Virus record (IMG/VR): IMGVR_UViG_3300027896_005002
Span: 251,488 to 315,487 of that record
Length of the DNA: 64,000 nucleotides
Source: a virus
Strand: one strand, 5' to 3'
Positions within the stretch are counted from its first letter, which is position 1. Each line of letters opens with the position of its first letter. The position numbers and the translations under genes are program-made. The notes beneath the pieces are model-generated. The model had not been told where the DNA came from. It worked only from the letters and a program-made list of their open reading frames with translations, and made no database searches. Below, in pieces: positions 1 through 64,000 of the stretch.

Positions 1-737
1 CGACCCAATTTGACAGTCTTACCTGTTCGTTTAGCTACTTCTATTGCAATAACTTCTTTATTGAATTGAATAAATCCAAACATATTCATGAAACTTGCAC
101 CCCATGCGTCATTACTTCTAAATCTAATATTGCAATTTAACCAATAAATACCTTGCTCATCTTCTACAATTCGATACCATAATGACTGTAAACAAGGCGG
201 ATCATAACAAGTTATATCTAAATTTGGCATCCAAGTAATCATTTGTGCTTGTCTGGTAAATGGCTGTTCAACTAATTTTTGTATTACATATTCAATTTGG
301 TCAATTTTAAAATACCCACGATTGATTGATTGTATTTCTTCAATAATAGTTTTTTCACAATCTGGAGAATGAATATATGGATGTTTCTCTTTCCACATTC
401 CATAATTTTTTAATCGACCATGGTAAGTATATTCCCATCTTGTATCTGACGGATCATTAATATTTTTAACCCAATGATCTTTCAATCCTTTCAATTCCAT
501 TACATACTCTTTAAGATTTTCAACACCGCCTGGAAAAGCTAAATGAATCATTGGATCACTTTCGGGCTCATATATCGTTATATTCATTGTACTATCAATA
601 CTTAAGGGATCATCAGGTTTATCATATTGTGTCTTTAATCGAATACCCTTATTGTACAATGTACATATTGCCTGTTCATAAGCAACTGCCAAACTATTTC
701 CACTAGCAATTAAAATAGGAATATCTTTCATTTTCAT
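1..737 (-). CDS. Thymidylate synthase (ThyA) superfamily enzyme, 3' end cut by window start
   Basis: Minus-strand ORF starts ATG at 737 (MKMKDIPIL...) and runs past position 1. It has the ThyA core motifs ...QAQMITWMPNLDITCYDPPC... (catalytic Cys) and ...LNCNIRFRSNDAWGASFMNMFGF..., matching RRIIxSAWNP...LPPCH and LxCQLYQRSxDxxLGxPFNIASY. The N-terminal half is divergent. Confidence 0.6.
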   Translation of the reverse strand, partial: MKMKDIPILIASGNSLAVAYEQAICTLYNKGIRLKTQYDKPDDPLSIDSTMNITIYEPESDPMIHLAFPGGVENLKEYVMELKGLKDHWVKNINDPSDTRWEYTYHGRLKNYGMWKEKHPYIHSPDCEKTIIEEIQSINRGYFKIDQIEYVIQKLVEQPFTRQAQMITWMPNLDITCYDPPCLQSLWYRIVEDEQGIYWLNCNIRFRSNDAWGASFMNMFGFIQFNKEVIAIEVAKRTGKTVKLG

Positions 738-1189
738 CCTCTATAACTTTCTTGATCTTTAGCAACACAATTATTTTCAATATCCCACCATACTTCTTTA
801 TTAACTTCAACATAATTTGGTGTTTTTGACCACCATGTAGCAGAATAATAAACCATCTTTTTTGTAACTGGATCTTCCATCATTTCACATACAGTATCCT
901 GAGTATTAGTTGAATCTTGTAAATCAAATAATGGTATTATTAATCTTCTTGTAGATACAGTTTTACATCTTATATTTTGTGCATTAATTAAATTCTCTCG
1001 AGTATAATCAATACTTGGTATAAATTGTTTTCTAAATTTTACCGGAATAGTTTTTAAAGTATTTTCGATAATTTGAGTACAAGACGGACAATATCTTTCA
1101 TCATTAAATTCTACGTGACCGTAAACACTTGGATGATATGAATAAACAGTTTTACAATGTTCACATCTTTGAATTCTTGTCGTTGTCAT
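734..1189 (-). CDS. Cys-rich zinc-binding hypothetical protein
   Basis: 151 aa ORF with CxxC...CxxC pairs (RCEHCKTVY...YCPSC); no family recognised. Confidence 0.35.
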   Translation of the reverse strand: MTTTRIQRCEHCKTVYSYHPSVYGHVEFNDERYCPSCTQIIENTLKTIPVKFRKQFIPSIDYTRENLINAQNIRCKTVSTRRLIIPLFDLQDSTNTQDTVCEMMEDPVTKKMVYYSATWWSKTPNYVEVNKEVWWDIENNCVAKDQESYRG

Positions 1190-1590
1190 TTTAAGTATCC
1201 CATTGTTGTTTTTTTAACTTTTTTATGAAATAATTTAAACCTTAAATCACGCCAAAATCTTAAATAAAACATTTTTTTATACCAAGGTTTTATTGCCCAA
1301 GTATTGACGACAACAATTCCAACAGTTTCTTCTATTGTCCAACCAACATTTTTTTTTGGATTATCAGCAGGCAAAACTGTCAATTCTTGTCGAGGCAAAT
1401 TCATAAATATTTGATTACGGCTATGATTATACAAACAATAATTGAAATTACAGAAATTAAAGCCACATTTCCGCAAATTATTTTAAACCACTTTGGTTCT
1501 TTAAACTTTGTTAATAAACTTACTTTTGCAGTAATCATCATTAAACAAAGTAAAATACATGATAATATCCCTAATTTTAATATCATCATA

Positions 1591-2142
1591 TTATTCATCC
1601 TCTTCAGTTTTACTTTTACCAGTGAAAGCTCTGACATCATCATCAGAATTATCAGATTTGAGAGACGACGTCGGTTTCTCCATTTTCATCATAGAAACTA
1701 TATTGACCAATCTATCACCGCGCTCACCAAAACCAAAGGCAACAGATCTAATATTAGCTGCATCTTCTTTCTTTTTCAACATCTCAAAATATCGTCTTCT
1801 ATATTCTGGATCAGTCATTACAGCTTCATCAACCATCTTATCTGTCACTCGTTTTCCAGATACTTCAGCCAACTCTTCTCTATAATGTTTTGATCTTTCT
1901 TTTTCCCAAATCTCAAAAGAAATTTTTTCTCTATCAAATTCAATTGCAGCCTGATTTGCCAATACATTCCACCGTGCATGTAGTGATGGATTTTCAGCCA
2001 TCATATTACAAGCTTTTTGTGGAGTGAGAATATCTATTGAGGGTATATACAGTTTTTGATTGATGTCAACATCAATAGTCTCATCATAAACTTTAAAAGA
2101 GACTTTAAATTCAATTGGCGCTTTACCTTTTTTCCCCATCAT
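1591..2142 (-). CDS. Hypothetical protein with acidic C-terminal tail
   Basis: 183 aa ORF, moderately higher GC, acidic tail (...SDNSDDDVRAFTGKSKTEEDE), reminiscent of SSB-type tails; unassigned. Confidence 0.35.
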   Translation of the reverse strand: MMGKKGKAPIEFKVSFKVYDETIDVDINQKLYIPSIDILTPQKACNMMAENPSLHARWNVLANQAAIEFDREKISFEIWEKERSKHYREELAEVSGKRVTDKMVDEAVMTDPEYRRRYFEMLKKKEDAANIRSVAFGFGERGDRLVNIVSMMKMEKPTSSLKSDNSDDDVRAFTGKSKTEEDE

Positions 2143-2162
2143 GATAATTAGATATGCAAAAA

Positions 2163-2591
2163 TTAACTTTGAATTAAAGATATGTTGAAAGAATCATCAC
2201 TAACCGAAAAAATTTTGTTAAAACCCTCTGAATAAGTCGGTGGTTGTAATTTTTTTGCAGTACTATAAATCGCAACATCTGGAACTTTTCTAGTCCGTTG
2301 TTTGTTACGTAAAATTGCATCTTTTACATTAGATAAAAAATGATAACAGATGATCTCGTAACCAGCTCTTTTTGCAGGTTCAATATAAACAAGTCTATCA
2401 ACTTTGAGAGGATTAGTATTGTCAATTACAATTTTAGTTTTTGATTCGAGGCACGCTTGAAATAAATATTTTTCACGATAACGAGTTTGTAATGTATCAA
2501 GATTGATTCTTACATGAGTATCAAAAAATTGTTGTTTAAAAAATGTCGATTTTCCACATGCTTGAATTCCTACAAAAATAATAAGTTCCAT
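2163..2591 (-). CDS. P-loop kinase (polynucleotide kinase / AAA_33-like)
   Basis: Walker A motif IFVGIQACGKSTF at the N-terminus. Size and layout fit the small nucleotide or polynucleotide kinases found beside RNA ligases. Confidence 0.5.
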   Translation of the reverse strand: MELIIFVGIQACGKSTFFKQQFFDTHVRINLDTLQTRYREKYLFQACLESKTKIVIDNTNPLKVDRLVYIEPAKRAGYEIICYHFLSNVKDAILRNKQRTRKVPDVAIYSTAKKLQPPTYSEGFNKIFSVSDDSFNISLIQS

Positions 2592-2594
2592 AAT

Positions 2595-2801
2595 TTAATT
2601 TTTAATTTCAACACAACCAGCAAGCTCACAAATACCATGACTACCATCAGGACAGTTATGAATATATGTTTTATTACATTGTTCACGTAAAGCTTCAAAT
2701 GCTTGACCTATAGTTGTTTGCATACTTTCTTCAATCACTCCACATTTGCGACATTTAAATTGTAATTTTGCATAAGTATTTGACATAATTTCTCCTACCA
2801 A
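2595..2801 (-). CDS. Small Cys-rich hypothetical protein
   Basis: 68 aa with CRKCG...CNKTYIHNCPDGSHGICELAGC; zinc-ribbon-like. Confidence 0.3.
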   Translation of the reverse strand: MVGEIMSNTYAKLQFKCRKCGVIEESMQTTIGQAFEALREQCNKTYIHNCPDGSHGICELAGCVEIKN

Positions 2802-3187
2802 AAATATTCTTTATTACTTGCAATTTTCTTCATTTTTTCTAAAATAATTTTATCTTCGATTACTCTAATTTCATTTGCTGCTGTTTTAATTATTGGATTG
2901 TAAACATTTTTGACCGTTCCATTTATTATACTATAATTCTTAAGAACCCAGTTAGGCAAATATCTCTTAGGATACTTACAAAACCGTTTTCGTAAACGTT
3001 TATTTCTAGTCCATCGTTTTGAATTTTTTAAATTTGATAGATATGCTAAACGATGCCATTCATTAATAGGAAATTCATCAGGCAAATTTAACTCTTGCGG
3101 ATGTATTTCTACTTTAGCTTTTATTACAAACATTTTTTTCATATTAGATGGCATCATATTTCCAAAACCCAGGAATAATTTTAGCAT
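2795..3187 (-). CDS. Hypothetical basic protein
   Basis: 130 aa ORF, no recognisable motif. Confidence 0.3.
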   Translation of the reverse strand: MLKLFLGFGNMMPSNMKKMFVIKAKVEIHPQELNLPDEFPINEWHRLAYLSNLKNSKRWTRNKRLRKRFCKYPKRYLPNWVLKNYSIINGTVKNVYNPIIKTAANEIRVIEDKIILEKMKKIASNKEYFW

Positions 3188-3518
3188 TAGGAATAATTCT
3201 TGCCATATTTAAAGCACCAATAGGATTAAAACTATGAATTATTATATGATTTGCCTGCTTATCTTCATTTCTTTCTAACCATTGAGCAACTTCATATCCA
3301 GTACCAGGACCAGAAGGTTCATAATATTTATCTCCCAAATCATGATCCAAACATATCAAATCAAACTTTTCACGTCCTTGAAGACAACTGATAGCATCTT
3401 TAGCAGTTTTAACTGTAATTACATCATGACCAATAAATTTCTTACGAAAAATTATAAGCCTTTCTTCACTGTCATCTAATATAAAAATTCTCATACATTT
3501 ATCTTTCAATTTTTTCAC
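3144..3518 (-). CDS. CheY-like receiver-domain-like protein (tentative)
   Basis: MRIFILDDSEERL...FDLICLDHDLGD...GTGYEVAQWL...HIIIHSFNP has acidic pocket residues in the positions of a response-regulator receiver fold. Confidence 0.3.
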   Translation of the reverse strand: MKKLKDKCMRIFILDDSEERLIIFRKKFIGHDVITVKTAKDAISCLQGREKFDLICLDHDLGDKYYEPSGPGTGYEVAQWLERNEDKQANHIIIHSFNPIGALNMARIIPNAKIIPGFWKYDAI

Positions 3519-3954
3519 CTAACTTTTCCATGTCTTCATCTAACAAATCTAAAATAATTTTAGCATATGCAGAATCAGATCCTTTTCGATATGCTCTTGC
3601 GGTTATATATAAAAAATTCACTACTAAATTGTATTTAGCTTCAACTTCGCTTTTTCCTCGACCAACAATTGGAGTTCCCGGTAATACTGTTGCATCAGCA
3701 TGATATCCATCCTCAGATCGTTCTACAACAATTTTTAAAGCTTTTTCAATATTGGGAAAATGTATTTCTGATTCTTTTATGTCTTCTTTTGGGTCTTTCA
3801 TTAATATTTCATCCCAAGTGTCATTTTCAATAATCGAATGTCCTGATGCTGCAGTATTCATCGGTCTCAAAAATTTTTCAGCATTTTCTTTTTTAACAAA
3901 AAATGCCATAATAGTATTTTTTTGTAAACCATTATGAACCGTATATATTTTCAT
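3499..3954 (-). CDS. Hypothetical protein
   Basis: 151 aa ORF in the co-directional gene array. Confidence 0.3.
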   Translation of the reverse strand: MKIYTVHNGLQKNTIMAFFVKKENAEKFLRPMNTAASGHSIIENDTWDEILMKDPKEDIKESEIHFPNIEKALKIVVERSEDGYHADATVLPGTPIVGRGKSEVEAKYNLVVNFLYITARAYRKGSDSAYAKIILDLLDEDMEKLGEKIER

Positions 3955-3956
3955 TA

Positions 3957-4319
3957 CTAACCACCTTCCAATTCATTAAATTCTGTCTCTTCATCATCAT
4001 CAAAAATAGCTTTTTCAACAAGTAAACAAAGCATTGCTTTAACAAAATCTTTACCCATCATTTCATTACTACAATGCAGTTTTCCATCTTCAACATAAAA
4101 AGAAAATGATCCAAAACCAGTACCTTTCATACTCCAATGCACTTCAACTGGATGATACAAAGTCGGCGTTAATTCAAAACCAAAAGCTTCTTCATATTTT
4201 TTGACCATTTCTTTCGGTTTTGTTATAAAATCCTTATCAATGGTCATATCAAAATTTGCATCAGTTTTAAACGACTCGAATATCTCTTCAAGCTTCGACT
4301 TCTTTTGCGATCGCTTCAT
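3957..4319 (-). CDS. Hypothetical protein (start trimmed to an internal Met to avoid a 150-nt overlap with dnaE)
   Basis: The track ORF 3957..4439 overlaps the upstream polymerase ORF by 150 nt; the internal Met at 4319 (MKRSQKK...) gives a roughly 30-nt overlap. Confidence 0.25.
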   Translation of the reverse strand: MKRSQKKSKLEEIFESFKTDANFDMTIDKDFITKPKEMVKKYEEAFGFELTPTLYHPVEVHWSMKGTGFGSFSFYVEDGKLHCSNEMMGKDFVKAMLCLLVEKAIFDDDEETEFNELEGG

Positions 4320-7269
4320 ATTTTGCCATTCTTTCCTTTTGCTCTTCTGTTTTTTCATATACATTACCAACACAACAAACATCATACATATCAATGAAGA
4401 TATGATCCATATACTGACTAGTTTCAACTTCTCCGGCAATTATATTTGCTATTTTAATAACATCTAATATTGGTATCTTCTTAAATTTATCGCCTACTGG
4501 AATTAATGCCTTTTGACAACGTTTATTATATATTGGTAATCTAACTTTCACTATATTAAATTTTGCATCAGTTAATACAACATAATAATAAGCATTTCCA
4601 TTTTTACTTGTCTTTTTAATGATATCAGTTATTATTCCCCAAGAATATTGCTTTTGATGTAATCTTGGCTCCGTAAATTTTGTTAATGATTTAGCACCTA
4701 TATCTTTTATTTTCTGTTTTTGAATATCTGTTAATTTTGTTCTCCAATCAACACCATAAGCTTCCACAAATCTATCATGCTCAAATTTTTTATCATTGTA
4801 ATCGACATCTTGTTGCCAATTTTTCTCTTTCCTAATCTCAACAAAATATTTTTGTAATATCTCATTTTGTGTACCAAAACAATCAAAAGCATGAGCATCT
4901 ATCAAAGCAACAACAACACCTTTTCCAATCTTTTTAATCTCTGCTGTTTTACTATAAAAACCTTCAAAAGAAACAAAAGGTTGCGATGTAACTATTGTAT
5001 TGACTGCTGCCGGTCCTACACCTACAATATGTTCAATTCCAAACATAATGTTATTTTCATGAATTGTAAATCCTCTATTTGCTGTCCTAATATCAACAGG
5101 TATAATATTAATACCTTTATTCATTGCTTCAGCAAAATAACTCGGAAATTTCTCTGTTAATGAATTTGAAAACAATACTACAAAGAATTCCAGTGGATAA
5201 TACATCTTAAACCACATCATTTGGTAACTGAGAATCGTGTATGCTACTGCATGCGATTTATTGAACCCATAGCGAGTGAATGATACGCAGTTATCCCACC
5301 AAGATTCAGCTACTTTTGAAGTTAATCCATTGCTAACGCAGCCTTTAATGAATTTATCTTTAATTTCTGCTCGTTGTTTTGCACTTTTGTCTTTAGCATC
5401 TGTATCTCTAACAGATTTCATTAAATTCTTTCTGACAGTATCAGTCAAATCTAATGGAAATCCTGCTACAATATGACACAATCTCATAACATCTTCTTGA
5501 TAAACTAAGATGCCATAACTTTCCTTAAGACATTTTTCAATTAATGCAGATCCAAAATCAAATTTCTTACCATGTTTTCTTTCTGCATATTCATGATGCA
5601 TTCCCATATCTAACGGTCCAGGTCGTCCTAATGCAGTTGCTGATGTAATGTCTGCAAATGAATTCGGTTTTATTTCCTTAAGTAAAGATTTCATCAAACT
5701 ACTATTATGGACAACAAATCCATTTGCAACATAATTATGTTTTTGTTTTGTATTAAAACCAATATCATAAACAGTTTTTAATCCAGAATAAATAAATTTC
5801 TTAATTTTAATAAATTTATATCTTTGTGTATATTTTTTAAATTTACCAAGAACTTTTGGTTCACAATTTTTTTTGATGCATTGTTTACAAATATTATCAA
5901 CGCGACACTGTTCAACAATTGCGCGAGAAGATTCACAATAATATTGTGACCGTTCACGTTCTTGATCAATTAATACATTGTCACCAACTTTTAAATCTTT
6001 AAGTTGATACCAATCTATCTTTCTATTCTTTTTAGCATAATATTCATGTAGTTGAGTTGATTCAATACACATTTGATTTTCAAGTATAAGAATAAAAACA
6101 TGATCTTGTTTTTTCTGCATTGCTTGAATTTTTTGTCGTATCTTCCGTTTATTCTTGAGATCAACACAACCAATCTTATTTACAGATTCTGGATCTTGTA
6201 CAAATTTATTATACAACTCTTCAATCCTATAATTTCCTATCCAAGAATTTTCACCAATACACTCAAACTGGAAAATACCATTAGTATCTGTCTGTCTAAA
6301 TCTTTCATATACAAGATCATTTCCATCTAATGGCAATTTTGCTGAAAACTCTTCATATAACAATGATGTTAACTGTCCATTATCAATTGATTCAATGTCA
6401 AAATCTGCTTCTTTATTGTAAGATTTTCTTAATCTAATTAAGTCAAGTATCTCCTTTACAATGGTCAACGTTTTGAGACCTAAAATATCAAATTTGATAA
6501 ATCCTGAAGACTGTAAATCTTTCCTAATGATACCATCAACCCAACTTGTAATCAATTCATCTTTATGTCTCATTAATGGTATTGATTCATCAATTTTATC
6601 TGGAGTCGCAACGACACCTGCCGGATGTTTTGTTAGATGTCTTAGCTGACCTTTTAATTTGAAAATTATATCTTTTATTTGTGGATGTCGATCAAAATAT
6701 TTTCTTAAATCATAAAGATCTTTTCTGAATTCTTTATCACCTGGTTCTTTAGCTATTAAAATATCAAAATCTTCTTCAGATAAAAGATCAACATCATCAC
6801 CGAGATTTTTAACAACATCATTAGTATCATTTAAGTCAATATCAAAAATTCTGGCAATATCTCTAGTAACCATTTTCATTTTCATTTGACCATAAGAACC
6901 AATAGGTGCTACATGATCACTACCGTATTTATTGATAAAGTATTTTATAACTTGTTCTCGTTCATTAATACTAAAGTCACTATCAATATCAGGAAATGAA
7001 GATTGTTTTTTAATGACTAACGGCAAGTTTGATTGGACTGGATCTGTTTGAGAGATACCAAGAAGATAATAAATTAATGATCCATGTTTTTCAATTTTTG
7101 TTTCAGTTTTTAAAATATTGAGAACATAATCTATATTGTTTTGAACTTCAATATTTGACAATTCTTTTTCAAGCTGTAGAATATATCGCTGATCTTGCTG
7201 TAAACCTAACTTTGTAAGATGTTTCTCGCAAAGATATTGAATAAAATTTAATTTGGTTAATTCGGCCAT
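4288..7269 (-). CDS. dnaE: DNA polymerase III alpha (DnaE) family, C-terminal portion carrying the palm catalytic motif
   Basis: 993 aa ORF. Contains ...GSLIYYLLGISQTDPV...SSFPDIDSDF... (DnaE palm PDxDxDF catalytic aspartates) followed by KYGSDHVAPIGSYGQMK, matching the DnaE core downstream of the FERFLNPER motif. Confidence 0.85.
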   Translation of the reverse strand: MAELTKLNFIQYLCEKHLTKLGLQQDQRYILQLEKELSNIEVQNNIDYVLNILKTETKIEKHGSLIYYLLGISQTDPVQSNLPLVIKKQSSFPDIDSDFSINEREQVIKYFINKYGSDHVAPIGSYGQMKMKMVTRDIARIFDIDLNDTNDVVKNLGDDVDLLSEEDFDILIAKEPGDKEFRKDLYDLRKYFDRHPQIKDIIFKLKGQLRHLTKHPAGVVATPDKIDESIPLMRHKDELITSWVDGIIRKDLQSSGFIKFDILGLKTLTIVKEILDLIRLRKSYNKEADFDIESIDNGQLTSLLYEEFSAKLPLDGNDLVYERFRQTDTNGIFQFECIGENSWIGNYRIEELYNKFVQDPESVNKIGCVDLKNKRKIRQKIQAMQKKQDHVFILILENQMCIESTQLHEYYAKKNRKIDWYQLKDLKVGDNVLIDQERERSQYYCESSRAIVEQCRVDNICKQCIKKNCEPKVLGKFKKYTQRYKFIKIKKFIYSGLKTVYDIGFNTKQKHNYVANGFVVHNSSLMKSLLKEIKPNSFADITSATALGRPGPLDMGMHHEYAERKHGKKFDFGSALIEKCLKESYGILVYQEDVMRLCHIVAGFPLDLTDTVRKNLMKSVRDTDAKDKSAKQRAEIKDKFIKGCVSNGLTSKVAESWWDNCVSFTRYGFNKSHAVAYTILSYQMMWFKMYYPLEFFVVLFSNSLTEKFPSYFAEAMNKGINIIPVDIRTANRGFTIHENNIMFGIEHIVGVGPAAVNTIVTSQPFVSFEGFYSKTAEIKKIGKGVVVALIDAHAFDCFGTQNEILQKYFVEIRKEKNWQQDVDYNDKKFEHDRFVEAYGVDWRTKLTDIQKQKIKDIGAKSLTKFTEPRLHQKQYSWGIITDIIKKTSKNGNAYYYVVLTDAKFNIVKVRLPIYNKRCQKALIPVGDKFKKIPILDVIKIANIIAGEVETSQYMDHIFIDMYDVCCVGNVYEKTEEQKERMAKYEAIAKEVEA

Positions 7270-7314
7270 GGTACATTATTTACCAATTTTTGCTATTGTA
7301 TTACAGGTAGTTAA

Positions 7315-7539
7315 TTATGTAACATAAATAAGATCATTTTGTGAATGCGCAGAATGTAATCTAATACAAGCATGTGATGATCTAACGCCAAATCCGAGTA
7401 TTATAGGTCCTTTTATATCTTGTCTACAACATAAATCATCACATTCTTTTCTAATTTTACAATTACTACAGCCTATAGTATTTTTAAGTGTTCGATTTTT
7501 GTATATTCTTTCTTCTTCTGCACCAGGAATTGTACTCAT
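7315..7539 (-). CDS. Small Cys-rich hypothetical protein (inside dnaE insertion)
   Basis: 74 aa with CSNCKIRKECDDLCC. Confidence 0.3.
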   Translation of the reverse strand: MSTIPGAEEERIYKNRTLKNTIGCSNCKIRKECDDLCCRQDIKGPIILGFGVRSSHACIRLHSAHSQNDLIYVT

Positions 7540-8129
7540 TTTTTAATCTTTGACATTATATAAGTATATCCATGTATAGGATCATGAGGTAATGTACAAT
7601 TAGAACAATCTTTTATGTCATTTTTTAATTTATAAATTCCACCACAATCATCAATATGATATAAAGGACAATAGCAAAATAAACAGTTAACTTTTTTAAG
7701 ATCATGACAAGGCCAATATTCACATTTTTCATGATTGAAATTAGTAAACTCTGCACGTTCAATCATGTAAAAGCCTTGTACATTGAGAACACCATCATTA
7801 CTTGGATGTGGATCATGAACCAAAATTCCATGTCTATAAATAACAGCATGACCCGTTTTTACATATAACCTTGGACTGTCACCATGAACAATTACATATC
7901 CATCAAGTCCTTCATATTTATTTAAATCTTCAGGTTTTCCATGACCCATATATTCATAACCATTTTTTAACAAAAATTGTCTAAATGGCGGAAACCAATT
8001 TTTATCCAATTCAAATTGAGGTACTTCATCAAACGGTATTTCAAGTAAAGAAGCGACACAGGCAGCAAAACAATTGCCTGTTACTGATCCATCATGAGTG
8101 CTAATTTTTGTTTGTTTAATAGGTATCAT
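7536..8129 (-). CDS. Papain-fold peptidase C39-like domain fused to a C-terminal Cys-rich domain (tentative)
   Basis: N-terminal TGNCFAACVASLL (C39-like catalytic Cys context) and GHAVIYRHGILVHDPHP (His...DP motif). C-terminal cluster CEYWPCHDLKKVNCLFCYCPLY...CGG...CSNC. Confidence 0.35.
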   Translation of the reverse strand: MIPIKQTKISTHDGSVTGNCFAACVASLLEIPFDEVPQFELDKNWFPPFRQFLLKNGYEYMGHGKPEDLNKYEGLDGYVIVHGDSPRLYVKTGHAVIYRHGILVHDPHPSNDGVLNVQGFYMIERAEFTNFNHEKCEYWPCHDLKKVNCLFCYCPLYHIDDCGGIYKLKNDIKDCSNCTLPHDPIHGYTYIMSKIKK

Positions 8130-8132
8130 CTG

Positions 8133-8525
8133 CTAACTTATAGATACGATTTTAACTTTTTTAGATTTAAAAACTTTTTCAAAATCAACATTTTGAATAG
8201 TGTCATTATAGAAAAAATATGCAATATTTTCTAAAAAGAAATTACCATCAATACCAATATCATTTAACTTCTTAATAACTTCACCTTTCGGCATTGTTAA
8301 CCATGTATCATTTGGACCAATAAAGGATGGATCTAAATGTGAATGCATACACATTATAGCATCGTTATAATCACTTATTTTGACCATTTTAGTCGCAAAT
8401 AATTGTAGAAAATAATCAAACCAAACATTGGTCTTTTTAACTGATATTTCAATAAGATCGACTAATGTAACTGATTTGTCACATTTTAGTACTAACATGT
8501 CGTTCCTTGTTTGAAAGAATAACAC
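8133..8525 (-). CDS. Hypothetical protein (inside dnaE insertion)
   Basis: 130 aa ORF. Confidence 0.3.
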   Translation of the reverse strand: MLFFQTRNDMLVLKCDKSVTLVDLIEISVKKTNVWFDYFLQLFATKMVKISDYNDAIMCMHSHLDPSFIGPNDTWLTMPKGEVIKKLNDIGIDGNFFLENIAYFFYNDTIQNVDFEKVFKSKKVKIVSIS

Positions 8526-9153
8526 TAATATCTAAATATCCACCACATCCAACAGGAACGGTATAGGCAACTCTATTATGCGGTTTATCTTCTTTCGATG
8601 TATATGGCTGATTATTAGGACCATAATGAAAATCCAAAATATCACAAAATGCATTTAGCACATCTATGTGTGGTGTTGGATCTTCTATCCAAGGAACCAA
8701 AATTAAATCTAAATCGCGTTTAACTGACCCATGAACAGCTAAAGCATATCCTCGTTTTCGAGCTTCTTCTTGAAGTATGCCAAAATATGTCACATACCAA
8801 ATTGGCATCCATTCAGGTACAGGAGTTTTTTCTCGCACTAATTGTGGATCAAGAATATGAACTTCTCTAACATCAATTTTCTTCTTTGATAATGATTTGC
8901 CCAATTTAATTCTACCATCTGTACTTTGTAATAATTGTTTCACTAAATCTTTCTTTTCATTAGGTAAATCATCAAAAGTCTTTACTACTTTAAAATCAAT
9001 TTCAAAATTTTCAGAATGATCACCTTTAGTACAATTGCTACACATATATCCTATTTTTTGATTTGAAGGGTCATCTGCAGGTACAAGTTCTTTATTACTA
9101 CAATTATGATTTGTCATTGCATCTAACCATTGTTCAACAGTTTCAAATAACAT
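8479..9153 (-). CDS. Hypothetical protein, possible minimal nucleotidyltransferase fold
   Basis: AVHGSVKRDLDLILVPW resembles the hG[GS]x(n)DxD nucleotidyltransferase motif; an N-terminal CxxC pair. Weak. Confidence 0.25.
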   Translation of the reverse strand: MLFETVEQWLDAMTNHNCSNKELVPADDPSNQKIGYMCSNCTKGDHSENFEIDFKVVKTFDDLPNEKKDLVKQLLQSTDGRIKLGKSLSKKKIDVREVHILDPQLVREKTPVPEWMPIWYVTYFGILQEEARKRGYALAVHGSVKRDLDLILVPWIEDPTPHIDVLNAFCDILDFHYGPNNQPYTSKEDKPHNRVAYTVPVGCGGYLDISVILSNKERHVSTKM

Positions 9154-9165
9154 ATTTTCCTCTAT

Positions 9166-9786
9166 TCAATACATTTCCATGTGTTGTCTTAAAACTGAAT
9201 TCATTCTTGTAGAATAACCTTTACCTTGTTTTTTGAACCAATCAAGTACATCTGCATCTATCCTCATATGTAAAGCAATTTTCACATTGTGTATCGGACA
9301 ATCTTCTGATCTAACGCGTCGATGTTTACTAAGCCAACTACATGTACATTGTTTTAAAACATCTTTTTCAATTGAATATATACAAACTGCACGACTTGCT
9401 TGTACAAATGGTATTTTTTTAATTTCACCATCTACAAATTTTCCGGTAGCTAAATTATTAATTAATCGTCCCATTAATGTTATATGAACAGTTTTCTGTC
9501 TTAACATTGAAGCTAATTTTAATTCTAATTCATCTAAAGCTTTATTTGCTATATCTTCAGCCTTTTGTCCTTTTATGAGTTCTTTTTGAATGACAATAAT
9601 AATAGTCTTCGGATAAAATTTATACGATGGTGGTTGAGGAATATAATTTATCACTTCTATTTTATAATGTGGTATTGACGATAAATGATCATTATCTTTA
9701 TAATTTATCAACCATATTTTTGACTTGTTTCGAATACCAACACTTTCTATTTCACCTATTACTCTAGAACTTCTAATAACTTTCAT
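9166..9786 (-). CDS. Protein with C-terminal BrnA/DUF4415-like domain
   Basis: C-terminus IDADVLDWFKKQGKGYSTRMNSVLRQHME matches the BrnA antitoxin-like signature (...DVLEWFKAQGKGYQTRINAxLR..). Confidence 0.45.
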   Translation of the reverse strand: MKVIRSSRVIGEIESVGIRNKSKIWLINYKDNDHLSSIPHYKIEVINYIPQPPSYKFYPKTIIIVIQKELIKGQKAEDIANKALDELELKLASMLRQKTVHITLMGRLINNLATGKFVDGEIKKIPFVQASRAVCIYSIEKDVLKQCTCSWLSKHRRVRSEDCPIHNVKIALHMRIDADVLDWFKKQGKGYSTRMNSVLRQHMEMY

Positions 9787-9809
9787 TTATCGTCCTCCTC
9801 ATCACTAAA

Positions 9810-11660
9810 TTATTCCTCTTTTATCAATCGATTCTCATACCACTTATCAAAATCATCCTGATCATAATCTAATTCTTTTAACACTTTACTCTCAATATTA
9901 AAATCCCTTATTGAAAAATCATAAATTGCAACACTTCTAGACATGCTCAAGAATCTCTCAAATAATAGTCCATGTATTATTGGATCAACATTCGTTATAT
10001 CTAAAAGATAACAAACAAGAGATCCTGCAGCACTCCCTCTAGCAGATCCTACGAGAACGTTATTCTGTTTTGCAAATTTAATATAATCTGCTACAATAAG
10101 AAAATAATCTGCCATATCTGTTTTTCGAATAACACTCAATTCTGTCTTCACTCGTTTTATATAAACATCATCCCATAAATCTGTTGCTTTTCTTTCCCAA
10201 CCTTCTCTGGCCATTTCTACAAGGTACTCATAACTACTTTGGTTATCTTTTGTCACAATTCTCGGCAATTTCTCTTTAGAATCCCAATCCCAAATATTTA
10301 CTTTATTTGCTACTTCTAAAGTATTATTCAATCCTTCAATTAATTCATCTGGTGTCATATATTTACTATGACCAGCATCCAAATATGTATCTATCATTTG
10401 ATGACGATCTTTAAACCATAAATCCTTTGTAGCAAATTCCCATACTCTCTTAAATTTCTTTTTGCCTGTAATAATTTCATATATCTCTTCAAATGAAATC
10501 CCATAATCTTTATTATAAGATGTTAGTCTAAATTCAGCAAATCGATCCAACTCTATAAAATCGCTGTGTATTTGTCTGACACAACTTTCTGTTTGTGTTT
10601 CACCGCATTTTTCTTTAATAGCATCTAGAATTTCTCCAATGGCATTCATTCGTTTTTTATCTTTCATTGTGACCTGTTGACCATCATCCTTTGATCCCAA
10701 CATTAGAGAAATTTCTTGCGCCTTTGAATCTTCTTTATCTAAATAATGAACGTCATTTGTTATGATGTATTTGATATTTAATTCTTTGGCAATATCTATT
10801 AAAATTCTGTTGACATATCGTTGTTTGTCAATATCAATTATCATGATTTCAATATAGAAGTCATCACCAAATATTTCTTTAAATTGTTTTGCAACTTCAA
10901 TTCCCGCTTTTTTAGCACTGTCAACATTATTATCTTCATTCCTTAAAATAGCATTATTTATTGAACCAGCAAGACATGCTGATGACACAATTAATCCTTC
11001 TTTATTTTCAGCTAAAAAATTGAATGCTGTCCGAGGTTTATAGTAGAATCCATTTCTTGCAGCATCAGATACTATTTTAATGATATTTCTTCGGCCTTTT
11101 TCATTTTTTGCCAGGAGGACAACATGTCGATTATATTTGAGATGATCACGTTGTTTTGATAATTCTTCTTGTTGTTGTTTTAATTTTTTTAGTTCTTCAC
11201 CAAAAGCTTCTTTTATTTCTGAAGAATCTAATTCAAGAATTTCTTCAACATTATTTTTACCCATTATATGATCAAATATTGCAATATTAGCATTCACTAA
11301 TTTTTGACTTATTTTCTTATTTACAATTTGTTTAACGACTTTCATCACGCTTTCTATTTTATCTATTTGAACTTCTAATTCTTTAACCAAATGTCGTTCA
11401 TTTTGCATGTACATTTCAACACCAACAATTGGTTTTAAATTATTAGATCTACAATACATAAAGAAAGAAGGATGAGCACCTATACTACCATGATCAGTTA
11501 TTGCAAGAGCTGACATTCCTATTTCAATTGCTTTTTTGGCATATTGTGTAGGTTTTCCAATACCATCTTTGAGAGAGAAATCACTATGAAGGTGTAAGTG
11601 AATAAAATCTTTTTTATCACCAGATGCATATAATTTTTGTTTTAGTTCTTCTAATTCCAT
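9810..11660 (-). CDS. dnaE: DNA polymerase III alpha (DnaE) family, N-terminal portion (PHP domain and start of palm)
   Basis: 616 aa starting ATG at 11660. Has the PHP motif HLHLHSDFSLKDGIGKP...ITDHGSIGAHP and ends with ...VGSARGSAAGSLVCYLLDITNVDPIIHGLLFERFLSMSR (DnaE GSAAGS/FERFLNPER region) before a stop. Confidence 0.85.
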   Translation of the reverse strand: MELEELKQKLYASGDKKDFIHLHLHSDFSLKDGIGKPTQYAKKAIEIGMSALAITDHGSIGAHPSFFMYCRSNNLKPIVGVEMYMQNERHLVKELEVQIDKIESVMKVVKQIVNKKISQKLVNANIAIFDHIMGKNNVEEILELDSSEIKEAFGEELKKLKQQQEELSKQRDHLKYNRHVVLLAKNEKGRRNIIKIVSDAARNGFYYKPRTAFNFLAENKEGLIVSSACLAGSINNAILRNEDNNVDSAKKAGIEVAKQFKEIFGDDFYIEIMIIDIDKQRYVNRILIDIAKELNIKYIITNDVHYLDKEDSKAQEISLMLGSKDDGQQVTMKDKKRMNAIGEILDAIKEKCGETQTESCVRQIHSDFIELDRFAEFRLTSYNKDYGISFEEIYEIITGKKKFKRVWEFATKDLWFKDRHQMIDTYLDAGHSKYMTPDELIEGLNNTLEVANKVNIWDWDSKEKLPRIVTKDNQSSYEYLVEMAREGWERKATDLWDDVYIKRVKTELSVIRKTDMADYFLIVADYIKFAKQNNVLVGSARGSAAGSLVCYLLDITNVDPIIHGLLFERFLSMSRSVAIYDFSIRDFNIESKVLKELDYDQDDFDKWYENRLIKEE

Positions 11661-12194
11661 TTATCTTAACAAGCTTTCTTGAGAGACTACAGTGTCTTTT
11701 CCATTACAAACACATTCCATTATTTGATTTTCTTTATCAGTCGATTTACTTGTTGAACTAGCATATGGAAGAAATTTACTTGCACAATTATGACATTCAA
11801 GAAATCCTAATCCTATTTCTTTTAATTCTTCTCCACAATTAAAGCAATAAAACATTGTGTGCTCAGTTATTTGATTACTAATTACAAAAGACTCAAGTCG
11901 TTTTCTTATAATTTCTAACTTATCTTCTTGTCCGAAAAAAGCACCTTGTAACGAACATTTAGGTCCATTTGTACCACATGTAAATGATAATTTATTATTT
12001 TCAAATTCTATTACTAAATATTCTAATTGATGACTAAAATAAAATACAAATTCGCCATCACTAATAGGTGGAAGTGCAGTCCATCCAACTACAGATTTAT
12101 TCCAAGTAGATTGAGGTCTGTTTTCTGATAAATCCATGTATTCTTTGAACAATCGTTCCAATTCATCTATTACTATTTTATCATTTATTATCAT
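11661..12194 (-). CDS. Hypothetical zinc-ribbon protein
   Basis: 177 aa with CFNCG...CHNC. Confidence 0.3.
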   Translation of the reverse strand: MIINDKIVIDELERLFKEYMDLSENRPQSTWNKSVVGWTALPPISDGEFVFYFSHQLEYLVIEFENNKLSFTCGTNGPKCSLQGAFFGQEDKLEIIRKRLESFVISNQITEHTMFYCFNCGEELKEIGLGFLECHNCASKFLPYASSTSKSTDKENQIMECVCNGKDTVVSQESLLR

Positions 12195-12195
12195 T

Positions 12196-12477
12196 TTATT
12201 TGATCCAAGTTAAAGACCAAGAATCACCAGGACGTTCAAATCTATTATCATATCGATGATAAAGGATTGGAAAATCAAGTTTGAAACATCCTTTCGGACA
12301 TGTGCATAAAACAGCTCGACCATATTTGGGATGAATACCTTCAAGCTCATCCCATTCTTTATCAGATAACTTTTCATCAGGTTTTTTATTTAATTCATCA
12401 ATGCGTTCTTGAGAAACTGATGAATGTTGTTCTAATTCAAATCCACATAAAGGACAATGCATTTTATCTCCAATCAA
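12196..12477 (-). CDS. Hypothetical zinc-ribbon protein
   Basis: 93 aa with CPLCG...CTCPKGC. Confidence 0.3.
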   Translation of the reverse strand: MIGDKMHCPLCGFELEQHSSVSQERIDELNKKPDEKLSDKEWDELEGIHPKYGRAVLCTCPKGCFKLDFPILYHRYDNRFERPGDSWSLTWIK

Positions 12478-13120
12478 TTAATTCTTTACCCATTTCCTTC
12501 AATAATTCATTGGTCTTCGAAAAATGTTTACATCCAAAAAATCCTCTTGATGCTGACAGCGGTGATGGATGATTTGCAGTCAAGATATGATTTCCATCAG
12601 CAATGTATTGCTGTTTCTTTTGTGCGTGATTACCCCATAACAGAAAAATAATGTCTTTTTTACTAGAAATTAATTGTATGACATTATTTGTAAATATTGA
12701 CCACCCAATGTGTGAATGCGACATTGGTTTATGAGCTTCAACAGTCAAAGCCGTATTTAATAAAAGAATGCCTTGTTGTGCCCAAGATGTTAAATCAGTT
12801 GATGTTTTCTCAATATTCAAATCATCTTTTAATTCTTTAAAAATATTCCTCAAGCTTGGTGGTTTTTTTATTCCTTGTGGCACCGAAAAACATAAACCAT
12901 GTGCTTGACCGTCATCATGATAAGGATCTTGACCTAAAATTACTATTTTTAATTTGTCAATAGAGCATTGATTAAATGCATTGAATATTAGATTTTGAGG
13001 AGGAAAAATTTGTGATGTTTTATATTCATTTTCAAGAAAAATTTCCATTTTTTTAAAATATAACTTATTGAATTCATTTTCAAAAAATTTAAACCATGAT
13101 TCTTCTATAAAATCTATCAT
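12464..13120 (-). CDS. ung: Uracil-DNA glycosylase, family 1
   Basis: VILGQDPYHDDGQAHGLCFSV, PPSLRNIFKEL, WAQQGILLLNTALTV and HPSPLSASRGFFGCKHFS are the canonical family-1 UDG motifs. The track start at 13123 is GTG; ATG at 13120 is the more likely start. Confidence 0.85.
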   Translation of the reverse strand: MIDFIEESWFKFFENEFNKLYFKKMEIFLENEYKTSQIFPPQNLIFNAFNQCSIDKLKIVILGQDPYHDDGQAHGLCFSVPQGIKKPPSLRNIFKELKDDLNIEKTSTDLTSWAQQGILLLNTALTVEAHKPMSHSHIGWSIFTNNVIQLISSKKDIIFLLWGNHAQKKQQYIADGNHILTANHPSPLSASRGFFGCKHFSKTNELLKEMGKELIDWR

Positions 13121-13125
13121 CACAA

Positions 13126-13374
13126 TTATTCACCATCTTCATATTTGATGTTGATATTAATGGGTATTTGACGTTTATAACTATTTGCGGCTTTTAGATT
13201 ATTTTTCTTAATATGCGCCCATATAACTTTTATTGTAGAAATATCAACTGTTTGGTTTTTCAAATTTGAATCAAGCTTTTTAAATACTAAATTCATTAAA
13301 CAATGTTTAGGATCAGCACCATTACCGCAACCTACTGTTAACCATTCACTACAAAGAGTATTTGAACATTTCAT
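13126..13374 (-). CDS. Hypothetical protein
   Basis: 82 aa ORF. Confidence 0.25.
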   Translation of the reverse strand: MKCSNTLCSEWLTVGCGNGADPKHCLMNLVFKKLDSNLKNQTVDISTIKVIWAHIKKNNLKAANSYKRQIPININIKYEDGE

Positions 13375-13377
13375 AAT

Positions 13378-14079
13378 TCATCCTTGCCAGTAGCAATATA
13401 AACATTTATGAGTACATCTTATTTTCTGAGTTAGTAATTCTTTCTTACTTGCTAAACATGCACAATGTTCTCGTTGACCTTTTGCAAAATCAATAAATTT
13501 GACACCTAAAATTTCACAATCAATTTTAGAAACACAGCCGGTACATTCAAAACCAGGTTCACCACAAACCTCTGGTTTTCCAAAATCTTCCCATATTTTC
13601 TTTCTTAATTCTAGTGGAGCATGAAAAGTACTCCATGGTAAACGTATCTTTAATTGATCAAATCGTTCCTTTACATGATCATATTGATCAATAAAAGATA
13701 TTCTTACTCTAGTTTTAACAATTTTTTGAGCTTTTTCTAGTACTTGTTCGGCTAATTTAGTACCAATATCAGTTGGAATAATTGGGTCTATTCGCAAAAC
13801 AATCCGTTCTGGTCCATAATAATCACAAAGTTTTTCAAATCCTTTTAATGATTCATTAGAATGAGGTACTTCACATTCATATATTGATTGACCAAGACCA
13901 GTAATAGTAGTATGAATAATTATATTAAATTGTTTTGAATTTGGAGTGTGTTCAAGAATGTCGAATAATTTATCAGGATCTTTAGTTATGAGGATTGCCG
14001 GCTTGTTGTCTTGGACCCATGGTAACCAAGCATGATCAAATACAGGATCTCCACGTTCTGTTATTCCAATTAGATTCAT
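13378..14079 (-). CDS. DUF1848-family putative 4Fe-4S protein
   Basis: GPERIVLRIDPIIPT and the C-terminal cluster CGEPGFECTGC...CACLASKK...CTHKCLYCYWQG match the DUF1848 pattern (GPERVIWRYDPII...CNCVVSKD...CxHGCRYCYA) recalled from archaeal and bacterial members. Confidence 0.55.
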   Translation of the reverse strand: MNLIGITERGDPVFDHAWLPWVQDNKPAILITKDPDKLFDILEHTPNSKQFNIIIHTTITGLGQSIYECEVPHSNESLKGFEKLCDYYGPERIVLRIDPIIPTDIGTKLAEQVLEKAQKIVKTRVRISFIDQYDHVKERFDQLKIRLPWSTFHAPLELRKKIWEDFGKPEVCGEPGFECTGCVSKIDCEILGVKFIDFAKGQREHCACLASKKELLTQKIRCTHKCLYCYWQG

Positions 14080-14813
14080 ACATGTAAGTTTGTATTTGAT
14101 AAAAAATGATCGACAATTCGTTGTACTAAATCAAAGTGCTTTTCATATAAATGACCACTATTAGATATCCAAATTAATTCACCAATGTCTAAAGAAGGAT
14201 ATACTATCTGTAAATCATGCAACATTCTTTCTTGAATTATAGCAAACCATGGAAAATCTGAAAAGAATCCATACATCATGTCAGAACTTCTCATTTCAAC
14301 CAATGAGATTAATTTATCATGTCTAATAAAAAACTGTTGACCTAATGTACAGATAAAATCTGACATTCCATTTTTATTATATTCTTGTTGTATTGAAGGT
14401 CTATTATAAATTATTATTGATCGTCTTGAAAATGAATTTTTTGATAATTCTGCTAATGCACTATCATATTGATTGAAATTTTCTTTACTGTAGACTAAAT
14501 AACCATAATTACTATTTATTACTTGTTGTTCATCTTTAGAACAAACATTTAACCAAAGTTTGGCATGTTTGGCTATTTCTTTTACTGAAAGATCTTGACT
14601 ATCATACCATTCAATTTCATGTTGTATGTATTCCACAGGTGATTTTCTTATACCGAATAAATCAAGAAATTTTTGTGTAGGGTCAAGACTCATTTTCAAA
14701 CCAAGAACTTCAACTGTTTTGACGCCTGTTTTGTCTATTACAAAATCATTATTTTTGATTTTATTGTAAAAAGGCAATAAAGCATTTTCAATAAAAATTT
14801 GTTCATTTTTCAT
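14076..14813 (-). CDS. Deoxycytidylate 5-hydroxymethyltransferase (T4 gp42-like dCMP hydroxymethylase)
   Basis: Close to the T4 gp42 sequence as recalled. FVIDKTGVKTVEV matches FVVDKTGVKTIEI. INSNYGYLVYSKENFNQYDSALAELSKNSFSRRSIIIYNRPSIQQEYNKNGMSDFICT matches INSNYGWAIWSEDNYAQYDMCLAELGQNPDSRRGIMIYTRPSMQFDYNKDGMSDFMCT. Confidence 0.8.
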   Translation of the reverse strand: MKNEQIFIENALLPFYNKIKNNDFVIDKTGVKTVEVLGLKMSLDPTQKFLDLFGIRKSPVEYIQHEIEWYDSQDLSVKEIAKHAKLWLNVCSKDEQQVINSNYGYLVYSKENFNQYDSALAELSKNSFSRRSIIIYNRPSIQQEYNKNGMSDFICTLGQQFFIRHDKLISLVEMRSSDMMYGFFSDFPWFAIIQERMLHDLQIVYPSLDIGELIWISNSGHLYEKHFDLVQRIVDHFLSNTNLHV

Positions 14814-14855
14814 AATAGTTTTTATTTATATTTTTTGTCGTCACTTTTACAATAA

Positions 14856-14887
14856 ACAAAAAAAAGACTGATGCTTTTGACATCAGC
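14856..14887 (-). terminator. Rho-independent terminator downstream of the HU gene
   Basis: Hairpin ctgatg / catcag with a 7-nt loop, followed on the minus strand by a T-run (revcomp of aacaaaaaaaag). Confidence 0.5.
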
Positions 14888-14914
14888 CTTTTTAGTAATC
14901 ACGTGAAGAATTGT

Positions 14915-15301
14915 TTATTCTTCAGCTGAATCTTCGACGTACTTTTCAAGTTCGATAACGCCATTAACCAGCTGTTTGAGATTCTTTAACGGTCTGAATT
15001 TCACGACGTCCTTGGCAGGAATACTGACCATTTTACCAAAGGATTTACGATCCCGTGCTTCTCTGTGAAGCTTCACGAATTTTCCAAAACCAGGGATCTT
15101 CACATAGCCTTTTTCAAGAAGTCCTTTCTTGACTGAGTATACAACTGCTTGAATTGCAACTTTGGATTCCCTACGGGATAGACCCGTTACTTCTTGCACG
15201 ACTGAAATAAGATCCGGCATTCTGAACTGATCACTCTTTGCACGACGTTTCTTCGTCGTCTTTTCAGTTTTTTCTGTGGCTGCTGCCTTGTCTTTTGCCA
15301 T
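14915..15301 (-). CDS. HU/IHF-family DNA-binding protein with Lys-rich N-terminal extension
   Basis: ...GYVKIPGFGKFVKLHREARDRKSFGKMVSIPAKDVVKFRPLKNLK matches the HU signature (GFGxFxxxxRxxRxGRNPxTGxxIxIPAxxVxxFKxxKxLK). GC visibly higher than the flanks. SD GGAGG before the ATG. Confidence 0.8.
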   Translation of the reverse strand: MAKDKAAATEKTEKTTKKRRAKSDQFRMPDLISVVQEVTGLSRRESKVAIQAVVYSVKKGLLEKGYVKIPGFGKFVKLHREARDRKSFGKMVSIPAKDVVKFRPLKNLKQLVNGVIELEKYVEDSAEE

Positions 15302-15526
15302 AAAAATCCTCCCATACGTTAAAGTTAAGTGAACTAAAAATCAATCTAAAGTGTTAAACTACATATTATTACTATACTCGATTTTTTTTAAAATTTACAA
15401 TTTACCTCAATTAATGTACTATCACAGTTGTATAATTACAAAATGCTACAGATAGCATTTACTACAGCATTCAAAATTCATTGATTTTAAGAAATAATGA
15501 GGTGTTAATGTGAAGATCGAAGATTT

Positions 15527-15994
15527 TTATAATTCTAAAATTTCAAATCCATTTAAGGCAGCATTTGTTATTGCATCTTCTTTTGTGTCACAAACCATAA
15601 GAAGTAATCCGTCCTCACCATCTTTAATGGAATTAATTATGGCTTGGTCATCTTTTATCCATAATGCAAATTTTTCTAATCTACCATCTTCATTTTCAAC
15701 TTGAACAATTATACCTTCAGAATCATCTAACAAATCTTGAAATTTACCGACAAGATACTCAAGTATTGTTTTGTCATCATTACAGTTAATCAATTCTTTC
15801 TCAAGATCTGATTTATCATCAAGATAAGTTATCGCTTTCGTTAAACATCTAGCTACAACTTCAGGATACATTATTTTACCCATAATTCTTTCATATGTGT
15901 CAATACATGATTGACTATTTCGTAATTGACCACCTACGCAACCTGCACTTCTTGCAGGACAACTATTACATGGTGGAGGACTAAATTCTAACAT
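15527..15994 (-). CDS. Hypothetical protein with N-terminal Cys cluster
   Basis: PPCNSCPARSAGCVGG...SCID; no family assigned. Confidence 0.3.
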   Translation of the reverse strand: MLEFSPPPCNSCPARSAGCVGGQLRNSQSCIDTYERIMGKIMYPEVVARCLTKAITYLDDKSDLEKELINCNDDKTILEYLVGKFQDLLDDSEGIIVQVENEDGRLEKFALWIKDDQAIINSIKDGEDGLLLMVCDTKEDAITNAALNGFEILEL

Positions 15995-16008
15995 TTGCTT
16001 TCAGAATC

Positions 16009-16920
16009 CTATGAAAAATTTGCTACAAATGTTTCAAACTCTCTAATAAAAGAATTAAACTCATATTTCTTAAACATAGTCTTCAATTTAAGAAAATCAG
16101 GTTTTACTTTTGAATCTACTGTAATATCCATATCTGTACAAATTGTAACTAATTTTTTATTTAATATCAATTGCTCTTTATGCTTATTTATTTTTTCTTG
16201 TAATTTACTACTAATAGGCTTCTTAACACCATCAGAAGCAAATTTGTAATGTATATCGACTTTAACAATATCCTCAATATTTCCATTACACTGTATCAAT
16301 TCCTTTGATGTCTTTTTTCCTATACCATCAATCCCATTAATATTGTCGGTAGAATCACCGTTTAATGCTAAATAATCTACAAATAAACTTGGCGGAATGC
16401 CATATCTCTCTTTTACTACTTCTGGTGTCATAATCCTATCAGCACCATCTTCACCTTGTCGAGGATTAACAACGTTCACATTTTGACTAACCAACTGATT
16501 GAAATCCTTATCTCCAGAAATAATAAGTACTTTGTAGCCGAATTTTCTAGATTTCTTAGTAAGAACACCAATTATATCATCTGCTTCAGTATTAGATATT
16601 TGAATTTGCCTCACACCTAATAAAGTTAAAAATTCTTTAGTTAATTGCAATTGGTAAATGAATTCATTTGACCGTGGTTCTCTATTAGCTTTATATTCAG
16701 CATATATTTCTTTTCGAAAATTCGATCCTCCACCATCCCAAACAACTACCATTATATCACTTGGATATGTTGATGCAATTATTCTTAATGAATTTAGAAA
16801 ACCAAAAGTAGCACCAACAAATACTGTTTCATTATCAACAATACATTTTAAATGTTGAAAGGATGGAACATGAAATGTTCGACTTAAAAGATGATTCGCA
16901 TCAATTAAAACCGTTCGCAT
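16009..16920 (-). CDS. 5'-3' exonuclease / flap endonuclease (Pol I 5'-nuclease, T4 RNase H / T5 D15-like)
   Basis: EADDIIG, ISGDKD and the HhH-type INGIDGIGKKTSKEL motif. Confidence 0.8.
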   Translation of the reverse strand: MRTVLIDANHLLSRTFHVPSFQHLKCIVDNETVFVGATFGFLNSLRIIASTYPSDIMVVVWDGGGSNFRKEIYAEYKANREPRSNEFIYQLQLTKEFLTLLGVRQIQISNTEADDIIGVLTKKSRKFGYKVLIISGDKDFNQLVSQNVNVVNPRQGEDGADRIMTPEVVKERYGIPPSLFVDYLALNGDSTDNINGIDGIGKKTSKELIQCNGNIEDIVKVDIHYKFASDGVKKPISSKLQEKINKHKEQLILNKKLVTICTDMDITVDSKVKPDFLKLKTMFKKYEFNSFIREFETFVANFS

Positions 16921-17255
16921 TATAATACTACTAAATCTGGAAGTGGTTGAATTTTTGTTATATATCCATTGGCATATGCCGACAGTTGTATTCTACCTAA
17001 TTTAGAAATAAGTTCAATTCGTTGATCAACATCCTTTATTGTAGTCAAAGAAGACTGTAAATGTTTTATACAATTTAAAACCCAATCTTTATCTTTTCCA
17101 TATTTCAAATGTTCTATTAATGAAGGTATTACTTGACGACAAGCATTGTTAATAACTTCTGATTTTTTTGTATGACAATTAAATCTTTTATGTTCATGCA
17201 AAAAAGTTTTTAATAACTCTTCTACATCACTATCTATATCTATAGTTGTTCTCAT
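16920..17255 (-). CDS. Hypothetical protein
   Basis: 111 aa ORF. Confidence 0.3.
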   Translation of the reverse strand: MRTTIDIDSDVEELLKTFLHEHKRFNCHTKKSEVINNACRQVIPSLIEHLKYGKDKDWVLNCIKHLQSSLTTIKDVDQRIELISKLGRIQLSAYANGYITKIQPLPDLVVL

Positions 17256-17325
17256 ACATCTCTCTTTAATTATATTTGTTCTTCAAACTATTTTCATCTC
17301 TATATTTTTCACTAACTCTTCTTTT

Positions 17326-17850
17326 TTAGGCTTCATGTTCCGATTTTTCAGTCATATCAATTTTTTTTAATATCTTATCTGAATCCTGCCAGTTAATGCC
17401 GAATTGTTCGAGAATAAAATCGAAATCTTGAATATTGTGTTTTATACATTTTCTAAATTCTTTTTTATTTAATTCATCAAAGCCGCCTGGCGGTATATGA
17501 AGTAACTCATGTAAAATTAATACATATTTTGTTGACATGTCAATAACTAACCAATTTTCCATGTGTACAGTAAGTACATAATCTAGATCGGTAAATAAAC
17601 CATACATAGGTTTCATACCGTAGATTTTTGCTTGATAGCTACATTTTTTCTTTGAAAAGCCAAGATAACCAATTCTACTTGGTTTGAGATGACTTAATTT
17701 TTCTGAAAATTTTTCTATTAATTGTGATACAATTGGTTTAATGTCAGAATCACGTTTTTCCCATTTAGGTAATTGAATTCCACCAACATCACTAACTGCC
17801 ACTTTTTGAGAGTCTTGAATGTCATCTTCAGCAACAGGTCTTTTTGCCAT
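17326..17850 (-). CDS. Putative HExxH metal-dependent hydrolase
   Basis: ILHELLHIPPGG contains an HExxH zinc-binding motif; otherwise unassigned. Confidence 0.3.
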   Translation of the reverse strand: MAKRPVAEDDIQDSQKVAVSDVGGIQLPKWEKRDSDIKPIVSQLIEKFSEKLSHLKPSRIGYLGFSKKKCSYQAKIYGMKPMYGLFTDLDYVLTVHMENWLVIDMSTKYVLILHELLHIPPGGFDELNKKEFRKCIKHNIQDFDFILEQFGINWQDSDKILKKIDMTEKSEHEA

Positions 17851-18199
17851 AATTACTCCTTTTTAGATATTTGTATACTTTAACCGAGTGCGCGATTAAG
17901 CGTGAAATTGCACAATCTTTATAATTCCAGCGCCAACCTTATCGCCAGCACCTTTTATCACTTATCACGCCCTACGGTATGACTTAAATTCTTTATTCTT
18001 TGAATTATCATTTTTTCTTTTTCTACAAGATCAATATCAACCTCTTCATTGTCGTCATTTGTATCATCTTGTTTTTTATCCTCATCGTCTGACATGTTAT
18101 CCTCTTTATAAACATTGTATTTCTCGTTCAGAAAACAAACAATAACTATTACGTTATTATAATTTACTTTTCAAAATTTAATTTTTACGTTTGGGACAG

Positions 18200-18514
18200 T
18201 TAATCAGATTTGCAAATTGGATAGAAGAATCTGCCTCGAGAATTGCCAACGCCAGCAAACTTATAATTTACCCAATATTCTATTAAAGAATCATTGACTT
18301 CTAAATAAAGACTCATAGAACATATATAATAAGCTTTTTTATTAGTATTTACCCAATAAATATTTTGATCACCATTTTGACCTATTAATTTTATATCTAT
18401 TATAGTGCCTGCAGAACGTACTTCAATATTATCATTAAAGCTACAAACAATTGACGCTATAATTAATAAAAATAAACAACATTTTTTTAAAACATGCATG
18501 CTTCTAAAAACCAT
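18200..18514 (-). CDS. Small secreted protein (signal peptide)
   Basis: 104 aa; N-terminal hydrophobic segment KKCCLFLLIIASIVCSF. Confidence 0.35.
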   Translation of the reverse strand: MVFRSMHVLKKCCLFLLIIASIVCSFNDNIEVRSAGTIIDIKLIGQNGDQNIYWVNTNKKAYYICSMSLYLEVNDSLIEYWVNYKFAGVGNSRGRFFYPICKSD

Positions 18515-20109
18515 CCAGGCAAAATTTTTCTATGTTTCCTGATAAAACCTCTAGCACCACTATCAAAAATATATGCAGTTCCCCAGTCTTGTTCTGATCT
18601 AAATATTCGTCCATAACTTTGTACTAATGTCAAGCAAGTTTGCCATATATACCACTCAGGATCCACGACCATTCTTCTAGCAACTTGTTTATCACCAATA
18701 TACAAATAAGGAATTTTAACTATTATTTCCCATCGTGCAAGATCATCTTTTAAGTCAACGCCTTCAGTCATTGATGGAGATACTAATACTAATGGTTCTT
18801 TTGACGTCAAAAATTTTTGTAATGAACTTTCTCTCGTTGTTGACGTATGAAATAATAACCTATTGTTTCCACAATTATTTTCTAAATAATTTGAAATTTT
18901 ATAGGAATTACAATGTATTAAACCCTTTTCTGTTTTATGAAAATTAAGAGCTTTATTTACATCAACAGCAATGTTATCTAAAGTTTTGTCAATATTTGCA
19001 AGATTCATATAACCAGTATCTGTAAAATATATTCTTCTATTCTTTGCTGGAAATGTTGAAGGTACTTGTATGAAAATAGCATTATCAGCATTTAAACCAA
19101 GACTCTTACAAAAACTATTTTTATCAAGAATTGTAGCAGATAGATAAACTCGTTGATTGCCAAAACTAAGTAAAGATTCTTCAGCAAATAAATCGACTGT
19201 TAATGGTTTGAATACAACTTTTTTCATTTTTAATTTTTCAGTTTTTTCAATAGTAAAGATCCATTCAACTGTTGCAAGCGTCCTCAAAAATAAATTCATT
19301 CGACGTACAAGTCTATCAAGGTCTTCAACTTGTGATATCAATTCGGTAGCTTCACCAGATAGTTTAAGAAATTCTTTTGATATTCGATTTAAATCTGATC
19401 TTTGACGATTTAATGAATTTAATTCATCTGATTTTGATGCAAGTAATTTTGCTAATTCATTTATATTTTGTTCGATCCAAAGTTTATATTCATCCAATGT
19501 TTCATAATTTGGTATTTCCACAGGATAACCAACTCGTTTAAATAAAAATTCTGATAGTAAGAATTCTGTTTGACCCATCAATTCTGACTCAATACAGTGA
19601 CATTCGTCGCAAATTAATAAGTTTCTCGGTTTAAAGAGATTACTTGGATCACATTCAATCACATTTAAAAAATATGAATAATTCATTAAAGCAATTGCTG
19701 ATCGAGCTGCTCTTTGTTTTGCATTTTGATATAAACATGTTCCGCTTTTATAACAATTTTTTCTTGCAGCCTCATAACATTCATTACACATTGCTGGTGA
19801 TCCTAAGAAAGTACATTCATAATTTCCTCTACCTTTCATAACAGCAATTTGTGTACCTTCTTCAAAATCTCTAGAATATTGATCTTGTAAGATTTTTTGT
19901 GATGTTAAACAATATGCTTGGTCTGACCAAAGACCAGCAGCGATTGCTACAGGTGATTTTCCAGAACCTGTTGGCATTTCAACAATAATATCTTTTACAC
20001 CATTTAATAAATGTGTCTGAATGGCTTCAGTGACTTCGCGCTGATGTTTACGATATGATGGTCTGGGGAAAAAATCTGTTATTTGTTTATTATCAAACCT
20101 GGGATTCAT
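18487..20109 (-). CDS. SF2 DNA helicase of the DinG/XPD (Rad3) family with Fe-S cluster domain
   Basis: Motif I EMPTGSGKS, motif II LICDECHCIE. Four Cys (YECTFLGSPAMCNECYEAARKNCYKSGTC) lie between motifs I and II, as in the XPD/DinG 4Fe-4S domain. Confidence 0.7.
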   Translation of the reverse strand: MNPRFDNKQITDFFPRPSYRKHQREVTEAIQTHLLNGVKDIIVEMPTGSGKSPVAIAAGLWSDQAYCLTSQKILQDQYSRDFEEGTQIAVMKGRGNYECTFLGSPAMCNECYEAARKNCYKSGTCLYQNAKQRAARSAIALMNYSYFLNVIECDPSNLFKPRNLLICDECHCIESELMGQTEFLLSEFLFKRVGYPVEIPNYETLDEYKLWIEQNINELAKLLASKSDELNSLNRQRSDLNRISKEFLKLSGEATELISQVEDLDRLVRRMNLFLRTLATVEWIFTIEKTEKLKMKKVVFKPLTVDLFAEESLLSFGNQRVYLSATILDKNSFCKSLGLNADNAIFIQVPSTFPAKNRRIYFTDTGYMNLANIDKTLDNIAVDVNKALNFHKTEKGLIHCNSYKISNYLENNCGNNRLLFHTSTTRESSLQKFLTSKEPLVLVSPSMTEGVDLKDDLARWEIIVKIPYLYIGDKQVARRMVVDPEWYIWQTCLTLVQSYGRIFRSEQDWGTAYIFDSGARGFIRKHRKILPGWFLEACMF

Positions 20110-21269
20110 TCATTTATAATTTTCTCAAATTTGTTCACAACATTCTTAATATCAAAAGGTTCTAATTCTTCAATTTGTACATCAAGAATAAGTTGTCTTT
20201 TTTTAACACTGGCATTTTTTAGATATTCAATTCTTTCTACTAAATCATATGCATCAGTAATTATATTTTCAGGACAAATAAACTGTTCAATTCCTTTTTG
20301 CTCTGCTAATCCAATAGCAATTACACCGTTTGCTGCAGTTTCATGTATTCTTTGAGTAATATGACCATGTTCAGCATAATTTTTCTTACATAATAAAACT
20401 GACGTCAAACATCTATTATAGATTAAATTCATATCTTTTGGTAAAATACGATCAGCAAAACAAATAAAAGGAAAATTCACTATATTTCTTTTAGCTATTT
20501 TGGAATATTTCATCCAATTACCGACAAATATTACTTTTTCTGGATATTCTGCAGCAAATGGATTAATATATTTGTAAACTTGGTCGTCTCTTTCATATTG
20601 TGAACCAATATATCCGATAAGATAATCAAGTCTTTCATTAACTTTAGTACCTTTAATTTTTTCCAAATCACATGGAAATAATAATGTCTGTCTAGTAATT
20701 ACATTTTTTATTGGATAAAGAGCTGGTGATAAAATTTTTATATCACTTATAAGATCGCAATTAAAATTAATTACATTACTATCATATTTTAATGTTTTAC
20801 AAGAAAATTGTGATCTTTTATTTAGTAATAATAATTCATCATCAGATGTCATTTTTTCATCTTTATCCCAAATTATTATTTTAGTCGGTGTATTTAAATA
20901 GTGACATAATAATTCTTGTTGTCTATCTAAATCAGGTGTATAGTTTTTGTCTGATTTGTCAACATTACAATTTCGGCCTTCAATTGGCCATCGCCATTCT
21001 AAAAATAAAATATCAACATTTGGAAATTTGTCATCATATTTGATTAAGCATAGAGTTTGTTGCTGTAAATGTTCATAAGTGCCTTGGGTATTAAACCCAA
21101 AAAGTGGTTCATTATTGTGATCAATATCTCTATTTTTTTGAACCCAAATAACCTCATGACCTCTTTTAATAAGATGTTCAATAAATAAAGCTCTTGTTAG
21201 TCTTCCTCCATCTGGAGAATCCAATAATCCATCACCAATAAAGCCCCAAGCTGAATAAGCTATTTTCAT
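20106..21269 (-). CDS. T4 beta-glucosyltransferase-like protein (putative hydroxymethyl-base glycosyltransferase)
   Basis: N-terminus MKIAYSAWG resembles T4 BGT MKIAIINMG. IGYIGSQYERDD matches VIYGGSFRSGQRE, and NYAEHGHITQRIHETAANGVIAIG matches NYNDNFITLRVWETMASDAVMLID in T4 BGT as recalled. Confidence 0.5.
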   Translation of the reverse strand: MKIAYSAWGFIGDGLLDSPDGGRLTRALFIEHLIKRGHEVIWVQKNRDIDHNNEPLFGFNTQGTYEHLQQQTLCLIKYDDKFPNVDILFLEWRWPIEGRNCNVDKSDKNYTPDLDRQQELLCHYLNTPTKIIIWDKDEKMTSDDELLLLNKRSQFSCKTLKYDSNVINFNCDLISDIKILSPALYPIKNVITRQTLLFPCDLEKIKGTKVNERLDYLIGYIGSQYERDDQVYKYINPFAAEYPEKVIFVGNWMKYSKIAKRNIVNFPFICFADRILPKDMNLIYNRCLTSVLLCKKNYAEHGHITQRIHETAANGVIAIGLAEQKGIEQFICPENIITDAYDLVERIEYLKNASVKKRQLILDVQIEELEPFDIKNVVNKFEKIINE

Positions 21270-21301
21270 AGTATTATAATCATGTTAGAAATCATTGATT
21301 T

Positions 21302-21766
21302 TTAATAATCTGAACTTTGAATTCGTCGTAGATTTTTGTCATTTTTATTTAGACATGAATCCATAAAAACGGGAGCAGTAATGTTCCATGCTATAGCCAG
21401 ATTTATTACAAAATGTTGTATGTCAGCAATTTCATCTCTTATATTTTCAATAATTACTGGATGACGAACTTTTTTGTGTGATTTGAAATTTGTTTCACGT
21501 AATAATTCGTGAACCTCTTCTAAAAGATATAAGCATGTATCTTTTGTATATCTTTCTCTTTCTTCAATAGATATATCTTTGAAATCATATCCTAAGATTT
21601 TTTGTATTTTTATTTGTCTATCAAAAAATTCATCAATAAAAGCTTTTTCAGTATAAACGTATTTATAAATTTTATTTCTTCTTGAAAGTATTGTTTGTAA
21701 TATCATTCCAATAAATATTCCGACACATATACAGCCAAAAATGATGTAATACATAAAAAATTCCAT
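21302..21766 (-). CDS. MazG-like nucleoside triphosphate pyrophosphohydrolase (candidate dCTPase), with N-terminal hydrophobic segment
   Basis: LLEEVHELLRE ... ENIRDEIADIQHFVINLA follows the MazG/all-alpha NTP-PPase EExxE...EExxD pattern. Confidence 0.45.
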   Translation of the reverse strand: MEFFMYYIIFGCICVGIFIGMILQTILSRRNKIYKYVYTEKAFIDEFFDRQIKIQKILGYDFKDISIEERERYTKDTCLYLLEEVHELLRETNFKSHKKVRHPVIIENIRDEIADIQHFVINLAIAWNITAPVFMDSCLNKNDKNLRRIQSSDY

Positions 21767-21767
21767 A

Positions 21768-22286
21768 TTAAGCCACCTTAATATCTTCTAACCTTATTGT
21801 AGTATAAATCGCACGATTGAAAATTTGTATTTCAACTTTGAGATTATTTACATCCGGGATATCAACAATTCTACCAGAAAGACCTTTACAATGACCATTT
21901 AGAATTTCAACAACATCACCAATTTTATATTGAAATGAGCATCTTATTTTGTTATCACCAGCAAATACTTTTATAATATCAATTTCTTGATTACGCAATG
22001 TTGAAGGTTTATCATCTACTCCTAAAAATTTGATAACATAATTTATTTCATAAATCGAGGCTTTAACGTTTGTATTTATTAAGTTTGTATTAATGAAGAG
22101 ATAACTTGGATAGACAGGAATGTTACGAATTATTTTTCTTTTTCGAACTTCTGTTACTTCTTTTATGGTGGGTAATAAAACCTCAGTAATTTTTCCATCT
22201 AAATCAGGTGAATTTAGAATACGGTCTTTTACATAAAATTCTTTTTCTTGAACAACAAATAATACATACCATTTGTTAATTGTCAT
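21768..22286 (-). CDS. NusG-like transcription antitermination factor (NGN plus KOW)
   Basis: N-terminal WYVLFVVQEKEF (NGN signature WYVxxxxxGxE) and KOW-like GDVVEILNGHCKGLSGRIVDI. Confidence 0.65.
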   Translation of the reverse strand: MTINKWYVLFVVQEKEFYVKDRILNSPDLDGKITEVLLPTIKEVTEVRKRKIIRNIPVYPSYLFINTNLINTNVKASIYEINYVIKFLGVDDKPSTLRNQEIDIIKVFAGDNKIRCSFQYKIGDVVEILNGHCKGLSGRIVDIPDVNNLKVEIQIFNRAIYTTIRLEDIKVA

Positions 22287-22314
22287 GAATAAATTATAAC
22301 ATAGTTCTCGAGAA

Positions 22315-23076
22315 TTATTTACAATTTATTTTAAATTCTTCTGAAATTTCTTGTCGAATCTTTTTTATTGTGCGAGCGATTCGGCGTTTTTTGATAGATG
22401 AAATTGTAGGTTCTGACTTATCATATTTTTCTGCTAGATCTTTTCCAGATAGTAATCCTTGAATGTCACCTTTAATAAAAATATCGTATTCCATATCAGA
22501 CATATATTTTTTACATTTTTGTAAAATTGATTCAATAATTAATTCATCATTAGCATTAATATCTTCTTCTGGTTCTGATATTATATCACCAAGAACAATT
22601 GATTTTTCATCATATTTATTTATAGGTGATTGCAAACTATCAGTAAAAACTCTTGGACTTAATTTTAATTTTTTTAATTTTTTTTCACCATCAACAACAT
22701 CAACTTCAACTTCAATCTCAACAGTTCGTTTTTTCTTTCTTAATTCTTTAATTACTCTATTAATTGTCTTTTTCAAAGCTGAATACATATAAGTTGAAAA
22801 TTTAGTGTTCTTGTCATGATCAAATGTTACTGCAACAGCTTTATAAAAACAACATAAACATCTTTGATATAAATCATCGTTATTATAAACATCAAATGTG
22901 TTTCTAGACTTCATTAACCGCCAACTAACATATTTCTTAATAACAAATTCCCAACAATCGCGGTCTCCTCGCTTTCTTGTTAGTAATTTTTTAAATAACT
23001 TCGTTTTTTGCGATGAACTTTTACAACTTCGATAATCCAATATGATTTCTTCATCTGTTTTAATTAAATCATTCAT
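22315..23076 (-). CDS. Sigma-70 family RNA polymerase sigma factor
   Basis: Region-2-like FSTYMYSALKKTINRVI and a C-terminal region-4 HTH (GKDLAEKYDKSEPTISSIKKRRIARTIKKIR). Confidence 0.55.
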   Translation of the reverse strand: MNDLIKTDEEIILDYRSCKSSSQKTKLFKKLLTRKRGDRDCWEFVIKKYVSWRLMKSRNTFDVYNNDDLYQRCLCCFYKAVAVTFDHDKNTKFSTYMYSALKKTINRVIKELRKKKRTVEIEVEVDVVDGEKKLKKLKLSPRVFTDSLQSPINKYDEKSIVLGDIISEPEEDINANDELIIESILQKCKKYMSDMEYDIFIKGDIQGLLSGKDLAEKYDKSEPTISSIKKRRIARTIKKIRQEISEEFKINCK

Positions 23077-23165
23077 TGCATTATCTCCATATTTTTAAGA
23101 ATACGATAAATTAATATATAATACTTACATAATTTTGTACATATATATTTTTTCTACTTAAAATA

Positions 23166-24287
23166 TTAGTATTTTGTTGCCTGATTGAAATATTGTCTGA
23201 ACTCTTCTTCATCACATTCATCGGGATCTTTATTTGGCGGCAAGAGTATATTATACGCTTCAACTTCACCATTAAAACTTTTAAGTATTTTTTCAGCTGC
23301 AATCTGACCTGCATTATCTTTTCCTTCAATAACATCATTGTCAAGCGCTGTATAAATTTTATCAAACCTTGATAGCAATAGTGTTTTCTTATGCTGACTC
23401 AACTTAGTACCTAAAAGAGCAACTACATTATAACCTAACATATGTAATCTCATCGCATCAAAAACACCTTCAACCAATATTACATAATTTGATTGTTTAA
23501 TTGCATTATCATAATTAAATAATAAAAATTTTGTATATGAACCATAAATAATATTTTTCTTTTCTTCACCAGGTTCTAAAACTGGCGGATAAATTATCTT
23601 CTTACATTCATATTTGTCTCTAAGTTCAATTAAATCAACTGTTGTTATTCTATCCTTCTTTGCTTGTGTTAATATTTTTAACCATTTTGCAGATCTACCT
23701 GACATATCCCTAGCGGCAAATGAATAAACTTTAGAGTACATTGTTATTGGTATTATAAGTCTATCCTTATAATAGCCACTTATTGCATATTTTAAACCCC
23801 AAAAATCAATCATTCGCTTACTAACACGTTTTTTTACTTTTAGAAAATGATCAAATGCTGGTTCAAATTCAGGATAGGAATTTAAATTAATTTCTGTATA
23901 CTGAGGTTTTTCATCAGCACTATCAACATCTTCACGTAATTCATTAGCTTCATCTAATAATAAATCTATTTCATTAGTTTGTGAATTATATCCTACTTGC
24001 TTTTTTATAAACTCAACAGCTGCACTAAATGATGGCAAATTCTCTAATTCTTTTACTAAATTAAATATTGTTTTTCCACCACAAACAAAACAGTTGTATA
24101 AACCTTTTTTAACATTGAAACTTGCTGAGGGTGATGAGTCTTTATGTCCAGGAAGTATGCAGCAAAAATTTAATTCATCACCATGTGATGCTACCATCCT
24201 TGCGTGGTAATGATCCAGGAACTTTAAAATATCAACCTTTTTGTAGATTGCTGACAGTTCTTTCTTGCTGTAGAACTTTTTATCCAT
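23166..24287 (-). CDS. dnaG: DNA primase (DnaG-like: zinc-binding domain plus Toprim)
   Basis: Zinc ribbon CCILPGHKDSSPSASFNVKKGLYNCFVCGG (CxxH...CxxC) and Toprim ILVEGVFDAMRL...LDNDVIEGKDNAG. Confidence 0.8.
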   Translation of the reverse strand: MDKKFYSKKELSAIYKKVDILKFLDHYHARMVASHGDELNFCCILPGHKDSSPSASFNVKKGLYNCFVCGGKTIFNLVKELENLPSFSAAVEFIKKQVGYNSQTNEIDLLLDEANELREDVDSADEKPQYTEINLNSYPEFEPAFDHFLKVKKRVSKRMIDFWGLKYAISGYYKDRLIIPITMYSKVYSFAARDMSGRSAKWLKILTQAKKDRITTVDLIELRDKYECKKIIYPPVLEPGEEKKNIIYGSYTKFLLFNYDNAIKQSNYVILVEGVFDAMRLHMLGYNVVALLGTKLSQHKKTLLLSRFDKIYTALDNDVIEGKDNAGQIAAEKILKSFNGEVEAYNILLPPNKDPDECDEEEFRQYFNQATKY

Positions 24288-24591
24288 TATACTATAAAAA
24301 TTTTTATACCACTAATAAAAATTTTTATCCTATTTTCGGATAGTCAAACAATAAATCCAAGATCTAAAATTATTTTTTAGAAATATTGTAGATTATCGGC
24401 AGCACTTAAATTGAGTTCAAATACAATCATTGTCTGGTGGTGCAATGTTCTTTAATGACTTAATGATTTTTAAAACAGCAAAAACTGTAAATGAAATTGC
24501 AAGAATAATAGCTGCGATAATTCCAATTTTCTTTTTCATAATTCTCCCTTAATGTATAATCTTATATATCATTTCATTTACAGTTTTTACA

Positions 24592-25770
24592 TTAATATGA
24601 TTTAAATCTATTTGTTTGTCCACCAACATCAATGTCATCCATTACAACAAATATACAAAGACCAATAGTCAATACTAATGTTATAAAAAATGTTATTATA
24701 ATTGCCGCAAATGTCGGTTCTACTGTCAAATAATCAAAATCATGAAAACTTTTCTTAACAAAGTTTTTCTTAACATCGTCTTGCATATACTCAACTACAT
24801 TGTTAAGATTCAATGTATCCATATCTTTAACTTTTCTAGCAACCCTAACTTTGAGTTGCTCCTTATCAGTCCAAGAAATTACTCTTGTCCATGTGATTTT
24901 CTTACCTTGTGTACCAATACACAAGATAAACTCATTCTTATTTCCACCTTTCCAATAGGCTTCTTGTTTGTTAGCTGCCTCACGTGGTTGATTGTTAAAT
25001 ACTAAAATCATCATATGAACCTTTTTAGTTGCCCCATATAATGCATTATACTTTTGAAGTTTAATACCAGCACTATCACTTTTATTAATTCCAAGAATAG
25101 GATAATAAGTCATTATATCATGCGTTTTTAAACTAACAAAACTATTAGGATAATCTGTAAATTTTGGATAATCAAATAATTTGAATGTTGCTTTTTCTAA
25201 TGAATCAATATCTTCAAAATTGAATACAGATTTTGCACACTTTACCCTATTTTGATAAATGTGTGTTTTACAGACTGCATATATATGCTGAAATGAAGTA
25301 TCAAGCATAGAAGTATATGCATTACCATTTTGCGTATAATAATGTCGATGCATGTTTACAAATGTTCTTTTTCCCCATGTTTTGCAAACATCCTCAAAAT
25401 AATTTTGAGTAACATAAAAACGTTCTCCAATATTATCATACACATACCACATCGGCGGATGATAAACTCTGTGTGAACAATCATAAGATTCTGTCGTTGT
25501 ACAATTTTTCCCACAACTGACCGTCCTATAACAAGTTTCACGATGCCATTCATCCCAGTCTTCTTCATAAGCTGCTTTGACCAAATAACTGTTCCATATT
25601 TCTTTAGTATTTAGTTGACTTTCAACAGAAGCTACTTTTCCTATAATAACTGCAATACAAGGAATACCAAAAACCAAAATATATTCCCATATTACAACTT
25701 TTTTGGTAAAGAATATTGCAAGTATTAAAACTGCTGCAAGTGGAATTAATAAAATTAACCATATTAACAT
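24592..25770 (-). CDS. Membrane protein with N- and C-terminal transmembrane segments
   Basis: 392 aa with hydrophobic helices at both ends and a Cys-rich soluble middle. Confidence 0.35.
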   Translation of the reverse strand: MLIWLILLIPLAAVLILAIFFTKKVVIWEYILVFGIPCIAVIIGKVASVESQLNTKEIWNSYLVKAAYEEDWDEWHRETCYRTVSCGKNCTTTESYDCSHRVYHPPMWYVYDNIGERFYVTQNYFEDVCKTWGKRTFVNMHRHYYTQNGNAYTSMLDTSFQHIYAVCKTHIYQNRVKCAKSVFNFEDIDSLEKATFKLFDYPKFTDYPNSFVSLKTHDIMTYYPILGINKSDSAGIKLQKYNALYGATKKVHMMILVFNNQPREAANKQEAYWKGGNKNEFILCIGTQGKKITWTRVISWTDKEQLKVRVARKVKDMDTLNLNNVVEYMQDDVKKNFVKKSFHDFDYLTVEPTFAAIIITFFITLVLTIGLCIFVVMDDIDVGGQTNRFKSY

Positions 25771-25846
25771 ATTAACCTCCTATTAAAAAACAATGGGACA
25801 TTGACCTTATATCAATGTCCCATTTTAGTATACATTTTTACCAGCT

Positions 25847-26404
25847 TTACTTCTTGCCAAGACCAAGATTAACATTATCATCTTTACCTTTTACATATAC
25901 ATCTTCAGTATGAGAAGATGTAATGATCTTGATCTCCAATGGTTTTTTACCGGCTAAAAACATATTCCAGGGTGCCGTAACCAGCATATTGTCATGTTGA
26001 AGTTTGACATCGGTTAATCGTTTTTGCGCCGTTAAAAATTCTGCACGATTAGACTCAATAGCATCCATAACGTCCTTGTATAACTCCGTAGCCATTGCAA
26101 TATTATGTTCATGGATGAATTTGAATATTGGTGATCCATTTGCTTCACCTTGATAACGTGCAGTCATTTCACCAAGCACAACTGTTTTGAAATCTTCCCT
26201 ATAAGCACCAAGTACTTGTACCTTTTGATCAAGAACTTTCCACGTTTTATCAAATACCTGTTTGCAGACACTTTGTTGCGCATCTCCTAAGTTGCGCAGT
26301 TTTGCTTCATTATTTACGGTAGCGAAATAAATCGCAATTAAAATGAATCCAAAGACCACGATCACGATCCCTGCCACCAAACCAATAATTTTGTTTTTGG
26401 ACAT
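25847..26404 (-). CDS. LemA-family membrane protein
   Basis: N-terminal TM (IIGLVAGIVIVVFGFILIAIYF) followed by the LemA-like layout, including the C-terminal APWNMFLAGKKP (LemA FPxNxxA..FG). Confidence 0.5.
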   Translation of the reverse strand: MSKNKIIGLVAGIVIVVFGFILIAIYFATVNNEAKLRNLGDAQQSVCKQVFDKTWKVLDQKVQVLGAYREDFKTVVLGEMTARYQGEANGSPIFKFIHEHNIAMATELYKDVMDAIESNRAEFLTAQKRLTDVKLQHDNMLVTAPWNMFLAGKKPLEIKIITSSHTEDVYVKGKDDNVNLGLGKK

Positions 26405-26434
26405 ACAAACACTCCTTTAAGTTAAATTGTGAAA

Positions 26435-26707
26435 CTATCTTTTCTTCTTTCTTTTCATACAAAAACCAAATTCTTTTTTCTTTCGAATCCATTTAATCCA
26501 GTTTTGAACTTTTTCATTTGCCAGTAATTTTTCTAAAGTATTAAATTGATGTGTTAATTCACTTATTGAAAATAATTCATGAATTTGATGAGCACAATCA
26601 ATACATACTGGAATTGTATCTTTTCCTTTTTTACAATGTGGCGTTAAATGATGTCGTTCTCTATAACAATCAGGAGTTTCTCGAGAACAAATTAAGCATT
26701 TAATCAT
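26435..26707 (-). CDS. HNH endonuclease
   Basis: CLICS...ERHHLTPH...G...PVCIDCAHQIH fits the HNH motif (CxxC...HHxxP...CxxCHxxxH). Confidence 0.55.
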   Translation of the reverse strand: MIKCLICSRETPDCYRERHHLTPHCKKGKDTIPVCIDCAHQIHELFSISELTHQFNTLEKLLANEKVQNWIKWIRKKKEFGFCMKRKKKR

Positions 26708-26711
26708 CTGT

Positions 26712-26841
26712 GTTATTCACCAAACATAACTTCACTATAGTAATCAGTTCCTTGACCTTTTTCATCTGCGGCTGGAAGTGTGTCTTCTATAAGTATGTCT
26801 TCTATAAGTATGTCTTTGGTATCATCATTATCTTCTTTCAT
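26712..26841 (-). CDS. Small acidic ORF with internal tandem repeat (DILIED x2), translationally coupled to the upstream gene
   Basis: Hand translation gives MKEDNDDTKDILIEDILIEDTLPAADEKGQGTDYYSEVMFGE. Its ATG overlaps the stop of ORF 26838..27095 (ATGA). Below the track size threshold. Confidence 0.3.
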
Positions 26842-27095
26842 TGAAAATGCTCCTTGCATAATGTAATAAATCGTTCAACTTGAGGCATCAATGATTTAAT
26901 TTCTTTTAGTTGACTTGACTGAATTGAAGCCGGAACTAAATTCGTTTGTCGTTGTTGTCGATGCCTTGTATGTGAAGAACAGTGACTTTTGACTTTTTGA
27001 TACATTCCAAGACTACAACATTGACGATCAAGTTTGATATGACCACACGTTTTACAATATTCACTTATTTCAGTTACTTTTGGCTTTTTACTCAA
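26838..27095 (-). CDS. Hypothetical Cys-rich protein
   Basis: 85 aa with CKTCG...CCSLG...HCSSH. Confidence 0.3.
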   Translation of the reverse strand: MSKKPKVTEISEYCKTCGHIKLDRQCCSLGMYQKVKSHCSSHTRHRQQRQTNLVPASIQSSQLKEIKSLMPQVERFITLCKEHFQ

Positions 27096-27269
27096 ACATG
27101 TGGGGGCAAGTTACTTTCTTCCAATGGTAAACCAATATTATGTTATTAGTATCATCAATTATCGTAGAATCATGAGCCATTACTGATGTTGTAGTTAATC
27201 CACAAACTGTATGATATTGCATATCAGAACGACGACAATTCCATTCAATTCGCTTATGAGTTATTATTG

Positions 27270-28934
27270 CTAATTGGTCCATAAATCTTCTTTCGTTAAC
27301 CAAGCCCTTTTTGCTATCCAAACACCAAAAGTTTGAACATAACTTAATTGATGTTTTTCATGAGCATCTGAACCAAATGAAATTTTCACACCTTTTTGCT
27401 GACACATTTTCAATATTGATTCATTGGCATCTAATCTATTCGGTTGACAATTTAATTCGACTGCTACATTATTGGCAGCACAAGCATCTAATACTTCACC
27501 AATATTCATTTCATGACCTGGTCTTTCGTTGATTAATCGACCAGTAATATGACCGATTATATCGACCTTGCCAGCTTGAATTACCGTTTTATATATTTCA
27601 GTTACATCTTTTGTTGTCGCTGAATGAATTGAACCAATGACTACATCGAGTTCGTCCAAAACATCATCTGGATAATCTAATGTGCCATCAGTTCTAATGT
27701 CGACTTCTGAACCTATTAAAATTTCAATATCGGAAAATTCTGTCCTCAATTGATGAATTTCTTTTATCTTTTGTTTTAATCTCTCAACACTTAATCCACT
27801 TGCAATTTTCAATGACTGAGAATGATCTGTAATTGCTATCTTTTTCAACCCAATCTTTCTGGCATATTCAACAATGTCTCGAATTGATGAAGTACCATCT
27901 GACCAAGTTGAATGAATATGATAGTCACAAACAATATCATCTTTTTCAATAATATCAATGTCATTACCTAACGCATATTTTTGAAATTCAATTGCTCCTT
28001 CTCGATGTTCCGGAGGAATCCATTCAAATCCTAATAATCGATAAATATCCTTTTCCGTTCCATTGTCCAATCGAGGACCAGTTCTTTCATCATTTTTATC
28101 CCGTTTATATAAACCATATTGAGAAAGAATCCAACCTTTTGCTATTGCAAATATCCTCATCTTTTTGTTATGTTCATCCGAACCAGTCAAATGCATGACA
28201 CCGGATTCAAAAACATCCTCATCAAAAGCATAGCAATCAATTTTTACACCATTTAACCAAACTGATGATTTTTTTTCACCAGAATCAATGACTTTTACTC
28301 CAGGCATATTTTCAAAATATCTTAAGGCTGCTTCTTTATCATCAGCCGTGATCGCAAAATCAACATCACCAACTGTTTCTTTTGACCTACGAAATGACCC
28401 ACAGAATTCAATCCGATTAACCTTAGGTTTCATATATTGAGCTATTAAGACAACATATTCAATAGCCTGATCCAACCTTATTCGTCCTCTAGTGGTCTCT
28501 AAATAAGCAATTCCTTTTTTAATTTTTTCAATGGTTTTGTTTTTAAAAATGTTGGCTATGGAATTGTCAACGATTGCAGCTTTTAAAGCAGCTATTGTAG
28601 AAATACCAAGTTCATGGTATATTTGAAGAGCAGTTTTTTCACCAATACCCTCAACCTTTAATAATTCATCAATTTTAACTGTTGATTGAAGGTACCTTTG
28701 ATTATCAATGATATATTGAATTTTACCGGTTTCAAGAAGCTCTTTTATATGCTGAGAAATTTTCGGTCCAATACCTTTAGTATTATCTAAATCTATACTT
28801 TCTATCCCAACATTTAAATGATCAACAAATGAAGCAGCAGATAGATAAGAACCAAATGAAAACTTGTTTGATCCGGTTGCTTTTTTTATTGTAGCTATAT
28901 CTCGTAAGGCATTTGCTACCAATTGATTTTCCAT
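27270..28934 (-). CDS. Family X DNA polymerase with C-terminal PHP phosphoesterase domain
   Basis: HhH GIGPKISQHI / GIGEKTALQI, nucleotidyltransferase motif CGSFRRSKETVGDVDFAI, then PHP DYHIHSTWSDG...ITDH. Confidence 0.8.
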   Translation of the reverse strand: MENQLVANALRDIATIKKATGSNKFSFGSYLSAASFVDHLNVGIESIDLDNTKGIGPKISQHIKELLETGKIQYIIDNQRYLQSTVKIDELLKVEGIGEKTALQIYHELGISTIAALKAAIVDNSIANIFKNKTIEKIKKGIAYLETTRGRIRLDQAIEYVVLIAQYMKPKVNRIEFCGSFRRSKETVGDVDFAITADDKEAALRYFENMPGVKVIDSGEKKSSVWLNGVKIDCYAFDEDVFESGVMHLTGSDEHNKKMRIFAIAKGWILSQYGLYKRDKNDERTGPRLDNGTEKDIYRLLGFEWIPPEHREGAIEFQKYALGNDIDIIEKDDIVCDYHIHSTWSDGTSSIRDIVEYARKIGLKKIAITDHSQSLKIASGLSVERLKQKIKEIHQLRTEFSDIEILIGSEVDIRTDGTLDYPDDVLDELDVVIGSIHSATTKDVTEIYKTVIQAGKVDIIGHITGRLINERPGHEMNIGEVLDACAANNVAVELNCQPNRLDANESILKMCQQKGVKISFGSDAHEKHQLSYVQTFGVWIAKRAWLTKEDLWTN

Positions 28935-29396
28935 ATATATATAATCAATTGGAAAGTCGTAGATTTGTTAAATCATAGATAAATAACATTATTTTCTTTG
29001 ACTTTTTAATATGGTTCGTATTAAAACAGATATTCATCACAGGCTTTTTTTATAGAAGCTAAATGATCACTTATTACCTAAAACTTCTTCATGACAATTT
29101 TCACAATAGAATCTTTCTTCTCCACGATTATAATCATCATAATTAATTTCTTGTATATGATTACTCAATTATTAGTAGTAGATTTTTGTCGTCGAATAGT
29201 CATTGATTTTTTAATAGGCTTTCCTACAAGACGTTTAGGAGGATGAATGTAGGTTTGTAAATTATAACTCCACATCCAATCATTTTCTTTTATTAATTCT
29301 CCTTCTCTCATTTGATAACCATGGCCATTACTTTGAGCACGTGACGTTTTGTATTTCATGTTCATGTAAATATAATCAAGATAAAAGCTGTAGATT

Positions 29397-29681
29397 TTAC
29401 AGAAGAGCTGTTTGACACATACAATAACCACCATTAAAATATCTATTACATTCCGGACAATAATGCCATGAATATACAGTTGTAAGTTGTAAATTTATAT
29501 CATCCAAATTACCTTCAAATAATTCATTTTTGTCTTTACCAAAAATCGTAAGATTATATTCTTTTTTGACTTTTTGATAACCTAAAGCAAAAGTCTGGTT
29601 AGTAGCACTACAAATATAATGGATTCTTAAAAAAAGTCTATCAAGAGGTTTATTAACATCAAAAATATCAGAATGACTCAT
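29397..29681 (-). CDS. Hypothetical protein
   Basis: 94 aa with a C-terminal CPECN...CMC zinc ribbon. Confidence 0.3.
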   Translation of the reverse strand: MSHSDIFDVNKPLDRLFLRIHYICSATNQTFALGYQKVKKEYNLTIFGKDKNELFEGNLDDINLQLTTVYSWHYCPECNRYFNGGYCMCQTALL

Positions 29682-30016
29682 CGTTCAACAAATAATATAG
29701 CATCATGAGGTAATATTACATAATCTTTACCATTAATTTGTACATCTATAGCATGATCTTTTAAATAAATTGCAATATCGTTTTCTTTTACTTGCAATGG
29801 AACATATTGAGGAGCTTGTTCATGTGGTTTCCACTCTTCATCTGTTTCTGAAATTTTAAAATCAGGAATTGCATACCCAGGACCAATATTGACAACAAAG
29901 CCTTTTGCAATATCTTTTTTAGCAGTCTGAGGTAGTATTATGCCGCCGGCTGTGGTTTCTTCTTTAAGTGGAGCGATTAAAACGCGACATCCAATAACGA
30001 TAATGTTGTTTAACAT
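29678..30016 (-). CDS. groES: Co-chaperonin GroES (Cpn10; T4 gp31 analogue)
   Basis: RVLIAPLKEETTAGGIILPQTAKKDIAKGFVVNIGPGY...VKENDIAIY...DYVILPHDAILFV matches the GroES pattern along its whole length. Confidence 0.8.
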   Translation of the reverse strand: MLNNIIVIGCRVLIAPLKEETTAGGIILPQTAKKDIAKGFVVNIGPGYAIPDFKISETDEEWKPHEQAPQYVPLQVKENDIAIYLKDHAIDVQINGKDYVILPHDAILFVER

Positions 30017-30345
30017 TTATCCTTTGAATAGTCTTCTAACAATTTTACAAGCTTGACATTATCAAATCGTTGTCTATCATTAGCAAGTCGTTTTTTAATA
30101 ATTTTGTAGTACCAACTAAGAATATCTGACATTCTACAAATAATTTCATCCTCTATTTTTTCAAAACAACAATCGCAAACAGTTAATCCTGCAAATGTAG
30201 TATGACTTACTGAATCATTATCATAAATACCTCGTTCATCTTCACCTTCATTATATTTTGCACCACAAATGTCACATGTAATATCACCACATGTTCCGGT
30301 GCCTACTCCAACACCAAATAATTCAGGTGAATCTTCATATCTCAT
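30010..30345 (-). CDS. Hypothetical Cys-rich protein
   Basis: 111 aa with TCGDITCDICG...CDCC. Confidence 0.3.
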   Translation of the reverse strand: MRYEDSPELFGVGVGTGTCGDITCDICGAKYNEGEDERGIYDNDSVSHTTFAGLTVCDCCFEKIEDEIICRMSDILSWYYKIIKKRLANDRQRFDNVKLVKLLEDYSKDKC

Positions 30346-30744
30346 TTTATTAACTCTAATTCATCAGGATCATATGAACCTATAGTATTATCATCATGAT
30401 GTAGTACATCATAACATAAACCATGAGCATCATGACTATCTATTATATGACCAAGTACACCCCATCTACGATGATATTTAGCTTCTTTTGTATATTCATC
30501 ATCATGTAATGGTTTTAATGTTTTAATGAGGATTCTCATATTATTAAAAGTAGGTGCAGTCTACCAAAACTGAAAAGAAAGATGTTTCTTTATCCATCCC
30601 TAAAACTAAAAACTGAAAACTAAAAGACAAACAACTTAAAATAATTTATCTTTTAGACAAGTATAAAATTTATGTCCATATTATTTAACGGTCTTTCGAC
30701 CCATAATACAAACATAAAAAAACTAGTTAACCACACCTACCCAA

Positions 30745-31272
30745 TTAAAGTTCTTCAACAACTGTTGATAAATTAAATTCATCTAATCCATCAACAATCT
30801 CATTAATTTGTCCTTGACAATTTTCTATAAGCTTATTCTTCTGTGCTATAGTCATCTGAGCTTTATATTTATTTGTTGCTTTTCCTTCATCACCATAAGT
30901 TGTCACTGCTTTTAAACCATATACAGGATTTAATTCTTTTAAAATTTGTATGTGAGATTTTAATTCACCCAATTCTAATATTTTTGGAAACATATTATAC
31001 TTGATATTAGTTTTCATAATCCTAGTTTTAAATTCAATAACTTTTGCTTTTTTGTCAATCAATGTTTTCAAAAGTTCATTGAAATCTTCAGGAAAATCAT
31101 TTTCCTCCAAAGTACTAACACAATTTTGCAGTCGATGCTGCAAATCCTTTACCTCACCTTGTAATCTTTTTACTGCTTTCATTGCTCTTACAATTTTCAT
31201 TTGAATATATCTCCTTTTTTCTTTATTATTTGCTAAATCATTAATCAAATTTACACGAAAGCATCTACTCAA
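30745..31272 (-). CDS. Hypothetical protein
   Basis: 175 aa, predicted helical. Confidence 0.3.
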   Translation of the reverse strand: MSRCFRVNLINDLANNKEKRRYIQMKIVRAMKAVKRLQGEVKDLQHRLQNCVSTLEENDFPEDFNELLKTLIDKKAKVIEFKTRIMKTNIKYNMFPKILELGELKSHIQILKELNPVYGLKAVTTYGDEGKATNKYKAQMTIAQKNKLIENCQGQINEIVDGLDEFNLSTVVEEL

Positions 31273-31467
31273 TTTTTAATCTAAAAAAAGTCTGTTCAGC
31301 CAGACTAACATATTCTTCAGCTGATCTAATTTGACCTATTGTTGTACAACCATTAACAACCTTTGCTGTTTTTTCTAACAATTTTATTTGCTCATCGTTC
31401 GTTATAGTTTTTTGTAAAAGATCCACTTTTGCCTGTAAATTGCTTTGAATATTAATAAACTCCATTA

Positions 31468-31965
31468 TTACCCCTCATTCTCATAAACGTCATTCCAACG
31501 ATTTTTTTGACTATCCAACGTATAAATATATGTTTCAACACTTATATGTTTTTCTATAATCGGACTAATAACTTTCCATTCTCCACCTGCTAATACACAA
31601 CCAAATCTCGGTCCACATACAATGACATTATCTTCTGTAGCTTTTTCATACACTGTCTTTAGACACATGTCTAAAGCTTTATAACGAATAGGCGCGATTT
31701 TTCCTGCCCATCGAATTCCATGTTGTGCAATCATATTGGCCACACAAATATCAGGAGTCACTTGAACAAATTGAACTTCTCCAAGTTGAGGATCACCTGT
31801 TGTAAACCAATGTTTATAAGCATTTTCTGATTCTGGATATTTATTTCTTAAAGCAATAACAAAACCTCGACCCCAACCACCTATGTCATTACAACAATGA
31901 ATTATCATAGCTGGTTTTTTGATGGGTTCAGTCGCATCACCTATTAAATAATGGATTTTAAGCAT
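31468..31965 (-). CDS. Macro-domain protein (ADP-ribose binding / hydrolase fold)
   Basis: GDATEPIKKPAMIIHCCNDIGGWGRGFVIAL matches the macro-domain GDIT...AIVNAAN..L..GGGV... layout. Confidence 0.55.
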   Translation of the reverse strand: MLKIHYLIGDATEPIKKPAMIIHCCNDIGGWGRGFVIALRNKYPESENAYKHWFTTGDPQLGEVQFVQVTPDICVANMIAQHGIRWAGKIAPIRYKALDMCLKTVYEKATEDNVIVCGPRFGCVLAGGEWKVISPIIEKHISVETYIYTLDSQKNRWNDVYENEG

Positions 31966-31982
31966 AAATTTTCTTTCTATTA

Positions 31983-32417
31983 TTATTTCAAAAGATATTG
32001 TAAAATTTTATCACGATTTTTCAAATACATTCTGAATTCCTCTAATTTTATTTCTTGCATTGTTTTTGCACTTTGAACATAATCAATTAATGTGTCTATA
32101 TGATCTGGTGGTTCAGTTATTCCTATATTCATTAAATCATCTTGGCCTTCTGTTGTATTTAAATAATCTACTATTTGTTGAAGTAACTTTTTACTTTTAT
32201 CTGTTAAAAATATCTTATCACTGTTCTTATCATGACGTTTTCTACCAGTTATATAAGCCCATTGATTATATCCACCAGGTCCTTTACAAATTTTCTTATA
32301 TAATCCTGATCGTATTCGAGCCCAGAATTTTTCTCTAATTAATAAAGACACTTCATCAAATTCCTCTTCCTCATATTTGTACATCCAATAATAATCGGAC
32401 ACATTATAACTCAACAC
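31983..32417 (-). CDS. Hypothetical protein
   Basis: 144 aa ORF. Confidence 0.3.
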   Translation of the reverse strand: MLSYNVSDYYWMYKYEEEEFDEVSLLIREKFWARIRSGLYKKICKGPGGYNQWAYITGRKRHDKNSDKIFLTDKSKKLLQQIVDYLNTTEGQDDLMNIGITEPPDHIDTLIDYVQSAKTMQEIKLEEFRMYLKNRDKILQYLLK

Positions 32418-33564
32418 TAAAAGTAATGTCTTTTAGTTTTAGTTTTTCAACCAAATATTTTTCAAGATATTTTCGAGATTTCATTTTTTCTAAATTATCA
32501 AAAAATTCTAGTATTGTTTTAACTTTGTTATCATATAATTGAAACATATAAGATGGATTTGCACAATCTTTTACAGCCAATGCAAATTCTTTTCGACTTT
32601 TTGAAAAATATTCTTTAAATTGTTCTGTTTCAGAATTAATTCTTTGAATATAAGCATCATATTTAGCTTTAACATCCATTACTATTTCAGTAAATTCACT
32701 AAAATAACCCAAAAATTCATCAATTTGATTATCAATTACCAAACTAATTACTGATCTTAAGCTACTACCTACTTTACTTTTTATGTGATGAATTGCAACA
32801 TATGATGGATTTTTAACTTTAACTCTTTTAAAACTGATGTTATCATCATCATTTTTTGTATAATCAACAGCAACAAATCCTTCATCTAAAGCTGCAAGAC
32901 TTTTGACTAAATCCAATAATTGATTTTTGTCAGCAAATGTTTCTATTTTTGGTAAATCAATACCAAGTTCTATTGACCACTCTTTTAAGTTTTTTAATGG
33001 AAGTTCTTCCCATGTAATAATCCGTCGCATCATTAATAAATGAAGTTGTCTATCTTTATAAATAGTAACAACTCTATTTTCTGGTGATGTTATTTCAAAA
33101 CAATATATAAATGACTTACTAATATTTTTCCAAAAATTTGGATATTTCTCTGTTGTTTTATAAAATAGATCTTTAAAAGTAATAGATGTTAGACCTACAC
33201 ATGATTCATTTTCAATCATGCCTCTTGTTGACATTAACCATTTATCATTGTAATTAAAGACAGATATTAATGATCCATCTAATTTTTCAAGGCCTACAGC
33301 TTTTGTAAAATCAAATGTATCTGTTATTCGAGGAACTTCACTATAATTAAAAAATCGTCGAAATGGATATGATATAATTCTCCAAGAATTTTTTTCTAGA
33401 ACTAATCCTCGACACTCTAAAACAATTAGATGATCTTTAGGCGAATCAATTTGATTATAATTTAAGACGACTAAGGACTCAAATTCGCTATAATCAACGC
33501 CAAATTCAATTTTAAGATTTTCTAAAGATTTTTCATTTAAATATTGTTGTACATTTAATAGCAT
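32404..33564 (-). CDS. RNA ligase 1 (T4 RnlA-like)
   Basis: Motif I VGLEKLDGSLISVF matches T4 Rnl1 ...KEDGSLVSTY (lysine adenylation site); length 386 aa is close to T4 Rnl1. Confidence 0.65.
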   Translation of the reverse strand: MLLNVQQYLNEKSLENLKIEFGVDYSEFESLVVLNYNQIDSPKDHLIVLECRGLVLEKNSWRIISYPFRRFFNYSEVPRITDTFDFTKAVGLEKLDGSLISVFNYNDKWLMSTRGMIENESCVGLTSITFKDLFYKTTEKYPNFWKNISKSFIYCFEITSPENRVVTIYKDRQLHLLMMRRIITWEELPLKNLKEWSIELGIDLPKIETFADKNQLLDLVKSLAALDEGFVAVDYTKNDDDNISFKRVKVKNPSYVAIHHIKSKVGSSLRSVISLVIDNQIDEFLGYFSEFTEIVMDVKAKYDAYIQRINSETEQFKEYFSKSRKEFALAVKDCANPSYMFQLYDNKVKTILEFFDNLEKMKSRKYLEKYLVEKLKLKDITFSVEL

Positions 33565-33608
33565 AGGTTTTATTATATGCTATTTTTTACAAGTGTTTTA
33601 TAAAATAA

Positions 33609-33642
33609 CTAAGGCTTGTTAAAAAAATCTAACAAGCCTTAG
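33609..33642 (-). terminator. Rho-independent terminator (13-bp perfect stem) downstream of ORF 33684..33947
   Basis: ctaaggcttgtta ... taacaagccttag inverted repeat with an 8-nt loop, then a T-rich run on the minus strand. Confidence 0.55.
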
Positions 33643-33683
33643 CAGTAGTCACTCATTTAAAAAATTCATTGCACAGCGTTGAA

Positions 33684-33947
33684 TTAAGTAAATTGTAAGA
33701 TAGATATTTTAGCTAGAGTGAGATTTGGATATCCATTTTGTAATCCAGTATCCAAAATAGCTTGTTTAATTTGAGTATGCCATTGGCTAGGAGAATTATC
33801 TGGGTCAAGTGAGATATTTGATCCAATATTATGCGTTTCACCTGCTGTATCTGTGTACCATGCATCCATTGAAACCAATATATTACCTGGTATCTGAGGA
33901 TCAGGTATGTCTTGAGTATACTTAAAACAAGTTGCTCTTTGTGTCAT
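33684..33947 (-). CDS. Hypothetical protein (higher-GC island)
   Basis: 87 aa ORF; composition clearly richer in G and C than the surroundings. Confidence 0.3.
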   Translation of the reverse strand: MTQRATCFKYTQDIPDPQIPGNILVSMDAWYTDTAGETHNIGSNISLDPDNSPSQWHTQIKQAILDTGLQNGYPNLTLAKISILQFT

Positions 33948-33960
33948 AAATTACTCCTTT

Positions 33961-35178
33961 CTATATTTCAGCATCCACTGTGCAATGAACTTTTATTTCT
34001 TGCCCTACTGACCAAGCTGCTAGACCTGTACAGTTAATATCTATACCGTCTGCAGATGGGTTCGCTGCTGCTGTAGCTGTTGCATCTGTAGCAGCAGGTA
34101 CGTTTCTCATAAAAGCATTAGCAGCACTGGGATTGTAGAAAGTAGTCGTGACTGGTGCAACTCTCATTTGCACTGGAAATTTCCATTGCATTGTTGAAGA
34201 AGTAGTAACAGCAGCAGCAATTGCAACCATTCCCCTTAAAGCGCCTGCAACACCACCACTTTGAGCAGGAGCAATAAGTGGAGGAAACGTCTTTTGATAA
34301 AATCTAAGACACCTTATAAGTTGTAATGATTGACTTCTAGGATACCAATCCCTAATCTCATAACCTGGATATAGACCGACCTCAGATATATTTAGTTCAT
34401 CATTATTAAGAGGTTGTCCATTAGTCCATATTGTTGGTATAATATTTTTACAAGTTGAAGGTATAATAAAAGTAGCTGAATATCGCACCCAGTTTGTTGT
34501 CAGAACACAAGTCATACCACTACCTACTAATGTTCCACCATCAACTAAAACTGGCGTGATATAAGTTAAGTTTGCACCAGCAGTCAAAGTAGGATCAGTT
34601 CCTACTGCACCCCACGCACTAATGTAACCTGCAGCACCAGAAGGCACTGTATCAACAGTTCCTCCACTGCCAAGAGCAACAATGCCCAGACGAACAGTCA
34701 TCGAAGATGCAACTGAATATTTCATCTTACATTGAAATCTAACAGTAAGACCTCTAAGATGTGCCATGTCATTTGTCTCAATTACCTGTCCGATAGCAAA
34801 CTTACCTGTATTCGTTATTTTCTTAAATTTTCCATATTGCCTAGTTGCTAAATTTGTCTCTGGTGTAGTCATTGTATCAACTACTTGAAAGTTCACACTT
34901 GCATTTTCATTTGATATCCACCAACGATCAGGACCATAAACTCTACCACCTACACTTGAATAAGTCGTCAATGTCGTTGGCACTTGTCGTTGAGCATAAT
35001 CAAATTCACCATTTGTGATGACGTTAGCATCTCTCAATCCAACAGGTGTAAGCGTGTCAATTTCACCAGAATCAAGTATTACCTTTAATCTACTATCAGC
35101 AGTATCATAATATATTGCTGCTTTATTTGTAGATGGTGTTCCTGGTGTTGCTGTCTTGTTAAGTACTAAAAAACTCAT
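33961..35178 (-). CDS. Putative fibrous / structural-like protein (higher-GC island), function unknown
   Basis: 405 aa, Thr/Ser/Gly/Ala-rich; N-terminus MSFLVLNKTATPGTPST...IYYDTADSRLKV is reminiscent of fibre-type proteins. Unassigned. Confidence 0.3.
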   Translation of the reverse strand: MSFLVLNKTATPGTPSTNKAAIYYDTADSRLKVILDSGEIDTLTPVGLRDANVITNGEFDYAQRQVPTTLTTYSSVGGRVYGPDRWWISNENASVNFQVVDTMTTPETNLATRQYGKFKKITNTGKFAIGQVIETNDMAHLRGLTVRFQCKMKYSVASSMTVRLGIVALGSGGTVDTVPSGAAGYISAWGAVGTDPTLTAGANLTYITPVLVDGGTLVGSGMTCVLTTNWVRYSATFIIPSTCKNIIPTIWTNGQPLNNDELNISEVGLYPGYEIRDWYPRSQSLQLIRCLRFYQKTFPPLIAPAQSGGVAGALRGMVAIAAAVTTSSTMQWKFPVQMRVAPVTTTFYNPSAANAFMRNVPAATDATATAAANPSADGIDINCTGLAAWSVGQEIKVHCTVDAEI

Positions 35179-35196
35179 AATTTAATTTCTCCTTTC

Positions 35197-35619
35197 TTAT
35201 CCTATTTCAAAATAACTTGCAAGTCCAATTTCCGTAGTAAATGTTGCTACAATTTCATATAAAAACGGCATATATAATGACTGCCCTGCTGCTATAGTCA
35301 CATTTGCTGCTGGAGCGACAGTATTCGTAGTTATTACTCCAATTGATCCTGAATAGCCAGATGTACCTATACCTGAATATCCAGATATGCCAGAATATCC
35401 TGATAAACCAACTCCAACTGCTCCTGAATAACCTGATGTACCTACTCCAGAATATCCTGATGTTCCTACACCTGAATATCCACTATAACCCGATAAACCT
35501 GAATAACCGCTTGTCCCTATTTTTCCGGAATAACCAGACTGTCCTGCTGCTGCCCCGGAATAACCTGAACGACCTGACCATCCACTTTTTCCTCTTGGCG
35601 GTTGGTTAAAAACATCCAT
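35197..35619 (-). CDS. Gly/Ser/Tyr repeat protein (SGYSG repeats)
   Basis: About 15 copies of (T/L/I)SGYSG in the N-terminal two-thirds, with a non-repetitive C-terminus. Confidence 0.4.
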   Translation of the reverse strand: MDVFNQPPRGKSGWSGRSGYSGAAAGQSGYSGKIGTSGYSGLSGYSGYSGVGTSGYSGVGTSGYSGAVGVGLSGYSGISGYSGIGTSGYSGSIGVITTNTVAPAANVTIAAGQSLYMPFLYEIVATFTTEIGLASYFEIG

Positions 35620-35631
35620 ATATATCTCCTA

Positions 35632-36231
35632 TTAAGCAACTAAAAGATTGGCGTAAGAATTCCAGGAATTTGTAATAATTGATTGAACAACAGAATCGGC
35701 GACAAGAGCTCCATTGGCTTGAACGGTTGCATTCAAAGCTAACGCAGACATGAATTCCATAACTACGACCATAATATCCGGCAAAGCGAATGCAATCAAC
35801 TTCATTCTGTTGGCATGATTCGTAGTTCCAGGATCTTCCAAGAACACGGCAGCAGCTTGAGTTATAACCGCAGTCAAACATTTTCTTTGAAGGACTTCGG
35901 AATTGTACAAATCCGCAATCACAATATAATTGGAAGTAACAATTGTAACATCTTTATCCATATCATTTACAGGCTCGTCCTGAACATAATATGCTTTTTC
36001 CCCGCCTGTACCTTCCCCATATACTTTGAAGGTTATTTCTTTGGTTTGCGAAATCGGCTTCTTATTTTGTTCTGAATATCCGACTTCCAAAACCATCATG
36101 CTATAAGACTTAGTATTGGTGAGGATAGTATCATCCACAGAAGAAACAAGAACAGGAGTTCCTACATCTTTATACATTGCTGTTATGTCTGCAATTATTT
36201 GTGCCTTAGTCATATCCGCCATATTCTCCAC
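35632..36231 (-). CDS. Hypothetical protein (higher-GC island)
   Basis: 199 aa ORF. Confidence 0.3.
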   Translation of the reverse strand: MENMADMTKAQIIADITAMYKDVGTPVLVSSVDDTILTNTKSYSMMVLEVGYSEQNKKPISQTKEITFKVYGEGTGGEKAYYVQDEPVNDMDKDVTIVTSNYIVIADLYNSEVLQRKCLTAVITQAAAVFLEDPGTTNHANRMKLIAFALPDIMVVVMEFMSALALNATVQANGALVADSVVQSIITNSWNSYANLLVA

Positions 36232-36245
36232 CTTTCCCTTAAATT

Positions 36246-36833
36246 CTAACCTTCTGTAAAATGCTGTTTTTGATTTAGTAAATGTCTCTGTGTAGTTATA
36301 TTTTTAAATCGTCTTACTCTTGGTTTTCGAGGCATTCTCATCAATTCTTTATGTTTGCGTTTAAAATTTTGTTTTCCTGTCAATTGTTTCTTAGATTCAG
36401 GATGTTCATCCAAATATTTTTGTTGTCGATAAAGAGGCATTCTAAACCATTTCTTGCGTTGTACAGCCTTAGCTTTTGCTAAACGTATAAATTGTTCATC
36501 AATTATTGCAGCATGGACCATATTTTCTCGTTGTTTTCTAAATCGATCCCATAAATCTCGTTTTTCTTTTAATCTGAATTCTGCTTCTTCTAAACTTCTT
36601 GCTGTAAAAGTCGTTTCAGTAACAAAATCATTAAACATGAATGTCTTCATATCTGGCCAATAATCTACATATTGAATACCCAATTTTTCAGCAACATTTT
36701 CACCAACTTGATCCAGTCGTTTTTTTGATTTTGGATGATCTGCTAAATATTTCTCTTGCTGCAAACTAGTCATATTTTCAAACAACATTGCTTTTTTAAC
36801 AAATTCAATTTGCAATGATGAAAAATGCTTCAT
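36246..36833 (-). CDS. Basic protein with repeated xQxKYLxxHP(K/E)SKK motif; divergent paralogue of the next gene
   Basis: N-terminus MKHFSSLQIEFVKKA...QQEKYLADHPKSKKRL, and a second copy RQQKYLDEHPESKKQL near the C-terminus. Confidence 0.4.
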   Translation of the reverse strand: MKHFSSLQIEFVKKAMLFENMTSLQQEKYLADHPKSKKRLDQVGENVAEKLGIQYVDYWPDMKTFMFNDFVTETTFTARSLEEAEFRLKEKRDLWDRFRKQRENMVHAAIIDEQFIRLAKAKAVQRKKWFRMPLYRQQKYLDEHPESKKQLTGKQNFKRKHKELMRMPRKPRVRRFKNITTQRHLLNQKQHFTEG

Positions 36834-36911
36834 TCCTCCTCCTCTTTTTATAATAGATTTATAAAAGAATCTACAATAAATAGTTTGATTATGAACAAAA
36901 AGGAGTATCTA

Positions 36912-37742
36912 ATGAAACATATAGCTACAATTCAATCTGAATTTTTAAAGCATGCTCGCAAATGGGATGAAAAATCGCTCACAGAACAAAAACGATATCT
37001 TCGCAAGCATCCAAAAACAAAACGTCGAGTCACAGCAAAACCAGAAACTTTAGATTTTGATAAATGGATTCTTGACAAACAATTCATGAACTTGCAAACA
37101 AATCAAAAAACTCCATTTGATAAACTCCCAGAAGAACAGCAAAAATCTATTCGTGATCATTTTACTCAAGAAAAAAAACACTTTGAACAAGAACAAGATG
37201 ATCCAACAGATGATATAGAAGATGGAGATGAGGAAAAAACTAAGTTGAAAAAATTTACAATTATGGGTGGTCCTGGTGAAGGTGGTAGTGTAAGAGCAGA
37301 AAATGCTCAAGACGCAATGAAAAAATACTTAATGAAATATGAAGAATATAGTGAAGATAGAGCAAATAAAGAATTAAATGTTGAAAAAGGTGAATTTGAT
37401 CCTAAAGCTAATGCAACAATGTTTGGTAATTTTCAAGTTAAGGAAGAAACAAAACCAATATCAGAACGTCAAGTACGACGACTTGGTAGAAAAATTAGAA
37501 GAGATATTAAAGGCGCCGGTAAAGAACAAGACGGAATAGAACTTGATATTGCAAAAAATGTTATAAATTCAAATCCTCAATTAAAAAAATATTTCTTGGA
37601 TCAAAATATAGCAGAAGATAAAATTGCAGAAGCTTTTGCAGATTATTTAGTCAAACCTAAGAAAAAAGAAAAAGAACGCACTCAAACAGATCAATTTGGA
37701 CGAAAAATTCCATTAGTTGGACCACAAATGCCTACTAACTAA
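36912..37742 (+). CDS. Paralogue of 36246..36833 on the opposite strand (shares the MKHxxxxQxEF...KxYLxxHPKxKxR N-terminus)
   Basis: Starts MKHIATIQSEFLKHARKWDEKSLTEQKRYLRKHPKTKRRV, preceded by SD AAGGAG 8 nt upstream of ATG 36912 (track ORF 36825 lacks a plausible start). Acidic and Lys-rich thereafter. Confidence 0.45.
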   Translation: MKHIATIQSEFLKHARKWDEKSLTEQKRYLRKHPKTKRRVTAKPETLDFDKWILDKQFMNLQTNQKTPFDKLPEEQQKSIRDHFTQEKKHFEQEQDDPTDDIEDGDEEKTKLKKFTIMGGPGEGGSVRAENAQDAMKKYLMKYEEYSEDRANKELNVEKGEFDPKANATMFGNFQVKEETKPISERQVRRLGRKIRRDIKGAGKEQDGIELDIAKNVINSNPQLKKYFLDQNIAEDKIAEAFADYLVKPKKKEKERTQTDQFGRKIPLVGPQMPTN

Positions 37743-37766
37743 TTTTTGGTCTCAAAGGAAAAATAA

Positions 37767-38126
37767 ATGAACTTCAATTTATTTGTATCTATTTGTGTCA
37801 TTGTTTTCATTACTTTCATCGCCTTATCTTTTATATCACCTACACTTGAAAAATATCGAAAATATTTAATAATTCTAATACCTGCAATCTTTGTTATCTT
37901 AGGATTAGTAATATTTAAAAGAAGTAAAAACAATCAACCAGATCCAATTATTAGTAAAACAATAGATGATATTGAAAATGATTTCAAAGAAGCCAGTGAT
38001 GTAGCATCACTTAAAACAAGACTTGCAGATGAAAAAAGAGATGCTGATATAAAGAAACTAAAAGAAATTACTGAAATTAAAGATAAAAATATTCGTCGTC
38101 AAAAATTAGCAGAACTAATAGGATAA
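37767..38126 (+). CDS. Small membrane protein (two TM helices, charged C-terminal tail)
   Basis: FVSICVIVFITFIALSFI and LIILIPAIFVILGLVIF hydrophobic helices, then a Lys/Asp/Glu-rich tail; holin-like layout. Confidence 0.35.
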   Translation: MNFNLFVSICVIVFITFIALSFISPTLEKYRKYLIILIPAIFVILGLVIFKRSKNNQPDPIISKTIDDIENDFKEASDVASLKTRLADEKRDADIKKLKEITEIKDKNIRRQKLAELIG

Positions 38127-38129
38127 ATC

Positions 38130-38675
38130 ATGAAAACAATAATTGTGATGTTCTTGCTTTATTTAAATATTTTTGCTGCAGTAAAGATATCTATTTCTGA
38201 TAATCCACCTGAGGATACAACAAAATATAATTTTATGCCTGAAAAACCACTTGCATTAGATAGTCTTTTAATAATTAAAACAGATTACTTCAAAGATTCA
38301 GCAAAATATAGTGATTTTAAATCAATTGCAATTAATAGTGGCGCCGTTAAAATTTGTGCAAATGATAGTTGTAATAAGGAAAAACAGATTACTATTCCTG
38401 CAGGTTTATTGATATCTGATAGAACTGCATATGAGCTTGCTTGTTATAGAATTGCTATGACAGATGTCAATAGACGACTTTTAATAGCTAAAGAAATACT
38501 TTATCATTATGATAAAAATATTAAACAAGCTCAACTAATATATAATTATCAAATTGAAGATCTTAGACAACAAGCAAAAAGATCTTGGTTTGAACAAAAC
38601 ATCAAATATATTGCTTTTATTACAGGTCTTGTAACTGCTATTGCTACGGAATTTGCAGTAATGAGAGTTAAATAG
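38130..38675 (+). CDS. Secreted / membrane-anchored protein (N-terminal signal, C-terminal TM)
   Basis: MKTIIVMFLLYLNIFAA signal-like N-terminus; C-terminal IAFITGLVTAIATEFAV hydrophobic anchor. Confidence 0.35.
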   Translation: MKTIIVMFLLYLNIFAAVKISISDNPPEDTTKYNFMPEKPLALDSLLIIKTDYFKDSAKYSDFKSIAINSGAVKICANDSCNKEKQITIPAGLLISDRTAYELACYRIAMTDVNRRLLIAKEILYHYDKNIKQAQLIYNYQIEDLRQQAKRSWFEQNIKYIAFITGLVTAIATEFAVMRVK

Positions 38676-38702
38676 ATTTGTAATGTCTCTGGTCATAAAA
38701 AA

Positions 38703-38730
38703 AAGACCGAGATCATCGGTCTTTTCTTTC
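38703..38730. terminator. Bidirectional rho-independent terminator between the convergent plus-strand islet and the vWA gene
   Basis: aagaccga gatca tcggtctt hairpin flanked by an A-run upstream and a T-run downstream. Confidence 0.55.
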
Positions 38731-38758
38731 CCCTAAGGAAATATCATATCCTTACTTT

Positions 38759-39550
38759 TTAAGTAAAGAATGAATTTGAAGTACCTACAACGGTTTGGCT
38801 TTTCCGAATGATTGACTGACTGACGAGACCCATTGATTCTCGAATATCGTGAGCAGAGCTACCGGATGTTTTAGCATTAGGAAATCCCATTGCCTTTGCA
38901 TCCGCATCACCACTTCCGAATCCGACATAGACAAAGTAGAACATTTCCGTTTTGTGGCAATCATCTACAAGCACTTTAACATCACTTGCTTTAAAATCTT
39001 GTGAATCATTGTCCTGGCCATCCGTCATTACTGCAATAATGCATTTTGTGCGAATTCCATTATCATTCAACGATTTTGCATAAACACGCATACCAGTAAT
39101 TGCACTGACAATTGTGTCAAACAATCGCGTTGAATCACCATTGGCAATATATTGACTGCCAATTTTGCCGATGTCGCCGACCTTTTTGAAACCGTATAAA
39201 ATGTCTTCCTTTGTGGCAAACGTCCTGGTACTTACAAGCATTGAATCTGCTTGTTTTGATTTCCTCATTGCATCGATGACCAATTCGTCAAATGAATCAC
39301 GAACCGTTAATTCATTGCCTTTCATTGAAAATGACGCATCCAATATAAGAGATGCAATTGTTACTGTGTCTGTCACCAGATCTTCAGCACCAACGCCCGT
39401 GCAACCTATTATATTGGTGTCATCCAAACTGTTAATCATCACATTTCCAGCCAATGAATTAATTGGATTGACAGCAGATGCACTTGCACTCTGAATAAGG
39501 TTTTGTATTGTAGATAAGTCTACTACCGGATTATTTTGGCTTCCAGCCAT
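38759..39550 (-). CDS. von Willebrand factor A (vWA) domain protein (TerY-like)
   Basis: MIDAS motif LILDASFSMKG (DxSxS) and downstream AVMTDGQDND (TDG). Visibly higher GC than neighbours. Confidence 0.65.
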   Translation of the reverse strand: MAGSQNNPVVDLSTIQNLIQSASASAVNPINSLAGNVMINSLDDTNIIGCTGVGAEDLVTDTVTIASLILDASFSMKGNELTVRDSFDELVIDAMRKSKQADSMLVSTRTFATKEDILYGFKKVGDIGKIGSQYIANGDSTRLFDTIVSAITGMRVYAKSLNDNGIRTKCIIAVMTDGQDNDSQDFKASDVKVLVDDCHKTEMFYFVYVGFGSGDADAKAMGFPNAKTSGSSAHDIRESMGLVSQSIIRKSQTVVGTSNSFFT

Positions 39551-39571
39551 AATGTTTTATCCTTTCTTTTT

Positions 39572-40528
39572 TTAAAACTGAAAATCCGTGCTTTTCATAA
39601 TGTTCATTCCGGCCTTTTTGAATTTTTTGAATTCATTTTGTGTGATGGCTTCAAAATCCACTAGAGGATGTTTAACCGAACTCATACAATCCTCGAAAAT
39701 GAATACCTTTTTCAAAACATCCGGATCTTTTACGACAACGGCAAAGTAGTCGTAGATTTGCAATTCAGTTTCCAACACGCAATGGCTCTTTGCCTGGCCC
39801 ATGATGATGACCTTGTCGTGTTTCATCAACAGATTCAAGAAATCCGTATTGAATCCGCCTTGTTTGTGCTTTGCAATCGGTACTTCGGGCTTCAGAATAC
39901 CGTACATTTCTGATTGTGGAATGAGACCTTTTTGCAAGAAGTTGAGTTGGGATTTTCTTGCAAAAGCATGGAACGCAAGAATTTCAAACAGAGAAGGATC
40001 CATTGCATTGCCGGGCGTTCCAAGCATTGTATGATAAGGCCACAACATCAGTTTCTTTTGGGAATTTCTTTCCAATGTTGCTTCATACTCGATACTGCCT
40101 ACCGGATCGATGATTGCCTGAAAATCACCTTTATCCATTAACTTTTTCTCAAGTATGGAATAAATATCCGGTTTTTGCTGTTTCAGTGTCCTCCACCATG
40201 ACCGGTAGAAGATCTGGAAAATAAGATGGGTGTCCAAAGAAGCGAAGATCGTCGTTATTCTATCCATATTTGTCAGGATAAAAGTAATTGCTCGACGAAT
40301 ATCTTCTTCAGCTCCATCAACATATAGTGATCCATCCTTGTGACAAAAATCGATTTGCATATCGATGATCATCAATGCAATCTTCTCTTTGTCTGTTACC
40401 GATGCCGGAATGGACATTGCATCGGCTTCCTGTTCAACAATTCCGACTCCAGCCGGATTTTTGTACAACCGAGGTAGAAACAGTGTTCCTACTTTTGCTG
40501 GATCATAAAACGACGGCTTAAATGTCAT
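39572..40528 (-). CDS. Isochorismatase-family cysteine hydrolase (candidate nicotinamidase PncA-like)
   Basis: ALMIIDMQIDFC...GSLYVDGAE (catalytic Asp context) and IMGQAKSHCVLETE (catalytic Cys context GxxxxxCVxxT). Confidence 0.6.
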   Translation of the reverse strand: MTFKPSFYDPAKVGTLFLPRLYKNPAGVGIVEQEADAMSIPASVTDKEKIALMIIDMQIDFCHKDGSLYVDGAEEDIRRAITFILTNMDRITTIFASLDTHLIFQIFYRSWWRTLKQQKPDIYSILEKKLMDKGDFQAIIDPVGSIEYEATLERNSQKKLMLWPYHTMLGTPGNAMDPSLFEILAFHAFARKSQLNFLQKGLIPQSEMYGILKPEVPIAKHKQGGFNTDFLNLLMKHDKVIIMGQAKSHCVLETELQIYDYFAVVVKDPDVLKKVFIFEDCMSSVKHPLVDFEAITQNEFKKFKKAGMNIMKSTDFQF

Positions 40529-40579
40529 ATACTCCTCCTTCTAAAATTATGTTATTATAATCAATCAGACAGTCATAGA

Positions 40580-42439
40580 TCAACTTAATTCTAAGTAAAT
40601 AATTTTATTTGTTAAAATAGATAAAATTCCTTGTGTGTATAACATCAACTGACTTGAATCATTTACATAGCTAGCAGTCGATGCTTTTACTGATACATTA
40701 CCATGCTTTTCAATAGCAATACCTGAATCAGTAGGATGAATTAAATTAGATCCTGCAAACGTTTTTCCATAAATATTAGACAATAATTCTGAACTTATTG
40801 ATTCTTCAGATTTTGTTTCCAATATTTTTCCCTTATCATCGATAATATGCCAATGAGAATATGTCCGACCATTATGTATATTCTTCCGTAATAAAAGAAC
40901 ACTATTAACAGAAGTAATTACATCCATATCTATAACCTGACCTGGTAAATCCGGCAACTTAATCTCATAACGAACAGTTGGAGTAAAAATAAAAAATTGA
41001 TATTTTTCAAATATTCGATAAAAACCAAAATTAAGATATTTTCCTGCTTGAATCCACGTTTGATTCTCTATTGATGACATTATATCTGTTTCAATGAAAT
41101 TGTTTCCACCAACAATTGAACCTCTCATTATTGTATTATTAGTCAATCTATAAAAACCATCATTATCACAAGTAATTACTGGTTCATTCCTGTACAACAT
41201 TGTTGATGTACTACCAACATGCTTAATGCTTTTATTGCTAACATCAAATATTAATACTTTAGTGTTTTGAGCAACTACAAGATAATGTAGTAAAAAGTAT
41301 TCATATCTGAAATCCTTTTGAAATCCTTGCCACAAAGTAATTGTGTTTTCAGAATTTTTTGTAACTAATGATAAATTAGTATTTTTGCCATCATAACTTA
41401 TAACAACAATTGTATCATTAATCACTTTAGTAAATAGAATTGTTCCTTCAATTTGAAATAATGTAGAAGCCACACATTGCTCTTTTCCAACCTGTTTTGT
41501 CATTTTTACTTTTGACAAATTTGCAGTAATTTGAGGTGTAACTTGCATACACTGCGGACAGGTACCTCTAGAATTATGATAAAATGTTTTACAAGCGCTA
41601 CATTCAATGAATGAATTTTGCAATGATTGAAGTAAAGTAATGGGTAAATTTGGTCGTTGACCATGACAGAAAATTTCTGAAAAATATGTTAAAAGTTCAT
41701 CACTTATAGTTTCAGGTTTTTTTCCCATTACAGGATAAGTAACACTCTTGTCAAAAACCCAGACATTATTTTGTGCTCGTGTAAACAATGTTTTATGTTG
41801 TTGTTGAATTCCACCATAAGGATGAACAAAGAATAAACTTTTGAAAAGTATTACAGCAAAAGAATACCAATCTGTTTGCTGTGTAAACATTGGCTTTTTT
41901 GTCAAATCAACACCATATAAACTAGGATCAATAAAATCTTCTGTTCCAACTATACATGGATAACTGTCAAATTGAAATGAATCAACATCTATATAAATCG
42001 GTACATAAGTAGTAATATCGAATAATATATTAAGATCGTTAAAATCACCAACAATTATACCTAAATCATGAATTGAATCCAAAGTTGTTTTTGTTTGAGT
42101 AAAACAATCCACAACATGATTAGTAGTTATTTGCTGTACGCTTCGAAATTTTGTAACCGATAAATTTCTAATATCTTTGCAATTATCTGCAATACCCATT
42201 GCAAAACCAATAACTTTATTTCTATTATCATATAAATTGTCGATCGGCGCCATTACATTGACTGGAAAAGCAAATCTATGTGATAAAAAATCCTGTAGTT
42301 TTTTTGCTCTTTCCGCTGTAGGTTGATGATAAATTTTAAACGCAACATTACCATGAACTACAATGTTTGCCTCACCACCACTACCGATACTCTTTTTAGG
42401 ATCAATAGTAATTGGTGTACCTTGATAAATTACTTGCAT
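40580..42439 (-). CDS. Eukaryotic-like Ser/Thr protein kinase domain with large C-terminal zinc-ribbon and repeat region
   Basis: Gly-rich loop IGSGGEANIV, Lys in VAFKIY, catalytic loop IHDLGIIVGDFNDLNILF (HxDxxxxN), DFG-like YIDVDSF; C-terminal CSACK...CPQC. Confidence 0.65.
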   Translation of the reverse strand: MQVIYQGTPITIDPKKSIGSGGEANIVVHGNVAFKIYHQPTAERAKKLQDFLSHRFAFPVNVMAPIDNLYDNRNKVIGFAMGIADNCKDIRNLSVTKFRSVQQITTNHVVDCFTQTKTTLDSIHDLGIIVGDFNDLNILFDITTYVPIYIDVDSFQFDSYPCIVGTEDFIDPSLYGVDLTKKPMFTQQTDWYSFAVILFKSLFFVHPYGGIQQQHKTLFTRAQNNVWVFDKSVTYPVMGKKPETISDELLTYFSEIFCHGQRPNLPITLLQSLQNSFIECSACKTFYHNSRGTCPQCMQVTPQITANLSKVKMTKQVGKEQCVASTLFQIEGTILFTKVINDTIVVISYDGKNTNLSLVTKNSENTITLWQGFQKDFRYEYFLLHYLVVAQNTKVLIFDVSNKSIKHVGSTSTMLYRNEPVITCDNDGFYRLTNNTIMRGSIVGGNNFIETDIMSSIENQTWIQAGKYLNFGFYRIFEKYQFFIFTPTVRYEIKLPDLPGQVIDMDVITSVNSVLLLRKNIHNGRTYSHWHIIDDKGKILETKSEESISSELLSNIYGKTFAGSNLIHPTDSGIAIEKHGNVSVKASTASYVNDSSQLMLYTQGILSILTNKIIYLELS

Positions 42440-43261
42440 TTAATTGACCTCTATATTTGTAAGCTTTTCTGCACAACTTGCACAAACATTACATATTTCC
42501 TTTGCATCATTTGTTAATAGACTATTACATGTTGCACATAATGTTTCAAAAATCACACAGCACACATCATCATTAAATAACTTTTCATTTTGCCATACAT
42601 TAATTCTACGTTGTAATTGTCGCCCTTTAGTACCATACAAATCACTTATATGATACTTATCATGATTTATAAGTGGTGTCAGTCCGTCAGAACCGATAAT
42701 TAATCTTTTGACGTTTACAGTTAAGTAATTTCTTATTTCTATACCACTTAATTTTGTTCTGGATTGTGTAAGATATTTATCAGGTATATTTCCATATGCA
42801 AGATAATGAGGACTATTATCTTGATCAAATTTGATGACATCATTATTGATAACTATTACACCATCACCACAACGACCTATAAGAGTATTTATATCATCAA
42901 TAATAAAAAAGATGAACGTTGCAAGTAGATTATTTTTAATAAAATCAACTTGTTCTGATATATCAAAAATCATTAAATTTCTTAGGAATTCATCAATATA
43001 AGTATAAACACTATGCGTTAAAATTGCAGCTAAATCTGATTTAATTTGTTGTTGCGCATTAAGTTGTTGTAATTTTTTTAAAATAAATGTTCCTAACAAA
43101 TTAGCTCCAATTTCAGAATTTGTTCCTTCTGAACAACCATCACAAATAATACCATAAATAGTATTATTTGCTGTAGCTATTTTGCAAAAATCCTGCAAAT
43201 TTTTTCTTTCAAAAATATGATCATGACCAATATGAATTGCACTATTTAAAGAAAAAATCAT
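42440..43261 (-). CDS. PP2C-family Ser/Thr protein phosphatase
   Basis: ICDGCSEGTNSEIGANL (PP2C DGxGG...G..AS region) and IIGSDGLTPLI (PP2C xxSDGL motif). Start placed at the internal Met MIFSLNS (43261) because the longer track ORF overlaps the upstream gene by 95 nt. Confidence 0.6.
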   Translation of the reverse strand: MIFSLNSAIHIGHDHIFERKNLQDFCKIATANNTIYGIICDGCSEGTNSEIGANLLGTFILKKLQQLNAQQQIKSDLAAILTHSVYTYIDEFLRNLMIFDISEQVDFIKNNLLATFIFFIIDDINTLIGRCGDGVIVINNDVIKFDQDNSPHYLAYGNIPDKYLTQSRTKLSGIEIRNYLTVNVKRLIIGSDGLTPLINHDKYHISDLYGTKGRQLQRRINVWQNEKLFNDDVCCVIFETLCATCNSLLTNDAKEICNVCASCAEKLTNIEVN

Positions 43262-43322
43262 TATATTCTCCGGGTTAAAACGAAAAGTCCAGATTTTATA
43301 CTGGACTTTTCTTAAAAATGGA

Positions 43323-44129
43323 TTATGCTGCTTTTGCTTTTGCTTTATCCTTCGCCATATATCGTTGCATCCTAACGGCAACATCCTTAATACCATAAAT
43401 GTCCAATTGAAAATCATTCAATAATTCAACTGGATCGATGCCTAAAATGGCAACAGTATAAAGTATTGATGGCATAATAGTGCCGATGTCTTTTATGTAA
43501 AAATCAATATTGTTTTGGCCGTAAAATTGACGTTTAATGTCTTCTTCCATTTTACCAGTTCGCATAAAAGCCAAAGAACACCACGCCACATGATTTCCAT
43601 GAAGAATCGACATCATTTCTATCGAATTAACGTTCTTTATGGCAACTATCAACATGTCAATGACATCCTGTTCGGAATATAGAATGCTTGACTTATTGCA
43701 AAGAAAAGCACTTATACTTTTTGCCAATGACATTGTTGTTGCCTGATTACTTACTTTTGCACCATGCGGCAATTCATCGAATGTGACAAAATTGGGATTA
43801 AACACTTTGTCTGCGGGATTTGCATCGGTTGAAATTCCTAATTGTAATCTTGCTTCAGGCGACAGGTCCTTTACATAAACTGCATTTTGTTCTTTGCCAG
43901 TAAATGTATAGGATTTCATTCCTGCACCTGCATAATCAATTTTGAGAGTTTTTCCTACCGGAAAAAAACCCTTAAATGGATTATGTAGATCATCCATTTT
44001 AGCTTTTTGTCCTTCATACCAAATATCATGAGGACAACGAGCCGGAATATCAACCGTCTCTAACAAATACAAATAAACTGCACTACCACTGCCAGGTATA
44101 GTGGTAGGTTTATCAATCGGATACCTCAT
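43323..44129 (-). CDS. Hypothetical protein adjacent to phosphatase
   Basis: 268 aa, Lys/Ala-rich C-terminal tail (KDKAKAKAA); no family recognised. Confidence 0.3.
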   Translation of the reverse strand: MRYPIDKPTTIPGSGSAVYLYLLETVDIPARCPHDIWYEGQKAKMDDLHNPFKGFFPVGKTLKIDYAGAGMKSYTFTGKEQNAVYVKDLSPEARLQLGISTDANPADKVFNPNFVTFDELPHGAKVSNQATTMSLAKSISAFLCNKSSILYSEQDVIDMLIVAIKNVNSIEMMSILHGNHVAWCSLAFMRTGKMEEDIKRQFYGQNNIDFYIKDIGTIMPSILYTVAILGIDPVELLNDFQLDIYGIKDVAVRMQRYMAKDKAKAKAA

Positions 44130-44147
44130 ACTTAATCTCCTTTCTTT

Positions 44148-44816
44148 CTACTTTATGATTTCACCTGTTTTGTAAGACCAAAACAATATGTCTAAGTGGT
44201 CAATATTTATATCAATTTGATTTGCAAAGTTCATCATACGTCGCTCAATCTCAATGTATTCTTTACCATTTCTTGGCTTTGAAACTTTGACTTTAAATAA
44301 ATTTAACATAGAAATGATATGTTTATCTAAAATAGCAAAGCCTTGATATCCTACATTTCGTAAAAAATGACTACTTTCTTTAAAACCTATTCCTAAAATG
44401 TTTAATTTAAGAAATTCACGAAGAGCAAATTGATCATTAATGATTTCAAATATTCGGAATAAATTTAATCCAAAACTACGTTGAAGATAATCTCTAGATT
44501 CAATTATATATTTTGCTCTTACGTTTGGAAATCGATGGTTATGTTTTAATTTATTTTTGATGGTTTCTTCATTATCGGTTATAATAGTGTCACCGAGAAT
44601 ATCAATACATCTTAGCGCCATTTTTGCACTGGCATTTGCGGTAAGAATACAAAAAACTAATTCTTTGAAAAGTGCTAACCTATCGCCACTAGAACCAATT
44701 GCTTGGAATTCACTTAGTCGATGTTCAATTTGAGGCTGGATAAGATTATAATAATCTTTTAGACTACTTATAGAATCAATTACTTTTGAATTATCAACTT
44801 TTATAATGTCGATCAC
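44148..44816 (-). CDS. HhH-GPD DNA glycosylase, Ogg2-like (8-oxoguanine DNA glycosylase / AP lyase)
   Basis: ELVFCILTANASAK and ILGIGFKESSHFLRNVGYQGFAILDKHI match the Ogg2 signature (GxGxKxASHFLRNxGxxDxAIxDRHI) with the catalytic Lys and Asp. Confidence 0.55.
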   Translation of the reverse strand: MIDIIKVDNSKVIDSISSLKDYYNLIQPQIEHRLSEFQAIGSSGDRLALFKELVFCILTANASAKMALRCIDILGDTIITDNEETIKNKLKHNHRFPNVRAKYIIESRDYLQRSFGLNLFRIFEIINDQFALREFLKLNILGIGFKESSHFLRNVGYQGFAILDKHIISMLNLFKVKVSKPRNGKEYIEIERRMMNFANQIDINIDHLDILFWSYKTGEIIK

Positions 44817-45622
44817 AACAAATTTGTAACTTCTCTAACAAAATGTTGAAAATCAGATCGTTCTCTGATTTTAGGATCCCAAGCCATGCCCATTTCCTTA
44901 AGATCATATTGCTTGGTAATTGTTGCCCCTTCTTTATCTGGTTCTTTAGCCAATAACCAAACTGTATCTGCAATAGCCATTGCACTTTCAAGATCATGAC
45001 TAACCAAAATCAATGTATTATATTCGTTTAACACGGAAATCTTGAGTAATAATTCAATCACTTTGTCTTTCATCAATGTATCTAAACCAGAAAACGGCTC
45101 ATCCAAAAGAATGAATTTATTATCCGTCAGAATTTGCTGAATAATGCTTACGCGTTGTTTTTGTCCGCCCGAAAGTTGTGCAGGATATTTATTTAATTGT
45201 TCTGAAAGACCAAAATCAGTAGCATATTTACGTATTATAGAATCAGCAGTTGTACTATCGTATTTTTTTCCACAATGAGACAATCCTCTTTTGAGATTGT
45301 TGTAAATTGTTCTGTGATCAAAAAGTATATAATTTTGTGGAATAATACCCACTTCGCCTGGAGTAACTAAATGCTGATCTTCTGTTATAAGAACGCGACC
45401 TGTTGTTGGCCTCATTAATCCAGAAAGAATTTTAAATAATTGAGTTTTTCCCAAACCACTGCGACCAACAAGAGCAACGACTTGTCCTTGATCAACATTG
45501 GCTCGAACCACATCCCTAATTTCAAAATTGATGTCACGGAGAATTTGACGACCCGTATATTGAAGGCTAACATCTTTTGCCGACAACAGAACATTTTTTA
45601 ATTGGTAATCTATTTTATTCAT
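44813..45622 (-). CDS. ABC transporter ATP-binding protein
   Basis: Walker A GRSGLGKTQ, ABC signature LSGGQKQRV, Walker B ILLDEPFSGLD. Start placed at Met 45622 (ATGA overlap with the permease stop) instead of the track start 45670. Confidence 0.8.
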   Translation of the reverse strand: MNKIDYQLKNVLLSAKDVSLQYTGRQILRDINFEIRDVVRANVDQGQVVALVGRSGLGKTQLFKILSGLMRPTTGRVLITEDQHLVTPGEVGIIPQNYILFDHRTIYNNLKRGLSHCGKKYDSTTADSIIRKYATDFGLSEQLNKYPAQLSGGQKQRVSIIQQILTDNKFILLDEPFSGLDTLMKDKVIELLLKISVLNEYNTLILVSHDLESAMAIADTVWLLAKEPDKEGATITKQYDLKEMGMAWDPKIRERSDFQHFVREVTNLL

Positions 45623-46488
45623 TTGTTCACCTGTAATGTTGAATAAAGAAATAAACAACGACGTAACCATCTTAAACTTATGTCAATTAAAACACCAAAA
45701 AAGAATATAATCATAAGAACCGCAAACACTCTTGGTAAATTCAAAATCTTATTGGCCTTTATGATCATTGTGCCTAAACCACCTTCTGCCATACTTAAAC
45801 CTTCAACCATTGTAATCATTAACCAAGATATTGCAAAGTTTTGTCGAATGACTTCAACAACCATATCAAGTTGTCCCAAAATAATTACTTCATATAATGT
45901 TTCATATTTACCAAAGCGAAGTGTTTTACATAAATCATATTGTTGATTGTTAATTTGTGCCAAAATTGATGTTAATGAAGTAATAAAAAATGGTACAATA
46001 CCAAAAATCAAAAGACTGATTTTTAATTGACTCGTATCTTTTGACATCAAAGTAAATAGGAATATTAAACCATTAAGTGTTAAATATCGACATTGAGTCA
46101 TAAAATTTGTAATTGGTCGAATTATAGGAATGACTGATGCATATGTAAATATTAATGCAATTACCATTGAATAAAGCATTGCTTTAATTGTTAGCATCAA
46201 ACTGCTAAACAAATTATCAATGAAGCCTTGTTCAGTGACAATTGCAGCAATATTCTGAGCCACAATAAATGGTCCAGGTATTAAACTTTCTTTGCCGCAA
46301 ATTAAATGCCAACAAAGAAAAGCTAATATTACTTCAAAAACAATAACAATAGTTTTTGCTCGTTTTGGAAGTGTCGCAAAAGGTTCAAACATTGGAATTT
46401 TCATTTTTATTTTTCCCTTAAAAAAGAAAGACTTGGAAAATGTAAAGAGATCAACCACGCCAGTAGCCAAGCCTCTAAACATCTCCAA
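45619..46488 (-). CDS. ABC transporter permease
   Basis: 289 aa with multiple hydrophobic helices, directly upstream of the ATPase and downstream of the binding protein. Confidence 0.6.
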   Translation of the reverse strand: MEMFRGLATGVVDLFTFSKSFFFKGKIKMKIPMFEPFATLPKRAKTIVIVFEVILAFLCWHLICGKESLIPGPFIVAQNIAAIVTEQGFIDNLFSSLMLTIKAMLYSMVIALIFTYASVIPIIRPITNFMTQCRYLTLNGLIFLFTLMSKDTSQLKISLLIFGIVPFFITSLTSILAQINNQQYDLCKTLRFGKYETLYEVIILGQLDMVVEVIRQNFAISWLMITMVEGLSMAEGGLGTMIIKANKILNLPRVFAVLMIIFFFGVLIDISLRWLRRCLFLYSTLQVNK

Positions 46489-46498
46489 GTCCTATTAA

Positions 46499-48262
46499 TT
46501 AATTACCAAGGACAATTTCTACTCGACGATTCTTTGCACGACCTGCAGCACTTGAATTATCCGCTATTGGTCTTGTATCACCAAAACCTTGAGCCTCAAG
46601 AGCTTTGGGCTTCATTCCTTTTGTTGTTAGTAAATAATCCTTTACTGCATTTGCGCGATTATCGGAAAGTTCAAGATTTTTCTCAGTATTTCCGGTATTA
46701 TCGGTATGACCATAAATACCCAACTTACAACCTTCTGCAACCATTGCAGAGTTGAATATTTCATCAAGTACTCTGTAGGATTCAGGTCTGATTTTGGAAC
46801 TTCCAACCTCAAACTGAATTTGATATGATTTTGATGAAACTTTAGTAGTGATTTGATCGGAATAATTTACGGCTAAAGCTTTTCCTTCCATTAATTCCGG
46901 ATGGTTTGCAACCACAGACATTAGGAATGATTTATCAATTACCTTGGAATAATCCGGATAGGTTGGCATTATTTCCGGATACATTTTGCTTAAAATAGTT
47001 CCAAAGGTATTGTAAACGATTTTGTATCGATCGATACCATCTTTTCCTAAGCCGAACATATTGGCAGCATCCGAAAGATTAAAAGCCATTGAACCGCCAA
47101 GATCAACTTCGAAATTTTGAACATCTTTTTGTTTCATTCCATTATAATATTTAAGCCAATATGTTGGATCCTGTTCATTATAGACCTTGGCTGATACTTT
47201 TGCCGCAAACATTTTTGCATCGCTGAAAGACCGAACTTGATCACCTGCAGTTCCCAATGCTGCAATCAAACTTTCAATATCTGATCGATGATCATTGGCA
47301 AATTTCTTGATTGTGATTGTGATGTTCGGCATTTGCGATGCATATTGTTTTGTGGAAGCAATAGTAACCAATCCACCTTTTTTGGTTGCTACATTGACAT
47401 CACCAGGTGTCCAAGTGGCAACAGCATCAACATTAACCGAAGTGTCTTTGTTTGTCTTCTTACCATTAATAACAAGTTTGCGTTTGTCTTTGATTTCCGA
47501 GATGTACTTGTTTGGAGCGTCCAGAAAATCACTGGCAGCAATAATATTAATGGCATTATAGTCATAAGTGGTTTCATCCGGATTGACTGAAAGACCATTG
47601 TCACCAGCCCATTTAAGAAGAATGTTAATATCACCGTCACGAAGAACGCCGGCAACGCATTTTCCGATAGCAGCTTTGGGATTTGTTTTCCATTCTGGAG
47701 GTCCCATAATTTTATCTTCACCATAGGATTTTCCCATTGGATAGAATCCCATCGGTTGATAGTCAGGACCGAGAGGTGCTAATTCCTTACATAAACCTTG
47801 GAAAAATGCCGGCATTCCGTCACCCATAAATGATGCAAATACAGCATTAGTTGATGGATTATTTTTGTAATCCTGTGCAAATTTAACAACATCCGCACAT
47901 GCTTTACTGCAATCATCCTGACGGATAATATTAATTGTAAGTCCAGCTTTTTCGATCAATGATCCTTTTGTTGTAACCGGACCGCCATTGGCATACATAA
48001 GAGCGAATTGCGAATTCCATGCCATGATTTTCCAATCAACTTTTACCGCACCATTACCACTTTCCTGATCTGAAGGCATTGCAAGTTTTTGTGCGTTGCC
48101 ACTGAACGATGCTTCCGGAGCATCAGGTAATGTTACCTTTCCGACGACTGCGGCAGCTTTTGCAACCTTTGGTAATTTGTCATACCATAAGGTTTTGCCA
48201 CCAAGAATGGCACCAATGACAATGATGCCCAACATTAATTGACCTCTAGCCTTGATCTTCAT
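46499..48262 (-). CDS. ABC substrate-binding protein (NMT1/SsuA/TauA-like) fused to a C-terminal OmpA/MotB peptidoglycan-binding domain
   Basis: N-terminal signal/anchor, large periplasmic domain, and C-terminal NTGNTEKNLELSDNRANAVKDYL...GFGDTRPIADNSS...RRVEIV, the OmpA-C signature. Higher GC than the flanks. Confidence 0.6.
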   Translation of the reverse strand: MKIKARGQLMLGIIVIGAILGGKTLWYDKLPKVAKAAAVVGKVTLPDAPEASFSGNAQKLAMPSDQESGNGAVKVDWKIMAWNSQFALMYANGGPVTTKGSLIEKAGLTINIIRQDDCSKACADVVKFAQDYKNNPSTNAVFASFMGDGMPAFFQGLCKELAPLGPDYQPMGFYPMGKSYGEDKIMGPPEWKTNPKAAIGKCVAGVLRDGDINILLKWAGDNGLSVNPDETTYDYNAINIIAASDFLDAPNKYISEIKDKRKLVINGKKTNKDTSVNVDAVATWTPGDVNVATKKGGLVTIASTKQYASQMPNITITIKKFANDHRSDIESLIAALGTAGDQVRSFSDAKMFAAKVSAKVYNEQDPTYWLKYYNGMKQKDVQNFEVDLGGSMAFNLSDAANMFGLGKDGIDRYKIVYNTFGTILSKMYPEIMPTYPDYSKVIDKSFLMSVVANHPELMEGKALAVNYSDQITTKVSSKSYQIQFEVGSSKIRPESYRVLDEIFNSAMVAEGCKLGIYGHTDNTGNTEKNLELSDNRANAVKDYLLTTKGMKPKALEAQGFGDTRPIADNSSAAGRAKNRRVEIVLGN

Positions 48263-48300
48263 AGAAGATCACTCCTTTCTTTAAGGTTAATGGATACCAA

Positions 48301-49305
48301 TTATTTTAATAATGAATCATAAACATCAGTAGTTGGAACTTCACCTGCATTTATCGATTGAATTCCTTGTGTTTTCATTTTTTCCATTTGCTTCCATGTA
48401 TTATCTTCATCAAATGTTTTTAAGAATTCTAAACCTTCATGTTGAGCCGATGCATTTTCAAGATCAATTGATTTCATATATTCGGAAGTACAACTTATGG
48501 CACGTTTCATGTTTGAAACTTTTCCGGCAATGTCAGTCTTTAATAAATCCAATGATTGTTCAACCATTAATTGTTTTTCAGGATCACCATTAAAGAACCT
48601 TTGAGCAGCGCCTAGTGCCTTACTACCGGCTGTAACTGACCTATATAATTGTTTTTGCAAATCAAGAGCATTTTTTGCATCATCAATCATAAAGGCACTC
48701 TTTTTGTAAATCATATCCAAGTAATTATATGTTTTACATAAATTATCATAAATTGGCATTAATGATTGAATGAATGAATTAAGACGACCTGCTTGCGCAG
48801 AAGCATTAGCAACTTGATCTTCATAACCTTTTTTGCCAGAGCCTGTGGTAACTATTGATTTCTGTTTCGTTAGGTCTTTTTGTTTCTCTTTTAATGTGCC
48901 TTCTAATCGTTCTTTTTCCAGCCCAATATCATTTGCTAAAAGATCATTTATTTTTTCTCGTTGTTTTACCATATCCTTGATTTGATCTTCAGCCAAAACA
49001 AATGGATCCCATTCAAAAATAAGACCAACCGTATATTTCATTAGTATATCCCAAACAGCCTGAAGTCGTAATCGTAAAGGTTTATTTGTCACAAGGAATA
49101 AAAACAAAAGGGCTGCTACACAAGCAATGCCCACATTAATTGTATTCCATATTACCGCAGTCAGCATTGGAAATGCCCACATTGCTAAAACTGCAAAGCC
49201 TCCAAGAGCAACAACGGTTTTAACTTTACCACCTGGCCGATTCCAATAAGCTTTTAGCTTTTGATCACCGGCTTGCATCATAGCATATGAATTCATAAAA
49301 ATCAT
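48301..49305 (-). CDS. Membrane-anchored coiled-coil protein
   Basis: Two N-terminal TM helices, then a long predicted coiled-coil region. Confidence 0.3.
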   Translation of the reverse strand: MIFMNSYAMMQAGDQKLKAYWNRPGGKVKTVVALGGFAVLAMWAFPMLTAVIWNTINVGIACVAALLFLFLVTNKPLRLRLQAVWDILMKYTVGLIFEWDPFVLAEDQIKDMVKQREKINDLLANDIGLEKERLEGTLKEKQKDLTKQKSIVTTGSGKKGYEDQVANASAQAGRLNSFIQSLMPIYDNLCKTYNYLDMIYKKSAFMIDDAKNALDLQKQLYRSVTAGSKALGAAQRFFNGDPEKQLMVEQSLDLLKTDIAGKVSNMKRAISCTSEYMKSIDLENASAQHEGLEFLKTFDEDNTWKQMEKMKTQGIQSINAGEVPTTDVYDSLLK

Positions 49306-49312
49306 CCTTTCC

Positions 49313-49981
49313 TTAAGAGATATATTGTTGAGATTTTGTCATTATTGTTTCAATTTTCTTTGTAAAAGTATCACATGCAGCTAAAAAGCCACCTTCATTC
49401 TTTTGTAATTGCATAGTTGCCGTTGAAATTTCAGTTTGTAAACTTTCTGCAGTCTTAACAAGCTGTTCATTGAGTTTTAAAAGTCGGTCAATTTCAGCTT
49501 TATTTGTTTCAATTGTTTGTGTCACTTCTAATATTTTTGATTTTCTTGAATTCGATTCATTGTCAATCTTCTTTTTCAAAGCAGTTTGAAAACCATCCCT
49601 ATCTTTTGCAATAACTTCCATATAAGTTTTTGCACTTTGAATTACTTTATCCTTTGTCATACCATTAAGAGCCAATGACGCAAAAGCCGCAGTATATGCT
49701 AACTTTTCATCCGCAACAGTCGGTAAAAGTTTTTCAAGAACCTGAGCAAATTCATAGTAATCAGGTCCTGGCAAATTAGCACCTTTTAAAAGAGAATCAA
49801 AATGTTCGATAAACTTTGCTAAATCAACATCAGGAACAGAAACTGGCGCAGCTGGCGTTGACACTTGAAATGATTGTGATGGTAACGGCGACTTTTGCTG
49901 TGTTGGATTTTGCGGCTTTGGTCTTTCATCGTCAAAGTCTGCAAGACCTGCACTTTGAAGTACTTTTTTTATTTTATTCAT
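49313..49981 (-). CDS. Hypothetical coiled-coil protein
   Basis: 222 aa; Pro/Gln-rich N-terminus, helical C-terminus. Confidence 0.3.
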   Translation of the reverse strand: MNKIKKVLQSAGLADFDDERPKPQNPTQQKSPLPSQSFQVSTPAAPVSVPDVDLAKFIEHFDSLLKGANLPGPDYYEFAQVLEKLLPTVADEKLAYTAAFASLALNGMTKDKVIQSAKTYMEVIAKDRDGFQTALKKKIDNESNSRKSKILEVTQTIETNKAEIDRLLKLNEQLVKTAESLQTEISTATMQLQKNEGGFLAACDTFTKKIETIMTKSQQYIS

Positions 49982-50004
49982 ACTCTCTCCTTAGTTCATT
50001 AAAT

Positions 50005-51180
50005 CTACATTATTCCTAATGTTTGTTTACAAAGATTAACTGTTTTAATATTACCAGTATATTTTTTAGCGTCATCTGATAATTTTATTGTGTCTATCCA
50101 TTCATTACCAAAATTACATGCTATTAATTTAATGACTATATTAAGTGGTTTTACACCAACATCGTTTGTAAACCATGTACCAATACCATATCGATCAATT
50201 GCTTTATCTTTGCAAGCTTCATGAATAACATTAATCTGATCCATGGAATGAAGATTGTCCGAAAACATTAACATTTTACTGAGAGGATTTATTCTAAGTT
50301 TTTGATAATGTGCTATTGCTTTATCTAAAAAAATCAATGGTTGTCCACTATCTTGACGCATACCATCATAAAGCTTTGCATACTTTGTATTAAAAGATTT
50401 AAGAAAAACATCGGTGGTAAAAGTATCAGGTAATGCTGTTCCAAGATCACCATTAAATACTTCAACCCATGCTTCATTGGCCATATCATTGGCCATTTTA
50501 AATCCATATAAAGCTGCATGAAGCATATACCATTCATGAGCAACTGTTCCCATAGGAATAAGATTATGTAACATCGCAAAATGAATATTACTTGTTCCTA
50601 ACATATGACCATTGCCGTATTTTTTCAAATGTGCTATGGTTTCATTTTGAACGTGATAAGCAAATCGTCTTCGAGATCCAAATTCTGAATAGTAAATATT
50701 CATATTAGCTAATTTTTCTGCTTTGTCCCGATTATTTTGTTCCCGTTTTTCTATACTGTATATATCATTTTTAATTTCTTTACACGTCATTCTATAATAA
50801 AGTTCACTTATTGTACTCATTAATGGTACTTCCCATAAAACAGTTCTGTAAGCAGGTCCAATAATATCAACACTTAAATCTGGACCTTTTTGTTCTATTT
50901 TAACTTCACTAGGATCAAATTGATATCCTGCAAGAAAATCTAAATAAACGGGATTTAAATAATAACATCGTTCTCGTAAAAAATCTTTTTCATCATTACT
51001 AAGTTTCATTGTTCTAAAACCATCAACAAGTTTGCGTAATTGTTCAGCAAATCCGTCAGGAAATTCTCTCTTGTCACGATTTATAAACTTATAATGATTA
51101 AAAACTTTTGGATATTTTTGACAAATAGCCATGTCCATGGTTAATTTATATAAATCAGTATCTAGCATTGATGAAATCAT
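50005..51180 (-). CDS. pncB: Nicotinate phosphoribosyltransferase
   Basis: N-terminal MLDTDLYKLTMDMAI (NAPRTase hallmark LDTDxYKxTM), plus GTSN and GTVAHEW motifs. Confidence 0.8.
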   Translation of the reverse strand: MISSMLDTDLYKLTMDMAICQKYPKVFNHYKFINRDKREFPDGFAEQLRKLVDGFRTMKLSNDEKDFLRERCYYLNPVYLDFLAGYQFDPSEVKIEQKGPDLSVDIIGPAYRTVLWEVPLMSTISELYYRMTCKEIKNDIYSIEKREQNNRDKAEKLANMNIYYSEFGSRRRFAYHVQNETIAHLKKYGNGHMLGTSNIHFAMLHNLIPMGTVAHEWYMLHAALYGFKMANDMANEAWVEVFNGDLGTALPDTFTTDVFLKSFNTKYAKLYDGMRQDSGQPLIFLDKAIAHYQKLRINPLSKMLMFSDNLHSMDQINVIHEACKDKAIDRYGIGTWFTNDVGVKPLNIVIKLIACNFGNEWIDTIKLSDDAKKYTGNIKTVNLCKQTLGIM

Positions 51181-51941
51181 AGTATCTCCCTTTTAACTGT
51201 GTATCCACTTGAATACTTTCTTTCACCTCTAATCACTTTATAAATATTTTTAATATTATGTTCTTTACAAAAAGCACGCAAATTATCTGTGGTAAATTCT
51301 TTACCATCAATATTTGTCAAAATAAAAATCCTATAATTTCTATTTTTTCCTAACATTGAATTTCGCATTTTCTCTCTTGTAATAAATGTTATGACTCTAT
51401 TTTTTCGTGCTTTACTTAAATTTCTTTTGTGATTATCGGAAAATTTTATTCCTTTTTTAATGTTACTTAATAAATCTTTAGTCTCTTTAGAATGATGTCC
51501 CCATGATATACCTTTTTTATTTTTGCTGATTCTTTCTCTAGTCTCATTAGAAATAACCTTACCACTTGCACCATCTCCACCATCAGAAAGATTAGTTAAA
51601 GGTCCAACATTTAAATTCAATCTACCAATTGTTTTAATTAGTAATGTTTCTAAATCAAAAGCTTCTTCTTCACTTAAATTTTCTTTTATTTTTAAAATTA
51701 TTGGTTCTTTTCCTATTTGTAAAATATTACGAATAGTCTGTAACCTTAATAACTTAATTTCATTTATAAATAGTTTTTGATTTTTTTTACTCTTTTTTAA
51801 TTGATGTAAATAACGTTTTCTTCGACCTTTTCCAACATAAAATGGCTCATATTCAAATTCAAAATCTTTATACTTATATATACCTTTTTTTCTTATATCT
51901 AAATAAATATAAACATAAAAATCTTTTAACTCGTCATTCAT
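51177..51941 (-). CDS. GIY-YIG homing endonuclease with NUMOD3-like repeats
   Basis: FYVYIYLDIRKKGIYKYKDFEFEYEPFYVGKGRRKRY carries GIY...YVG and the Arg; C-terminal repeats SNETRERISKNKKG / SDNHKRNLSKARKN resemble NUMOD3 DNA-binding modules. Confidence 0.7.
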   Translation of the reverse strand: MNDELKDFYVYIYLDIRKKGIYKYKDFEFEYEPFYVGKGRRKRYLHQLKKSKKNQKLFINEIKLLRLQTIRNILQIGKEPIILKIKENLSEEEAFDLETLLIKTIGRLNLNVGPLTNLSDGGDGASGKVISNETRERISKNKKGISWGHHSKETKDLLSNIKKGIKFSDNHKRNLSKARKNRVITFITREKMRNSMLGKNRNYRIFILTNIDGKEFTTDNLRAFCKEHNIKNIYKVIRGERKYSSGYTVKREIL

Positions 51942-51944
51942 AAT

Positions 51945-52808
51945 TTACATTATTTTTGCTTTAGAATCCCAATCAGTATATAATGAATTATCCGGTCTGT
52001 AAACTAAAGATTTTATACTTGAAGCAGTATTATTTTGTGTACAAGTTGAAGTTGATACAGTAACACCATTAATATCATAGGGTTGACCATTTCCAAACCA
52101 ATTCAATTTATCGCCATCACTTTCAACAACAATATCATCCAACCATTGAGTAATTTGATCTTGAGTTATTCTATTGTCATAACACCAACTCAAAAAATTA
52201 TCCATGTGCTTTACATTTTTTGGTATCCATAATTCTCTAAAAACTATAGATGTTACACCAAGTGATTTGTAATGCATAATATAACTAATCATTTGATTTT
52301 TTGAATTTATTCCGGCCTTGCATACAACACAACTTAATCTAACTGCAAGACCTAAATTAGTTAACTTTTTAAATAATTGAACATAATCCAATTCCAAACC
52401 ATACAATTCCTGACATTTATCAGTATTGTAATGCGGTACTGTCATTGTTAAATTAGTGATATAAGGAGCCAACATTTGGGAAAAATCCCGGCCAAAAGAA
52501 GGCATTGCCAGAATTTCAGAACCATTTGTATGAAGATCAATTTGACCGAAGTATTTTTTGCAAAGCCATAAAATATTTTCAATATTTGTCCAACTGCCTA
52601 ACAATGTTTCTCCAGAAGATGTTATAATCGCAGTCGAAGCATTTCCGTCTTTTGCGTATTTAATGCATTTTTCCAGTTTGGGTAAATTAATTCCAGGTTT
52701 TTTCAAATCTTTACGAATGTCTGCTGTCATAGCAGCTATGCAATATTTACATTTTGCATTACATCCGACTTCTTGAGGAACAATAGAAATAGAACTTATA
52801 TGCATCAT
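51945..52808 (-). CDS. Radical SAM enzyme, substrate unknown
   Basis: VGCNAKCKYCIA (CxxxCxxC) and SSGETLL (GGE-like SAM motif). Confidence 0.6.
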   Translation of the reverse strand: MMHISSISIVPQEVGCNAKCKYCIAAMTADIRKDLKKPGINLPKLEKCIKYAKDGNASTAIITSSGETLLGSWTNIENILWLCKKYFGQIDLHTNGSEILAMPSFGRDFSQMLAPYITNLTMTVPHYNTDKCQELYGLELDYVQLFKKLTNLGLAVRLSCVVCKAGINSKNQMISYIMHYKSLGVTSIVFRELWIPKNVKHMDNFLSWCYDNRITQDQITQWLDDIVVESDGDKLNWFGNGQPYDINGVTVSTSTCTQNNTASSIKSLVYRPDNSLYTDWDSKAKIM

Positions 52809-54412
52809 TTTCCTTGGAATTGGTTAAACAAATTAGCAATCGGCATCCTACGACCGATAATAAGATCCCTTTCTGATATGATTAATCCTGGAGCAGCTTG
52901 ATGTCTTTTATATTCATTTTTATCAACCATTTGAATTACTCTAGCTACAGTTTTATAATCAAACCCATTGTCGATGATATCATCAGCCGACATATTCTTT
53001 TCTATGTATCTTTTTAAAATACCGTCCAAAATATCGTAGGGCGGCAGTGAATCTGTGTCTTTCTGCTCAGGTTTTAGTTCTGCTGAAGGAGGTTTTGTAA
53101 TTGTATTTTTAGGTATTTGCAAATAAAGTTCACATATTTTATAAATAGTAGTTTTATAGACATCTGAAATTACAGATAAACCACCACACATATCACCATA
53201 AAGTGTACAATAACCTACTGACATTTCTGATTTATTTCCAGTAGATAATAATAATCGACCTTCATCATTTGAAACAGCCATTAATAAACAACCACGAATT
53301 CGAGCTTGAAGATTTTGTTCCGTAACATCCGATTTATATATTCCACCCAATGCAATATTATATACTTGTAATATTTGCTCAATATTTACTATTTGTGACG
53401 TCATCCCTAAATTATTAACTAAATCTTGAGCATCTGTTATGCTTCCCTGACTTGAATATGCCGACGGCATCAATAAACCATGTACATTTAAAGCACCTAA
53501 AGCTTCAACAGCAAGTGCAGCAGTCAAAGCAGAATCAACACCGCCAGATAATCCTAATACTGCTTTTTCGAATTTAGTTTTATAAAAATAATCACTAATT
53601 CCCAAAACCAAAGCCTTTTTGATTTGAACAGTGTCGCTTGGATATTCATTTACTGTGCCTTCGATATGTTTCAGTTGATGGTCTTCAAATTGTACCATAA
53701 CATTTGCTTCTGTAAATTGAGGTGCAATCATTTCAGCAATATCACCATTAACAATCATACTGGCACCATCAAAAATCAATCCATCCTGGCTACCGACCTG
53801 ATTGACATAGAGAATTGATTTGCCAACTTCCGTACTTCGTTTGGTAAGGACTTGTTTTCTTATTCCAACTTTACCTTTTGAAAAAGGTGATGCATTTAAT
53901 GAGATGATGAGATCGGTATCCTTATACATTGATACTGGTTTTTTATCATAATCATCATCCCAAGCATCTTCACAAATAATCAAACCGATTTTCGTTCCTT
54001 TTACGTCTAAAATCAATTTGGACGTTCCAGGAGTAAAATATCGCCGTTCATCAAATACAACTTTGTTCGGCAAAAGTTGCTTATAATATCGATTCACTTT
54101 ACCATTTTTAATCGCACTTGCAACATTATATAAATGAAGCCCAACCTTGACAACATGGCCTACAATAATAACTAAATTACTATAAGCTTTGGATAATACA
54201 CAAACATCGTCAAAAGTATTAGTATTGGCGTCAATGAAAGCCTGATTATATAAAAGATCTTTTTGTGGATATCCGGTTATTGTAGCTTCTGGGAAAACAA
54301 CAATATCTGCATTCTTATTTGCTGCAATCATCACACTGGATTTTATTTTATTTAAATTTTGTATAAAATTACCAACAGAAGTATTGATTTGTGCCACCAT
54401 TATTTTTAACAT
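52805..54412 (-). CDS. nadE: Glutamine-dependent NAD+ synthetase (nitrilase/CN-hydrolase domain plus NadE)
   Basis: PP-loop GLSGGVDSAL in the C-terminal synthetase domain; the N-terminal domain has the CN-hydrolase layout (...VFPE...CEDAWD...). Confidence 0.8.
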   Translation of the reverse strand: MLKIMVAQINTSVGNFIQNLNKIKSSVMIAANKNADIVVFPEATITGYPQKDLLYNQAFIDANTNTFDDVCVLSKAYSNLVIIVGHVVKVGLHLYNVASAIKNGKVNRYYKQLLPNKVVFDERRYFTPGTSKLILDVKGTKIGLIICEDAWDDDYDKKPVSMYKDTDLIISLNASPFSKGKVGIRKQVLTKRSTEVGKSILYVNQVGSQDGLIFDGASMIVNGDIAEMIAPQFTEANVMVQFEDHQLKHIEGTVNEYPSDTVQIKKALVLGISDYFYKTKFEKAVLGLSGGVDSALTAALAVEALGALNVHGLLMPSAYSSQGSITDAQDLVNNLGMTSQIVNIEQILQVYNIALGGIYKSDVTEQNLQARIRGCLLMAVSNDEGRLLLSTGNKSEMSVGYCTLYGDMCGGLSVISDVYKTTIYKICELYLQIPKNTITKPPSAELKPEQKDTDSLPPYDILDGILKRYIEKNMSADDIIDNGFDYKTVARVIQMVDKNEYKRHQAAPGLIISERDLIIGRRMPIANLFNQFQGK

Positions 54413-54436
54413 AACATTCTCCTTTAATATTCAACT

Positions 54437-55087
54437 TTAAAAATTCCATGAATGATACCACCACAAACCAATTGAATAATCAGGCTTATTTGTCACATCA
54501 TCCATTATAATACCAAGAGAAAATGAATTATTGCTGAGATTTATACCAATACCCGGAACTAATCTAAGCGTTTGAGTGTGTTGTTTAAATCCAGTAATAG
54601 GAATAATATCACAGAAAATATCGAATTTACTATTAAATTTGTATCCTGGTGTAATACATGTCCATAAAGAAAGATCATTAGAATTATATGTAATATTCAA
54701 TCCTGTGTTATTTTGCATGTACCAATGAGTAGTTTCAAAAAACATGCCATGATATTGTAATGAAATATATTCATCATTAGCCAATATTGCTGCAAGATTA
54801 TTTTTTGTAATTGCATATCGAACCATTCCCCACCAAGAATTATATGAAAAATCCGGAATAAAAGTTATTGATCCAACATTAGCCCAGACATCAATATTAT
54901 CGGTAATGCCTACTGCAGCAAGTAAATCGGCACCAACTGTTGTTGAAGATTTAAAATTATAGACGTAGGCATATGGGTTTGCTACAATTGTTCTTTTCCC
55001 TGACATCATGGGAAAACAAGAATAACTATACGGAAAAGCATAAAATACGATCGCGCAAACAATCATTGACATTAAAATCTTTTTCAT
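54437..55087 (-). CDS. Outer-membrane beta-barrel-like protein (signal peptide, C-terminal aromatic residue)
   Basis: Start placed at MKKILMSMIVCAIVFYAF (signal-like); alternating aromatic/hydrophilic strands; ends ...WWYHSWNF with a terminal Phe, as in OMP barrels. Confidence 0.4.
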   Translation of the reverse strand: MKKILMSMIVCAIVFYAFPYSYSCFPMMSGKRTIVANPYAYVYNFKSSTTVGADLLAAVGITDNIDVWANVGSITFIPDFSYNSWWGMVRYAITKNNLAAILANDEYISLQYHGMFFETTHWYMQNNTGLNITYNSNDLSLWTCITPGYKFNSKFDIFCDIIPITGFKQHTQTLRLVPGIGINLSNNSFSLGIIMDDVTNKPDYSIGLWWYHSWNF

Positions 55088-55158
55088 TTTAAAAATTCTT
55101 TCTAAAAAGTCTGACAATTCTAACTCATATAAATATAGTCGCAAAAATTATCAATGAT

Positions 55159-55440
55159 TCAATTAAAATGCTTAACATCTTTTAAAAACTTCGTAAATAA
55201 TGTAGTAAATAATTCATCATGTTCAATTGGCGTAGCAAAAGGCATGTATAAACGGTTATTATTAGGAGTACAAAATGAAAATGAAAATCTATGATCTGAA
55301 TAAACAACGCAACGAATATTTTGCTCACCTTTAAATTCAAACCATGATTCTTCTAATGTCATCTCTCTGATAAAGCCGTGATCGTACGGCATGAATTTCC
55401 GTTCAATCATTTTTTTTATTAACAATTCTTTATTAATCAA
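55159..55440 (-). CDS. Hypothetical protein
   Basis: 93 aa ORF. Confidence 0.3.
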   Translation of the reverse strand: MINKELLIKKMIERKFMPYDHGFIREMTLEESWFEFKGEQNIRCVVYSDHRFSFSFCTPNNNRLYMPFATPIEHDELFTTLFTKFLKDVKHFN

Positions 55441-55442
55441 AA

Positions 55443-55802
55443 TTAAAAATCCTCAATAGTTGTAACAACTCTATTCTTTACAATAAGCCTATATTTACCA
55501 CATGGAATTTTACCAGATTTTAAATGATCAATAAGTGTTACATTTTTTTCTGACAGAATTTCATTTGAAATTGCAGCAATGTCAATTTTCAATACTCTTT
55601 CGCAATATCGCAATAATGCGTGTTCTGATACTACTGGTTTTCTATTCGAAATTTCTCTAATTTCCCGTCTTGTTTTTTCTAATTGTCGAGTTTTATCAAT
55701 GAGTTGTTGCCTCAATCGATCAAAATCTTTTTGAAGAAAAAGCAAATCTGATTCTAATTGAGTTTGTATAACTTGAAGCCGTTTTAAATCTTGTGCATCC
55801 AT
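55443..55802 (-). CDS. Hypothetical coiled-coil protein
   Basis: 119 aa ORF. Confidence 0.3.
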   Translation of the reverse strand: MDAQDLKRLQVIQTQLESDLLFLQKDFDRLRQQLIDKTRQLEKTRREIREISNRKPVVSEHALLRYCERVLKIDIAAISNEILSEKNVTLIDHLKSGKIPCGKYRLIVKNRVVTTIEDF

Positions 55803-56365
55803 TATAACATTTTATTTTTACAGAAAAATTGTATAAAAGAAACATATTTTGACAAAAGAAGAGTTTTCATGTCATGATGAGTCATTGAAATAAATTCATC
55901 AGCAGGCATTATTATTCTTTCAATTTTCTCACCTTCTTCTTCAAGTCCAAAAATTGTCCCATCCTTTAATTGATTTTGTTCAATAATTACATAAGCTAAA
56001 TATGCACATGATGTCAGTATACCTGGTGCTGCTGCAACCGGCTGTCCATTATTTAGTAAATTGACTTGTTCTATTGTAACAGAAGCTTTAATTTCTTCCC
56101 ATAATTCTTTTACAATTAATTCTTTCACACCTATTTTGGTATCAAATAAACCAGCAGGCACTTCGACTAAAAGTGGCGTTCCTGATGATATTTTTTCTCT
56201 CAAAGCTGTCCGTTCTTGTTTTACTAAAACAACACTATCTCGATCCCTTAAATAAACCAAAACAGCCACACAATCAGGTACTTCTACTACTTCTTTACCT
56301 GATATATCTATAAATACCTTTGAGAATCCAGAATGTAGCATTTTTTTAACATATTCATTTTTCAT
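55802..56365 (-). CDS. Nudix hydrolase, ADP-ribose pyrophosphatase-like (degenerate Nudix box)
   Basis: LLVEVPAGLFDTKIGVKELIVKELWEEIKA resembles the NudF region ...AGxLDxGE....A.RELxEExG; the final Gly of the box is not conserved. Confidence 0.45.
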   Translation of the reverse strand: MKNEYVKKMLHSGFSKVFIDISGKEVVEVPDCVAVLVYLRDRDSVVLVKQERTALREKISSGTPLLVEVPAGLFDTKIGVKELIVKELWEEIKASVTIEQVNLLNNGQPVAAAPGILTSCAYLAYVIIEQNQLKDGTIFGLEEEGEKIERIIMPADEFISMTHHDMKTLLLSKYVSFIQFFCKNKML

Positions 56366-56533
56366 TATGCTTCCTTATTTTAAAATAAATTAAATCCACT
56401 TCATCTTGTTTTAAAACAACACCTCTAAGACAAGTTGGACACATTCCAAATTGAGGATCACATTCTTTCAAAGGTACCAATCCACAACAAATACAAGTAT
56501 TGTTAGATAAATTATTATCAACAACTTGCATAT

Positions 56534-56869
56534 TCATTTACATAATCCAGCTTCATGTAGTATTTGTTTATGAGCTACAGAAATATATGGCTTTAAATAA
56601 CCGGCCTTTAAATTTCCAGATGTAGTCAACCTAATTACTAAAAGTGTTCCACAATATACACACCAATAATTTGTCGAAGACAATTTAAACCATTCATGTT
56701 TTTTATGTTGTAAATCTCGTATATTGGTAGGATTAAAAAAAGTTTGAAAAAAATCGTTGTTTATTTGATACTTATAATAAACAACACCACAATATTGACA
56801 CCATTGAAAGGTAGTATTTTCAATTTTATTAAATCGATGTTTACACACCTTCGACTTCATTTTGTTCAA
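56534..56869 (-). CDS. Hypothetical zinc-ribbon protein
   Basis: 111 aa with two CxxC pairs. Confidence 0.3.
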   Translation of the reverse strand: MNKMKSKVCKHRFNKIENTTFQWCQYCGVVYYKYQINNDFFQTFFNPTNIRDLQHKKHEWFKLSSTNYWCVYCGTLLVIRLTTSGNLKAGYLKPYISVAHKQILHEAGLCK

Positions 56870-58127
56870 ATTGTTCTTTAAAAGTTATTGCATAATCTTT
56901 AAGTGAAGTATTAAACATTGCCTTCATCAGTTTCTTACCTGTCATATAATCATGGATTGCAACTTTTTGTTCCTCGGGTAATTTTCTATCACTGTTCTTC
57001 CAAAAAAATCTATTCATTGATACTTTTACCCAACCTTTATCATCCAAAGTAATTTGGCCATCATCAGTTTTAAATCCAAACTTCTTACATAAATCATCTG
57101 CAAAATATCTGTGATTTAAATTAGAACAACCATAAAAGTGACCATCAAGATCTATATAACCCGATTGCCATTTTGTCTTTCTTATATCTTCACTGTTAAT
57201 GGTCTCTCTTTTACTATCCATCATCATGTTTTTGACAAAATTTTCAACACCTAAATCAACACCAGAAAGCCCCATTACATCAGCTAAAGTTTTTTCAATA
57301 GATAATCGTGACAATAAAGCAGTACTTGACATATCTGACTGCTGTGCAAATTGTACAAGTTGTACAAGTTGATCATGGTCGTCTTCTATTGAACACAAAT
57401 TCCTAATTTCATGATCACTATAAATATACACATGATCAGGACCATACTTTCTGTCAAAATACACTTTTACAGGCATTAGATAAGAAATAATATTTTCATA
57501 AGCTGAATAACATTTTTGAAGAGAACTAATGCTGTCTTTGTCTTTGCCAGTAGGTCCTTCACGTAAAGGAATTTCATCTGTAGGCAGCATGTCTAATGAT
57601 ATTTCAACTGCAAATTGATTTGAAATGTTCCTAATATCTAACCAATATTTATTTACTTCTTTGCGAATAGAATTCTCTGTTTTGTTTTCTTCAACTGCTC
57701 TTATCCATAAATATGCATTACTTTGACAACCTTCAAAGGTAGAAGGAAATCGTCGATATAATTGAAATTGTCGCAAATACAATTCAGATACAAATAATTT
57801 TGTTTTTTTCAATAACACAACATCTTTCCAGCTATCTAATAGCGGAAAAGATTTATGATTGTCTTTACCACTTTGATCAGGGTCCCAATAATGACGATTA
57901 TCTTTTACAATATCAAATCCATCAGGTGCAGCCCAACCTGTAAATTTTTTCTTACCTGAAACTATTGGAATAAAATAATCATTCAAACTTTTAAGAGAGA
58001 TATGATCAGGAAATGTATCAATCCATACTTTAATGGCTTTAACTTCATTTCCTTCAACCCATAAATGCCGTAACATCCATGTAAACCATTTACCTTCAAC
58101 ATTAAACTGAACTTTAATTGTCGCCAT
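56841..58127 (-). CDS. Hypothetical protein (428 aa) between Nudix and ligase genes
   Basis: No family recognised by eye. Confidence 0.3.
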   Translation of the reverse strand: MATIKVQFNVEGKWFTWMLRHLWVEGNEVKAIKVWIDTFPDHISLKSLNDYFIPIVSGKKKFTGWAAPDGFDIVKDNRHYWDPDQSGKDNHKSFPLLDSWKDVVLLKKTKLFVSELYLRQFQLYRRFPSTFEGCQSNAYLWIRAVEENKTENSIRKEVNKYWLDIRNISNQFAVEISLDMLPTDEIPLREGPTGKDKDSISSLQKCYSAYENIISYLMPVKVYFDRKYGPDHVYIYSDHEIRNLCSIEDDHDQLVQLVQFAQQSDMSSTALLSRLSIEKTLADVMGLSGVDLGVENFVKNMMMDSKRETINSEDIRKTKWQSGYIDLDGHFYGCSNLNHRYFADDLCKKFGFKTDDGQITLDDKGWVKVSMNRFFWKNSDRKLPEEQKVAIHDYMTGKKLMKAMFNTSLKDYAITFKEQFEQNEVEGV

Positions 58128-58592
58128 TAGTTCCTTTCAATACGGCTTTGTTATCTGCAATATAACTAACCATCTTTCGGTTGTACAGGAAGCGTCTGCC
58201 GTATTTAACCTGTTTTAATTATTTTCCTTTTTCCAGCTCGACCACTCTTTTTTGAAAAAAGACTGAGATAAATTTGAACAATTTTTAGATCCTCTTTTGA
58301 TCCTTGACATTTTTTAATTTTATCTATAGCAATTTCTGCTTTGTATTTCAATTTTTCTAAAGTATTCACAATATTTCTTTCCAAGACTTTCTTCGATGAG
58401 CCTCTCTATACGAAGTAATTGCTTTTTTACATTCATCATTAGATTGATAAGTCCAATGCCACAACTTTAACTCGTTTCCTTCATCTTCCTTAGTAATAAA
58501 ACAATCAATCCAAAACCACAAAAACTTAACCTGTAACTTATATCTTACTGGCAATGAATCACTAAACAAAATTTTAAAATTCATATTTCTCC

Positions 58593-58979
58593 TTAGTAGC
58601 AATTAGTAGCAAATATTTTTGTAATATCATCAAAATATTTGATAATTTCAGAAGGTAATAATCCGCATTCAACAGCTCGTTTACCGTTTCTGGCAATTCG
58701 AAAAATTTCAGCATCTTTATCAATAAAGAAACGTTTTCTTTTTTTAGATTTAGATTTTGAATGTTCTTGCGAATCTATAAAATCAGCAACTTGTCGTAAA
58801 CAATTTGGTCTCCAAAATGTTAAATCATCACTAATAAGACATAATAATTTCCGGCGACCAACTCGTTCTTTATGTATATGTCCAATTCCTCCTCCAGAAT
58901 AACCTGTAACTGGAAATCCTTTTGCATCAATTCCAATTTTTAATTTTTTCATCTTAGTCCACCATTGCCCAAAATTCAT
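58593..58979 (-). CDS. Hypothetical basic protein
   Basis: 128 aa ORF overlapping the ligA start by 26 nt. Confidence 0.25.
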   Translation of the reverse strand: MNFGQWWTKMKKLKIGIDAKGFPVTGYSGGGIGHIHKERVGRRKLLCLISDDLTFWRPNCLRQVADFIDSQEHSKSKSKKRKRFFIDKDAEIFRIARNGKRAVECGLLPSEIIKYFDDITKIFATNCY

Positions 58980-60924
58980 CTTCTGATATCATTTTAATTC
59001 CAAGTGTTTGTGCCTTTGCTATCTTATTGCTATTGGATTTTATAGCCACAAGAAAATTCAAATCCTTATTCACTCGACTTATTGTTCCTCCATGAGCCTG
59101 TACCAATTCATACCATTCTTCTCGTTTATATGGCTTATTGGTCTTTGGATTTACCTTTGAAAAAGCACCAGTAACCTGAAATGATTTTCCTTGTAATTTA
59201 TTGGATTCAGTTTTTACAGCTTGAGCTTTCCTAATCTTAATTCCACTTGCCATCAATTTTTCAATAAGTGGTTGTCGTTGTTCCAGTCCTTCAACGATTT
59301 CTTTCGCTCTTGATGAACCAATTCCAGAAATCTTGGCTAAATCATCAACTGTAACCTCTTCCATTAATGTTCCTAAATCATATTCATCAGCTATCAATTC
59401 AGCCATAGTTTCACCAAGAGAAGGAATTGCCAAAGCACATAAAAAAGTTACAAGATCCATTTCTTTACATCTATCCAATCCATCGGTAATTTTCTTTGCT
59501 GATTTTTCTCCCATTCGATCTAAACCAGCGATATTATTCGCCGTAAGAATAAAGAAATCTGCAGGATCCTTAATAATATTCTTATCAAACAATTGTTGAA
59601 TTGTACTTTCACCCAAACTATCCATACCCATCCGCTTTTTAAGTACATCAACAAAATGCCTTATTTTTCGAAATTCTTTTCCTTCACATTCATTACTTGT
59701 GCATATGAGACTTACACCTTCGGAACCATCATCCTTTTTTACCTTAGTAACCGGTCCATGACACATCGGACATTCGGTAGGAATTTTATACGGCTTACCA
59801 GCAGACTGTATAACCTCCGTAACTTTTGGAATTATTTCACCTGCTTTAATCACCAATATTGTATCACCAATACCAACCTTCAATCTTTCAATTTCATCGA
59901 AATTATGAAGCGATGCAGCTTTTACCATCGATCCATCAATATTCACAGGTTCAATTACTGCATTTGGTGTTATAACTCCTGTTCGACCAACTGTTAAAAT
60001 AATATCTCTAAGAGTAGTTGCGACGCCTCTTGCATCAAATTTAAAGGCAATTTGTGCTTTTGGGTCACCACCAGGATGAAGTCCAAGATCTTTTTGTTTT
60101 TGAATACTATTAAGTTTTATCACCAAACCATCAATATTATATGGCAATTTTTCTCTATCTGATGTCGTATATTGTTCTCGAACTCTGATGACTTCCTGAG
60201 GGGAAATTAATTTATAATTAGCAGTTACCATTTTTAAAGTATGTGACAAATAATCCATTTTTTCTGTTTCAAAACTAAATGTCACATCATCCGAAACTAT
60301 ATCATAAACTACAATACAAAGCATCTCACAACCTTCGCCATCAAACCTTTTACAAATACCACTTGCCGCATTTCTAGGATTTGCATATTTTTTATCAGTG
60401 GTTTGTAATGCGTTGATTGTTTCAAAATCCTTCTTTAATAAAATAATTTCACCACGAACACTAGCCTTTATCTTCTCAGGAATATCCTTCTGAACATATT
60501 TCATTCTCAAAACATTAATGGTAATATCTTCACCGGTCCGACCATCACCGCGAGTTAATCCCTGAACTAATTTACCATTATCATAAATTAACTCCACTGA
60601 CAATCCATCAAATTTATCCTCGGTAACACAAACCCTTCCAACAACACCTGTCCTTTTACACCAATCATTAAATTCGGGAACTGACATCGCATTTTGAAGG
60701 GAAAACATTTTCATCAAATGAGGAGCTTTTTGCCAACCGGAATCTTTTGATGTAGGAGCACCGGTTTCTAATAATACTTGACTATTTGAATCTAACTGTC
60801 TTAATCTTTCCATTAAAGCATCAAAGGCCGCATCTGAAATCCTCGGTTGTTTATTATAATAAAGATATCGATGCAGCCTAATATCGCTTTCTAATCTGGC
60901 AATCTCTGGTTTGTTATTTTTCAT
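58954..60924 (-). CDS. ligA: NAD+-dependent DNA ligase
   Basis: Adenylation motif CVTEDKFDGLSVELIY (KxDG), GLTRGDGRTGEDIT, Zn-finger cysteines (CPMCHG...C), HhH region and C-terminal BRCT-like domain. Length 656 aa is typical of LigA. Confidence 0.85.
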   Translation of the reverse strand: MKNNKPEIARLESDIRLHRYLYYNKQPRISDAAFDALMERLRQLDSNSQVLLETGAPTSKDSGWQKAPHLMKMFSLQNAMSVPEFNDWCKRTGVVGRVCVTEDKFDGLSVELIYDNGKLVQGLTRGDGRTGEDITINVLRMKYVQKDIPEKIKASVRGEIILLKKDFETINALQTTDKKYANPRNAASGICKRFDGEGCEMLCIVVYDIVSDDVTFSFETEKMDYLSHTLKMVTANYKLISPQEVIRVREQYTTSDREKLPYNIDGLVIKLNSIQKQKDLGLHPGGDPKAQIAFKFDARGVATTLRDIILTVGRTGVITPNAVIEPVNIDGSMVKAASLHNFDEIERLKVGIGDTILVIKAGEIIPKVTEVIQSAGKPYKIPTECPMCHGPVTKVKKDDGSEGVSLICTSNECEGKEFRKIRHFVDVLKKRMGMDSLGESTIQQLFDKNIIKDPADFFILTANNIAGLDRMGEKSAKKITDGLDRCKEMDLVTFLCALAIPSLGETMAELIADEYDLGTLMEEVTVDDLAKISGIGSSRAKEIVEGLEQRQPLIEKLMASGIKIRKAQAVKTESNKLQGKSFQVTGAFSKVNPKTNKPYKREEWYELVQAHGGTISRVNKDLNFLVAIKSNSNKIAKAQTLGIKMISEDEFWAMVD

Positions 60925-60991
60925 ATTTCCTCCTATATAATATAGTCATCAAAAAAGGCGTAGATTTTGGGTTTAAATGTTAAAACGAAGA

Positions 60992-61234
60992 TTATTTTTG
61001 AGGCTTTTCTTTGACATTTTTCTTTGGATAAAAAGGATTATATTTAGCATTTATTTTGCCAATAATAATGCCGATCGCTAATCCTACTGCAAAAGTAAAA
61101 CTAAAAAGAACTAACATAAAATTTGAATGTACTGGTACAATCATATCTTGCATATTACTATATTCTATTTTAAAGACAATGAATAACCAGTCTTCTTTAA
61201 CATCAACTTTCAAACTAGAAAAGAGAGACGACAA
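60992..61234 (-). CDS. Small membrane protein
   Basis: 80 aa with a central hydrophobic helix (MLVLFSFTFAVGLAIGIIIG). Confidence 0.3.
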   Translation of the reverse strand: MSSLFSSLKVDVKEDWLFIVFKIEYSNMQDMIVPVHSNFMLVLFSFTFAVGLAIGIIIGKINAKYNPFYPKKNVKEKPQK

Positions 61235-61292
61235 CAGGAATTGAACCTGCGTAGGCAGTTTTGCAGACTGCCAACCACTCGGACACGCCGTC
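61226..61292 (-). tRNA. tRNA-like gene, class I shape, anticodon read as GCA (Cys); no encoded CCA
   Basis: Minus-strand GACGGCGTGTCCGAGTGGTTGGCAGTCTGCAAAACTGCCTACGCAGGTTCAATTCCTGTTGTCGTCT. T-arm GCAGG-TTCAATT-CCTGT; anticodon arm GCAGT-CUGCAAA-ACTGC (U33, A37); 7-bp acceptor with two G-U pairs. D-arm not resolved by eye. Confidence 0.5.
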
Positions 61293-61303
61293 TAAAATGA
61301 AGA

Positions 61304-61558
61304 CTAACTGAAGAACTTTCTTTCCTGTATCGTCAATCTAGAAATACCCTTATAATGACGCCTTGGATTGCCACAACAATACTGTGAACATCGTTTAGTA
61401 GTATTTCTCAAATATCTTGCTGCAATCTCTCGTTGTTTTCTAACATCTACAGAATAATAAAAATTTGACACTCTTTTACGACTCTTCTTAACACCAACAA
61501 GAAAATGATCCCTCTTGTTTTGAGGATGCGGCATAATGACTCCTTTTGTTAGCGCCAC
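61304..61558 (-). CDS. Small basic hypothetical protein between the two tRNA genes
   Basis: 84 aa, Arg/Lys-rich, with a C-terminal RCSQYCCGNPRRHYKG motif; higher GC at its 5' end. Weak resemblance to small zinc-binding ribosomal proteins; unassigned. Confidence 0.25.
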   Translation of the reverse strand: MALTKGVIMPHPQNKRDHFLVGVKKSRKRVSNFYYSVDVRKQREIAARYLRNTTKRCSQYCCGNPRRHYKGISRLTIQERKFFS

Positions 61559-61597
61559 TAAGTGCGCGTTCGTTTGGAAGCCATCATATCCTCCTTC

Positions 61598-62215
61598 TTA
61601 TAAAAGATCACTATAACTCAAATTTTTATTCTCATTACACAATTTCTTCAATCGATTTAACCACTGAAAAGTCTTTACTTTAAACATAAAAGGATGTTGT
61701 TGTTTGTGCTGACTCTTCATCTTACATACTACACCTTCAAATGTAATTCCAGCTAATTGGTTTGTACGTATTTGATTCTCAACCTCATGATTGAAATTAC
61801 CTTTATGCACAAGCTTCGGTATCCCGATATGACCATAAAGATCAATAAATTCATCTGGATTTATTATTCCACTCTTAAAAGGATTAACATCTATAAGAAC
61901 AATATTATGAGGTTCTTCTATATGAAATCCGGCAAAACTACTACCTCCATAAAATTCAAAAAATGCTACTACTCTATTATATCTTTGTTTCTCAAAAACT
62001 TTATTCATCTCTTCTTCATATTTCTCTTTTATAAGATCTTGCGCATCTATAATATAATCTTGATCTGTCCCAAGCAATCGTCTTCGACTACCAAATTTCC
62101 AAAAACCCTTCTTTCTTTCCCATTCAGCTCGAATATTTGATCCATCTAACTTATCAAAAGCATAAACATAAGATCCATATCTAAGAGTAGATGTTATTGA
62201 AATATACTGTTTCAT
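61598..62215 (-). CDS. RNA ligase 2-like nucleotidyltransferase (KxDGxN motif)
   Basis: YAFDKLDGSNIRAEW resembles Rnl2 motif I KIHGTN (PF09414-type ATP-dependent RNA ligases); 205 aa. Confidence 0.45.
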   Translation of the reverse strand: MKQYISITSTLRYGSYVYAFDKLDGSNIRAEWERKKGFWKFGSRRRLLGTDQDYIIDAQDLIKEKYEEEMNKVFEKQRYNRVVAFFEFYGGSSFAGFHIEEPHNIVLIDVNPFKSGIINPDEFIDLYGHIGIPKLVHKGNFNHEVENQIRTNQLAGITFEGVVCKMKSQHKQQHPFMFKVKTFQWLNRLKKLCNENKNLSYSDLL

Positions 62216-62331
62216 ACTCTTTTTCTTATTGATGGTCTTAAAGGATGTTTTTCTAACTCATCGCCTATAGTTTCATACTCTTTTTCTTATTGATGGTCTT
62301 AAAGGATGTTTTTCTAACTCATCGCCTATAG
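62210..62331. repeat. Perfect 61-bp tandem duplication (2 copies) covering the RBS and start codon of ORF 61598..62215
   Basis: tttcatactctttttcttattgatggtcttaaaggatgtttttctaactcatcgcctatag occurs at 62210..62270 and again at 62271..62331. Confidence 0.85.
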
Positions 62332-62489
62332 TTTCATAATAACAATCATCACACATAAAACCATTTAGTACTTTCTATTTTCCAGTAACCATTGATATCG
62401 GTACTTGACACTTGCAACACTTATCACCATCTATAGTTAAAGTACCTTTATCCATCATTTCCAAAAATTCTTGTAATGTATATGACATT

Positions 62490-62834
62490 TTACCCTAACT
62501 CGTTTGGTACAACGCAACAATATTTTTGTCGTTCTTCTTTAAATTTTTCCCATTGCTGATTTAAATATACAAGTTTTGACTTATCATCAATTTTTGGCAC
62601 TAATTCAATTTCTTTTAATGGTATTACAGTACCATATTGTTTCATATTAGGTTGTAAATTTCCAATATTATAATGATATTCTATATCTAAAAAATTACCA
62701 CCAAATTTATGTCTACTAATTATGAATCCTATATCAATTTTATTATAAATACCTATTTTGGCCCAACGAGCATAAATAAAATAAAGACAACCATCTTTAC
62801 AATCATCTATTTCTATCATTGATAAACATATCAT
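62490..62834 (-). CDS. Hypothetical protein
   Basis: 114 aa ORF. Confidence 0.3.
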   Translation of the reverse strand: MICLSMIEIDDCKDGCLYFIYARWAKIGIYNKIDIGFIISRHKFGGNFLDIEYHYNIGNLQPNMKQYGTVIPLKEIELVPKIDDKSKLVYLNQQWEKFKEERQKYCCVVPNELG

Positions 62835-62857
62835 ATTTGTCTCAATTACAACTTAAA

Positions 62858-62948
62858 TGGAGACGGCGGTGGGATTTGAACCCACGTTGGAGCTTTCGCT
62901 CAGCAGTTTTGCAGACTGCGATCTTCGACCAACTCGATCCACGCCGTC
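62858..62948 (-). tRNA. tRNA gene with long variable arm (class II shape), encoded CCA, anticodon read as GCA
   Basis: Minus-strand GACGGCGTGGATCGAGTTGGTCGAAGATCGCAGTCTGCAAAACTGCTGAGCGAAAGCTCCAACGTGGGTTCAAATCCCACCGCCGTCTCCA. Perfect 7-bp acceptor, T-arm GTGGG-TTCAAAT-CCCAC, V-arm GAGC-GAAA-GCTC, and the same anticodon arm as the other tRNA. Confidence 0.6.
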
Positions 62949-62949
62949 A

Positions 62950-64000
62950 TTAAGTATTTTCTCTAATAAAACGCCTAACCTGAGTATGAGACACATTCCA
63001 TAAATTAGCAAGTTTTGAAATAGATCCCCATTTTTTTAAATCTATATTTTGTAAGTCTTGTAATCTTTGATTATGAATCTTAAATGATTTCACTTTATTC
63101 AATACAATAATAAGTTTTTCTATTTGCTTTTTTGTTTTTCGTTTTATTTGTTTTGTTGTTGTTATACTTTCTTTCTTTTGATTTATGTTTTCTTTTTTTC
63201 GATTATTTAATAGTAATAATTTGTTTTGCAATTTTTCATTAAAACTACAAACAGTTCTTTTTTTAAGTACTTCTAAAACTTCATTCAATACACTTTTAGA
63301 CTCATTACAAACAACTTTCCATGGTAATCTTATTACTTCAACACCCAAATTATTAAGCAATTCATCTTTTCGTTTATCAATTTCTTTTTGATGATTATAT
63401 CTATAATGTTGTGATCCATCAATTTCAATTGCTACATTTAAATTTTGAAAAAAGAAATCAATTCTATAAAAAGACACTCTATACTCACGAATATAATCTT
63501 TATTTAATTTATAACCTGATGTTTGTAAAAAATTATTGAAAAATTTTTCTGCAAATGACTCGTGAAATTGTCGTTTGCACATTCTACCTTCTTTATGACT
63601 TCTTTTAATAACATCAGACATATTTCTTTTTTCACAATTTTTTAATACATGATTTAAATCTCTCTTTGTAAAACCATTTTGTTGCCTAATAATTTTTATC
63701 GGCACATTATCATAATAAAGTGATTTTATTTTTTTAATATTTTCAGTTGTTAAATGACATTTTTCAATATGCATTACAAAAATATTTGCAGGAAATGAAT
63801 GATTACACTTATCACAAATATACAATCCATTTGTGGATTTATATTGTGTAAAGTCGACTTTTTTATATTTTCTTATTCGTCTTAATCTTCTTGGACCTAA
63901 ACCATTGCATGAATTATAATGTATCTTATATACTTTACTGCTTATAAAATTTCCACACTTAGAACATAAAATTTCTTTAAGTTTTTTTATTTTTGGACCA
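62950..64000 (-). CDS. DUF559 / Vsr-like PD-(D/E)xK endonuclease-domain protein with C-terminal HTH and N-terminal tandem Cys/His zinc-finger-like repeats (N-terminus beyond window)
   Basis: YRVSFYRIDFFFQNLNVAIEIDGSQHY...DELLNNLGVEVIRLPW matches the DUF559 core (IEIDG..H ... G..V.R). C-terminal HTH WGSISKLANLWNVSHTQVRRFIREN. The reading frame stays open from 63826 to the window end, encoding the repeats ILCSKCGNFISSKVYKIHYNSC / LYICDKCNHSFPANIFVMHIEKC. Confidence 0.45.
   Translation of the reverse strand, partial: GPKIKKLKEILCSKCGNFISSKVYKIHYNSCNGLGPRRLRRIRKYKKVDFTQYKSTNGLYICDKCNHSFPANIFVMHIEKCHLTTENIKKIKSLYYDNVPIKIIRQQNGFTKRDLNHVLKNCEKRNMSDVIKRSHKEGRMCKRQFHESFAEKFFNNFLQTSGYKLNKDYIREYRVSFYRIDFFFQNLNVAIEIDGSQHYRYNHQKEIDKRKDELLNNLGVEVIRLPWKVVCNESKSVLNEVLEVLKKRTVCSFNEKLQNKLLLLNNRKKENINQKKESITTTKQIKRKTKKQIEKLIIVLNKVKSFKIHNQRLQDLQNIDLKKWGSISKLANLWNVSHTQVRRFIRENT

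Follow-up and report, generated by a model that had tools for sequence, protein, structure and literature searches.

The phage from which this DNA derives, with a genome of about 416 kb, probably carries a dispersed set of enzymes that heals and seals broken RNA. Comparison of sequence and fold places four of its proteins in their families: a ligase of the Rnl1 type, a 5′ kinase, a cREC (cyclic-phosphate-processing receiver-like) domain protein, and a single-domain, RNA-ligase-like nucleotidyltransferase of 205 residues, here called NTase205. The genes of the set lie at about 2, 32 and 62 kb of the window, which is the whole stretch of 64,000 nucleotides analyzed, and do not form an operon. 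It is plausible that these scattered genes work as one pathway directed against anticodon nucleases. RNA repair by phages is a recognized counter-defense against host nucleases that cut tRNA.

By bringing these assignments together, it is possible to outline how such a repair might proceed. A host ribonuclease, for example an anticodon nuclease, would cut a tRNA and leave a 2′,3′-cyclic phosphate on one side of the break and a 5′-OH on the other. The kinase would phosphorylate the 5′-OH end, and the cREC protein would open the cyclic phosphate, as the literature predicts. The leftover phosphate would be removed by an enzyme outside those identified in the window. The Rnl1-like ligase would then adenylylate itself on K94, transfer the AMP to the 5′-phosphate and seal the break. 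For breaks that already have 3′-OH and 5′-phosphate ends, the ligases alone would be enough. Most likely, NTase205 uses the same chemistry, with K22 as its lysine, to close another class of RNA breaks, or nicks related to tRNA; it may require a partner, because it has no accessory nick-sensing domain.

The first-pass annotation had grouped three enzyme genes, those of the Rnl1-like ligase, an Rnl2-like nucleotidyltransferase and a P-loop kinase, with two tRNA genes into an RNA repair toolkit. The three open reading frames are present exactly where it had placed them, as are the two KxDG motifs and the two tRNA-like genes. These genes, and all the others for which coordinates are given below, are on the minus strand. 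A regular-expression scan of the open reading frames of at least 40 residues finds K-x-D-G in just three real genes (32404..33564, 61598..62215 and 58954..60924), and the motifs EKLDGSL and DKLDGSN are thus not chance matches. The third KxDG enzyme is an NAD-dependent DNA ligase, LigA (58954..60924, 656 residues; DNA_ligase_aden, E 2e-51), with OB, HHH_2 and BRCT domains, whose gene is 0.7 kb from that of NTase205.

The Rnl1-like ligase and the neighboring macro-domain gene

The protein of 386 residues encoded at 32404..33564, long enough for a nucleotidyltransferase domain and a putative C-terminal domain, belongs to the Rnl1 (T4 RnlA) family of RNA ligases, as the first reading of the sequence had proposed. 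It matches the full profile (1-227) of Pfam PF09511 with an E-value of 2.6e-19 and a score of 70.4 bits (cut-off 28.3), and positions 22-368 of the 377 of phrog_562 with an E-value of 1.7e-51. In a phmmer alignment with the structure of T4 Rnl1 (2c5u, E 3.5e-14), residues 35-362 fall on residues 37-356. The EKLDGSL motif occupies residues 93-99, and its lysine, K94, aligns with K99 of T4, the lysine of ligase motif I. The other pairs are R52 with R54, R70 with K75 and R114 with K119 (both lysine to arginine), F72 with F77, and G97 with G102; the motif III glutamate, the EG pair and the KxK motif are retained in the same alignment. Mutagenesis in the Shuman laboratory reportedly found R54, K75, F77, K99, G102, K119, E159, E227, G228, K240 and K242 of T4 Rnl1 to be essential. 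The C-terminal part, residues 255-362, a putative counterpart of the tRNA-specificity domain of T4 Rnl1, aligns with that protein up to its residue 356 with low sequence similarity.

These comparisons describe the protein as a divergent member of the T4 RnlA family, too distant from T4 RnlA to count as its close orthologue. It scores 99.6 bits against NCBIfam TIGR02308, below the equivalog cut-off of 242.25. Homologues at 58% identity carry the JGI name "T4 RnlA family RNA ligase", and megablast of the 6 kb surrounding the gene against 50,697 phage records gave no match.

Two genes downstream of the ligase is a gene for a macro-domain protein of 165 residues (31468..31965), which is of the SCO6735/BT1257 type (PDB 5e3b, E 7.6e-38; 2fg1, E 9e-35). 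The open reading frame between them (31983..32417, 144 residues) overlaps the stop codon of the ligase gene by 14 nucleotides; it has no match in Pfam, PHROGs or NCBIfam, and the sampled Rnl1 loci contain no relative of it. Membership of the macro gene in the RNA repair kit is uncertain. The chances are about even that it is unrelated to RNA repair and instead undoes ADP-ribosylation by the host, such as that of DarT-type toxins or of ADP-ribosyltransferase defenses. Its closest structures, the SCO6735/BT1257 macrodomains, are consistent with such a role, as are a weak match to the antitoxin DarG (E 2.9e-5) and the large NAD+ salvage gene set and Nudix gene that the phage also carries. Moreover, the pairing with the ligase was not seen in three relatives of Rnl1, in whose sampled loci the macro protein has no match at an E-value of 1e-4. 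The co-orientation and tight spacing of the macro and ligase genes, however, point back to RNA repair. So does the chemistry, as ADP-ribose-1″-phosphate, which arises when a 2′-phosphate is removed from RNA, is also a macro-domain substrate (PMC9503650), and the protein weakly matches an ADP-ribose 1″-phosphate phosphatase (PDB 6lfu).

The kinase, the cREC protein and the healing of RNA ends

The gene at 2163..2591 encodes a stand-alone P-loop kinase of 142 residues of the polynucleotide kinase type. With the P-loop GIQACGKST, it matches AAA_33 of Pfam (E 9.6e-9), TIGR01663 (E 2.9e-14) and positions 3-142 of the 295 of phrog_505, "polynucleotide kinase". Its closest solved relative is the kinase domain of mammalian PNKP (E 1.2e-16): the P-loop, the catalytic aspartate (INLD on VNRD), the conserved Walker B-like VIDNTN and the lid arginines all align. 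The P-loop, D32, R37, D57, R95 and R99 are invariant in the family. The phage protein corresponds to the kinase domain alone, whereas PNKP also has FHA and phosphatase domains; a C-terminal HAD (DxDGT) 3′-phosphatase domain is absent from its 142 residues. It had been asked of this protein whether it groups with polynucleotide kinases or only with dNMP kinases. The PNKP and phrog_505 matches place it with the former, and no dNMP-kinase match was found. A partial similarity to seryl-tRNA(Sec) kinase (PSTK, E 7e-7), which might have been tied to the long-arm tRNA described below, is far weaker than that to PNKP and is therefore treated as a resemblance within the superfamily. In searches of viral contigs the kinase had a single distant hit in IMG/VR, and isolated phages gave seven.

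We read the kinase as an enzyme of RNA repair, but it could also serve DNA repair. Mammalian PNKP works alongside Pol beta and a DNA ligase. It is rather unlikely that the phage protein is a DNA 5′-kinase of base-excision or single-strand-break repair; by analogy, its partners in that improbable case would be the phage PolX, LigA, the glycosylases and the 5′-3′ exonuclease. The best solved relatives of the kinase are indeed DNA-repair enzymes, to which TIGR01663 may be added, and the window contains genes for a Pol beta-family polymerase with a PHP domain, a UDG, an Ogg-type glycosylase, a 5′-3′ exonuclease and LigA. These DNA repair genes, however, are likewise not adjacent to the kinase gene, while the cREC gene is only two genes away from it. 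A kinase homologue in Paenibacillus (49-51% identity) adjoins a Thg1-like gene, for tRNA 5′-end repair, and a PF09414 RNA ligase gene. As kinases of the PNK family often act on RNA as well as on DNA, one role does not preclude the other.

The cREC gene (3144..3518) encodes a protein of 124 residues that matches PF20274 with an E-value of 4e-18 and 66.3 bits (cut-off 27). Its residues D16, R20, D58-H59-D60 and H95 are the same in all of 40 homologues. The protein is a candidate for opening the 2′,3′-cyclic phosphate, as predicted in the literature. The function is a prediction of authors who call cREC experimentally uncharacterized (PMC7824862, PMC9503650); it goes together with a link of cREC to RNA ligases (PMC7824862) and with phage neighborhoods of cREC, a nucleotide kinase and a T4-like tRNA ligase found by comparative genomics (PMC9503650). 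The cREC region of the Acinetobacter phage Herod showed nothing informative about the linkage of kinase and cREC.

The cREC protein bears on what the kit can do with the 3′ end. The proposed toolkit did contain three enzyme genes. As a list, however, it could not heal a 2′,3′-cyclic phosphate, because the kinase lacks a phosphatase domain and a motif scan of the real genes of the window finds neither HAD (DxDGT; DxDG[TV]) nor 2H (HxT...HxT) motifs. The list had also overlooked both the cREC gene and the macro gene. Pfam inventories of the scanned open reading frames of at least 90 residues show no KptA/Tpt1, sirtuin, RtcB, HD or metallophosphatase family in the window, and no 3′-phosphatase was detected there. 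With no 3′-phosphatase found in the window, the phage lends itself well to asking whether cREC truly acts on cyclic phosphates.

The single-domain nucleotidyltransferase NTase205

NTase205 (61598..62215) is recognized by its motifs, its fold and a sub-threshold match to PF09414 (23.8 bits, under the cut-off of 27). The DKLDGSN motif occupies residues 21-27. About half of the NTase205 relatives among the matches listed have a precomputed PF09414 match, and phrog_548, "RNA ligase", is matched over its nucleotidyltransferase part only (E 2.7e-11). Across 33 family members the invariant residues are K22 (motif I), E87 (III), D109 (IIIa), E160, G161 and K165 (IV), and K179 and K181 (V). The protein ends 24 residues beyond motif V, and in the AlphaFold2 model (pLDDT 91) the C-terminus is only a short terminal helix.

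Searches of the PDB by sequence, both with the single protein and with the family profile, gave spurious matches only; the comparison of folds did succeed. The top Foldseek matches are structures of T4 Rnl2 (2hvr, 1s68 and 2hvq; E 3e-8 to 2e-7, TM 0.63). TbREL1, NgrRnl, Rnl3 and Rnl1 follow, all ahead of DNA ligases, and the best 28 matches are RNA ligases. NTase205 thus has the same nucleotidyltransferase fold as the nick-sealing RNA ligases T4 Rnl2, trypanosome REL1 and Naegleria NgrRnl (Foldseek E 3e-8 to 3e-6, TM about 0.6), and it shares with them motifs I, III, IIIa, IV and V, motif I having the form K-x-D-G-x-N, although its identity to them is only 13-17%. In contrast to Rnl2 and REL1 it has no appended C-terminal domain, and in contrast to Rnl5 no N-terminal domain. 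At 205 residues it is even shorter than the nucleotidyltransferase domain of T4 Rnl2 by itself, of which 233 residues are modeled in 1s68. The C-terminal domain of T4 Rnl2 is needed for the second step of ligation. The earlier label of an Rnl2-like nucleotidyltransferase is borne out by the motifs and by the T4 Rnl2 fold, while the PF09414 score and the missing C-terminal domain tell against a fuller identification; lacking that domain, NTase205 is Rnl2-like, not a canonical Rnl2.

The family is large, with at least 1333 clusters, of which the best 120 listed encode proteins of 190-212 residues. Among isolated or published phages it occurs in huge ones only (XacN1, Lak and others above 380 kb), and some bacteria also carry it. 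Tentatively, NTase205 may represent an unnamed clade of single-domain proteins of about 205 residues with the RNA-ligase fold, which typifies the tRNA islands of huge phages and might act on tRNA, either autonomously or with a partner, by a mode that differs from that of Rnl1-Rnl5. We know of no smaller enzyme of the polynucleotide ligase type. If active, NTase205 would be a minimal unit for RNA sealing and possibly a compact tool enzyme. NTase205 is the more useful lead of the locus; its family, which is very large and has no name, consists of minimal ligase-like proteins that travel with phage tRNA islands.

The tRNA genes around NTase205

The two tRNA-like genes that flank NTase205 are both atypical, and both exceed the Rfam tRNA threshold (RF00005, 29 bits). 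One, found with ARAGORN and scoring 47.9 bits in Rfam (62858..62948), is a tRNA with the anticodon GCA and the discriminator U73. Its variable arm is long, its CCA is encoded (88 + 3 nucleotides), and it folds into a cloverleaf with an extra arm (z = -3.1). The other (61225..61292; ARAGORN, Rfam 36.1 bits) is short and also has the anticodon GCA and U73, without a D stem or an encoded CCA; Rfam flags its D-stem pairs as non-canonical, and its fold has no D arm. The first 9 nucleotides and the anticodon arm are common to the two genes.

The first-pass annotation had remarked on tRNA genes beside the Rnl2-like gene. This is true here and is a pattern of the whole family. The four tRNAs seen in the phage all cluster no more than some 3.5 kb from NTase205; the remaining roughly 60 kb of the window has none. 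Among 38 metagenomic loci of at least 6 kb, 26 have a tRNA gene within 5 kb of NTase205 and 20 within 2 kb; of the 120 tRNA genes within 2 kb, 119 are on the same strand as NTase205. The density of tRNA genes stays evenly high throughout the 10 kb on either side, without a peak at the gene, and for this reason the claim made here is residence in tRNA islands, not a gene-specific linkage. An all-against-all BLAST of the open reading frames around NTase205 in 24 loci revealed no recurrent protein neighbor beyond small groups of close relatives. Genes related to translation do recur near NTase205 in other loci, encoding PTH2, an eIF-1A-like protein and an annotated glutamyl-tRNA amidotransferase.

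These surroundings would also suit a factor for the maturation or maintenance of phage tRNAs, which joins pieces or adenylylates or modifies ends and is co-expressed with the tRNA island, instead of repairing damage. The embedding in tRNA-rich regions with co-oriented tRNAs in most loci, the two unusual tRNA-Cys-like genes on either side and the recurrent translation-related genes all agree with it. We nevertheless consider maturation improbable. In bacterial chromosomes (loci L008-L012) the family is also found isolated among metabolic genes with no tRNA nearby, and no split or permuted tRNA is seen in the phage. The chemistry of such a maturation enzyme would in any case be identical to that of repair. 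On one contig of a bacterial metagenome-assembled genome, NTase205 and a gene of the Rnl1 family are 1.1 kb apart.

In its long variable arm, U73 and GCA anticodon, the long tRNA resembles the selC* tRNA-Cys (Mukai et al. 2017, PMC5389517). It differs in having a canonical 7/5 acceptor/T-stem and in being phage-encoded. No selenocysteine machinery was seen with it. Two other viral contigs carry similar long-arm tRNA-Cys genes.

Relation to T4 and to predicted repair systems

The proposed dispersed RNA repair kit has a close counterpart in the tRNA repair system of T4, in which Pnkp acts with Rnl1 and Rnl2 is the second ligase. The phage likewise combines a ligase of the Rnl1 family, which shares the catalytic residues of T4 Rnl1 and whose C-terminal region may be homologous too, with a 5′ kinase of the PNK type and a second enzyme of the ligase superfamily, and the genes are scattered in both phages. 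In contrast to T4 Pnkp, the kinase is not fused to a HAD 3′-phosphatase domain, nor did the window yield one elsewhere; the second enzyme, at 205 residues, consists of the nucleotidyltransferase domain only, unlike T4 Rnl2; and, unlike in T4, a cREC gene is near the kinase.

As T4 gp63 has a second activity in tail-fiber attachment, the Rnl1-like protein might act mainly there and not in RNA repair, as the phrog_562 annotation, "RNA ligase and tail fiber protein attachment catalyst", would allow and as the co-oriented gene of a 405-residue tail-fiber protein (33961..35178; phrog_4492, "tail fiber protein", E 4.1e-19) 0.4 kb upstream might suggest. This is very unlikely: every catalytic residue of the ligase is conserved, which argues for selection on ligase activity, the three sampled loci of Rnl1 relatives contain no match to the tail-fiber protein at an E-value of 1e-4, and the two activities coexist in T4, so an attachment role would add to RNA repair instead of replacing it.

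RNA repair kits of this sort have already been described in published surveys of jumbo phages. The three families of the predicted neighborhoods of cREC, a nucleotide kinase and a T4-like tRNA ligase (Iyer et al. 2021, PMC7824862; 2022, PMC9503650) are all present here, as are Nudix, macro and NAD+ synthesis genes of the NAD/ADP-ribose network of the same authors. In contrast to those neighborhoods, about 29 kb separate the ligase gene from those of the kinase and cREC, and sirtuin and KptA were not detected in the window. The locus is a further example, from an uncultured huge phage, of the predicted combination of kinase, cREC and Rnl1.

A small open reading frame with an in-frame TAG had raised the question of stop-codon recoding; TAG terminates 11 of the 75 genes, and recoding was therefore rejected. 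The Pfam inventory of the window also includes a match to the dUTPase_2 family.

Genomic setting and composition of the proposed repair kit

The best-supported reading of the repair genes discussed here is a dispersed T4-type RNA healing-and-sealing kit. A P-loop kinase would act on the 5'-OH end, a cyclic-phosphate-processing receiver-like (cREC) protein is predicted to process the cyclic phosphate, and an Rnl1-like ligase would seal. NTase205, a single-domain RNA-ligase-like nucleotidyltransferase, may be a second, tRNA-linked sealing enzyme. The analysis establishes which families these proteins belong to; from this we infer the coupling of these activities into one pathway, their substrates and a role against nucleases. 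Such kits, including the combination of cREC, kinase and T4-like ligase, are already described in comparative-genomic surveys, as are multiple Rnl1/Rnl2 paralogues in jumbo phages. What novelty remains lies in NTase205, whose family appears to be a large and so far uncharacterised group of minimal ligase-like enzymes in tRNA islands.

The three ORFs placed by the first-pass annotation are all present on the minus strand: the Rnl1-like gene (32404..33564; 386 aa, EKLDGSL at residues 93-99), NTase205 (61598..62215; 205 aa, DKLDGSN at residues 21-27) and the kinase (2163..2591; 142 aa, P-loop GIQACGKST). That annotation overlooked the cREC gene and a macro-domain gene. In a scan of all ORFs of at least 40 aa, the K-x-D-G motif was confined to three real genes, the Rnl1-like gene, NTase205 and an NAD-dependent DNA ligase (58954..60924). 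The window has a G+C content of 31%, and one strand carries nearly every gene. A megablast of the 6 kb around the Rnl1-like gene against 50,697 phage records yielded no close relative. Metagenomic contigs of 415,903-416,029 bp encode proteins identical to those of the window, and its source is therefore an uncultured huge phage.

Other products of the window are a GroES-like protein (29678..30016), a sigma-70 region 2 protein and a NusG domain. The gene at 40580..42439 (minus strand) specifies a eukaryotic-type Ser/Thr kinase domain; it has a PP2C phosphatase, ABC transporter components and an OmpA-family protein as neighbours, all phage-encoded. Just beyond the window (4087..5428 of L001/L002, the JGI and ENA assemblies of the phage), the phage encodes a DnaB-type helicase and a trigger-factor homologue of full length (Trigger_N, FKBP_C, Trigger_C).

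The kinase and the cREC protein

The kinase domain of mammalian PNKP matches the 142-aa kinase with an E value of 1.2e-16. The two share VIDNTN, and INLD of the phage protein aligns to the VNRD segment of PNKP, which contains the catalytic Asp. The kinase also matches phrog_505 ('polynucleotide kinase') and TIGR01663 and has no match to a dNMP-kinase family; it groups with polynucleotide kinases. Its relatives are stand-alone kinases of 143-160 aa from bacteria and phages, in which the P-loop, D32, R37, D57, R95 and R99 are invariant. A Paenibacillus homologue (49-51% identical) directly adjoins a Thg1-like gene and a PF09414 RNA ligase, which is an RNA-end-repair context; a Pseudomonas homologue sits uninformatively among acetyltransferases. 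Alternatively, the kinase may serve DNA repair together with PolX, LigA, UDG and the Ogg-type glycosylase, all encoded by the same phage.

Two genes from the kinase, the ORF 3144..3518 encodes the cREC domain (PF20274, 66.3 bits against a cut-off of 27), with the family's invariant residues D16, R20, D58-H59-D60 and H95 all intact. Iyer et al. (PMC7824862, PMC9503650) predicted this domain, which they describe as experimentally uncharacterised, to be a metal-independent cyclic-phosphate-processing enzyme, and reported neighbourhoods in which it occurs together with T4-like tRNA ligase and nucleotide kinase genes. The kinase has no phosphatase domain. A motif scan, and Pfam inventories of scanned ORFs of at least 90 aa, gave no HAD, 2H, KptA, sirtuin, RtcB, HD or metallophosphatase candidate in the window, which therefore encodes no recognisable 3'-phosphatase.

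At 4288..7269 (minus strand) and nearby lie genes for DNA polymerase III alpha with PHP and intein splicing domains and for a PHP-bearing PolX (Pol beta-type) polymerase, as well as for UDG, a 5'-3' exonuclease and an Ogg-type glycosylase, a large replication and base-excision-repair set for a phage.

NTase205, a minimal ligase-like enzyme

The NTase205 family comprises at least 1333 clusters at 90% identity, with lengths of 190-212 aa among the 120 top-ranked relatives. Across 33 family members there is no variation at K22 of motif I (D-K-L-D-G-S-N), E87 of motif III, D109 of motif IIIa, E160-G-x-x-x-K165 of motif IV or K179-x-K181 of motif V. By sequence NTase205 matches no solved structure, even with a family profile. 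Its AlphaFold2 model is confident (pLDDT 91.4, pTM 0.88), and the best Foldseek match is T4 Rnl2 (E 3e-8, TM 0.63), followed by TbREL1, NgrRnl, Rnl3, Rnl1 and fungal Trl1, with DNA ligases scoring weaker. NTase205 is therefore an RNA-ligase-type nucleotidyltransferase domain without an accessory domain. Its earlier description as Rnl2-like thus holds for the modelled fold, but the defining C-terminal domain of T4 Rnl2 is missing and PF09414 scores 23.8 bits, under the cut-off of 27.

Within isolated and published phages the family is restricted to those of huge size, namely XacN1, the Lak phages and metagenomic phages of 485-642 kb; some bacterial chromosomes carry it as an isolated gene. Its members bear no functional name in public sources, and the XacN1 member is annotated as hypothetical. 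XacN1 carries three 'Rnl2 family' paralogues by the count of Iyer et al.

The tRNA island

No conserved protein-coding neighbour of NTase205 was found. Among 38 metagenomic loci of at least 6 kb each, a tRNA lies within 5 kb of the gene in 26 and within 2 kb in 20, and 119 of the 120 tRNAs within 2 kb are on the same strand. The tRNA density is 0.2-0.4 per kb over the whole +/-10 kb, with no peak at the gene. NTase205 is thus a resident of tRNA islands and is not paired with a particular tRNA. It may alternatively act in maturation of the phage's own tRNAs. Four tRNAs of this phage, two of them with anticodon GCA and the others for Phe and Ser, are within about 3.5 kb of NTase205, and the other ~60 kb of the window has none. 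The two tRNA genes noted earlier beside it were recovered by ARAGORN and Rfam as a tRNA-like pair flanking NTase205. On a single Leptospiraceae MAG contig, NTase205 and an Rnl1-family gene are separated by 1.1 kb.

The longer tRNA of the pair (62858..62948, minus strand) has anticodon GCA (Cys), a U73 discriminator, an encoded CCA and a long variable arm whose 4-bp stem is capped by GAAA. This is the combination of features described for selC* tRNA-Cys (PMC5389517), from which it differs in being phage-encoded and in its canonical 7/5 acceptor/T arrangement. Two viral contigs also carry genes for a tRNA-Cys with such an arm (L041, 587-671; L051, 2102-2186). The IMG/VR contigs L038 and L077 (239 and 354 kb) carry ~90-nt tRNAs for Thr, His and Arg, which normally use short tRNAs, and extra-arm tRNAs may therefore be common in large phages. 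The short tRNA-like gene (61225..61292, minus strand; 67-68 nt) has no D stem and shares its first 9 nt and entire anticodon arm with the long tRNA-Cys, from which it is 1.6 kb distant; it may represent a degenerate paralogue, or else a tRNA that lacks the D arm.

A perfect 61-nt tandem duplication of 2.1 copies (62209..62338), bounded by the 8-nt repeat TATGAAAC, abuts the NTase205 start codon. The window and the JGI assembly have it but the ENA assembly of this phage lacks it, a discrepancy that reflects either polymorphism or differing assembly. A small zinc-ribbon-like ORF (62285..62480, minus strand; CxxC...CxxC) has one in-frame TAG between its Cys pairs, kept in all three assemblies. 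As TAG is otherwise a normal stop (11 of 75 genes), the ORF may be a pseudogene or a local readthrough site. A homing endonuclease gene of the DUF559/HNH type (62950..63825, minus strand) is inserted in the island, where it separates tRNA-Ser from the long tRNA-Cys; it is called as 291 aa in the window (TTG start) and 405 aa in the ENA assembly (8110..9327).

The Rnl1-like ligase and the macro domain

The Rnl1-like protein can be assigned firmly, on its sequence, to the T4 RnlA family. PF09511 is matched over its whole length with 70.4 bits (cut-off 28.3), and the hit to phrog_562 (E 1.7e-51) spans positions 22-368 of its 377. Residues 35-362 align to 37-356 of the T4 Rnl1 structures (E 3.5e-14). 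The motif I lysine, on which the original assignment depended, does align: K94 falls on K99, the adenylylation lysine of T4 Rnl1. Other positions essential in T4 Rnl1 are kept or conservatively replaced, namely at R52, R70, F72, G97 and R114, in the motif III Glu and in the EG and K-x-K motifs. The TIGR02308 equivalog gives 99.6 bits, below its 242-bit cut-off, and the best isolated-phage homologue is 34% identical; the protein is a divergent member.

The Rnl1-like protein may act in tail-fibre attachment as gp63 does, since a tail-fibre gene lies 0.4 kb upstream; three related Rnl1 loci gave no match at E 1e-4 to the tail-fibre protein of the window. Two genes downstream of the ligase is the macro-domain protein (5e3b, E 7.6e-38), separated from it by a 144-aa ORF that has no hit in Pfam, PHROGs or NCBIfam and overlaps the ligase stop codon. 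The macro protein likewise has no match at E 1e-4 in those three loci, and it may reverse host ADP-ribosylation.

A large NAD+ salvage and synthesis set (about 48000..56400 and 20106..40528), with NAPRTase, a glutamine-dependent NAD synthase (52805..54412), an isochorismatase-family protein and a Nudix protein (55802..56365), accompanies the NAD-dependent ligase and the macro domain in the window. In XacN1, the NTase205 homologue lies two genes from an NAD+ synthetase.

Follow-up and report, generated by a model that had tools for sequence, protein, structure and literature searches.

The GC-rich blocks in this huge-phage sequence are real yet mixed in nature, and we consider it likely that they represent fibre genes whose amino-acid content raises GC, genes in which a gene-specific codon bias is conserved, and a single operon taken long ago from a host, rather than separate recent imports. 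Several ordinary causes can produce such GC patches, and GC alone is therefore no proof of separate gene imports. The window, i.e., the whole 64,000-nucleotide stretch (mean GC 0.31), is part of a 416-kb huge-phage contig (GC 0.31) with a probable Bacteroidota host (Cytophagales/Chitinophagales-like), and the compositional analysis covers these 64 kb of the 416-kb genome. An earlier sequence-only reading had named five GC-richer blocks, described their content as structural-like or host-like, and taken them as consistent with separate horizontal acquisitions.

GC-rich blocks and synonymous outliers

Four of the five named blocks are clearly unlike their flanks in GC (0.387–0.424 vs. about 0.29), lying 8–11 points above them with borders that are sharp at genes. 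The focal block (nt. 33684–36231; GC 0.387, flanks 0.286) and the block formed by the vWA and isochorismatase-like genes (nt. 38759–40528; GC 0.397, flanks 0.288) are each unmatched in GC by any other window of equal size, and the GC values of the HU block (0.424) and the SBP-OmpA block (0.391) are reached or exceeded by 0.5% and 0.9% of equal-size windows, respectively. The fifth, ORF 1591–2142, does not stand: 15% of equal-size windows are at least as GC-rich and its synonymous residual is small (Table 1), and it is thus not a compositional island.

The GC of each gene was split into a part expected from its amino acids, given the window's own synonymous usage, and a synonymous residual (expressed as z). 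The synonymous-GC outliers in the window are HU, the isochorismatase-like gene, vWA, SBP-OmpA, p199, the ABC ATPase, vsp1383, and p268, the vsp1383 and p268 genes being absent from the earlier list. Uniform GC and codon usage, which the sequence-only reading had set against its own claim, are not seen window-wide, but synonymous usage is native in three of the four focal ORFs. Dinucleotide and tetranucleotide distances flag all blocks as atypical; given that both are confounded by amino-acid content and by the repeats in p140, we did not count them as evidence of foreign origin.

Megablast of nt. 30000–42000 against 50,697 phage records matched nothing, and single-protein scans of IMG/VR with p405, SBP-OmpA, vsp1383, and p268 gave no relatives; the relatives of p405, p199, and SBP-OmpA discussed here were taken from a protein database and contig look-ups. 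Residuals in relatives refer to local reference gene sets of 7–29 genes each.

Table 1. Features of the window discussed in the text (z, synonymous-GC residual; GC2 and GC3, GC at the second and third codon positions).
Feature	Coordinates (nt.)	Strand	Properties
ORF with UvsY-like PHROG matches	1591–2142	-	GC 0.348, z = 1.1
HU-like DNA-binding protein	14915–15301	-	GC3 0.39, z = 7.0
vsp1383, virion structural protein (phrog_1383)	25847–26404	-	GC3 0.32, z = 5.3
Hairpin terminator closing the fibre cassette	33608–33643	-	16-bp stem, 4-nt loop, T-rich tail
p87, small protein travelling with p405	33684–33947	-	GC 0.34, GC3 0.18, z = -0.2
p405, predicted distal receptor-binding tail-fibre protein	33961–35178	-	Two CBM/CenC-like β-sandwich domains; GC 0.394, GC2 0.50, GC3 0.20, z = 0.3
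p140, putative short collagen-like fibre shaft (GYS/GXY repeat)	35197–35619	-	GC 0.41, GC2 0.61, GC3 0.15, z = -0.7
p199, first cassette gene	35632–36231	-	True synonymous-GC outlier; GC3 0.345, z = 5.1
vWA-domain protein at the end of the PP2C-kinase-hydrolase-vWA module	38759–39550	-	GC3 0.33, z = 6.8
Isochorismatase-like (nicotinamidase-like) cysteine hydrolase	39572–40528	-	GC3 0.44, z = 12
Ser/Thr kinase with CxxC...CxxC zinc ribbon	40580–42439	-	Backbone composition (GC3 0.16–0.18, kinase and PP2C)
PP2C phosphatase	42440–43417	-	Backbone composition (GC3 0.16–0.18, kinase and PP2C)
p268	43323–44129	-	GC3 0.29, z = 4.1
Five-gene operon: p222, p334, SBP-OmpA (46499–48262), BPD_transp_1 permease, ABC ATPase	44813–49981	-	Collinear with Bacteroidota chromosomes

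The tail-fibre cassette

The focal block is a tail-fibre cassette of structural genes. What had been described as a structural-like trio is indeed structural but comprises four tightly packed ORFs on the minus strand (p199, p140, p405, and p87), situated between an RNA ligase and regulatory genes, and the strong terminator reported beside it was confirmed as a hairpin directly after the last cassette gene.

The p405 protein matches phrog_4492 (tail fibre C-terminus; E = 4e-19, residues 45–405) and, via tblastn, an annotated tail fibre (MW202697). Its AlphaFold model (pLDDT 87.5) matches CBM4/16/22/61 modules and tailspikes in the PDB, as well as tail fibres in BFVD (TM 0.6–0.67, E down to 1e-22). 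The family numbers more than 190 homologue clusters, and in L006 the p405 homologue ends the tail module (tape measure ... Phage-tail_3 ... two DUF2793 genes, then the homologue). Judging by these matches and this position, p405 is the distal tip of a tail fibre, with a predicted receptor-binding role. The family is uniformly ~400 a.a in length and a capsid protein was considered, a candidate ruled out by the fold, the PHROG match, and the tail-module position.

The sequence of p140 shows GYS/GXS triplets with a small number of interruptions, encoded by DNA with repeats of 24 nt; it matches phrog_1806 (collagen-like minor tail) and scores 25.0 bits against the Pfam Collagen family (PF01391), under the cutoff of 27.2. 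A 41-a.a motif at its C-terminus is also found in proteins preceding p405 homologues elsewhere (E = 1e-7 for the match in L058), and p87 is similar over its full length to the 87-a.a gene that follows the p405 homologue in L058 (29% identity, pairwise E = 1e-5). No similarity was noted between p87 and the 86-a.a gene after the p405 homologue of L006, or between p140 and the genes that follow p199 homologues in L007 and L009. The unit travelling together comprises the p140 C-terminus, p405, and p87 only, and p199 is of a different module lineage. The latter (196 a.a from the ATG at nt. 36222 that gene callers select as its start) belongs to a family confined to large or huge-phage contigs, where it always lies just upstream of fibre genes; a fold search with its model against the PDB returned nothing below E = 0.04. 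Homologues of p199 reside in genomes of GC 0.44–0.50, and incomplete amelioration may apply to this gene.

These features suggest an assembly scheme in which the cassette would be co-transcribed in the order p199, p140, p405, and p87 up to the hairpin terminator, with p140 forming a collagen-like shaft that bears a docking motif at its C-terminus, p405 a putative glycan-binding tip of two CBM-like β-sandwiches, and p87 a small partner, possibly a fibre assembly factor or a partner of the tip.

The GC excess of p140, p405, and p87 lies wholly in amino-acid content, and their synonymous usage is native. Observed minus amino-acid-expected GC is −0.003 in p87, +0.002 in p405, and −0.008 in p140 (each |z| < 1), and GC2 reaches 0.41, 0.50, and 0.61, respectively, vs. 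a median of 0.31, with GC3 at 0.15–0.20 vs. a median of 0.18. Glycine, alanine, proline, threonine, and serine together account for 37–59% of these proteins vs. 24% of the background. Being rich in these residues, the proteins have their extra GC at the first and second codon positions, and the third position is that of the phage backbone. In p405 homologues from genomes of GC 0.31, 0.38, 0.54, 0.59, and 0.63, GC3 is 0.20, 0.28, 0.56, 0.71, and 0.81, respectively, and GC2 stays at 0.47–0.51 throughout; with GC2 at ~0.5 in every genome while GC3 tracks the resident genome, this gene will always appear as a GC island in an AT-rich phage. Codon usage at the p405 locus is native in all three loci tested (the window, L005, and L006). 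The 75% identity between p405 and a protein encoded by a contig of 63% GC indicates that the module moves between phages and that GC is blind to the move.

A less likely possibility is that a GC-rich phage was the source of the p140/p405/p87 module, with third positions since adjusted and the GC-rich amino-acid content left as a trace of ancestry. The closest p405 homologues with a readable neighborhood do lie on contigs of 63% and 59% GC (75% and 61% identity), and the p405 of the window contains less Gly+Ala+Arg+Pro than 94% of the family, as expected for drift towards AT-rich codons. However, the near-constant GC2 of the family across genomes from GC 0.31 to 0.63 argues for functional constraint on the β-sandwich fibre fold, and the transfer may have run in either direction.

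A segment at nt. 31966–38758 is missing between the vWA and p165 orthologues at the matching site in the relatives L003 and L004, and the focal segment thus likely arrived by recombination, though this is invisible in its composition. Besides repeats within the p140 coding sequence, att-like direct repeats around the variable segment were at the level of chance matches, and no mobility hallmarks (direct repeats, tRNA, integrase, or transposase) were found at the island borders, with tRNAs located only at 61–63 kb.

Raised GC3 and the host-derived operon

In HU, the isochorismatase-like gene, vWA, SBP-OmpA, p199, and the virion protein vsp1383, codons ending in G or C are in genuine excess across the whole gene. 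The enrichment in the outlier genes extends to G-ending as well as C-ending codons, at fourfold and at twofold sites, and the GC3 excess is even along each gene with sharp borders at the gene ends. The same shift at fourfold and twofold sites is also compatible with a different mutational history.

HU shares 67–80% identity across five related contigs and is an outlier in five relatives as well (z = 7.8, 6.7, 9.6, 2.7, and 2.4). The isochorismatase-like hydrolase, the strongest synonymous-GC outlier in the window, and the neighboring vWA gene form a pair with 54–61% identity in relatives that adjoins the kinase in the same order; this kinase-hydrolase-vWA order is identical in L003 (z = 5.9 and 3.3 for the hydrolase and vWA, respectively) and L004 (z = 8.5 and 3.5), and a positive residual for the hydrolase recurs in L019, L021, L022, and L024. 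That HU and the isochorismatase-like/vWA pair are both conserved and outliers in relatives argues against recent import. Since the GC3 excess recurs in orthologues from diverged relatives for HU, the isochorismatase-like gene, and vWA, and weakly for SBP-OmpA and p199, we infer that raised GC3 is a maintained, gene-specific property, for which expression-linked selection on codon choice or mRNA would be the most likely cause. A link between protein-level constraint and codon optimization is described as established in PMC3977353. An Akashi-type test on eight genes gave no enrichment of G/C-ending codons at conserved vs. variable residues (Mantel–Haenszel odds ratios 0.7–1.3, all p > 0.17), and on this result selection for translational accuracy cannot be claimed for the outlier genes.

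The vsp1383 gene has homologues (distant matches) in Lak megaphages and Tenacibaculum phages. A tblastn search of phage records with p268 returned no match; as this gene is missing between the Ogg and PP2C orthologues in L004, it is the best remaining candidate for a recent insertion.

The SBP-OmpA gene lies in an operon whose order equals that of Ohtaekwangia koreensis (FUZU01000002.1), with the five genes at 36%, 47%, 69%, 54%, and 57% amino-acid identity, and this collinearity with Bacteroidota chromosomes identifies SBP-OmpA as host-derived. Along its full length, the protein shares 68–70% identity with proteins of Bacteroidota, and among the best 120 of more than 2000 matches, all those carrying an organism name are Bacteroidota. 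A single split unites the phage OmpA copies in 198 of 200 bootstraps, and such a clade indicates that the acquisition is old; the operon would have been taken once, long ago, from a Bacteroidota host. The GC3 outliers in the operon are OmpA (z = 7.6) and the ATPase (z = 3.0), i.e., two of the five genes. The host-like content ascribed to the blocks applies to SBP-OmpA; HU and vWA are conserved in the phage clade. The acquisitions that do stand are the host-derived SBP-OmpA operon and the exchange between phages of the p140 C-terminus, p405, and p87, and GC is evidence for neither.

It is improbable that every GC-rich block was imported independently and fairly recently by horizontal transfer, from a host or donor richer in GC, and still bears the donor composition; for HU, the hydrolase, vWA, and p140/p405/p87 this view is largely refuted. 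It agrees with the similarity of SBP-OmpA to Bacteroidota proteins and the collinearity of its operon with a bacterial chromosome, with the enrichment of the outliers in G- and C-ending codons alike, with the absence of the GC3-rich p268 between Ogg and PP2C in L004 and of the focal segment at the matching site in L003 and L004, and with the GC of the genomes in which p199 relatives reside. Against this, three of the four focal genes show native synonymous usage, and relatives with only 54–80% amino-acid identity retain HU and the hydrolase-vWA pair in synteny and with high GC3, although at such divergence synonymous equilibrium would be expected to have been reached long ago. The island borders, moreover, cut conserved modules (two of four genes in one, two of five in the other) and are devoid of flanking direct repeats or mobility genes, the phage OmpA copies are one clade, and the closest bacterial hydrolase found is 51% identical vs. 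58–61% among phage copies.

We also assign a small chance to raised GC3 being unselected, whether because GC-richer homologues from co-infecting phages or hosts have repeatedly converted or replaced these genes or because of a local mutational effect such as transcription-associated bias: the even spread of the excess within sharply bordered genes and its lack of correlation with residue conservation favor this, and outlier-gene homologues in genomes of widely differing GC indicate that exchange partners exist, but phage HU, hydrolase, and OmpA each resemble their counterparts in other phages more closely than any bacterial copy found, and the same outlier genes across independent lineages would require parallel, repeated replacement. 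Maintained, gene-specific codon bias is the reading we prefer.

The hydrolase and vWA genes belong to a four-gene module (PP2C, kinase, hydrolase, and vWA) whose order is conserved in phages and Chloroflexota. The kinase and PP2C genes are not synonymous-GC outliers, and as they are of backbone composition, the GC island does not coincide with any transfer unit. Pfam scores are 40.3 bits for PP2C_2 (cutoff 24), 31.5 for Pkinase (cutoff 31.7), and 17.1 for VWA (cutoff 23.8), and a CxxC-x11-CxxC motif follows the kinase domain. PADLOC, applied to the ten proteins from nt. 35632 to 44129, gave no TerY-P match; vWA, PP2C, and the hydrolase were without matches and the kinase showed weak PD-T4-6 matches only. 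An unlikely reading is that the vWA and hydrolase genes supply two of the four components of a previously undescribed TerY-P-like system with an added enzyme, a possible phosphorylation-switched effector linked to phage NAD salvage. If true, such a system might, for example, counter an NAD-depleting host defense, and the raised GC3 that recurs in its two distal genes would be a sign of strong expression or of expression with special timing. The phage carries NAD-salvage genes of its own (NAPRTase and NAD synthase).

A GC 'island' in an AT-rich phage can stem from amino-acid content alone, as is common in Gly/Ala/Ser/Thr-rich fibre proteins, or from conserved, gene-specific codon bias, and raw GC therefore serves poorly as a marker of horizontal transfer. 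In the window, the evidence of inter-phage movement is strong for one module (p405, 75% identical between genomes of 31% and 63% GC), and its synonymous usage is wholly native; the strongest codon outliers, in contrast, are old residents. The p405 family represents widespread, uncharacterized tail-fibre tips, and the host-derived ABC/OmpA operon and the TerY-P-like module with a hydrolase are two multi-gene modules of note in huge phages.

Comparison with known systems

The blocks resemble compositional genomic islands, which serve as markers of horizontal transfer through their atypical GC and codon usage under the amelioration model, in their GC excess over the flanks and in their sharp gene borders. 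However, the focal block differs from such islands in its synonymous sites, which are native, and other blocks differ in being present in relatives; none is bordered by a tRNA, integrase, or repeat.

The focal cassette is most akin to mosaic tail-fibre or receptor-binding modules, which combine distal tips of CBM- or CenC-like β-sandwich domains, collagen-like shafts, and small assembly proteins encoded downstream. It shares with them the PHROG tail-fibre match, the structural matches to annotated fibres and carbohydrate-binding modules, the putative collagen-like GXY shaft, the small downstream gene travelling with the tip, the position at the end of the tail module in other phages, and the exchange between unrelated phages. 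Unlike these, the window cassette is surrounded by genes for replication and metabolism in a huge phage, outside any tail module, its shaft is a separate 140-a.a protein, it is headed by the huge-phage-specific p199, which lacks a fold match, and the p405 family is without any characterized member.

As regards host-derived auxiliary clusters in huge phages, the ABC-transporter/SBP-OmpA block is similar in being collinear with a Bacteroidota operon and common to several huge-phage contigs, but here a whole importer-like operon with two accessory genes is present instead of a single auxiliary gene.

Finally, the TerY-P triad, as described by Anantharaman et al. (2012) and Gao et al. (2020) and summarized in PMC10542128, is there given as a TerY-like vWA protein, a PP2C phosphatase, and a Ser/Thr kinase fused to a zinc ribbon. 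The window module likewise appears to unite vWA, PP2C, and a kinase with a CxxC...CxxC zinc ribbon behind it in one conserved operon; it differs from the triad in the isochorismatase-like hydrolase located between the kinase and vWA, in that none of its four proteins matches the PADLOC TerY-P model, in the sub-cutoff Pfam score of its vWA protein, and in being phage-borne.

Genome setting and base composition

The window belongs to a huge phage, whose host is probably a member of the Bacteroidota. Its GC content is 0.31 and its minus strand holds nearly all genes, and its repertoire includes a DnaE-type polymerase, PolX, a helicase, RNA ligase, a Ser/Thr kinase and a PP2C phosphatase. Distant homologues of one virion protein occur in Lak megaphages and Tenacibaculum phages, and a protein identical to p405 is encoded on two other contigs, one metagenomic (415.9 kb) and one from JGI (59.5 kb); a search of 50,697 phage records gave no near DNA match to the window.

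Two ORFs with four small genes between them encode the DnaE-type Pol III alpha, and in the downstream one residues 347-522 form an intein-like insertion (Intein_splicing). The second of the two tRNA-Cys(GCA) genes is 91 nt long with its anticodon at position 37, and so may contain an insertion or intron. The very AT-rich homing-endonuclease-like gene is flanked on one side by the gene for nicotinate phosphoribosyltransferase (NAPRTase) and on the other by one with weak radical-SAM similarity (Pfam match below cutoff). Together with the weakly nicotinamidase-like hydrolase, the NAD-related genes may constitute a phage-encoded Preiss-Handler NAD salvage route.

Features of the window, with GC, share of same-size windows as high, and synonymous-GC residual (z) against the window's own codon usage
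Feature	Position (strand)	GC	Windows as high	z
Focal block (p199, p140, p405, p87)	33684-36231 (-)	0.387 (flanks 0.286)	no other	
p199				5.1
vWA + hydrolase	38759-40528	0.397	no other	
Hydrolase	39572-40528			12
vWA				6.8
HU	14915-15301	0.424	0.5%	7.0
SBP-OmpA	46499-48262	0.391	0.9%	7.6
ORF	1591-2142	0.348	15%	
vsp1383 (virion structural protein)	25847-26404			5.3
p268	43323-44129 (-)			4.1
ABC ATPase				3.0
Terminator hairpin	33643-33608 (-)			
RNA ligase	32404-33564 (-)			
Variable segment	31966-38758			
Divergent gene pair	36246-36833 (-); 36825-37742 (+)			
PP2C-kinase-hydrolase-vWA module	38759-43417 (-)			
Transporter operon	44813-49981 (-)			
DnaE-type Pol III alpha	4288-7269; 9810-11660 (-)			
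Cpn10/GroES-like co-chaperonin (precomputed Pfam match, source contig L001 15163-15501)	29678-30016 (-)			
NAPRTase	50005-51180			
GIY-YIG/NUMOD3 homing-endonuclease-like	51177-51941 (-)	0.24		
Glutamine-dependent NAD synthase	52805-54412			
NAD-dependent DNA ligase	58954-60924			
tRNA-Cys(GCA)	61225-61292; 62858-62948 (-)			

The sequence-only reading had named five GC-rich blocks in the AT-rich backbone and took them to be consistent with separate horizontal acquisitions. Measured by sliding windows and per gene, four of the five stand out, while the ORF at 1591-2142 is no island. The observation is thus largely real and its interpretation correct in parts: the focal genes are structural, OmpA is host-like and the genome is mosaic, but it errs in taking GC content as a sign of separate acquisitions. 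For each of 80 ORFs, the expected GC was computed from the amino-acid sequence under the synonymous usage of the window, leaving out the ORF itself. For p87, p405 and p140 the observed value is the same as the expected one (residuals -0.003, +0.002 and -0.008; |z| < 1). GC at the second codon position (GC2) is 0.41-0.61 in these genes, where the median is 0.31, and at the third (GC3) it is 0.15-0.20, where the median is 0.18. Of the residues in these proteins, 37-59% are Gly, Ala, Pro, Thr or Ser, compared with 24% in the background, and their codon usage is native. In the outlier genes, G-ending and C-ending codons are both shifted, gene-wide and with sharp borders.

The tail-fibre cassette

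The focal genes had been called a structural-like trio; they are indeed structural, judging by a tail-fibre PHROG, predicted fold and collagen-like repeats, but comprise four tightly packed ORFs (gaps of 12-18 nt), and the strong terminator reported beside them is present directly after the last gene (16-bp stem, T-rich tail). p405 corresponds to the last 310 residues of a tail-fibre PHROG 1096 aa long and has full-length homologues of about 400 aa in >190 clusters; one homologue, in a siphovirus-like contig, takes the last position of the tail module before a small gene. Its AlphaFold model (pLDDT 87.5, mostly beta-strand) matches carbohydrate-binding modules of the beta-sandwich type, tandem ones among them. 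Similar structures are carbohydrate-binding modules and tailspikes in the PDB and, in BFVD, numerous proteins annotated as phage tail fibres (E = 1e-22, TM 0.67). p140 is a collagen-like protein of GXY/GYS repeats, the last 41 residues of which are matched at the C-terminal end of the large protein preceding the 75%-identical p405 homologue in contig L058; p87 is homologous to the 87-aa gene next after that homologue. The p199 family is small, and on its two larger contigs, both of huge-phage size (314 kb and 497 kb), its members lie just upstream of fibre genes; a structure search with the p199 model gave no fold match.

As a proposed mechanism, the four genes would form a single late transcription unit building a short fibre, in which p140 would trimerize via its collagen-like region and dock p405 through its C-terminal motif, p405 would bind a glycan on the host surface, p87 would help assembly or cap the fibre tip, and p199 may be an adaptor.

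The focal block was probably transferred, and its composition does not reveal this. Homologues 75% and 61% identical to p405 come from contigs of GC 0.63 and 0.59, and across five genomes of GC 0.31-0.63 the family keeps GC2 at 0.47-0.51 as GC3 ranges from 0.20 to 0.81. In the related phage contigs L003 and L004, the next gene after vWA is the orthologue of window 31468-31965, so segment 31966-38758 is variable at this site; no flanking repeats or mobility genes were found.

Immediately downstream of the cassette and terminator lies a T4 Rnl1-type RNA ligase, assigned to phrog_562 ('RNA ligase and tail fiber attachment catalyst'), an adjacency that may be coincidence. The divergent gene pair shares an N-terminal motif of ~40 aa (…EF.K.A…Q.KYL..HPK.K+R…) with L003 gene 13435-14259; the pair, located where the coding strand switches, seems to belong to a small family of basic paralogues.

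Codon-usage outliers and their history

The supposed host-like content holds for SBP-OmpA, with 68-70% full-length identity to Ohtaekwangia, Chryseolinea, Dawidia and Chitinophaga proteins; HU, hydrolase and vWA are conserved in related phages. SBP-OmpA stands third in a block of five genes (222-aa unknown, 334-aa unknown, SBP-OmpA, BPD_transp_1 permease, ABC ATPase). This block is complete; Ohtaekwangia koreensis and many further Bacteroidota have a collinear operon on the chromosome, and the huge-phage contigs L016 and L017 have collinear copies as well. Phage-type SBP-OmpA copies form one split in 198/200 NJ bootstraps. The block is host-derived, but old, and looks like a phage-carried transporter and cell-envelope operon. 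Only two of its five genes are GC3 outliers, so GC3 is once more decoupled from transfer history.

HU orthologues in five related contigs (67-80% identity) are all outliers too (z = 7.8, 6.7, 9.6, 2.7 and 2.4). The order PP2C, kinase, hydrolase, vWA recurs in L003 and L004 (identity 37/50/60/55%), where hydrolase and vWA are again outliers (z = 5.9/3.3 and 8.5/3.5, respectively); L019, L021, L022 and L024 likewise give a positive residual for the hydrolase, and the neighbouring kinase and PP2C have backbone composition. A donor signature left over from acquisition is unlikely, as synonymous sites are saturated at these divergences, and the raised GC3 of HU, hydrolase and vWA is better read as a gene-specific bias that is maintained. 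Selection for translational accuracy in particular found no support in an Akashi-type test, so the cause of this bias is inferred. The blocks fall short of recently acquired compositional islands; they represent ordinary biology and a useful lesson in method.

The best candidate for recent insertion in the window is p268, with GC3 raised to 0.29 and a 95-nt overlap with the PP2C ORF; it matched no family in any library, and in L004 the Ogg and PP2C orthologues have no such gene between them.

The four-gene module, also seen in L003, L004, L019, L024 and L033, is common to huge phages and Chloroflexota chromosomes, and its gene order is the same in the latter and on an unplaced 'Spirochaetales MAG' contig. 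Its Ser/Thr kinase combines a CxxC...CxxC zinc ribbon with a lengthy extension at the C-terminus, and its hydrolase is isochorismatase/nicotinamidase-like. PADLOC TerY-P models gave no match to the module. The PP2C/kinase-zinc-ribbon/vWA set is nevertheless similar to the TerY-P triad (PMC10542128), from which the phage module differs by its additional hydrolase. The fibre cassette, for its part, is a new, uncharacterised representative of the mosaic tail-fibre modules, a class that is well known.

What the first reader, a model, noticed from the sequence alone, without database searches (positions are those of the whole stretch)
50005..56365. Phage-encoded NAD+ salvage cluster: nicotinamidase-like hydrolase (39572..40528), PncB, NadE, Nudix ADP-ribose pyrophosphatase-like and NAD-dependent ligase (58954..60924)
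PncB (NAPRTase) and glutamine-dependent NadE are unambiguous. An isochorismatase-family hydrolase with PncA-like catalytic residues, a degenerate Nudix ADPRase-like protein, a macro-domain protein (31468..31965) and a LigA that consumes NAD+ all lie in the same region. This amounts to a near-complete nicotinamide to nicotinate to NaMN to NAD route; NadD was not recognised. A Preiss-Handler-type route carried by a phage could replenish NAD+ destroyed by NAD-depleting host immune effectors. That strategy has so far been reported with different enzyme sets.
Basis: partly seen in the sequence, partly recalled or inferred. Interest (0 to 1): 0.85.

Follow-up and report, generated by a model that had tools for sequence, protein, structure and literature searches.

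The report
Huge-phage NAD salvage island, kinase-linked nicotinamidase
A giant uncultured phage carries genes to rebuild the cofactor NAD+ from nicotinamide (nicotinamidase, PncB, NadE, but no NadD); this kind of gene set is already known in jumbo phages, but here the nicotinamidase sits inside a conserved kinase/phosphatase/vWA cassette, an arrangement I found described in no paper searched.

Summary
PncB (50005-51180) and glutamine-dependent NadE (52805-54412) are intact. So are LigA, a macro domain, a divergent ADP-ribose-pyrophosphatase-like Nudix and a 318-aa nicotinamidase-like hydrolase. The window is part of a 416-kb phage-like contig.

No NadD/NMNAT lies in the window or 10 kb either side. 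Both ORFs proposed as NadD candidates are rejected.

The novelty claim is outdated. Preiss-Handler gene sets (pncB-nadD-nadE) in jumbo phages were described in silico in 2024. The counter-defence pathways shown by experiment (NARP1-3) use other enzymes.

The new result concerns the nicotinamidase-like gene. It is one member of a four-gene cassette: PP2C phosphatase, Ser/Thr kinase with Zn ribbon, nicotinamidase-like enzyme and MIDAS-intact vWA protein. This is a TerY-P-like triad plus an enzyme.
- In 38 dereplicated phage lineages, 34 each carry the vWA, kinase and PP2C genes.
- 18 of the 38 carry NadE, PncB or NadD/NadM within 10 kb.
- Close relatives show a contiguous block PncB-NadE-Ogg-PP2C-kinase-nicotinamidase-vWA-macro. 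The window has insertions in it.

Most likely function: regulated salvage of nicotinamide to NAD+ using host NadD. The counter-defence role is plausible but untested. Verdict: new variant of a known kind.

The parts
50005..51180 (-). PncB, nicotinate phosphoribosyltransferase (391 aa)
   Evidence: TIGR01514 399 bits and NF003704 408 bits, both above their cut-offs. Pfam NAPRTase_N plus NAPRTase. PDB 2im5 E 6e-97, with the conserved His in GTVAHEW kept.
51177..51941 (-). GIY-YIG/NUMOD3 homing endonuclease. It is an insertion between NadE and PncB and not part of the pathway.
   Evidence: Pfam LEM-3_GIY-YIG 46.6 bits plus NUMOD3. PHROG homing endonuclease. Absent in relative L012, where PncB and NadE are adjacent.
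51945..52808 (-). Radical-SAM-like protein (287 aa; CNAKCKYC motif). Its start overlaps the NadE stop. Function unknown; it is not NadD.
   Evidence: Radical_SAM match is weak (E 8e-4, below cut-off). Weak viperin, NrdG and PflA-like hits. The only phage-database match is annotated as a molybdenum cofactor biosynthesis enzyme. No HxGH motif.
52805..54412 (-). Glutamine-dependent NAD+ synthetase NadE (535 aa)
   Evidence: NF010588 633 bits against 479. CN_hydrolase plus NAD_synthase. PDB 5kha E 2e-121, with the E-K-C triad and SGGVDS kept.
54437..55144 (-). ORFan just upstream of NadE. It has an N-terminal hydrophobic segment and a C-terminal ...WNF, so it may be an outer-membrane beta-barrel. 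Whether it belongs to the module is uncertain.
   Evidence: No Pfam, NCBIfam or PHROG hit. No homologue other than itself among 5.8 billion clusters. No phage-database match. The membrane-protein reading rests on inspection of the sequence only.
55802..56365 (-). Divergent Nudix hydrolase of the ADP-sugar/ADP-ribose pyrophosphatase type (187 aa)
   Evidence: Pfam NUDIX 28.7 bits against 21.1. TIGR00052 and NudF hits are below cut-off. PDB NUDT14 and ADPRase matches are weak. The family has 260 representatives with E87/E90/E91/E146 invariant, and two members (P0205, P0237) are fused to an N-terminal cytidylyltransferase-like domain.
58954..60924 (-). NAD+-dependent DNA ligase LigA (656 aa), an NAD+ consumer
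   Evidence: Pfam DNA_ligase_aden, OB, HhH and BRCT.
39572..40528 (-). Nicotinamidase-like cysteine hydrolase of a 'long' (about 310 aa) PncA-like family
   Evidence: D56, D99, H101, H166, K200 and C250 are invariant in all full-length sequences among 166 homologues. AlphaFold model pLDDT 94. The 18 best PDB fold matches are all nicotinamidases. It is syntenic with NadE/PncB in relatives.
38759..39550 (-). Stand-alone vWA protein (263 aa) with an intact MIDAS motif. It is the conserved partner of the nicotinamidase-like gene.
   Evidence: Weak Pfam VWA hit. D71-x-S73-x-S75...T141...D177 is conserved in 118-121 of 121 homologues. It lies next to the PncA-like gene in 34 of 38 phage lineages and 41 of 80 bacterial species. 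It is 30% identical to the partner gene in a Chloroflexota genome.
40580..42439 (-). Ser/Thr protein kinase, then a Zn ribbon, then a beta-rich C-terminal domain (619 aa)
   Evidence: Pfam Pkinase 31.5 bits, just under the 31.7 cut-off. PDB kinases at E 5e-5. K35, D132, N137 and D151 are conserved in every aligned member, and the CxxC...CxxC motif is kept in most.
42440..43417 (-). PP2C-family phosphatase with a C-terminal Cys-rich motif. The public gene call is 273 aa, so the true start is probably downstream of the longest ORF.
   Evidence: Pfam PP2C_2 40.3 bits against 24. The public gene call is 273 aa.
44148..44816 (-). Ogg-type 8-oxoguanine DNA glycosylase. It lies between NadE and PP2C in close relatives.
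   Evidence: Pfam Ogg-HhH 170 bits. Same position in L012 and L013.
31468..31965 (-). Macro-domain protein (165 aa), a probable ADP-ribosyl hydrolase
   Evidence: PDB 5e3b E 8e-38 and 2fg1 E 9e-35. Weak DarG-like hits. A homologue follows the vWA gene directly in L013, L018 and L019.
44813..48262 (-). ABC importer inserted between PncB and Ogg relative to L012: ATPase 44813-45670, permease 45619-46488, and a membrane-anchored 587-aa protein with an OmpA-like C-terminal domain 46499-48262. Substrate unknown and membership uncertain.
   Evidence: ABC_tran and BPD_transp_1. The permease is weakly TauC/SsuC/SaoP-like. OmpA domain at residues 484-579. Reading the N-terminal 400 aa as a solute-binding domain is an inference from the sequence alone.

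Best explanation
The locus is an NAD+/ADP-ribose metabolic island of an uncultured huge phage whose contig is 416 kb.

Biochemically it encodes a Preiss-Handler-type salvage route that lacks its middle step.
1. The 318-aa nicotinamidase-like enzyme deamidates nicotinamide to nicotinate.
2. PncB converts nicotinate plus PRPP (with ATP) to NaMN.
3. NaMN is adenylylated to NaAD by an enzyme not encoded here. This is most likely the host's essential NadD, or a gene elsewhere in the genome.
4. Glutamine-dependent NadE amidates NaAD to NAD+.

A macro domain and an ADP-ribose-pyrophosphatase-like Nudix would handle the ADP-ribose side: de-ADP-ribosylation, then ADPR to AMP plus ribose-5-phosphate. 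LigA is a phage NAD+ consumer.

The entry enzyme is not free-standing. It is one gene of a conserved four-gene cassette: PP2C phosphatase, Ser/Thr kinase with Zn ribbon, nicotinamidase-like enzyme and vWA protein. This is a TerY-P-like phosphorylation switch with an enzyme added. The entry of nicotinamide into the route is therefore probably controlled by, or physically coupled to, a phospho-switch.

Shown here: the enzyme identities, the active-site conservation, the synteny and the co-occurrence.
Inferred: flux through the route, use of host NadD, regulation by the kinase/phosphatase/vWA proteins, and any benefit to the phage, whether general NAD+ supply or relief from NAD+-depleting defence.
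For: Enzyme assignments
- PncB and NadE score above curated equivalog cut-offs and keep their catalytic residues.
- The nicotinamidase-like protein has an invariant D-K-C triad and D-H-H metal site, a confident model, and nicotinamidases as its best fold matches.
- Macro, Nudix and LigA are also supported.

Phage origin
- The contig is 415,903 bp.
- It carries phage-type replication genes.
- Its helicase is closest to those of jumbo phages.

Synteny in relatives (positions; the NadD-like protein of L017 is shown)
- L012: PncB-NadE-Ogg-PP2C-STK-PncA-vWA.
- L018: PncB-NadE-PP2C-STK-PncA-vWA-Macro.
- L013: NadE-Ogg-PP2C-STK-PncA-vWA-Macro.
- L017: the nicotinamidase-like gene plus NadE, a NadD-like gene and PncB.

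Co-occurrence
- Of 38 dereplicated phage lineages, 34 each carry the vWA, STK and PP2C genes.
- 18 of the 38 carry NadE, PncB or NadD/NadM within 10 kb.
- For comparison, PncB matches only 13 and NadE 54 of 50,697 GenBank phage records.
- The nearest neighbours of phage cassettes also include NUDIX (3), PARP, ADP-ribosylglycohydrolase and LigA.

Cassette proteins look active: the vWA MIDAS motif and the kinase catalytic residues are conserved.

Precedent: jumbo phages with Preiss-Handler gene sets (PMC11662467), and the TerY-P triad architecture (PMC11090510; PMC7159879).
Against: - No NadD/NMNAT is present in the 84 kb examined, so the phage-encoded route is incomplete.
- The other 330 kb of the genome could not be read.
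- The nicotinamidase-like protein fails the curated PncA equivalog cut-off (25 bits against 174). No member of its 'long' family has been assayed, to my knowledge.
- In bacteria the same protein, with or without the cassette, is almost never next to NAD genes (7 of 80). The cassette may therefore have a primary role unrelated to salvage.
- The Nudix box is degenerate, and the last Gly of the box is Lys in this protein.
- In this genome the parts are dispersed over about 30 kb, with unrelated insertions between them.
- Nothing here measures NAD+.
Confidence: 0.65

Rival explanations
1. The island is specifically a counter-defence device. It rebuilds NAD+ from the nicotinamide (and ADP-ribose) released by NADase immune effectors such as Thoeris, SIR2-type or DSR systems. 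It would be a Preiss-Handler analogue of NARP1-3.
For: Phage NAD+ reconstitution as counter-defence is established for NARP1 and NARP2 and for NARP3. The route starts from nicotinamide, which is the NADase product. Macro and Nudix enzymes act on the other product class. NadE has been replaced by non-orthologous types at the same position in relatives (535 aa glutamine-type; 641 aa; 294 aa NH3-type), which suggests sustained selection for that function. PARP and ADP-ribosylglycohydrolase genes lie beside the cassette in other phages.
Against: No experiment links PncA, PncB or NadE to defence evasion in any paper found. The route costs three to four ATP equivalents and needs host NadD and PRPP, so it is slower than the one- or two-step NARP1/2. 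No defence system of the unknown host is known. Jumbo phages carry many metabolic genes with no link to defence.
Confidence: 0.35
2. The island is a general auxiliary metabolic module. It raises or maintains NAD+ for the phage's own NAD+-consuming replication and repair machinery (LigA together with Ogg, UDG, PolX and FEN), and possibly for hosts with poor salvage capacity. No immune system need be involved.
For: LigA, Ogg, PolX-PHP, UDG and a 5'-3' exonuclease are in the same window. Ogg sits inside the conserved block. LigA lies near the cassette in several lineages. Li et al. argue for exactly this use and for complementarity with host pathways.
Against: LigA releases NMN, not nicotinamide, so a nicotinamidase does not directly recycle its product. 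This explanation does not account for the kinase/phosphatase/vWA coupling or for the macro, PARP and ADP-ribosylglycohydrolase neighbours. It is not mutually exclusive with the counter-defence explanation.
Confidence: 0.4
3. The PP2C-kinase-nicotinamidase-vWA cassette is an autonomous conflict or signalling system, for example superinfection exclusion or defence, and its adjacency to PncB/NadE is secondary. Its enzyme may remove nicotinamide for a purpose other than salvage. One possibility is to deny nicotinamide to competitors' Nampt/Namat-based NAD+ reconstitution. Another is to relieve nicotinamide inhibition of NAD+-consuming enzymes.
For: The cassette occurs without NAD genes in about half of the phage lineages, including the 43-member cluster of near-identical loci, one of which matches a human faecal phage record. 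It also occurs in many bacterial genomes (20 of the 80 examined carry the PncA-like, vWA and kinase genes together). TerY-P-like modules are reported as stand-alone antiphage systems and as partners of restriction systems. Bacterial cassettes lie next to AAA_16/STAND-like giant proteins.
Against: Eighteen of 38 phage lineages do have NAD-synthesis genes within 10 kb, far above background. Cassette-free PncA-PncB(-NadE) arrangements also exist (L076, L092, L133). PADLOC models gave no hit for the vWA or PP2C proteins, and the kinase matched only PD-T4-6 weakly. No toxic effector is evident.
Confidence: 0.15
4. The sequence is not viral. It is a fragment of a cellular chromosome or a giant plasmid, and the genes are ordinary housekeeping NAD genes.
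For: No capsid, portal or terminase gene lies within the window. The genome encodes many cell-like functions, including GroES, NusG, trigger factor, an ABC transporter and tRNAs.
Against: Almost all genes are on one strand and G+C is about 30%. There are PHROG hits to phage DNA polymerase, helicase, primase, T4-type RNA ligase and tail fibre. The helicase is closest to Bacillus phage G and other jumbo phages. Homing endonucleases and an intein are present. Relatives are in IMG/VR, and one neighbour of a related cassette is a phage portal protein. No ribosomal or core cellular genes were seen in 84 kb.
Confidence: 0.03

Closest known systems
'NAD-jumbo phages' with Preiss-Handler gene clusters (Li et al., Microbiome 2024, PMC11662467; e.g. 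Kuafu_71 pncB-nadD-nadE)
   Same: A huge phage genome with clustered pncB and nadE and an NAD+-dependent ligase. It has the same proposed use: independent NAD+ synthesis plus NAD+ consumers and counter-defence.
   Different: No nadD lies in or near the cluster here, so the paper's criterion of a complete pathway is not met in the 84 kb examined. A nicotinamidase step is present and is embedded in a kinase/phosphatase/vWA cassette, which the term searches of that paper did not turn up. The paper is purely in silico.
NARP2 (Nampt + Nmnat, Vibrio phage KVP40), NARP1 (Adps + Namat) and NARP3 (PnuC + NadR)
   Same: Phage-encoded rebuilding of NAD+ from breakdown products or precursors. NARP1 and NARP2 also start from nicotinamide. 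The KVP40-type Nmnat is fused to a Nudix domain, and two homologues of the window's Nudix protein have the same fusion architecture.
   Different: None of the defining enzymes is present: no Nampt/Namat, Prs-like Adps, Nmnat, NadR or PnuC was found in the family scans of the window's ORFs. The route here goes through the deamidated intermediates (nicotinate, NaMN, NaAD) and needs NadE. No experimental evidence of counter-defence exists for it.
TerY-P triad (TerY-like vWA + PP2C phosphatase + Ser/Thr kinase-Zn ribbon; Anantharaman et al. 2012, as summarised in PMC11090510)
   Same: The same three proteins with the same hallmarks: an intact MIDAS motif, PP2C, an active-looking kinase followed by a Zn ribbon, co-directional and adjacent. 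One of the two observed gene orders (PncA-vWA-PP2C-STK) keeps the vWA-PP2C-STK order.
   Different: A nicotinamidase-like enzyme is a constant fourth member. The cassette occurs mostly in phages and sits beside NAD+/ADP-ribose genes. There is no sequence-level match to PADLOC models for the vWA or PP2C proteins. No link to Ter genes or restriction modules was seen. No paper in the searched library mentions TerY-P together with a nicotinamidase.
Bacterial nicotinamidase PncA / yeast Pnc1 (isochorismatase-like cysteine hydrolases)
   Same: The same fold, the Asp-Lys-Cys triad and the Asp-His-His metal site.
   Different: It is about 100 residues longer, with an N-terminal extension and a roughly 60-residue insertion between the DxH motif and the third metal ligand. 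Sequence identity is only 15-20%. It scores below the curated PncA HMM cut-off. It is unassayed.

Membership tests
Nicotinate phosphoribosyltransferase (PncB, class of TIGR01514) | Full-length match above the curated equivalog cut-off, with N-terminal and catalytic domains | tested here: met
   TIGR01514 399.3 bits against 269.55. NF003704 407.6 against 379. Pfam NAPRTase_N plus NAPRTase.
Nicotinate phosphoribosyltransferase (PncB, class of TIGR01514) | Conserved His of the GT.AHEW motif. That this is the autophosphorylated His of NAPRTases is from my own knowledge. | tested here: met
   GTVAHEW aligns with GTHPHEW of 2im5 and GTMAHEW of 1yir.
Glutamine-dependent NAD+ synthetase (NadE, NF010588) | Equivalog score; CN-hydrolase Glu-Lys-Cys triad; SGGxDS ATP-pyrophosphatase loop | tested here: met
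   633.5 bits against 479. FPE, K and ICED, and LSGGVDSAL, all align with 5kha.
Nicotinamidase (PncA/Pnc1) | Asp-Lys-Cys catalytic triad and Asp-His-His metal site on an isochorismatase-like fold | tested here: met
   D56/K200/C250 and D99/H101/H166 are invariant in all full-length sequences among 166 homologues. The 18 best PDB fold matches are nicotinamidases, TM-score 0.74-0.79 normalised to the target.
Nicotinamidase (PncA/Pnc1) | Match to the curated PncA HMM above its cut-off | tested here: not met
   NF008623 25.4 bits against 174, N-terminal stretch only. Pfam Isochorismatase 29.2 against 27.
Nicotinamidase (PncA/Pnc1) | Hydrolysis of nicotinamide to nicotinate plus NH3 | not testable with these tools
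   This needs an enzyme assay or complementation of a pncA mutant.
Nudix ADP-ribose pyrophosphatase (NudF/YffH-AdpP) | Canonical Nudix box GX5EX7REUXEEXGU | tested here: not met
   The box reads G-LFDTK-I-GVKELIV-KELWEEIKA. The first Glu is missing, Arg is replaced by Lys and the last Gly by Lys. The ExxEE glutamates are kept and are invariant across the family.
Nudix ADP-ribose pyrophosphatase (NudF/YffH-AdpP) | Curated family score | tested here: not met
   TIGR00052 35.8 bits against 79.55. NF008003 27.2 against 248. The Pfam NUDIX gathering score is met (28.7 against 21.1).
Complete Preiss-Handler pathway / 'NAD-jumbo phage' (Li et al. 2024) | PncB, NadD and NadE all phage-encoded; genome larger than 200 kb | tested here: not met
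   The genome is at least 416 kb and PncB and NadE are present. No PF01467/NadD/NadM/NadR was found in the window or 10 kb either side. A pattern-limited scan found no canonical NadD on the closest large relatives' contigs.
NARP1 / NARP2 / NARP3 | Adps (Prs-like) plus Namat; Nampt plus Nmnat; PnuC plus NadR | tested here: not met
   None of these families appears in the Pfam, NCBIfam or PHROG results or in the precomputed Pfam for the window.
TerY-P triad | Adjacent genes for a vWA protein with MIDAS, a PP2C phosphatase and a Ser/Thr kinase fused to a Zn ribbon | tested here: met
   vWA DxSxS...T...D is intact and conserved. PP2C_2 40 bits against 24. The kinase K/D/N/D residues and a CxxC...CxxC ribbon are present. 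The genes are co-directional at 38759-43417, with the nicotinamidase-like gene between the kinase and the vWA gene.
TerY-P triad | Sequence relationship to known TerY-P proteins (PADLOC-DB models of defence-system proteins) | tested here: inconclusive
   At E<=0.001, PADLOC gave no hit for the vWA or PP2C proteins and only weak PD-T4-6 hits for the kinase. I did not confirm which TerY-P models that library contains.
Macro domain (ADP-ribose binding/hydrolase) | Sequence match to solved macro domains | tested here: met
   5e3b E 7.6e-38, 2fg1 E 9e-35, 2afc E 1e-34. There is no Pfam hit at E<0.01.

The most novel reading that the evidence does not exclude
The PP2C-kinase-nicotinamidase-vWA cassette is a previously undescribed, phosphorylation-gated entry module for nicotinamide salvage. 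Together with PncB, NadE and host NadD it forms a fourth, Preiss-Handler-type NAD+ reconstitution pathway. Phages would switch it on during infection to overcome NAD+-depleting immunity. Its bacterial copies would serve a related NAD+/nicotinamide-sensing conflict function.
Probability: 0.2. Interest if true: 0.8.

Novelty: new variant of a known kind. Interest (0 to 1): 0.55.

Why it matters
NAD+ depletion is a major bacterial anti-phage strategy. Three phage NAD+ reconstitution pathways have been shown by experiment. A deamidated (Preiss-Handler) route has so far only been inferred from gene lists.

This locus adds two testable points.
1. A lineage of huge phages keeps the nicotinamidase, PncB and NadE but not NadD. 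That predicts dependence on a single host enzyme, which would be a vulnerability.
2. The nicotinamide-entry enzyme is coupled to a kinase/phosphatase/vWA switch in 34 of the 38 phage lineages examined and in at least 20 bacterial species. This gives the poorly understood TerY-P-type triads a concrete candidate enzymatic partner with an easily assayed activity, and it suggests that phage NAD+ salvage is regulated rather than constitutive.

Tried and rejected
- **NadD/NMNAT in the window.** Negative by HxGH/ISSTxxR motif scan; by tblastn with the NadM-Nudix of LR756500, the NadR of LR756501 and a remembered E. coli NadD; and by precomputed Pfam over the window plus 10 kb each side.
- **51945-52808 as NadD.** Rejected; it is radical-SAM-like. 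It is unrelated to the radical SAM gene near PncB in LR756500.
- **The HIGH motif in 42440-43417.** Rejected as an NMNAT; the protein is a PP2C.
- **The 235-aa ORF as a known outer-membrane channel.** There are no homologues at all, so no alignment or structure was possible.
- **My recollection that 'vWA ternary systems' are vWA + PP2C + kinase.** This was wrong. Those are MoxR-vWA-VMAP systems. The correct precedent is the TerY-P triad.
- **NADase (TIR/SIR2) genes next to bacterial cassettes.** None appeared among the 25 most frequent neighbour families.
- **Riboswitches.** None found; only two tRNAs.
- **Promoter and terminator scan.** Uninformative, with counts equal to shuffled sequence.
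- **Near-identical DNA in GenBank phages.** None.
- **Walking along the 416-kb contig.** Not possible, because look-ups are limited to proteins encoded in the window.

Full report
**1. What is in the sequence**

The window has about 30% G+C and nearly all its genes are on the minus strand. Exact-protein look-ups place it at about 251.4-315.4 kb of a 415,903-bp metagenomic contig (ENA ERZ27247850, k141_2484546). Part of it also lies on a 39-kb JGI contig.

- It has no near-identical DNA in GenBank phages.
- It encodes phage-type replication proteins by PHROG: a split DNA polymerase III alpha with an intein, a helicase, a primase, a T4-type RNA ligase and a tail-fibre-like protein.
- Its helicase is closest to those of Bacillus phage G and other jumbo phages.

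I therefore treat it as a huge uncultured phage. No capsid gene lies in the window itself.

**2. The named genes**

- PncB (50005-51180) exceeds both curated NCBIfam cut-offs (TIGR01514 399 bits against 270; NF003704 408 against 379). It aligns end to end with solved NAPRTases and keeps the conserved His of the GT.AHEW motif.
- NadE (52805-54412) is a two-domain, glutamine-dependent NAD+ synthetase (NF010588 633 bits against 479). It keeps the nitrilase Glu-Lys-Cys triad and the SGGxDS loop.
- LigA (58954-60924) has all its domains.
- The macro protein (31468-31965) is missed by Pfam but matches solved macro domains at E 1e-38.
- The Nudix protein (55802-56365) passes the Pfam gathering score. 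It resembles ADP-sugar/ADP-ribose pyrophosphatases only weakly. Its Nudix box is degenerate. However, in its family of 260 representatives the three box glutamates and a downstream Glu are invariant. Two members (P0205, P0237) carry an N-terminal cytidylyltransferase-like domain, which is the NadM-Nudix architecture.
- The isochorismatase-like protein (39572-40528) is only marginal by HMM. It belongs to a large family of proteins about 310 aa long. In that family the PncA triad (D56, K200, C250) and metal ligands (D99, H101, H166) are invariant. A pLDDT-94 model has nicotinamidases as its 18 best PDB fold matches.

**3. What is not there**

No NadD, NadM or NadR-type adenylyltransferase is present in the window or 10 kb on either side. 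This was checked by motif scan, by tblastn with phage NMNATs and by precomputed Pfam.

- The radical-SAM-like ORF (51945-52808) has a CxxxCxxC motif and only weak viperin, NrdG and MoaA-like similarity.
- The 428-aa ORF (56841-58127) belongs to a protein family of 44 members, several on very large contigs. It is not NAD-linked in relatives, and its model is helical with no fold match.

Neither ORF is a NadD. A pattern-limited scan of IMG/VR for canonical NadD found it on some related contigs, but not on the two closest large ones of 330 and 424 kb. About 330 kb of this genome could not be examined.

**4. Synteny**

Close relatives show the ancestral arrangement.
- L012: PncB-NadE-Ogg-PP2C-kinase-nicotinamidase-vWA.
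- L018: PncB-NadE-PP2C-kinase-nicotinamidase-vWA-macro.
- L013: NadE-Ogg-PP2C-kinase-nicotinamidase-vWA-macro.

In the window this block has been opened by insertions.
- A radical-SAM-like gene and a GIY-YIG homing endonuclease lie between NadE and PncB.
- Two unknown genes and an ABC importer lie between PncB and Ogg.
- About 7 kb separates the vWA gene from the macro gene.

NadE at this position is of three different types in three relatives: 535 aa glutamine-type, 641 aa, and 294 aa NH3-type. This points to repeated replacement under selection for the function.

A more distant relative (L017) has the nicotinamidase-like gene together with NadE, a NadD-like gene and PncB. That is the full Preiss-Handler set.

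**5. The unexpected part**

The nicotinamidase-like gene is flanked by three partners.
- A Ser/Thr kinase (40580-42439) with conserved catalytic Lys, Asp, Asn and Asp, followed by a Zn ribbon and a beta-rich domain.
- A PP2C phosphatase (42440-43417).
- A stand-alone vWA protein (38759-39550) with a perfect MIDAS motif.

IMG/VR holds 123 relatives of the nicotinamidase-like protein, and I analysed the best 80 loci. Together with the window and three metagenomic relatives, these gave 38 lineages after clustering at 85% identity.
- 34 of the 38 carry the vWA gene, 34 the kinase and 34 the PP2C. All are co-directional, in one of two orders: PP2C-STK-PncA-vWA or PncA-vWA-PP2C-STK.
- 14 have NadE, 11 PncB, 5 a NadD or NadM, and 7 a macro domain.
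- 18 of the 38 have at least one NAD-synthesis gene within 10 kb.

For scale, PncB matches only 13 and NadE 54 of 50,697 GenBank phage records. The immediate neighbours of the phage cassettes also include NUDIX (3), a PARP catalytic domain, an ADP-ribosylglycohydrolase and LigA.

In cellular genomes the family is widespread. At least 585 species carry it, mainly Chloroflexota, Myxococcota and Acidobacteriota. Among the best 80:
- 41 pair it with the vWA gene, 23 with the kinase and 15 with PP2C;
- only 7 have NAD genes nearby;
- recurrent neighbours of the bacterial cassettes are a small histidine phosphatase (9 members among the 77 neighbour ORFs scanned) and AAA_16 proteins, four members.

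**6. Comparison with the literature**

- Li et al. 2024 (PMC11662467) defined 'NAD-jumbo phages', including Preiss-Handler pncB-nadD-nadE clusters, NAD+-dependent ligases and a proposed counter-defence role, all in silico.
- Atu_ph07 has annotated PncB and NAD synthetase genes.
- NARP1/2 and NARP3 (PnuC + NadR; PMC13464706) are the pathways shown by experiment. None uses PncA, PncB or NadE.
- The vWA + PP2C + kinase-Zn-ribbon trio is the 'TerY-P triad'. It is described as a putative phosphorylation switch associated with restriction systems, and related modules are reported as stand-alone antiphage systems (PMC11090510; see also PMC7159879).
- No paper in the library links such a triad with a nicotinamidase.
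- In GenBank phages only four unannotated uncultured records hold this long nicotinamidase-like protein.

**7. Mechanism**

The best-supported reading is a salvage route: nicotinamide to nicotinate (nicotinamidase-like enzyme), then NaMN (PncB), then NaAD (host NadD or an unseen phage gene), then NAD+ (NadE). The macro and Nudix enzymes would process ADP-ribose adducts and free ADP-ribose. LigA acts as a consumer.

The constant coupling of the entry enzyme to a kinase/phosphatase/vWA switch suggests that the step is regulated or scaffolded. This is inference from gene context only.

Whether the benefit is general NAD+ supply for replication and repair, or escape from NAD+-depleting immunity, cannot be decided here, and the two are compatible. 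A minority alternative is that the cassette is an autonomous conflict system whose proximity to NAD genes is secondary.

**8. Verdict**

The gene-level observation is correct. The locus is a new variant of a known kind: a NadD-less Preiss-Handler island whose nicotinamidase is part of a conserved TerY-P-like cassette that I found in no paper searched. Interest is moderate (0.55). The enzyme set alone is ordinary for jumbo phages. The cassette association is new, widespread and directly testable.

Noticed in passing
window 4288-7269 and 9810-11660 (-): DNA polymerase III alpha is split into two genes about 2.5 kb apart. The larger part contains an intein (Pfam Intein_splicing in the public gene call). 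A RecA gene with a LAGLIDADG insert lies just upstream of the window (L010).
   Followed up: no
window 44813-48262 (-): A phage-encoded ABC importer: an ATPase, a TauC/SsuC-like permease and a 587-aa membrane-anchored protein. By eye, the N-terminal 400 aa of that protein look like a solute-binding domain, and its C-terminus is an OmpA-type peptidoglycan-binding domain. The importer is inserted right next to PncB relative to L012. The substrate is unknown; niacin uptake would fit but is pure speculation.
   Followed up: partly
window 54437-55144 (-): A 235-aa ORFan 24 nt upstream of NadE, with a signal-like N-terminus and a C-terminal ...WNF typical of outer-membrane beta-barrels. It has no homologue in 5.8 billion protein clusters apart from itself. 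In the unrelated huge phage LR756501, an outer-membrane-receptor-like 718-aa ORF (judged from its sequence; no family search was run) and a PnuC sit inside the NAD cluster (L004).
   Followed up: partly
window 51945-52808 (-): A radical-SAM-like gene whose start overlaps the NadE stop codon. It is weakly similar to prokaryotic viperins (PADLOC pVip E 4e-7), NrdG/PflA activases and MoaA. It is absent from the equivalent position in relatives.
   Followed up: partly
L012, L013 and window 52805-54412: NadE at the same syntenic position is of three non-orthologous types in three related phages: 535-aa glutamine-dependent, 641-aa, and 294-aa NH3-dependent. This suggests repeated gene replacement.
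   Followed up: partly
window 61225-61292 and 62858-62948 (-): Two tRNA-Cys(GCA) genes 1.6 kb apart. The second is 91 nt long, with the anticodon at position 37, so it may contain an insertion or intron.
   Followed up: no
window 2163-2591, 3144-3518, 32404-33564, 61598-62215 (-): A set of genes that looks like RNA repair: an AAA_33 kinase-like protein, a cREC_REC (cyclic-phosphate-processing receiver) domain, a T4 Rnl1-like RNA ligase and a second RNA ligase-family protein. This could counter tRNA-cleaving defences.
   Followed up: no
window 12464-13123, 16009-16920, 27270-28934, 44148-44816, 58954-60924: A near-complete base-excision repair kit: UDG, a 5'-3' exonuclease/FEN, PolX-PHP, Ogg and the NAD+-dependent ligase.
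   Followed up: no
[not shown]
   Followed up: yes
L107-L174 (bacterial cassette loci): The most frequent neighbour family of the bacterial PP2C-kinase-nicotinamidase-vWA cassettes is a histidine phosphatase (His_Phos_1, 9 of the 77 neighbour ORFs scanned). Short minus-strand ORFs just upstream of the cassette recur in these loci and may be these genes, but they were not individually matched. Several loci also carry a roughly 1,670-aa ORF, and AAA_16 domains were found in four neighbours. A His_Phos_1 gene also lies about 7 kb upstream of the window (L010) and in L012.
   Followed up: partly
window 29678-30016, 21768-22286; L011 4087-5367: Cell-like helper genes in the phage: GroES (Cpn10), a NusG-like protein and, just beyond the window, trigger factor.
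   Followed up: no
window 35197-35619 (-): A low-complexity protein made of SGYSG-type repeats, next to a tail-fibre-like gene (33961-35178).
   Followed up: no
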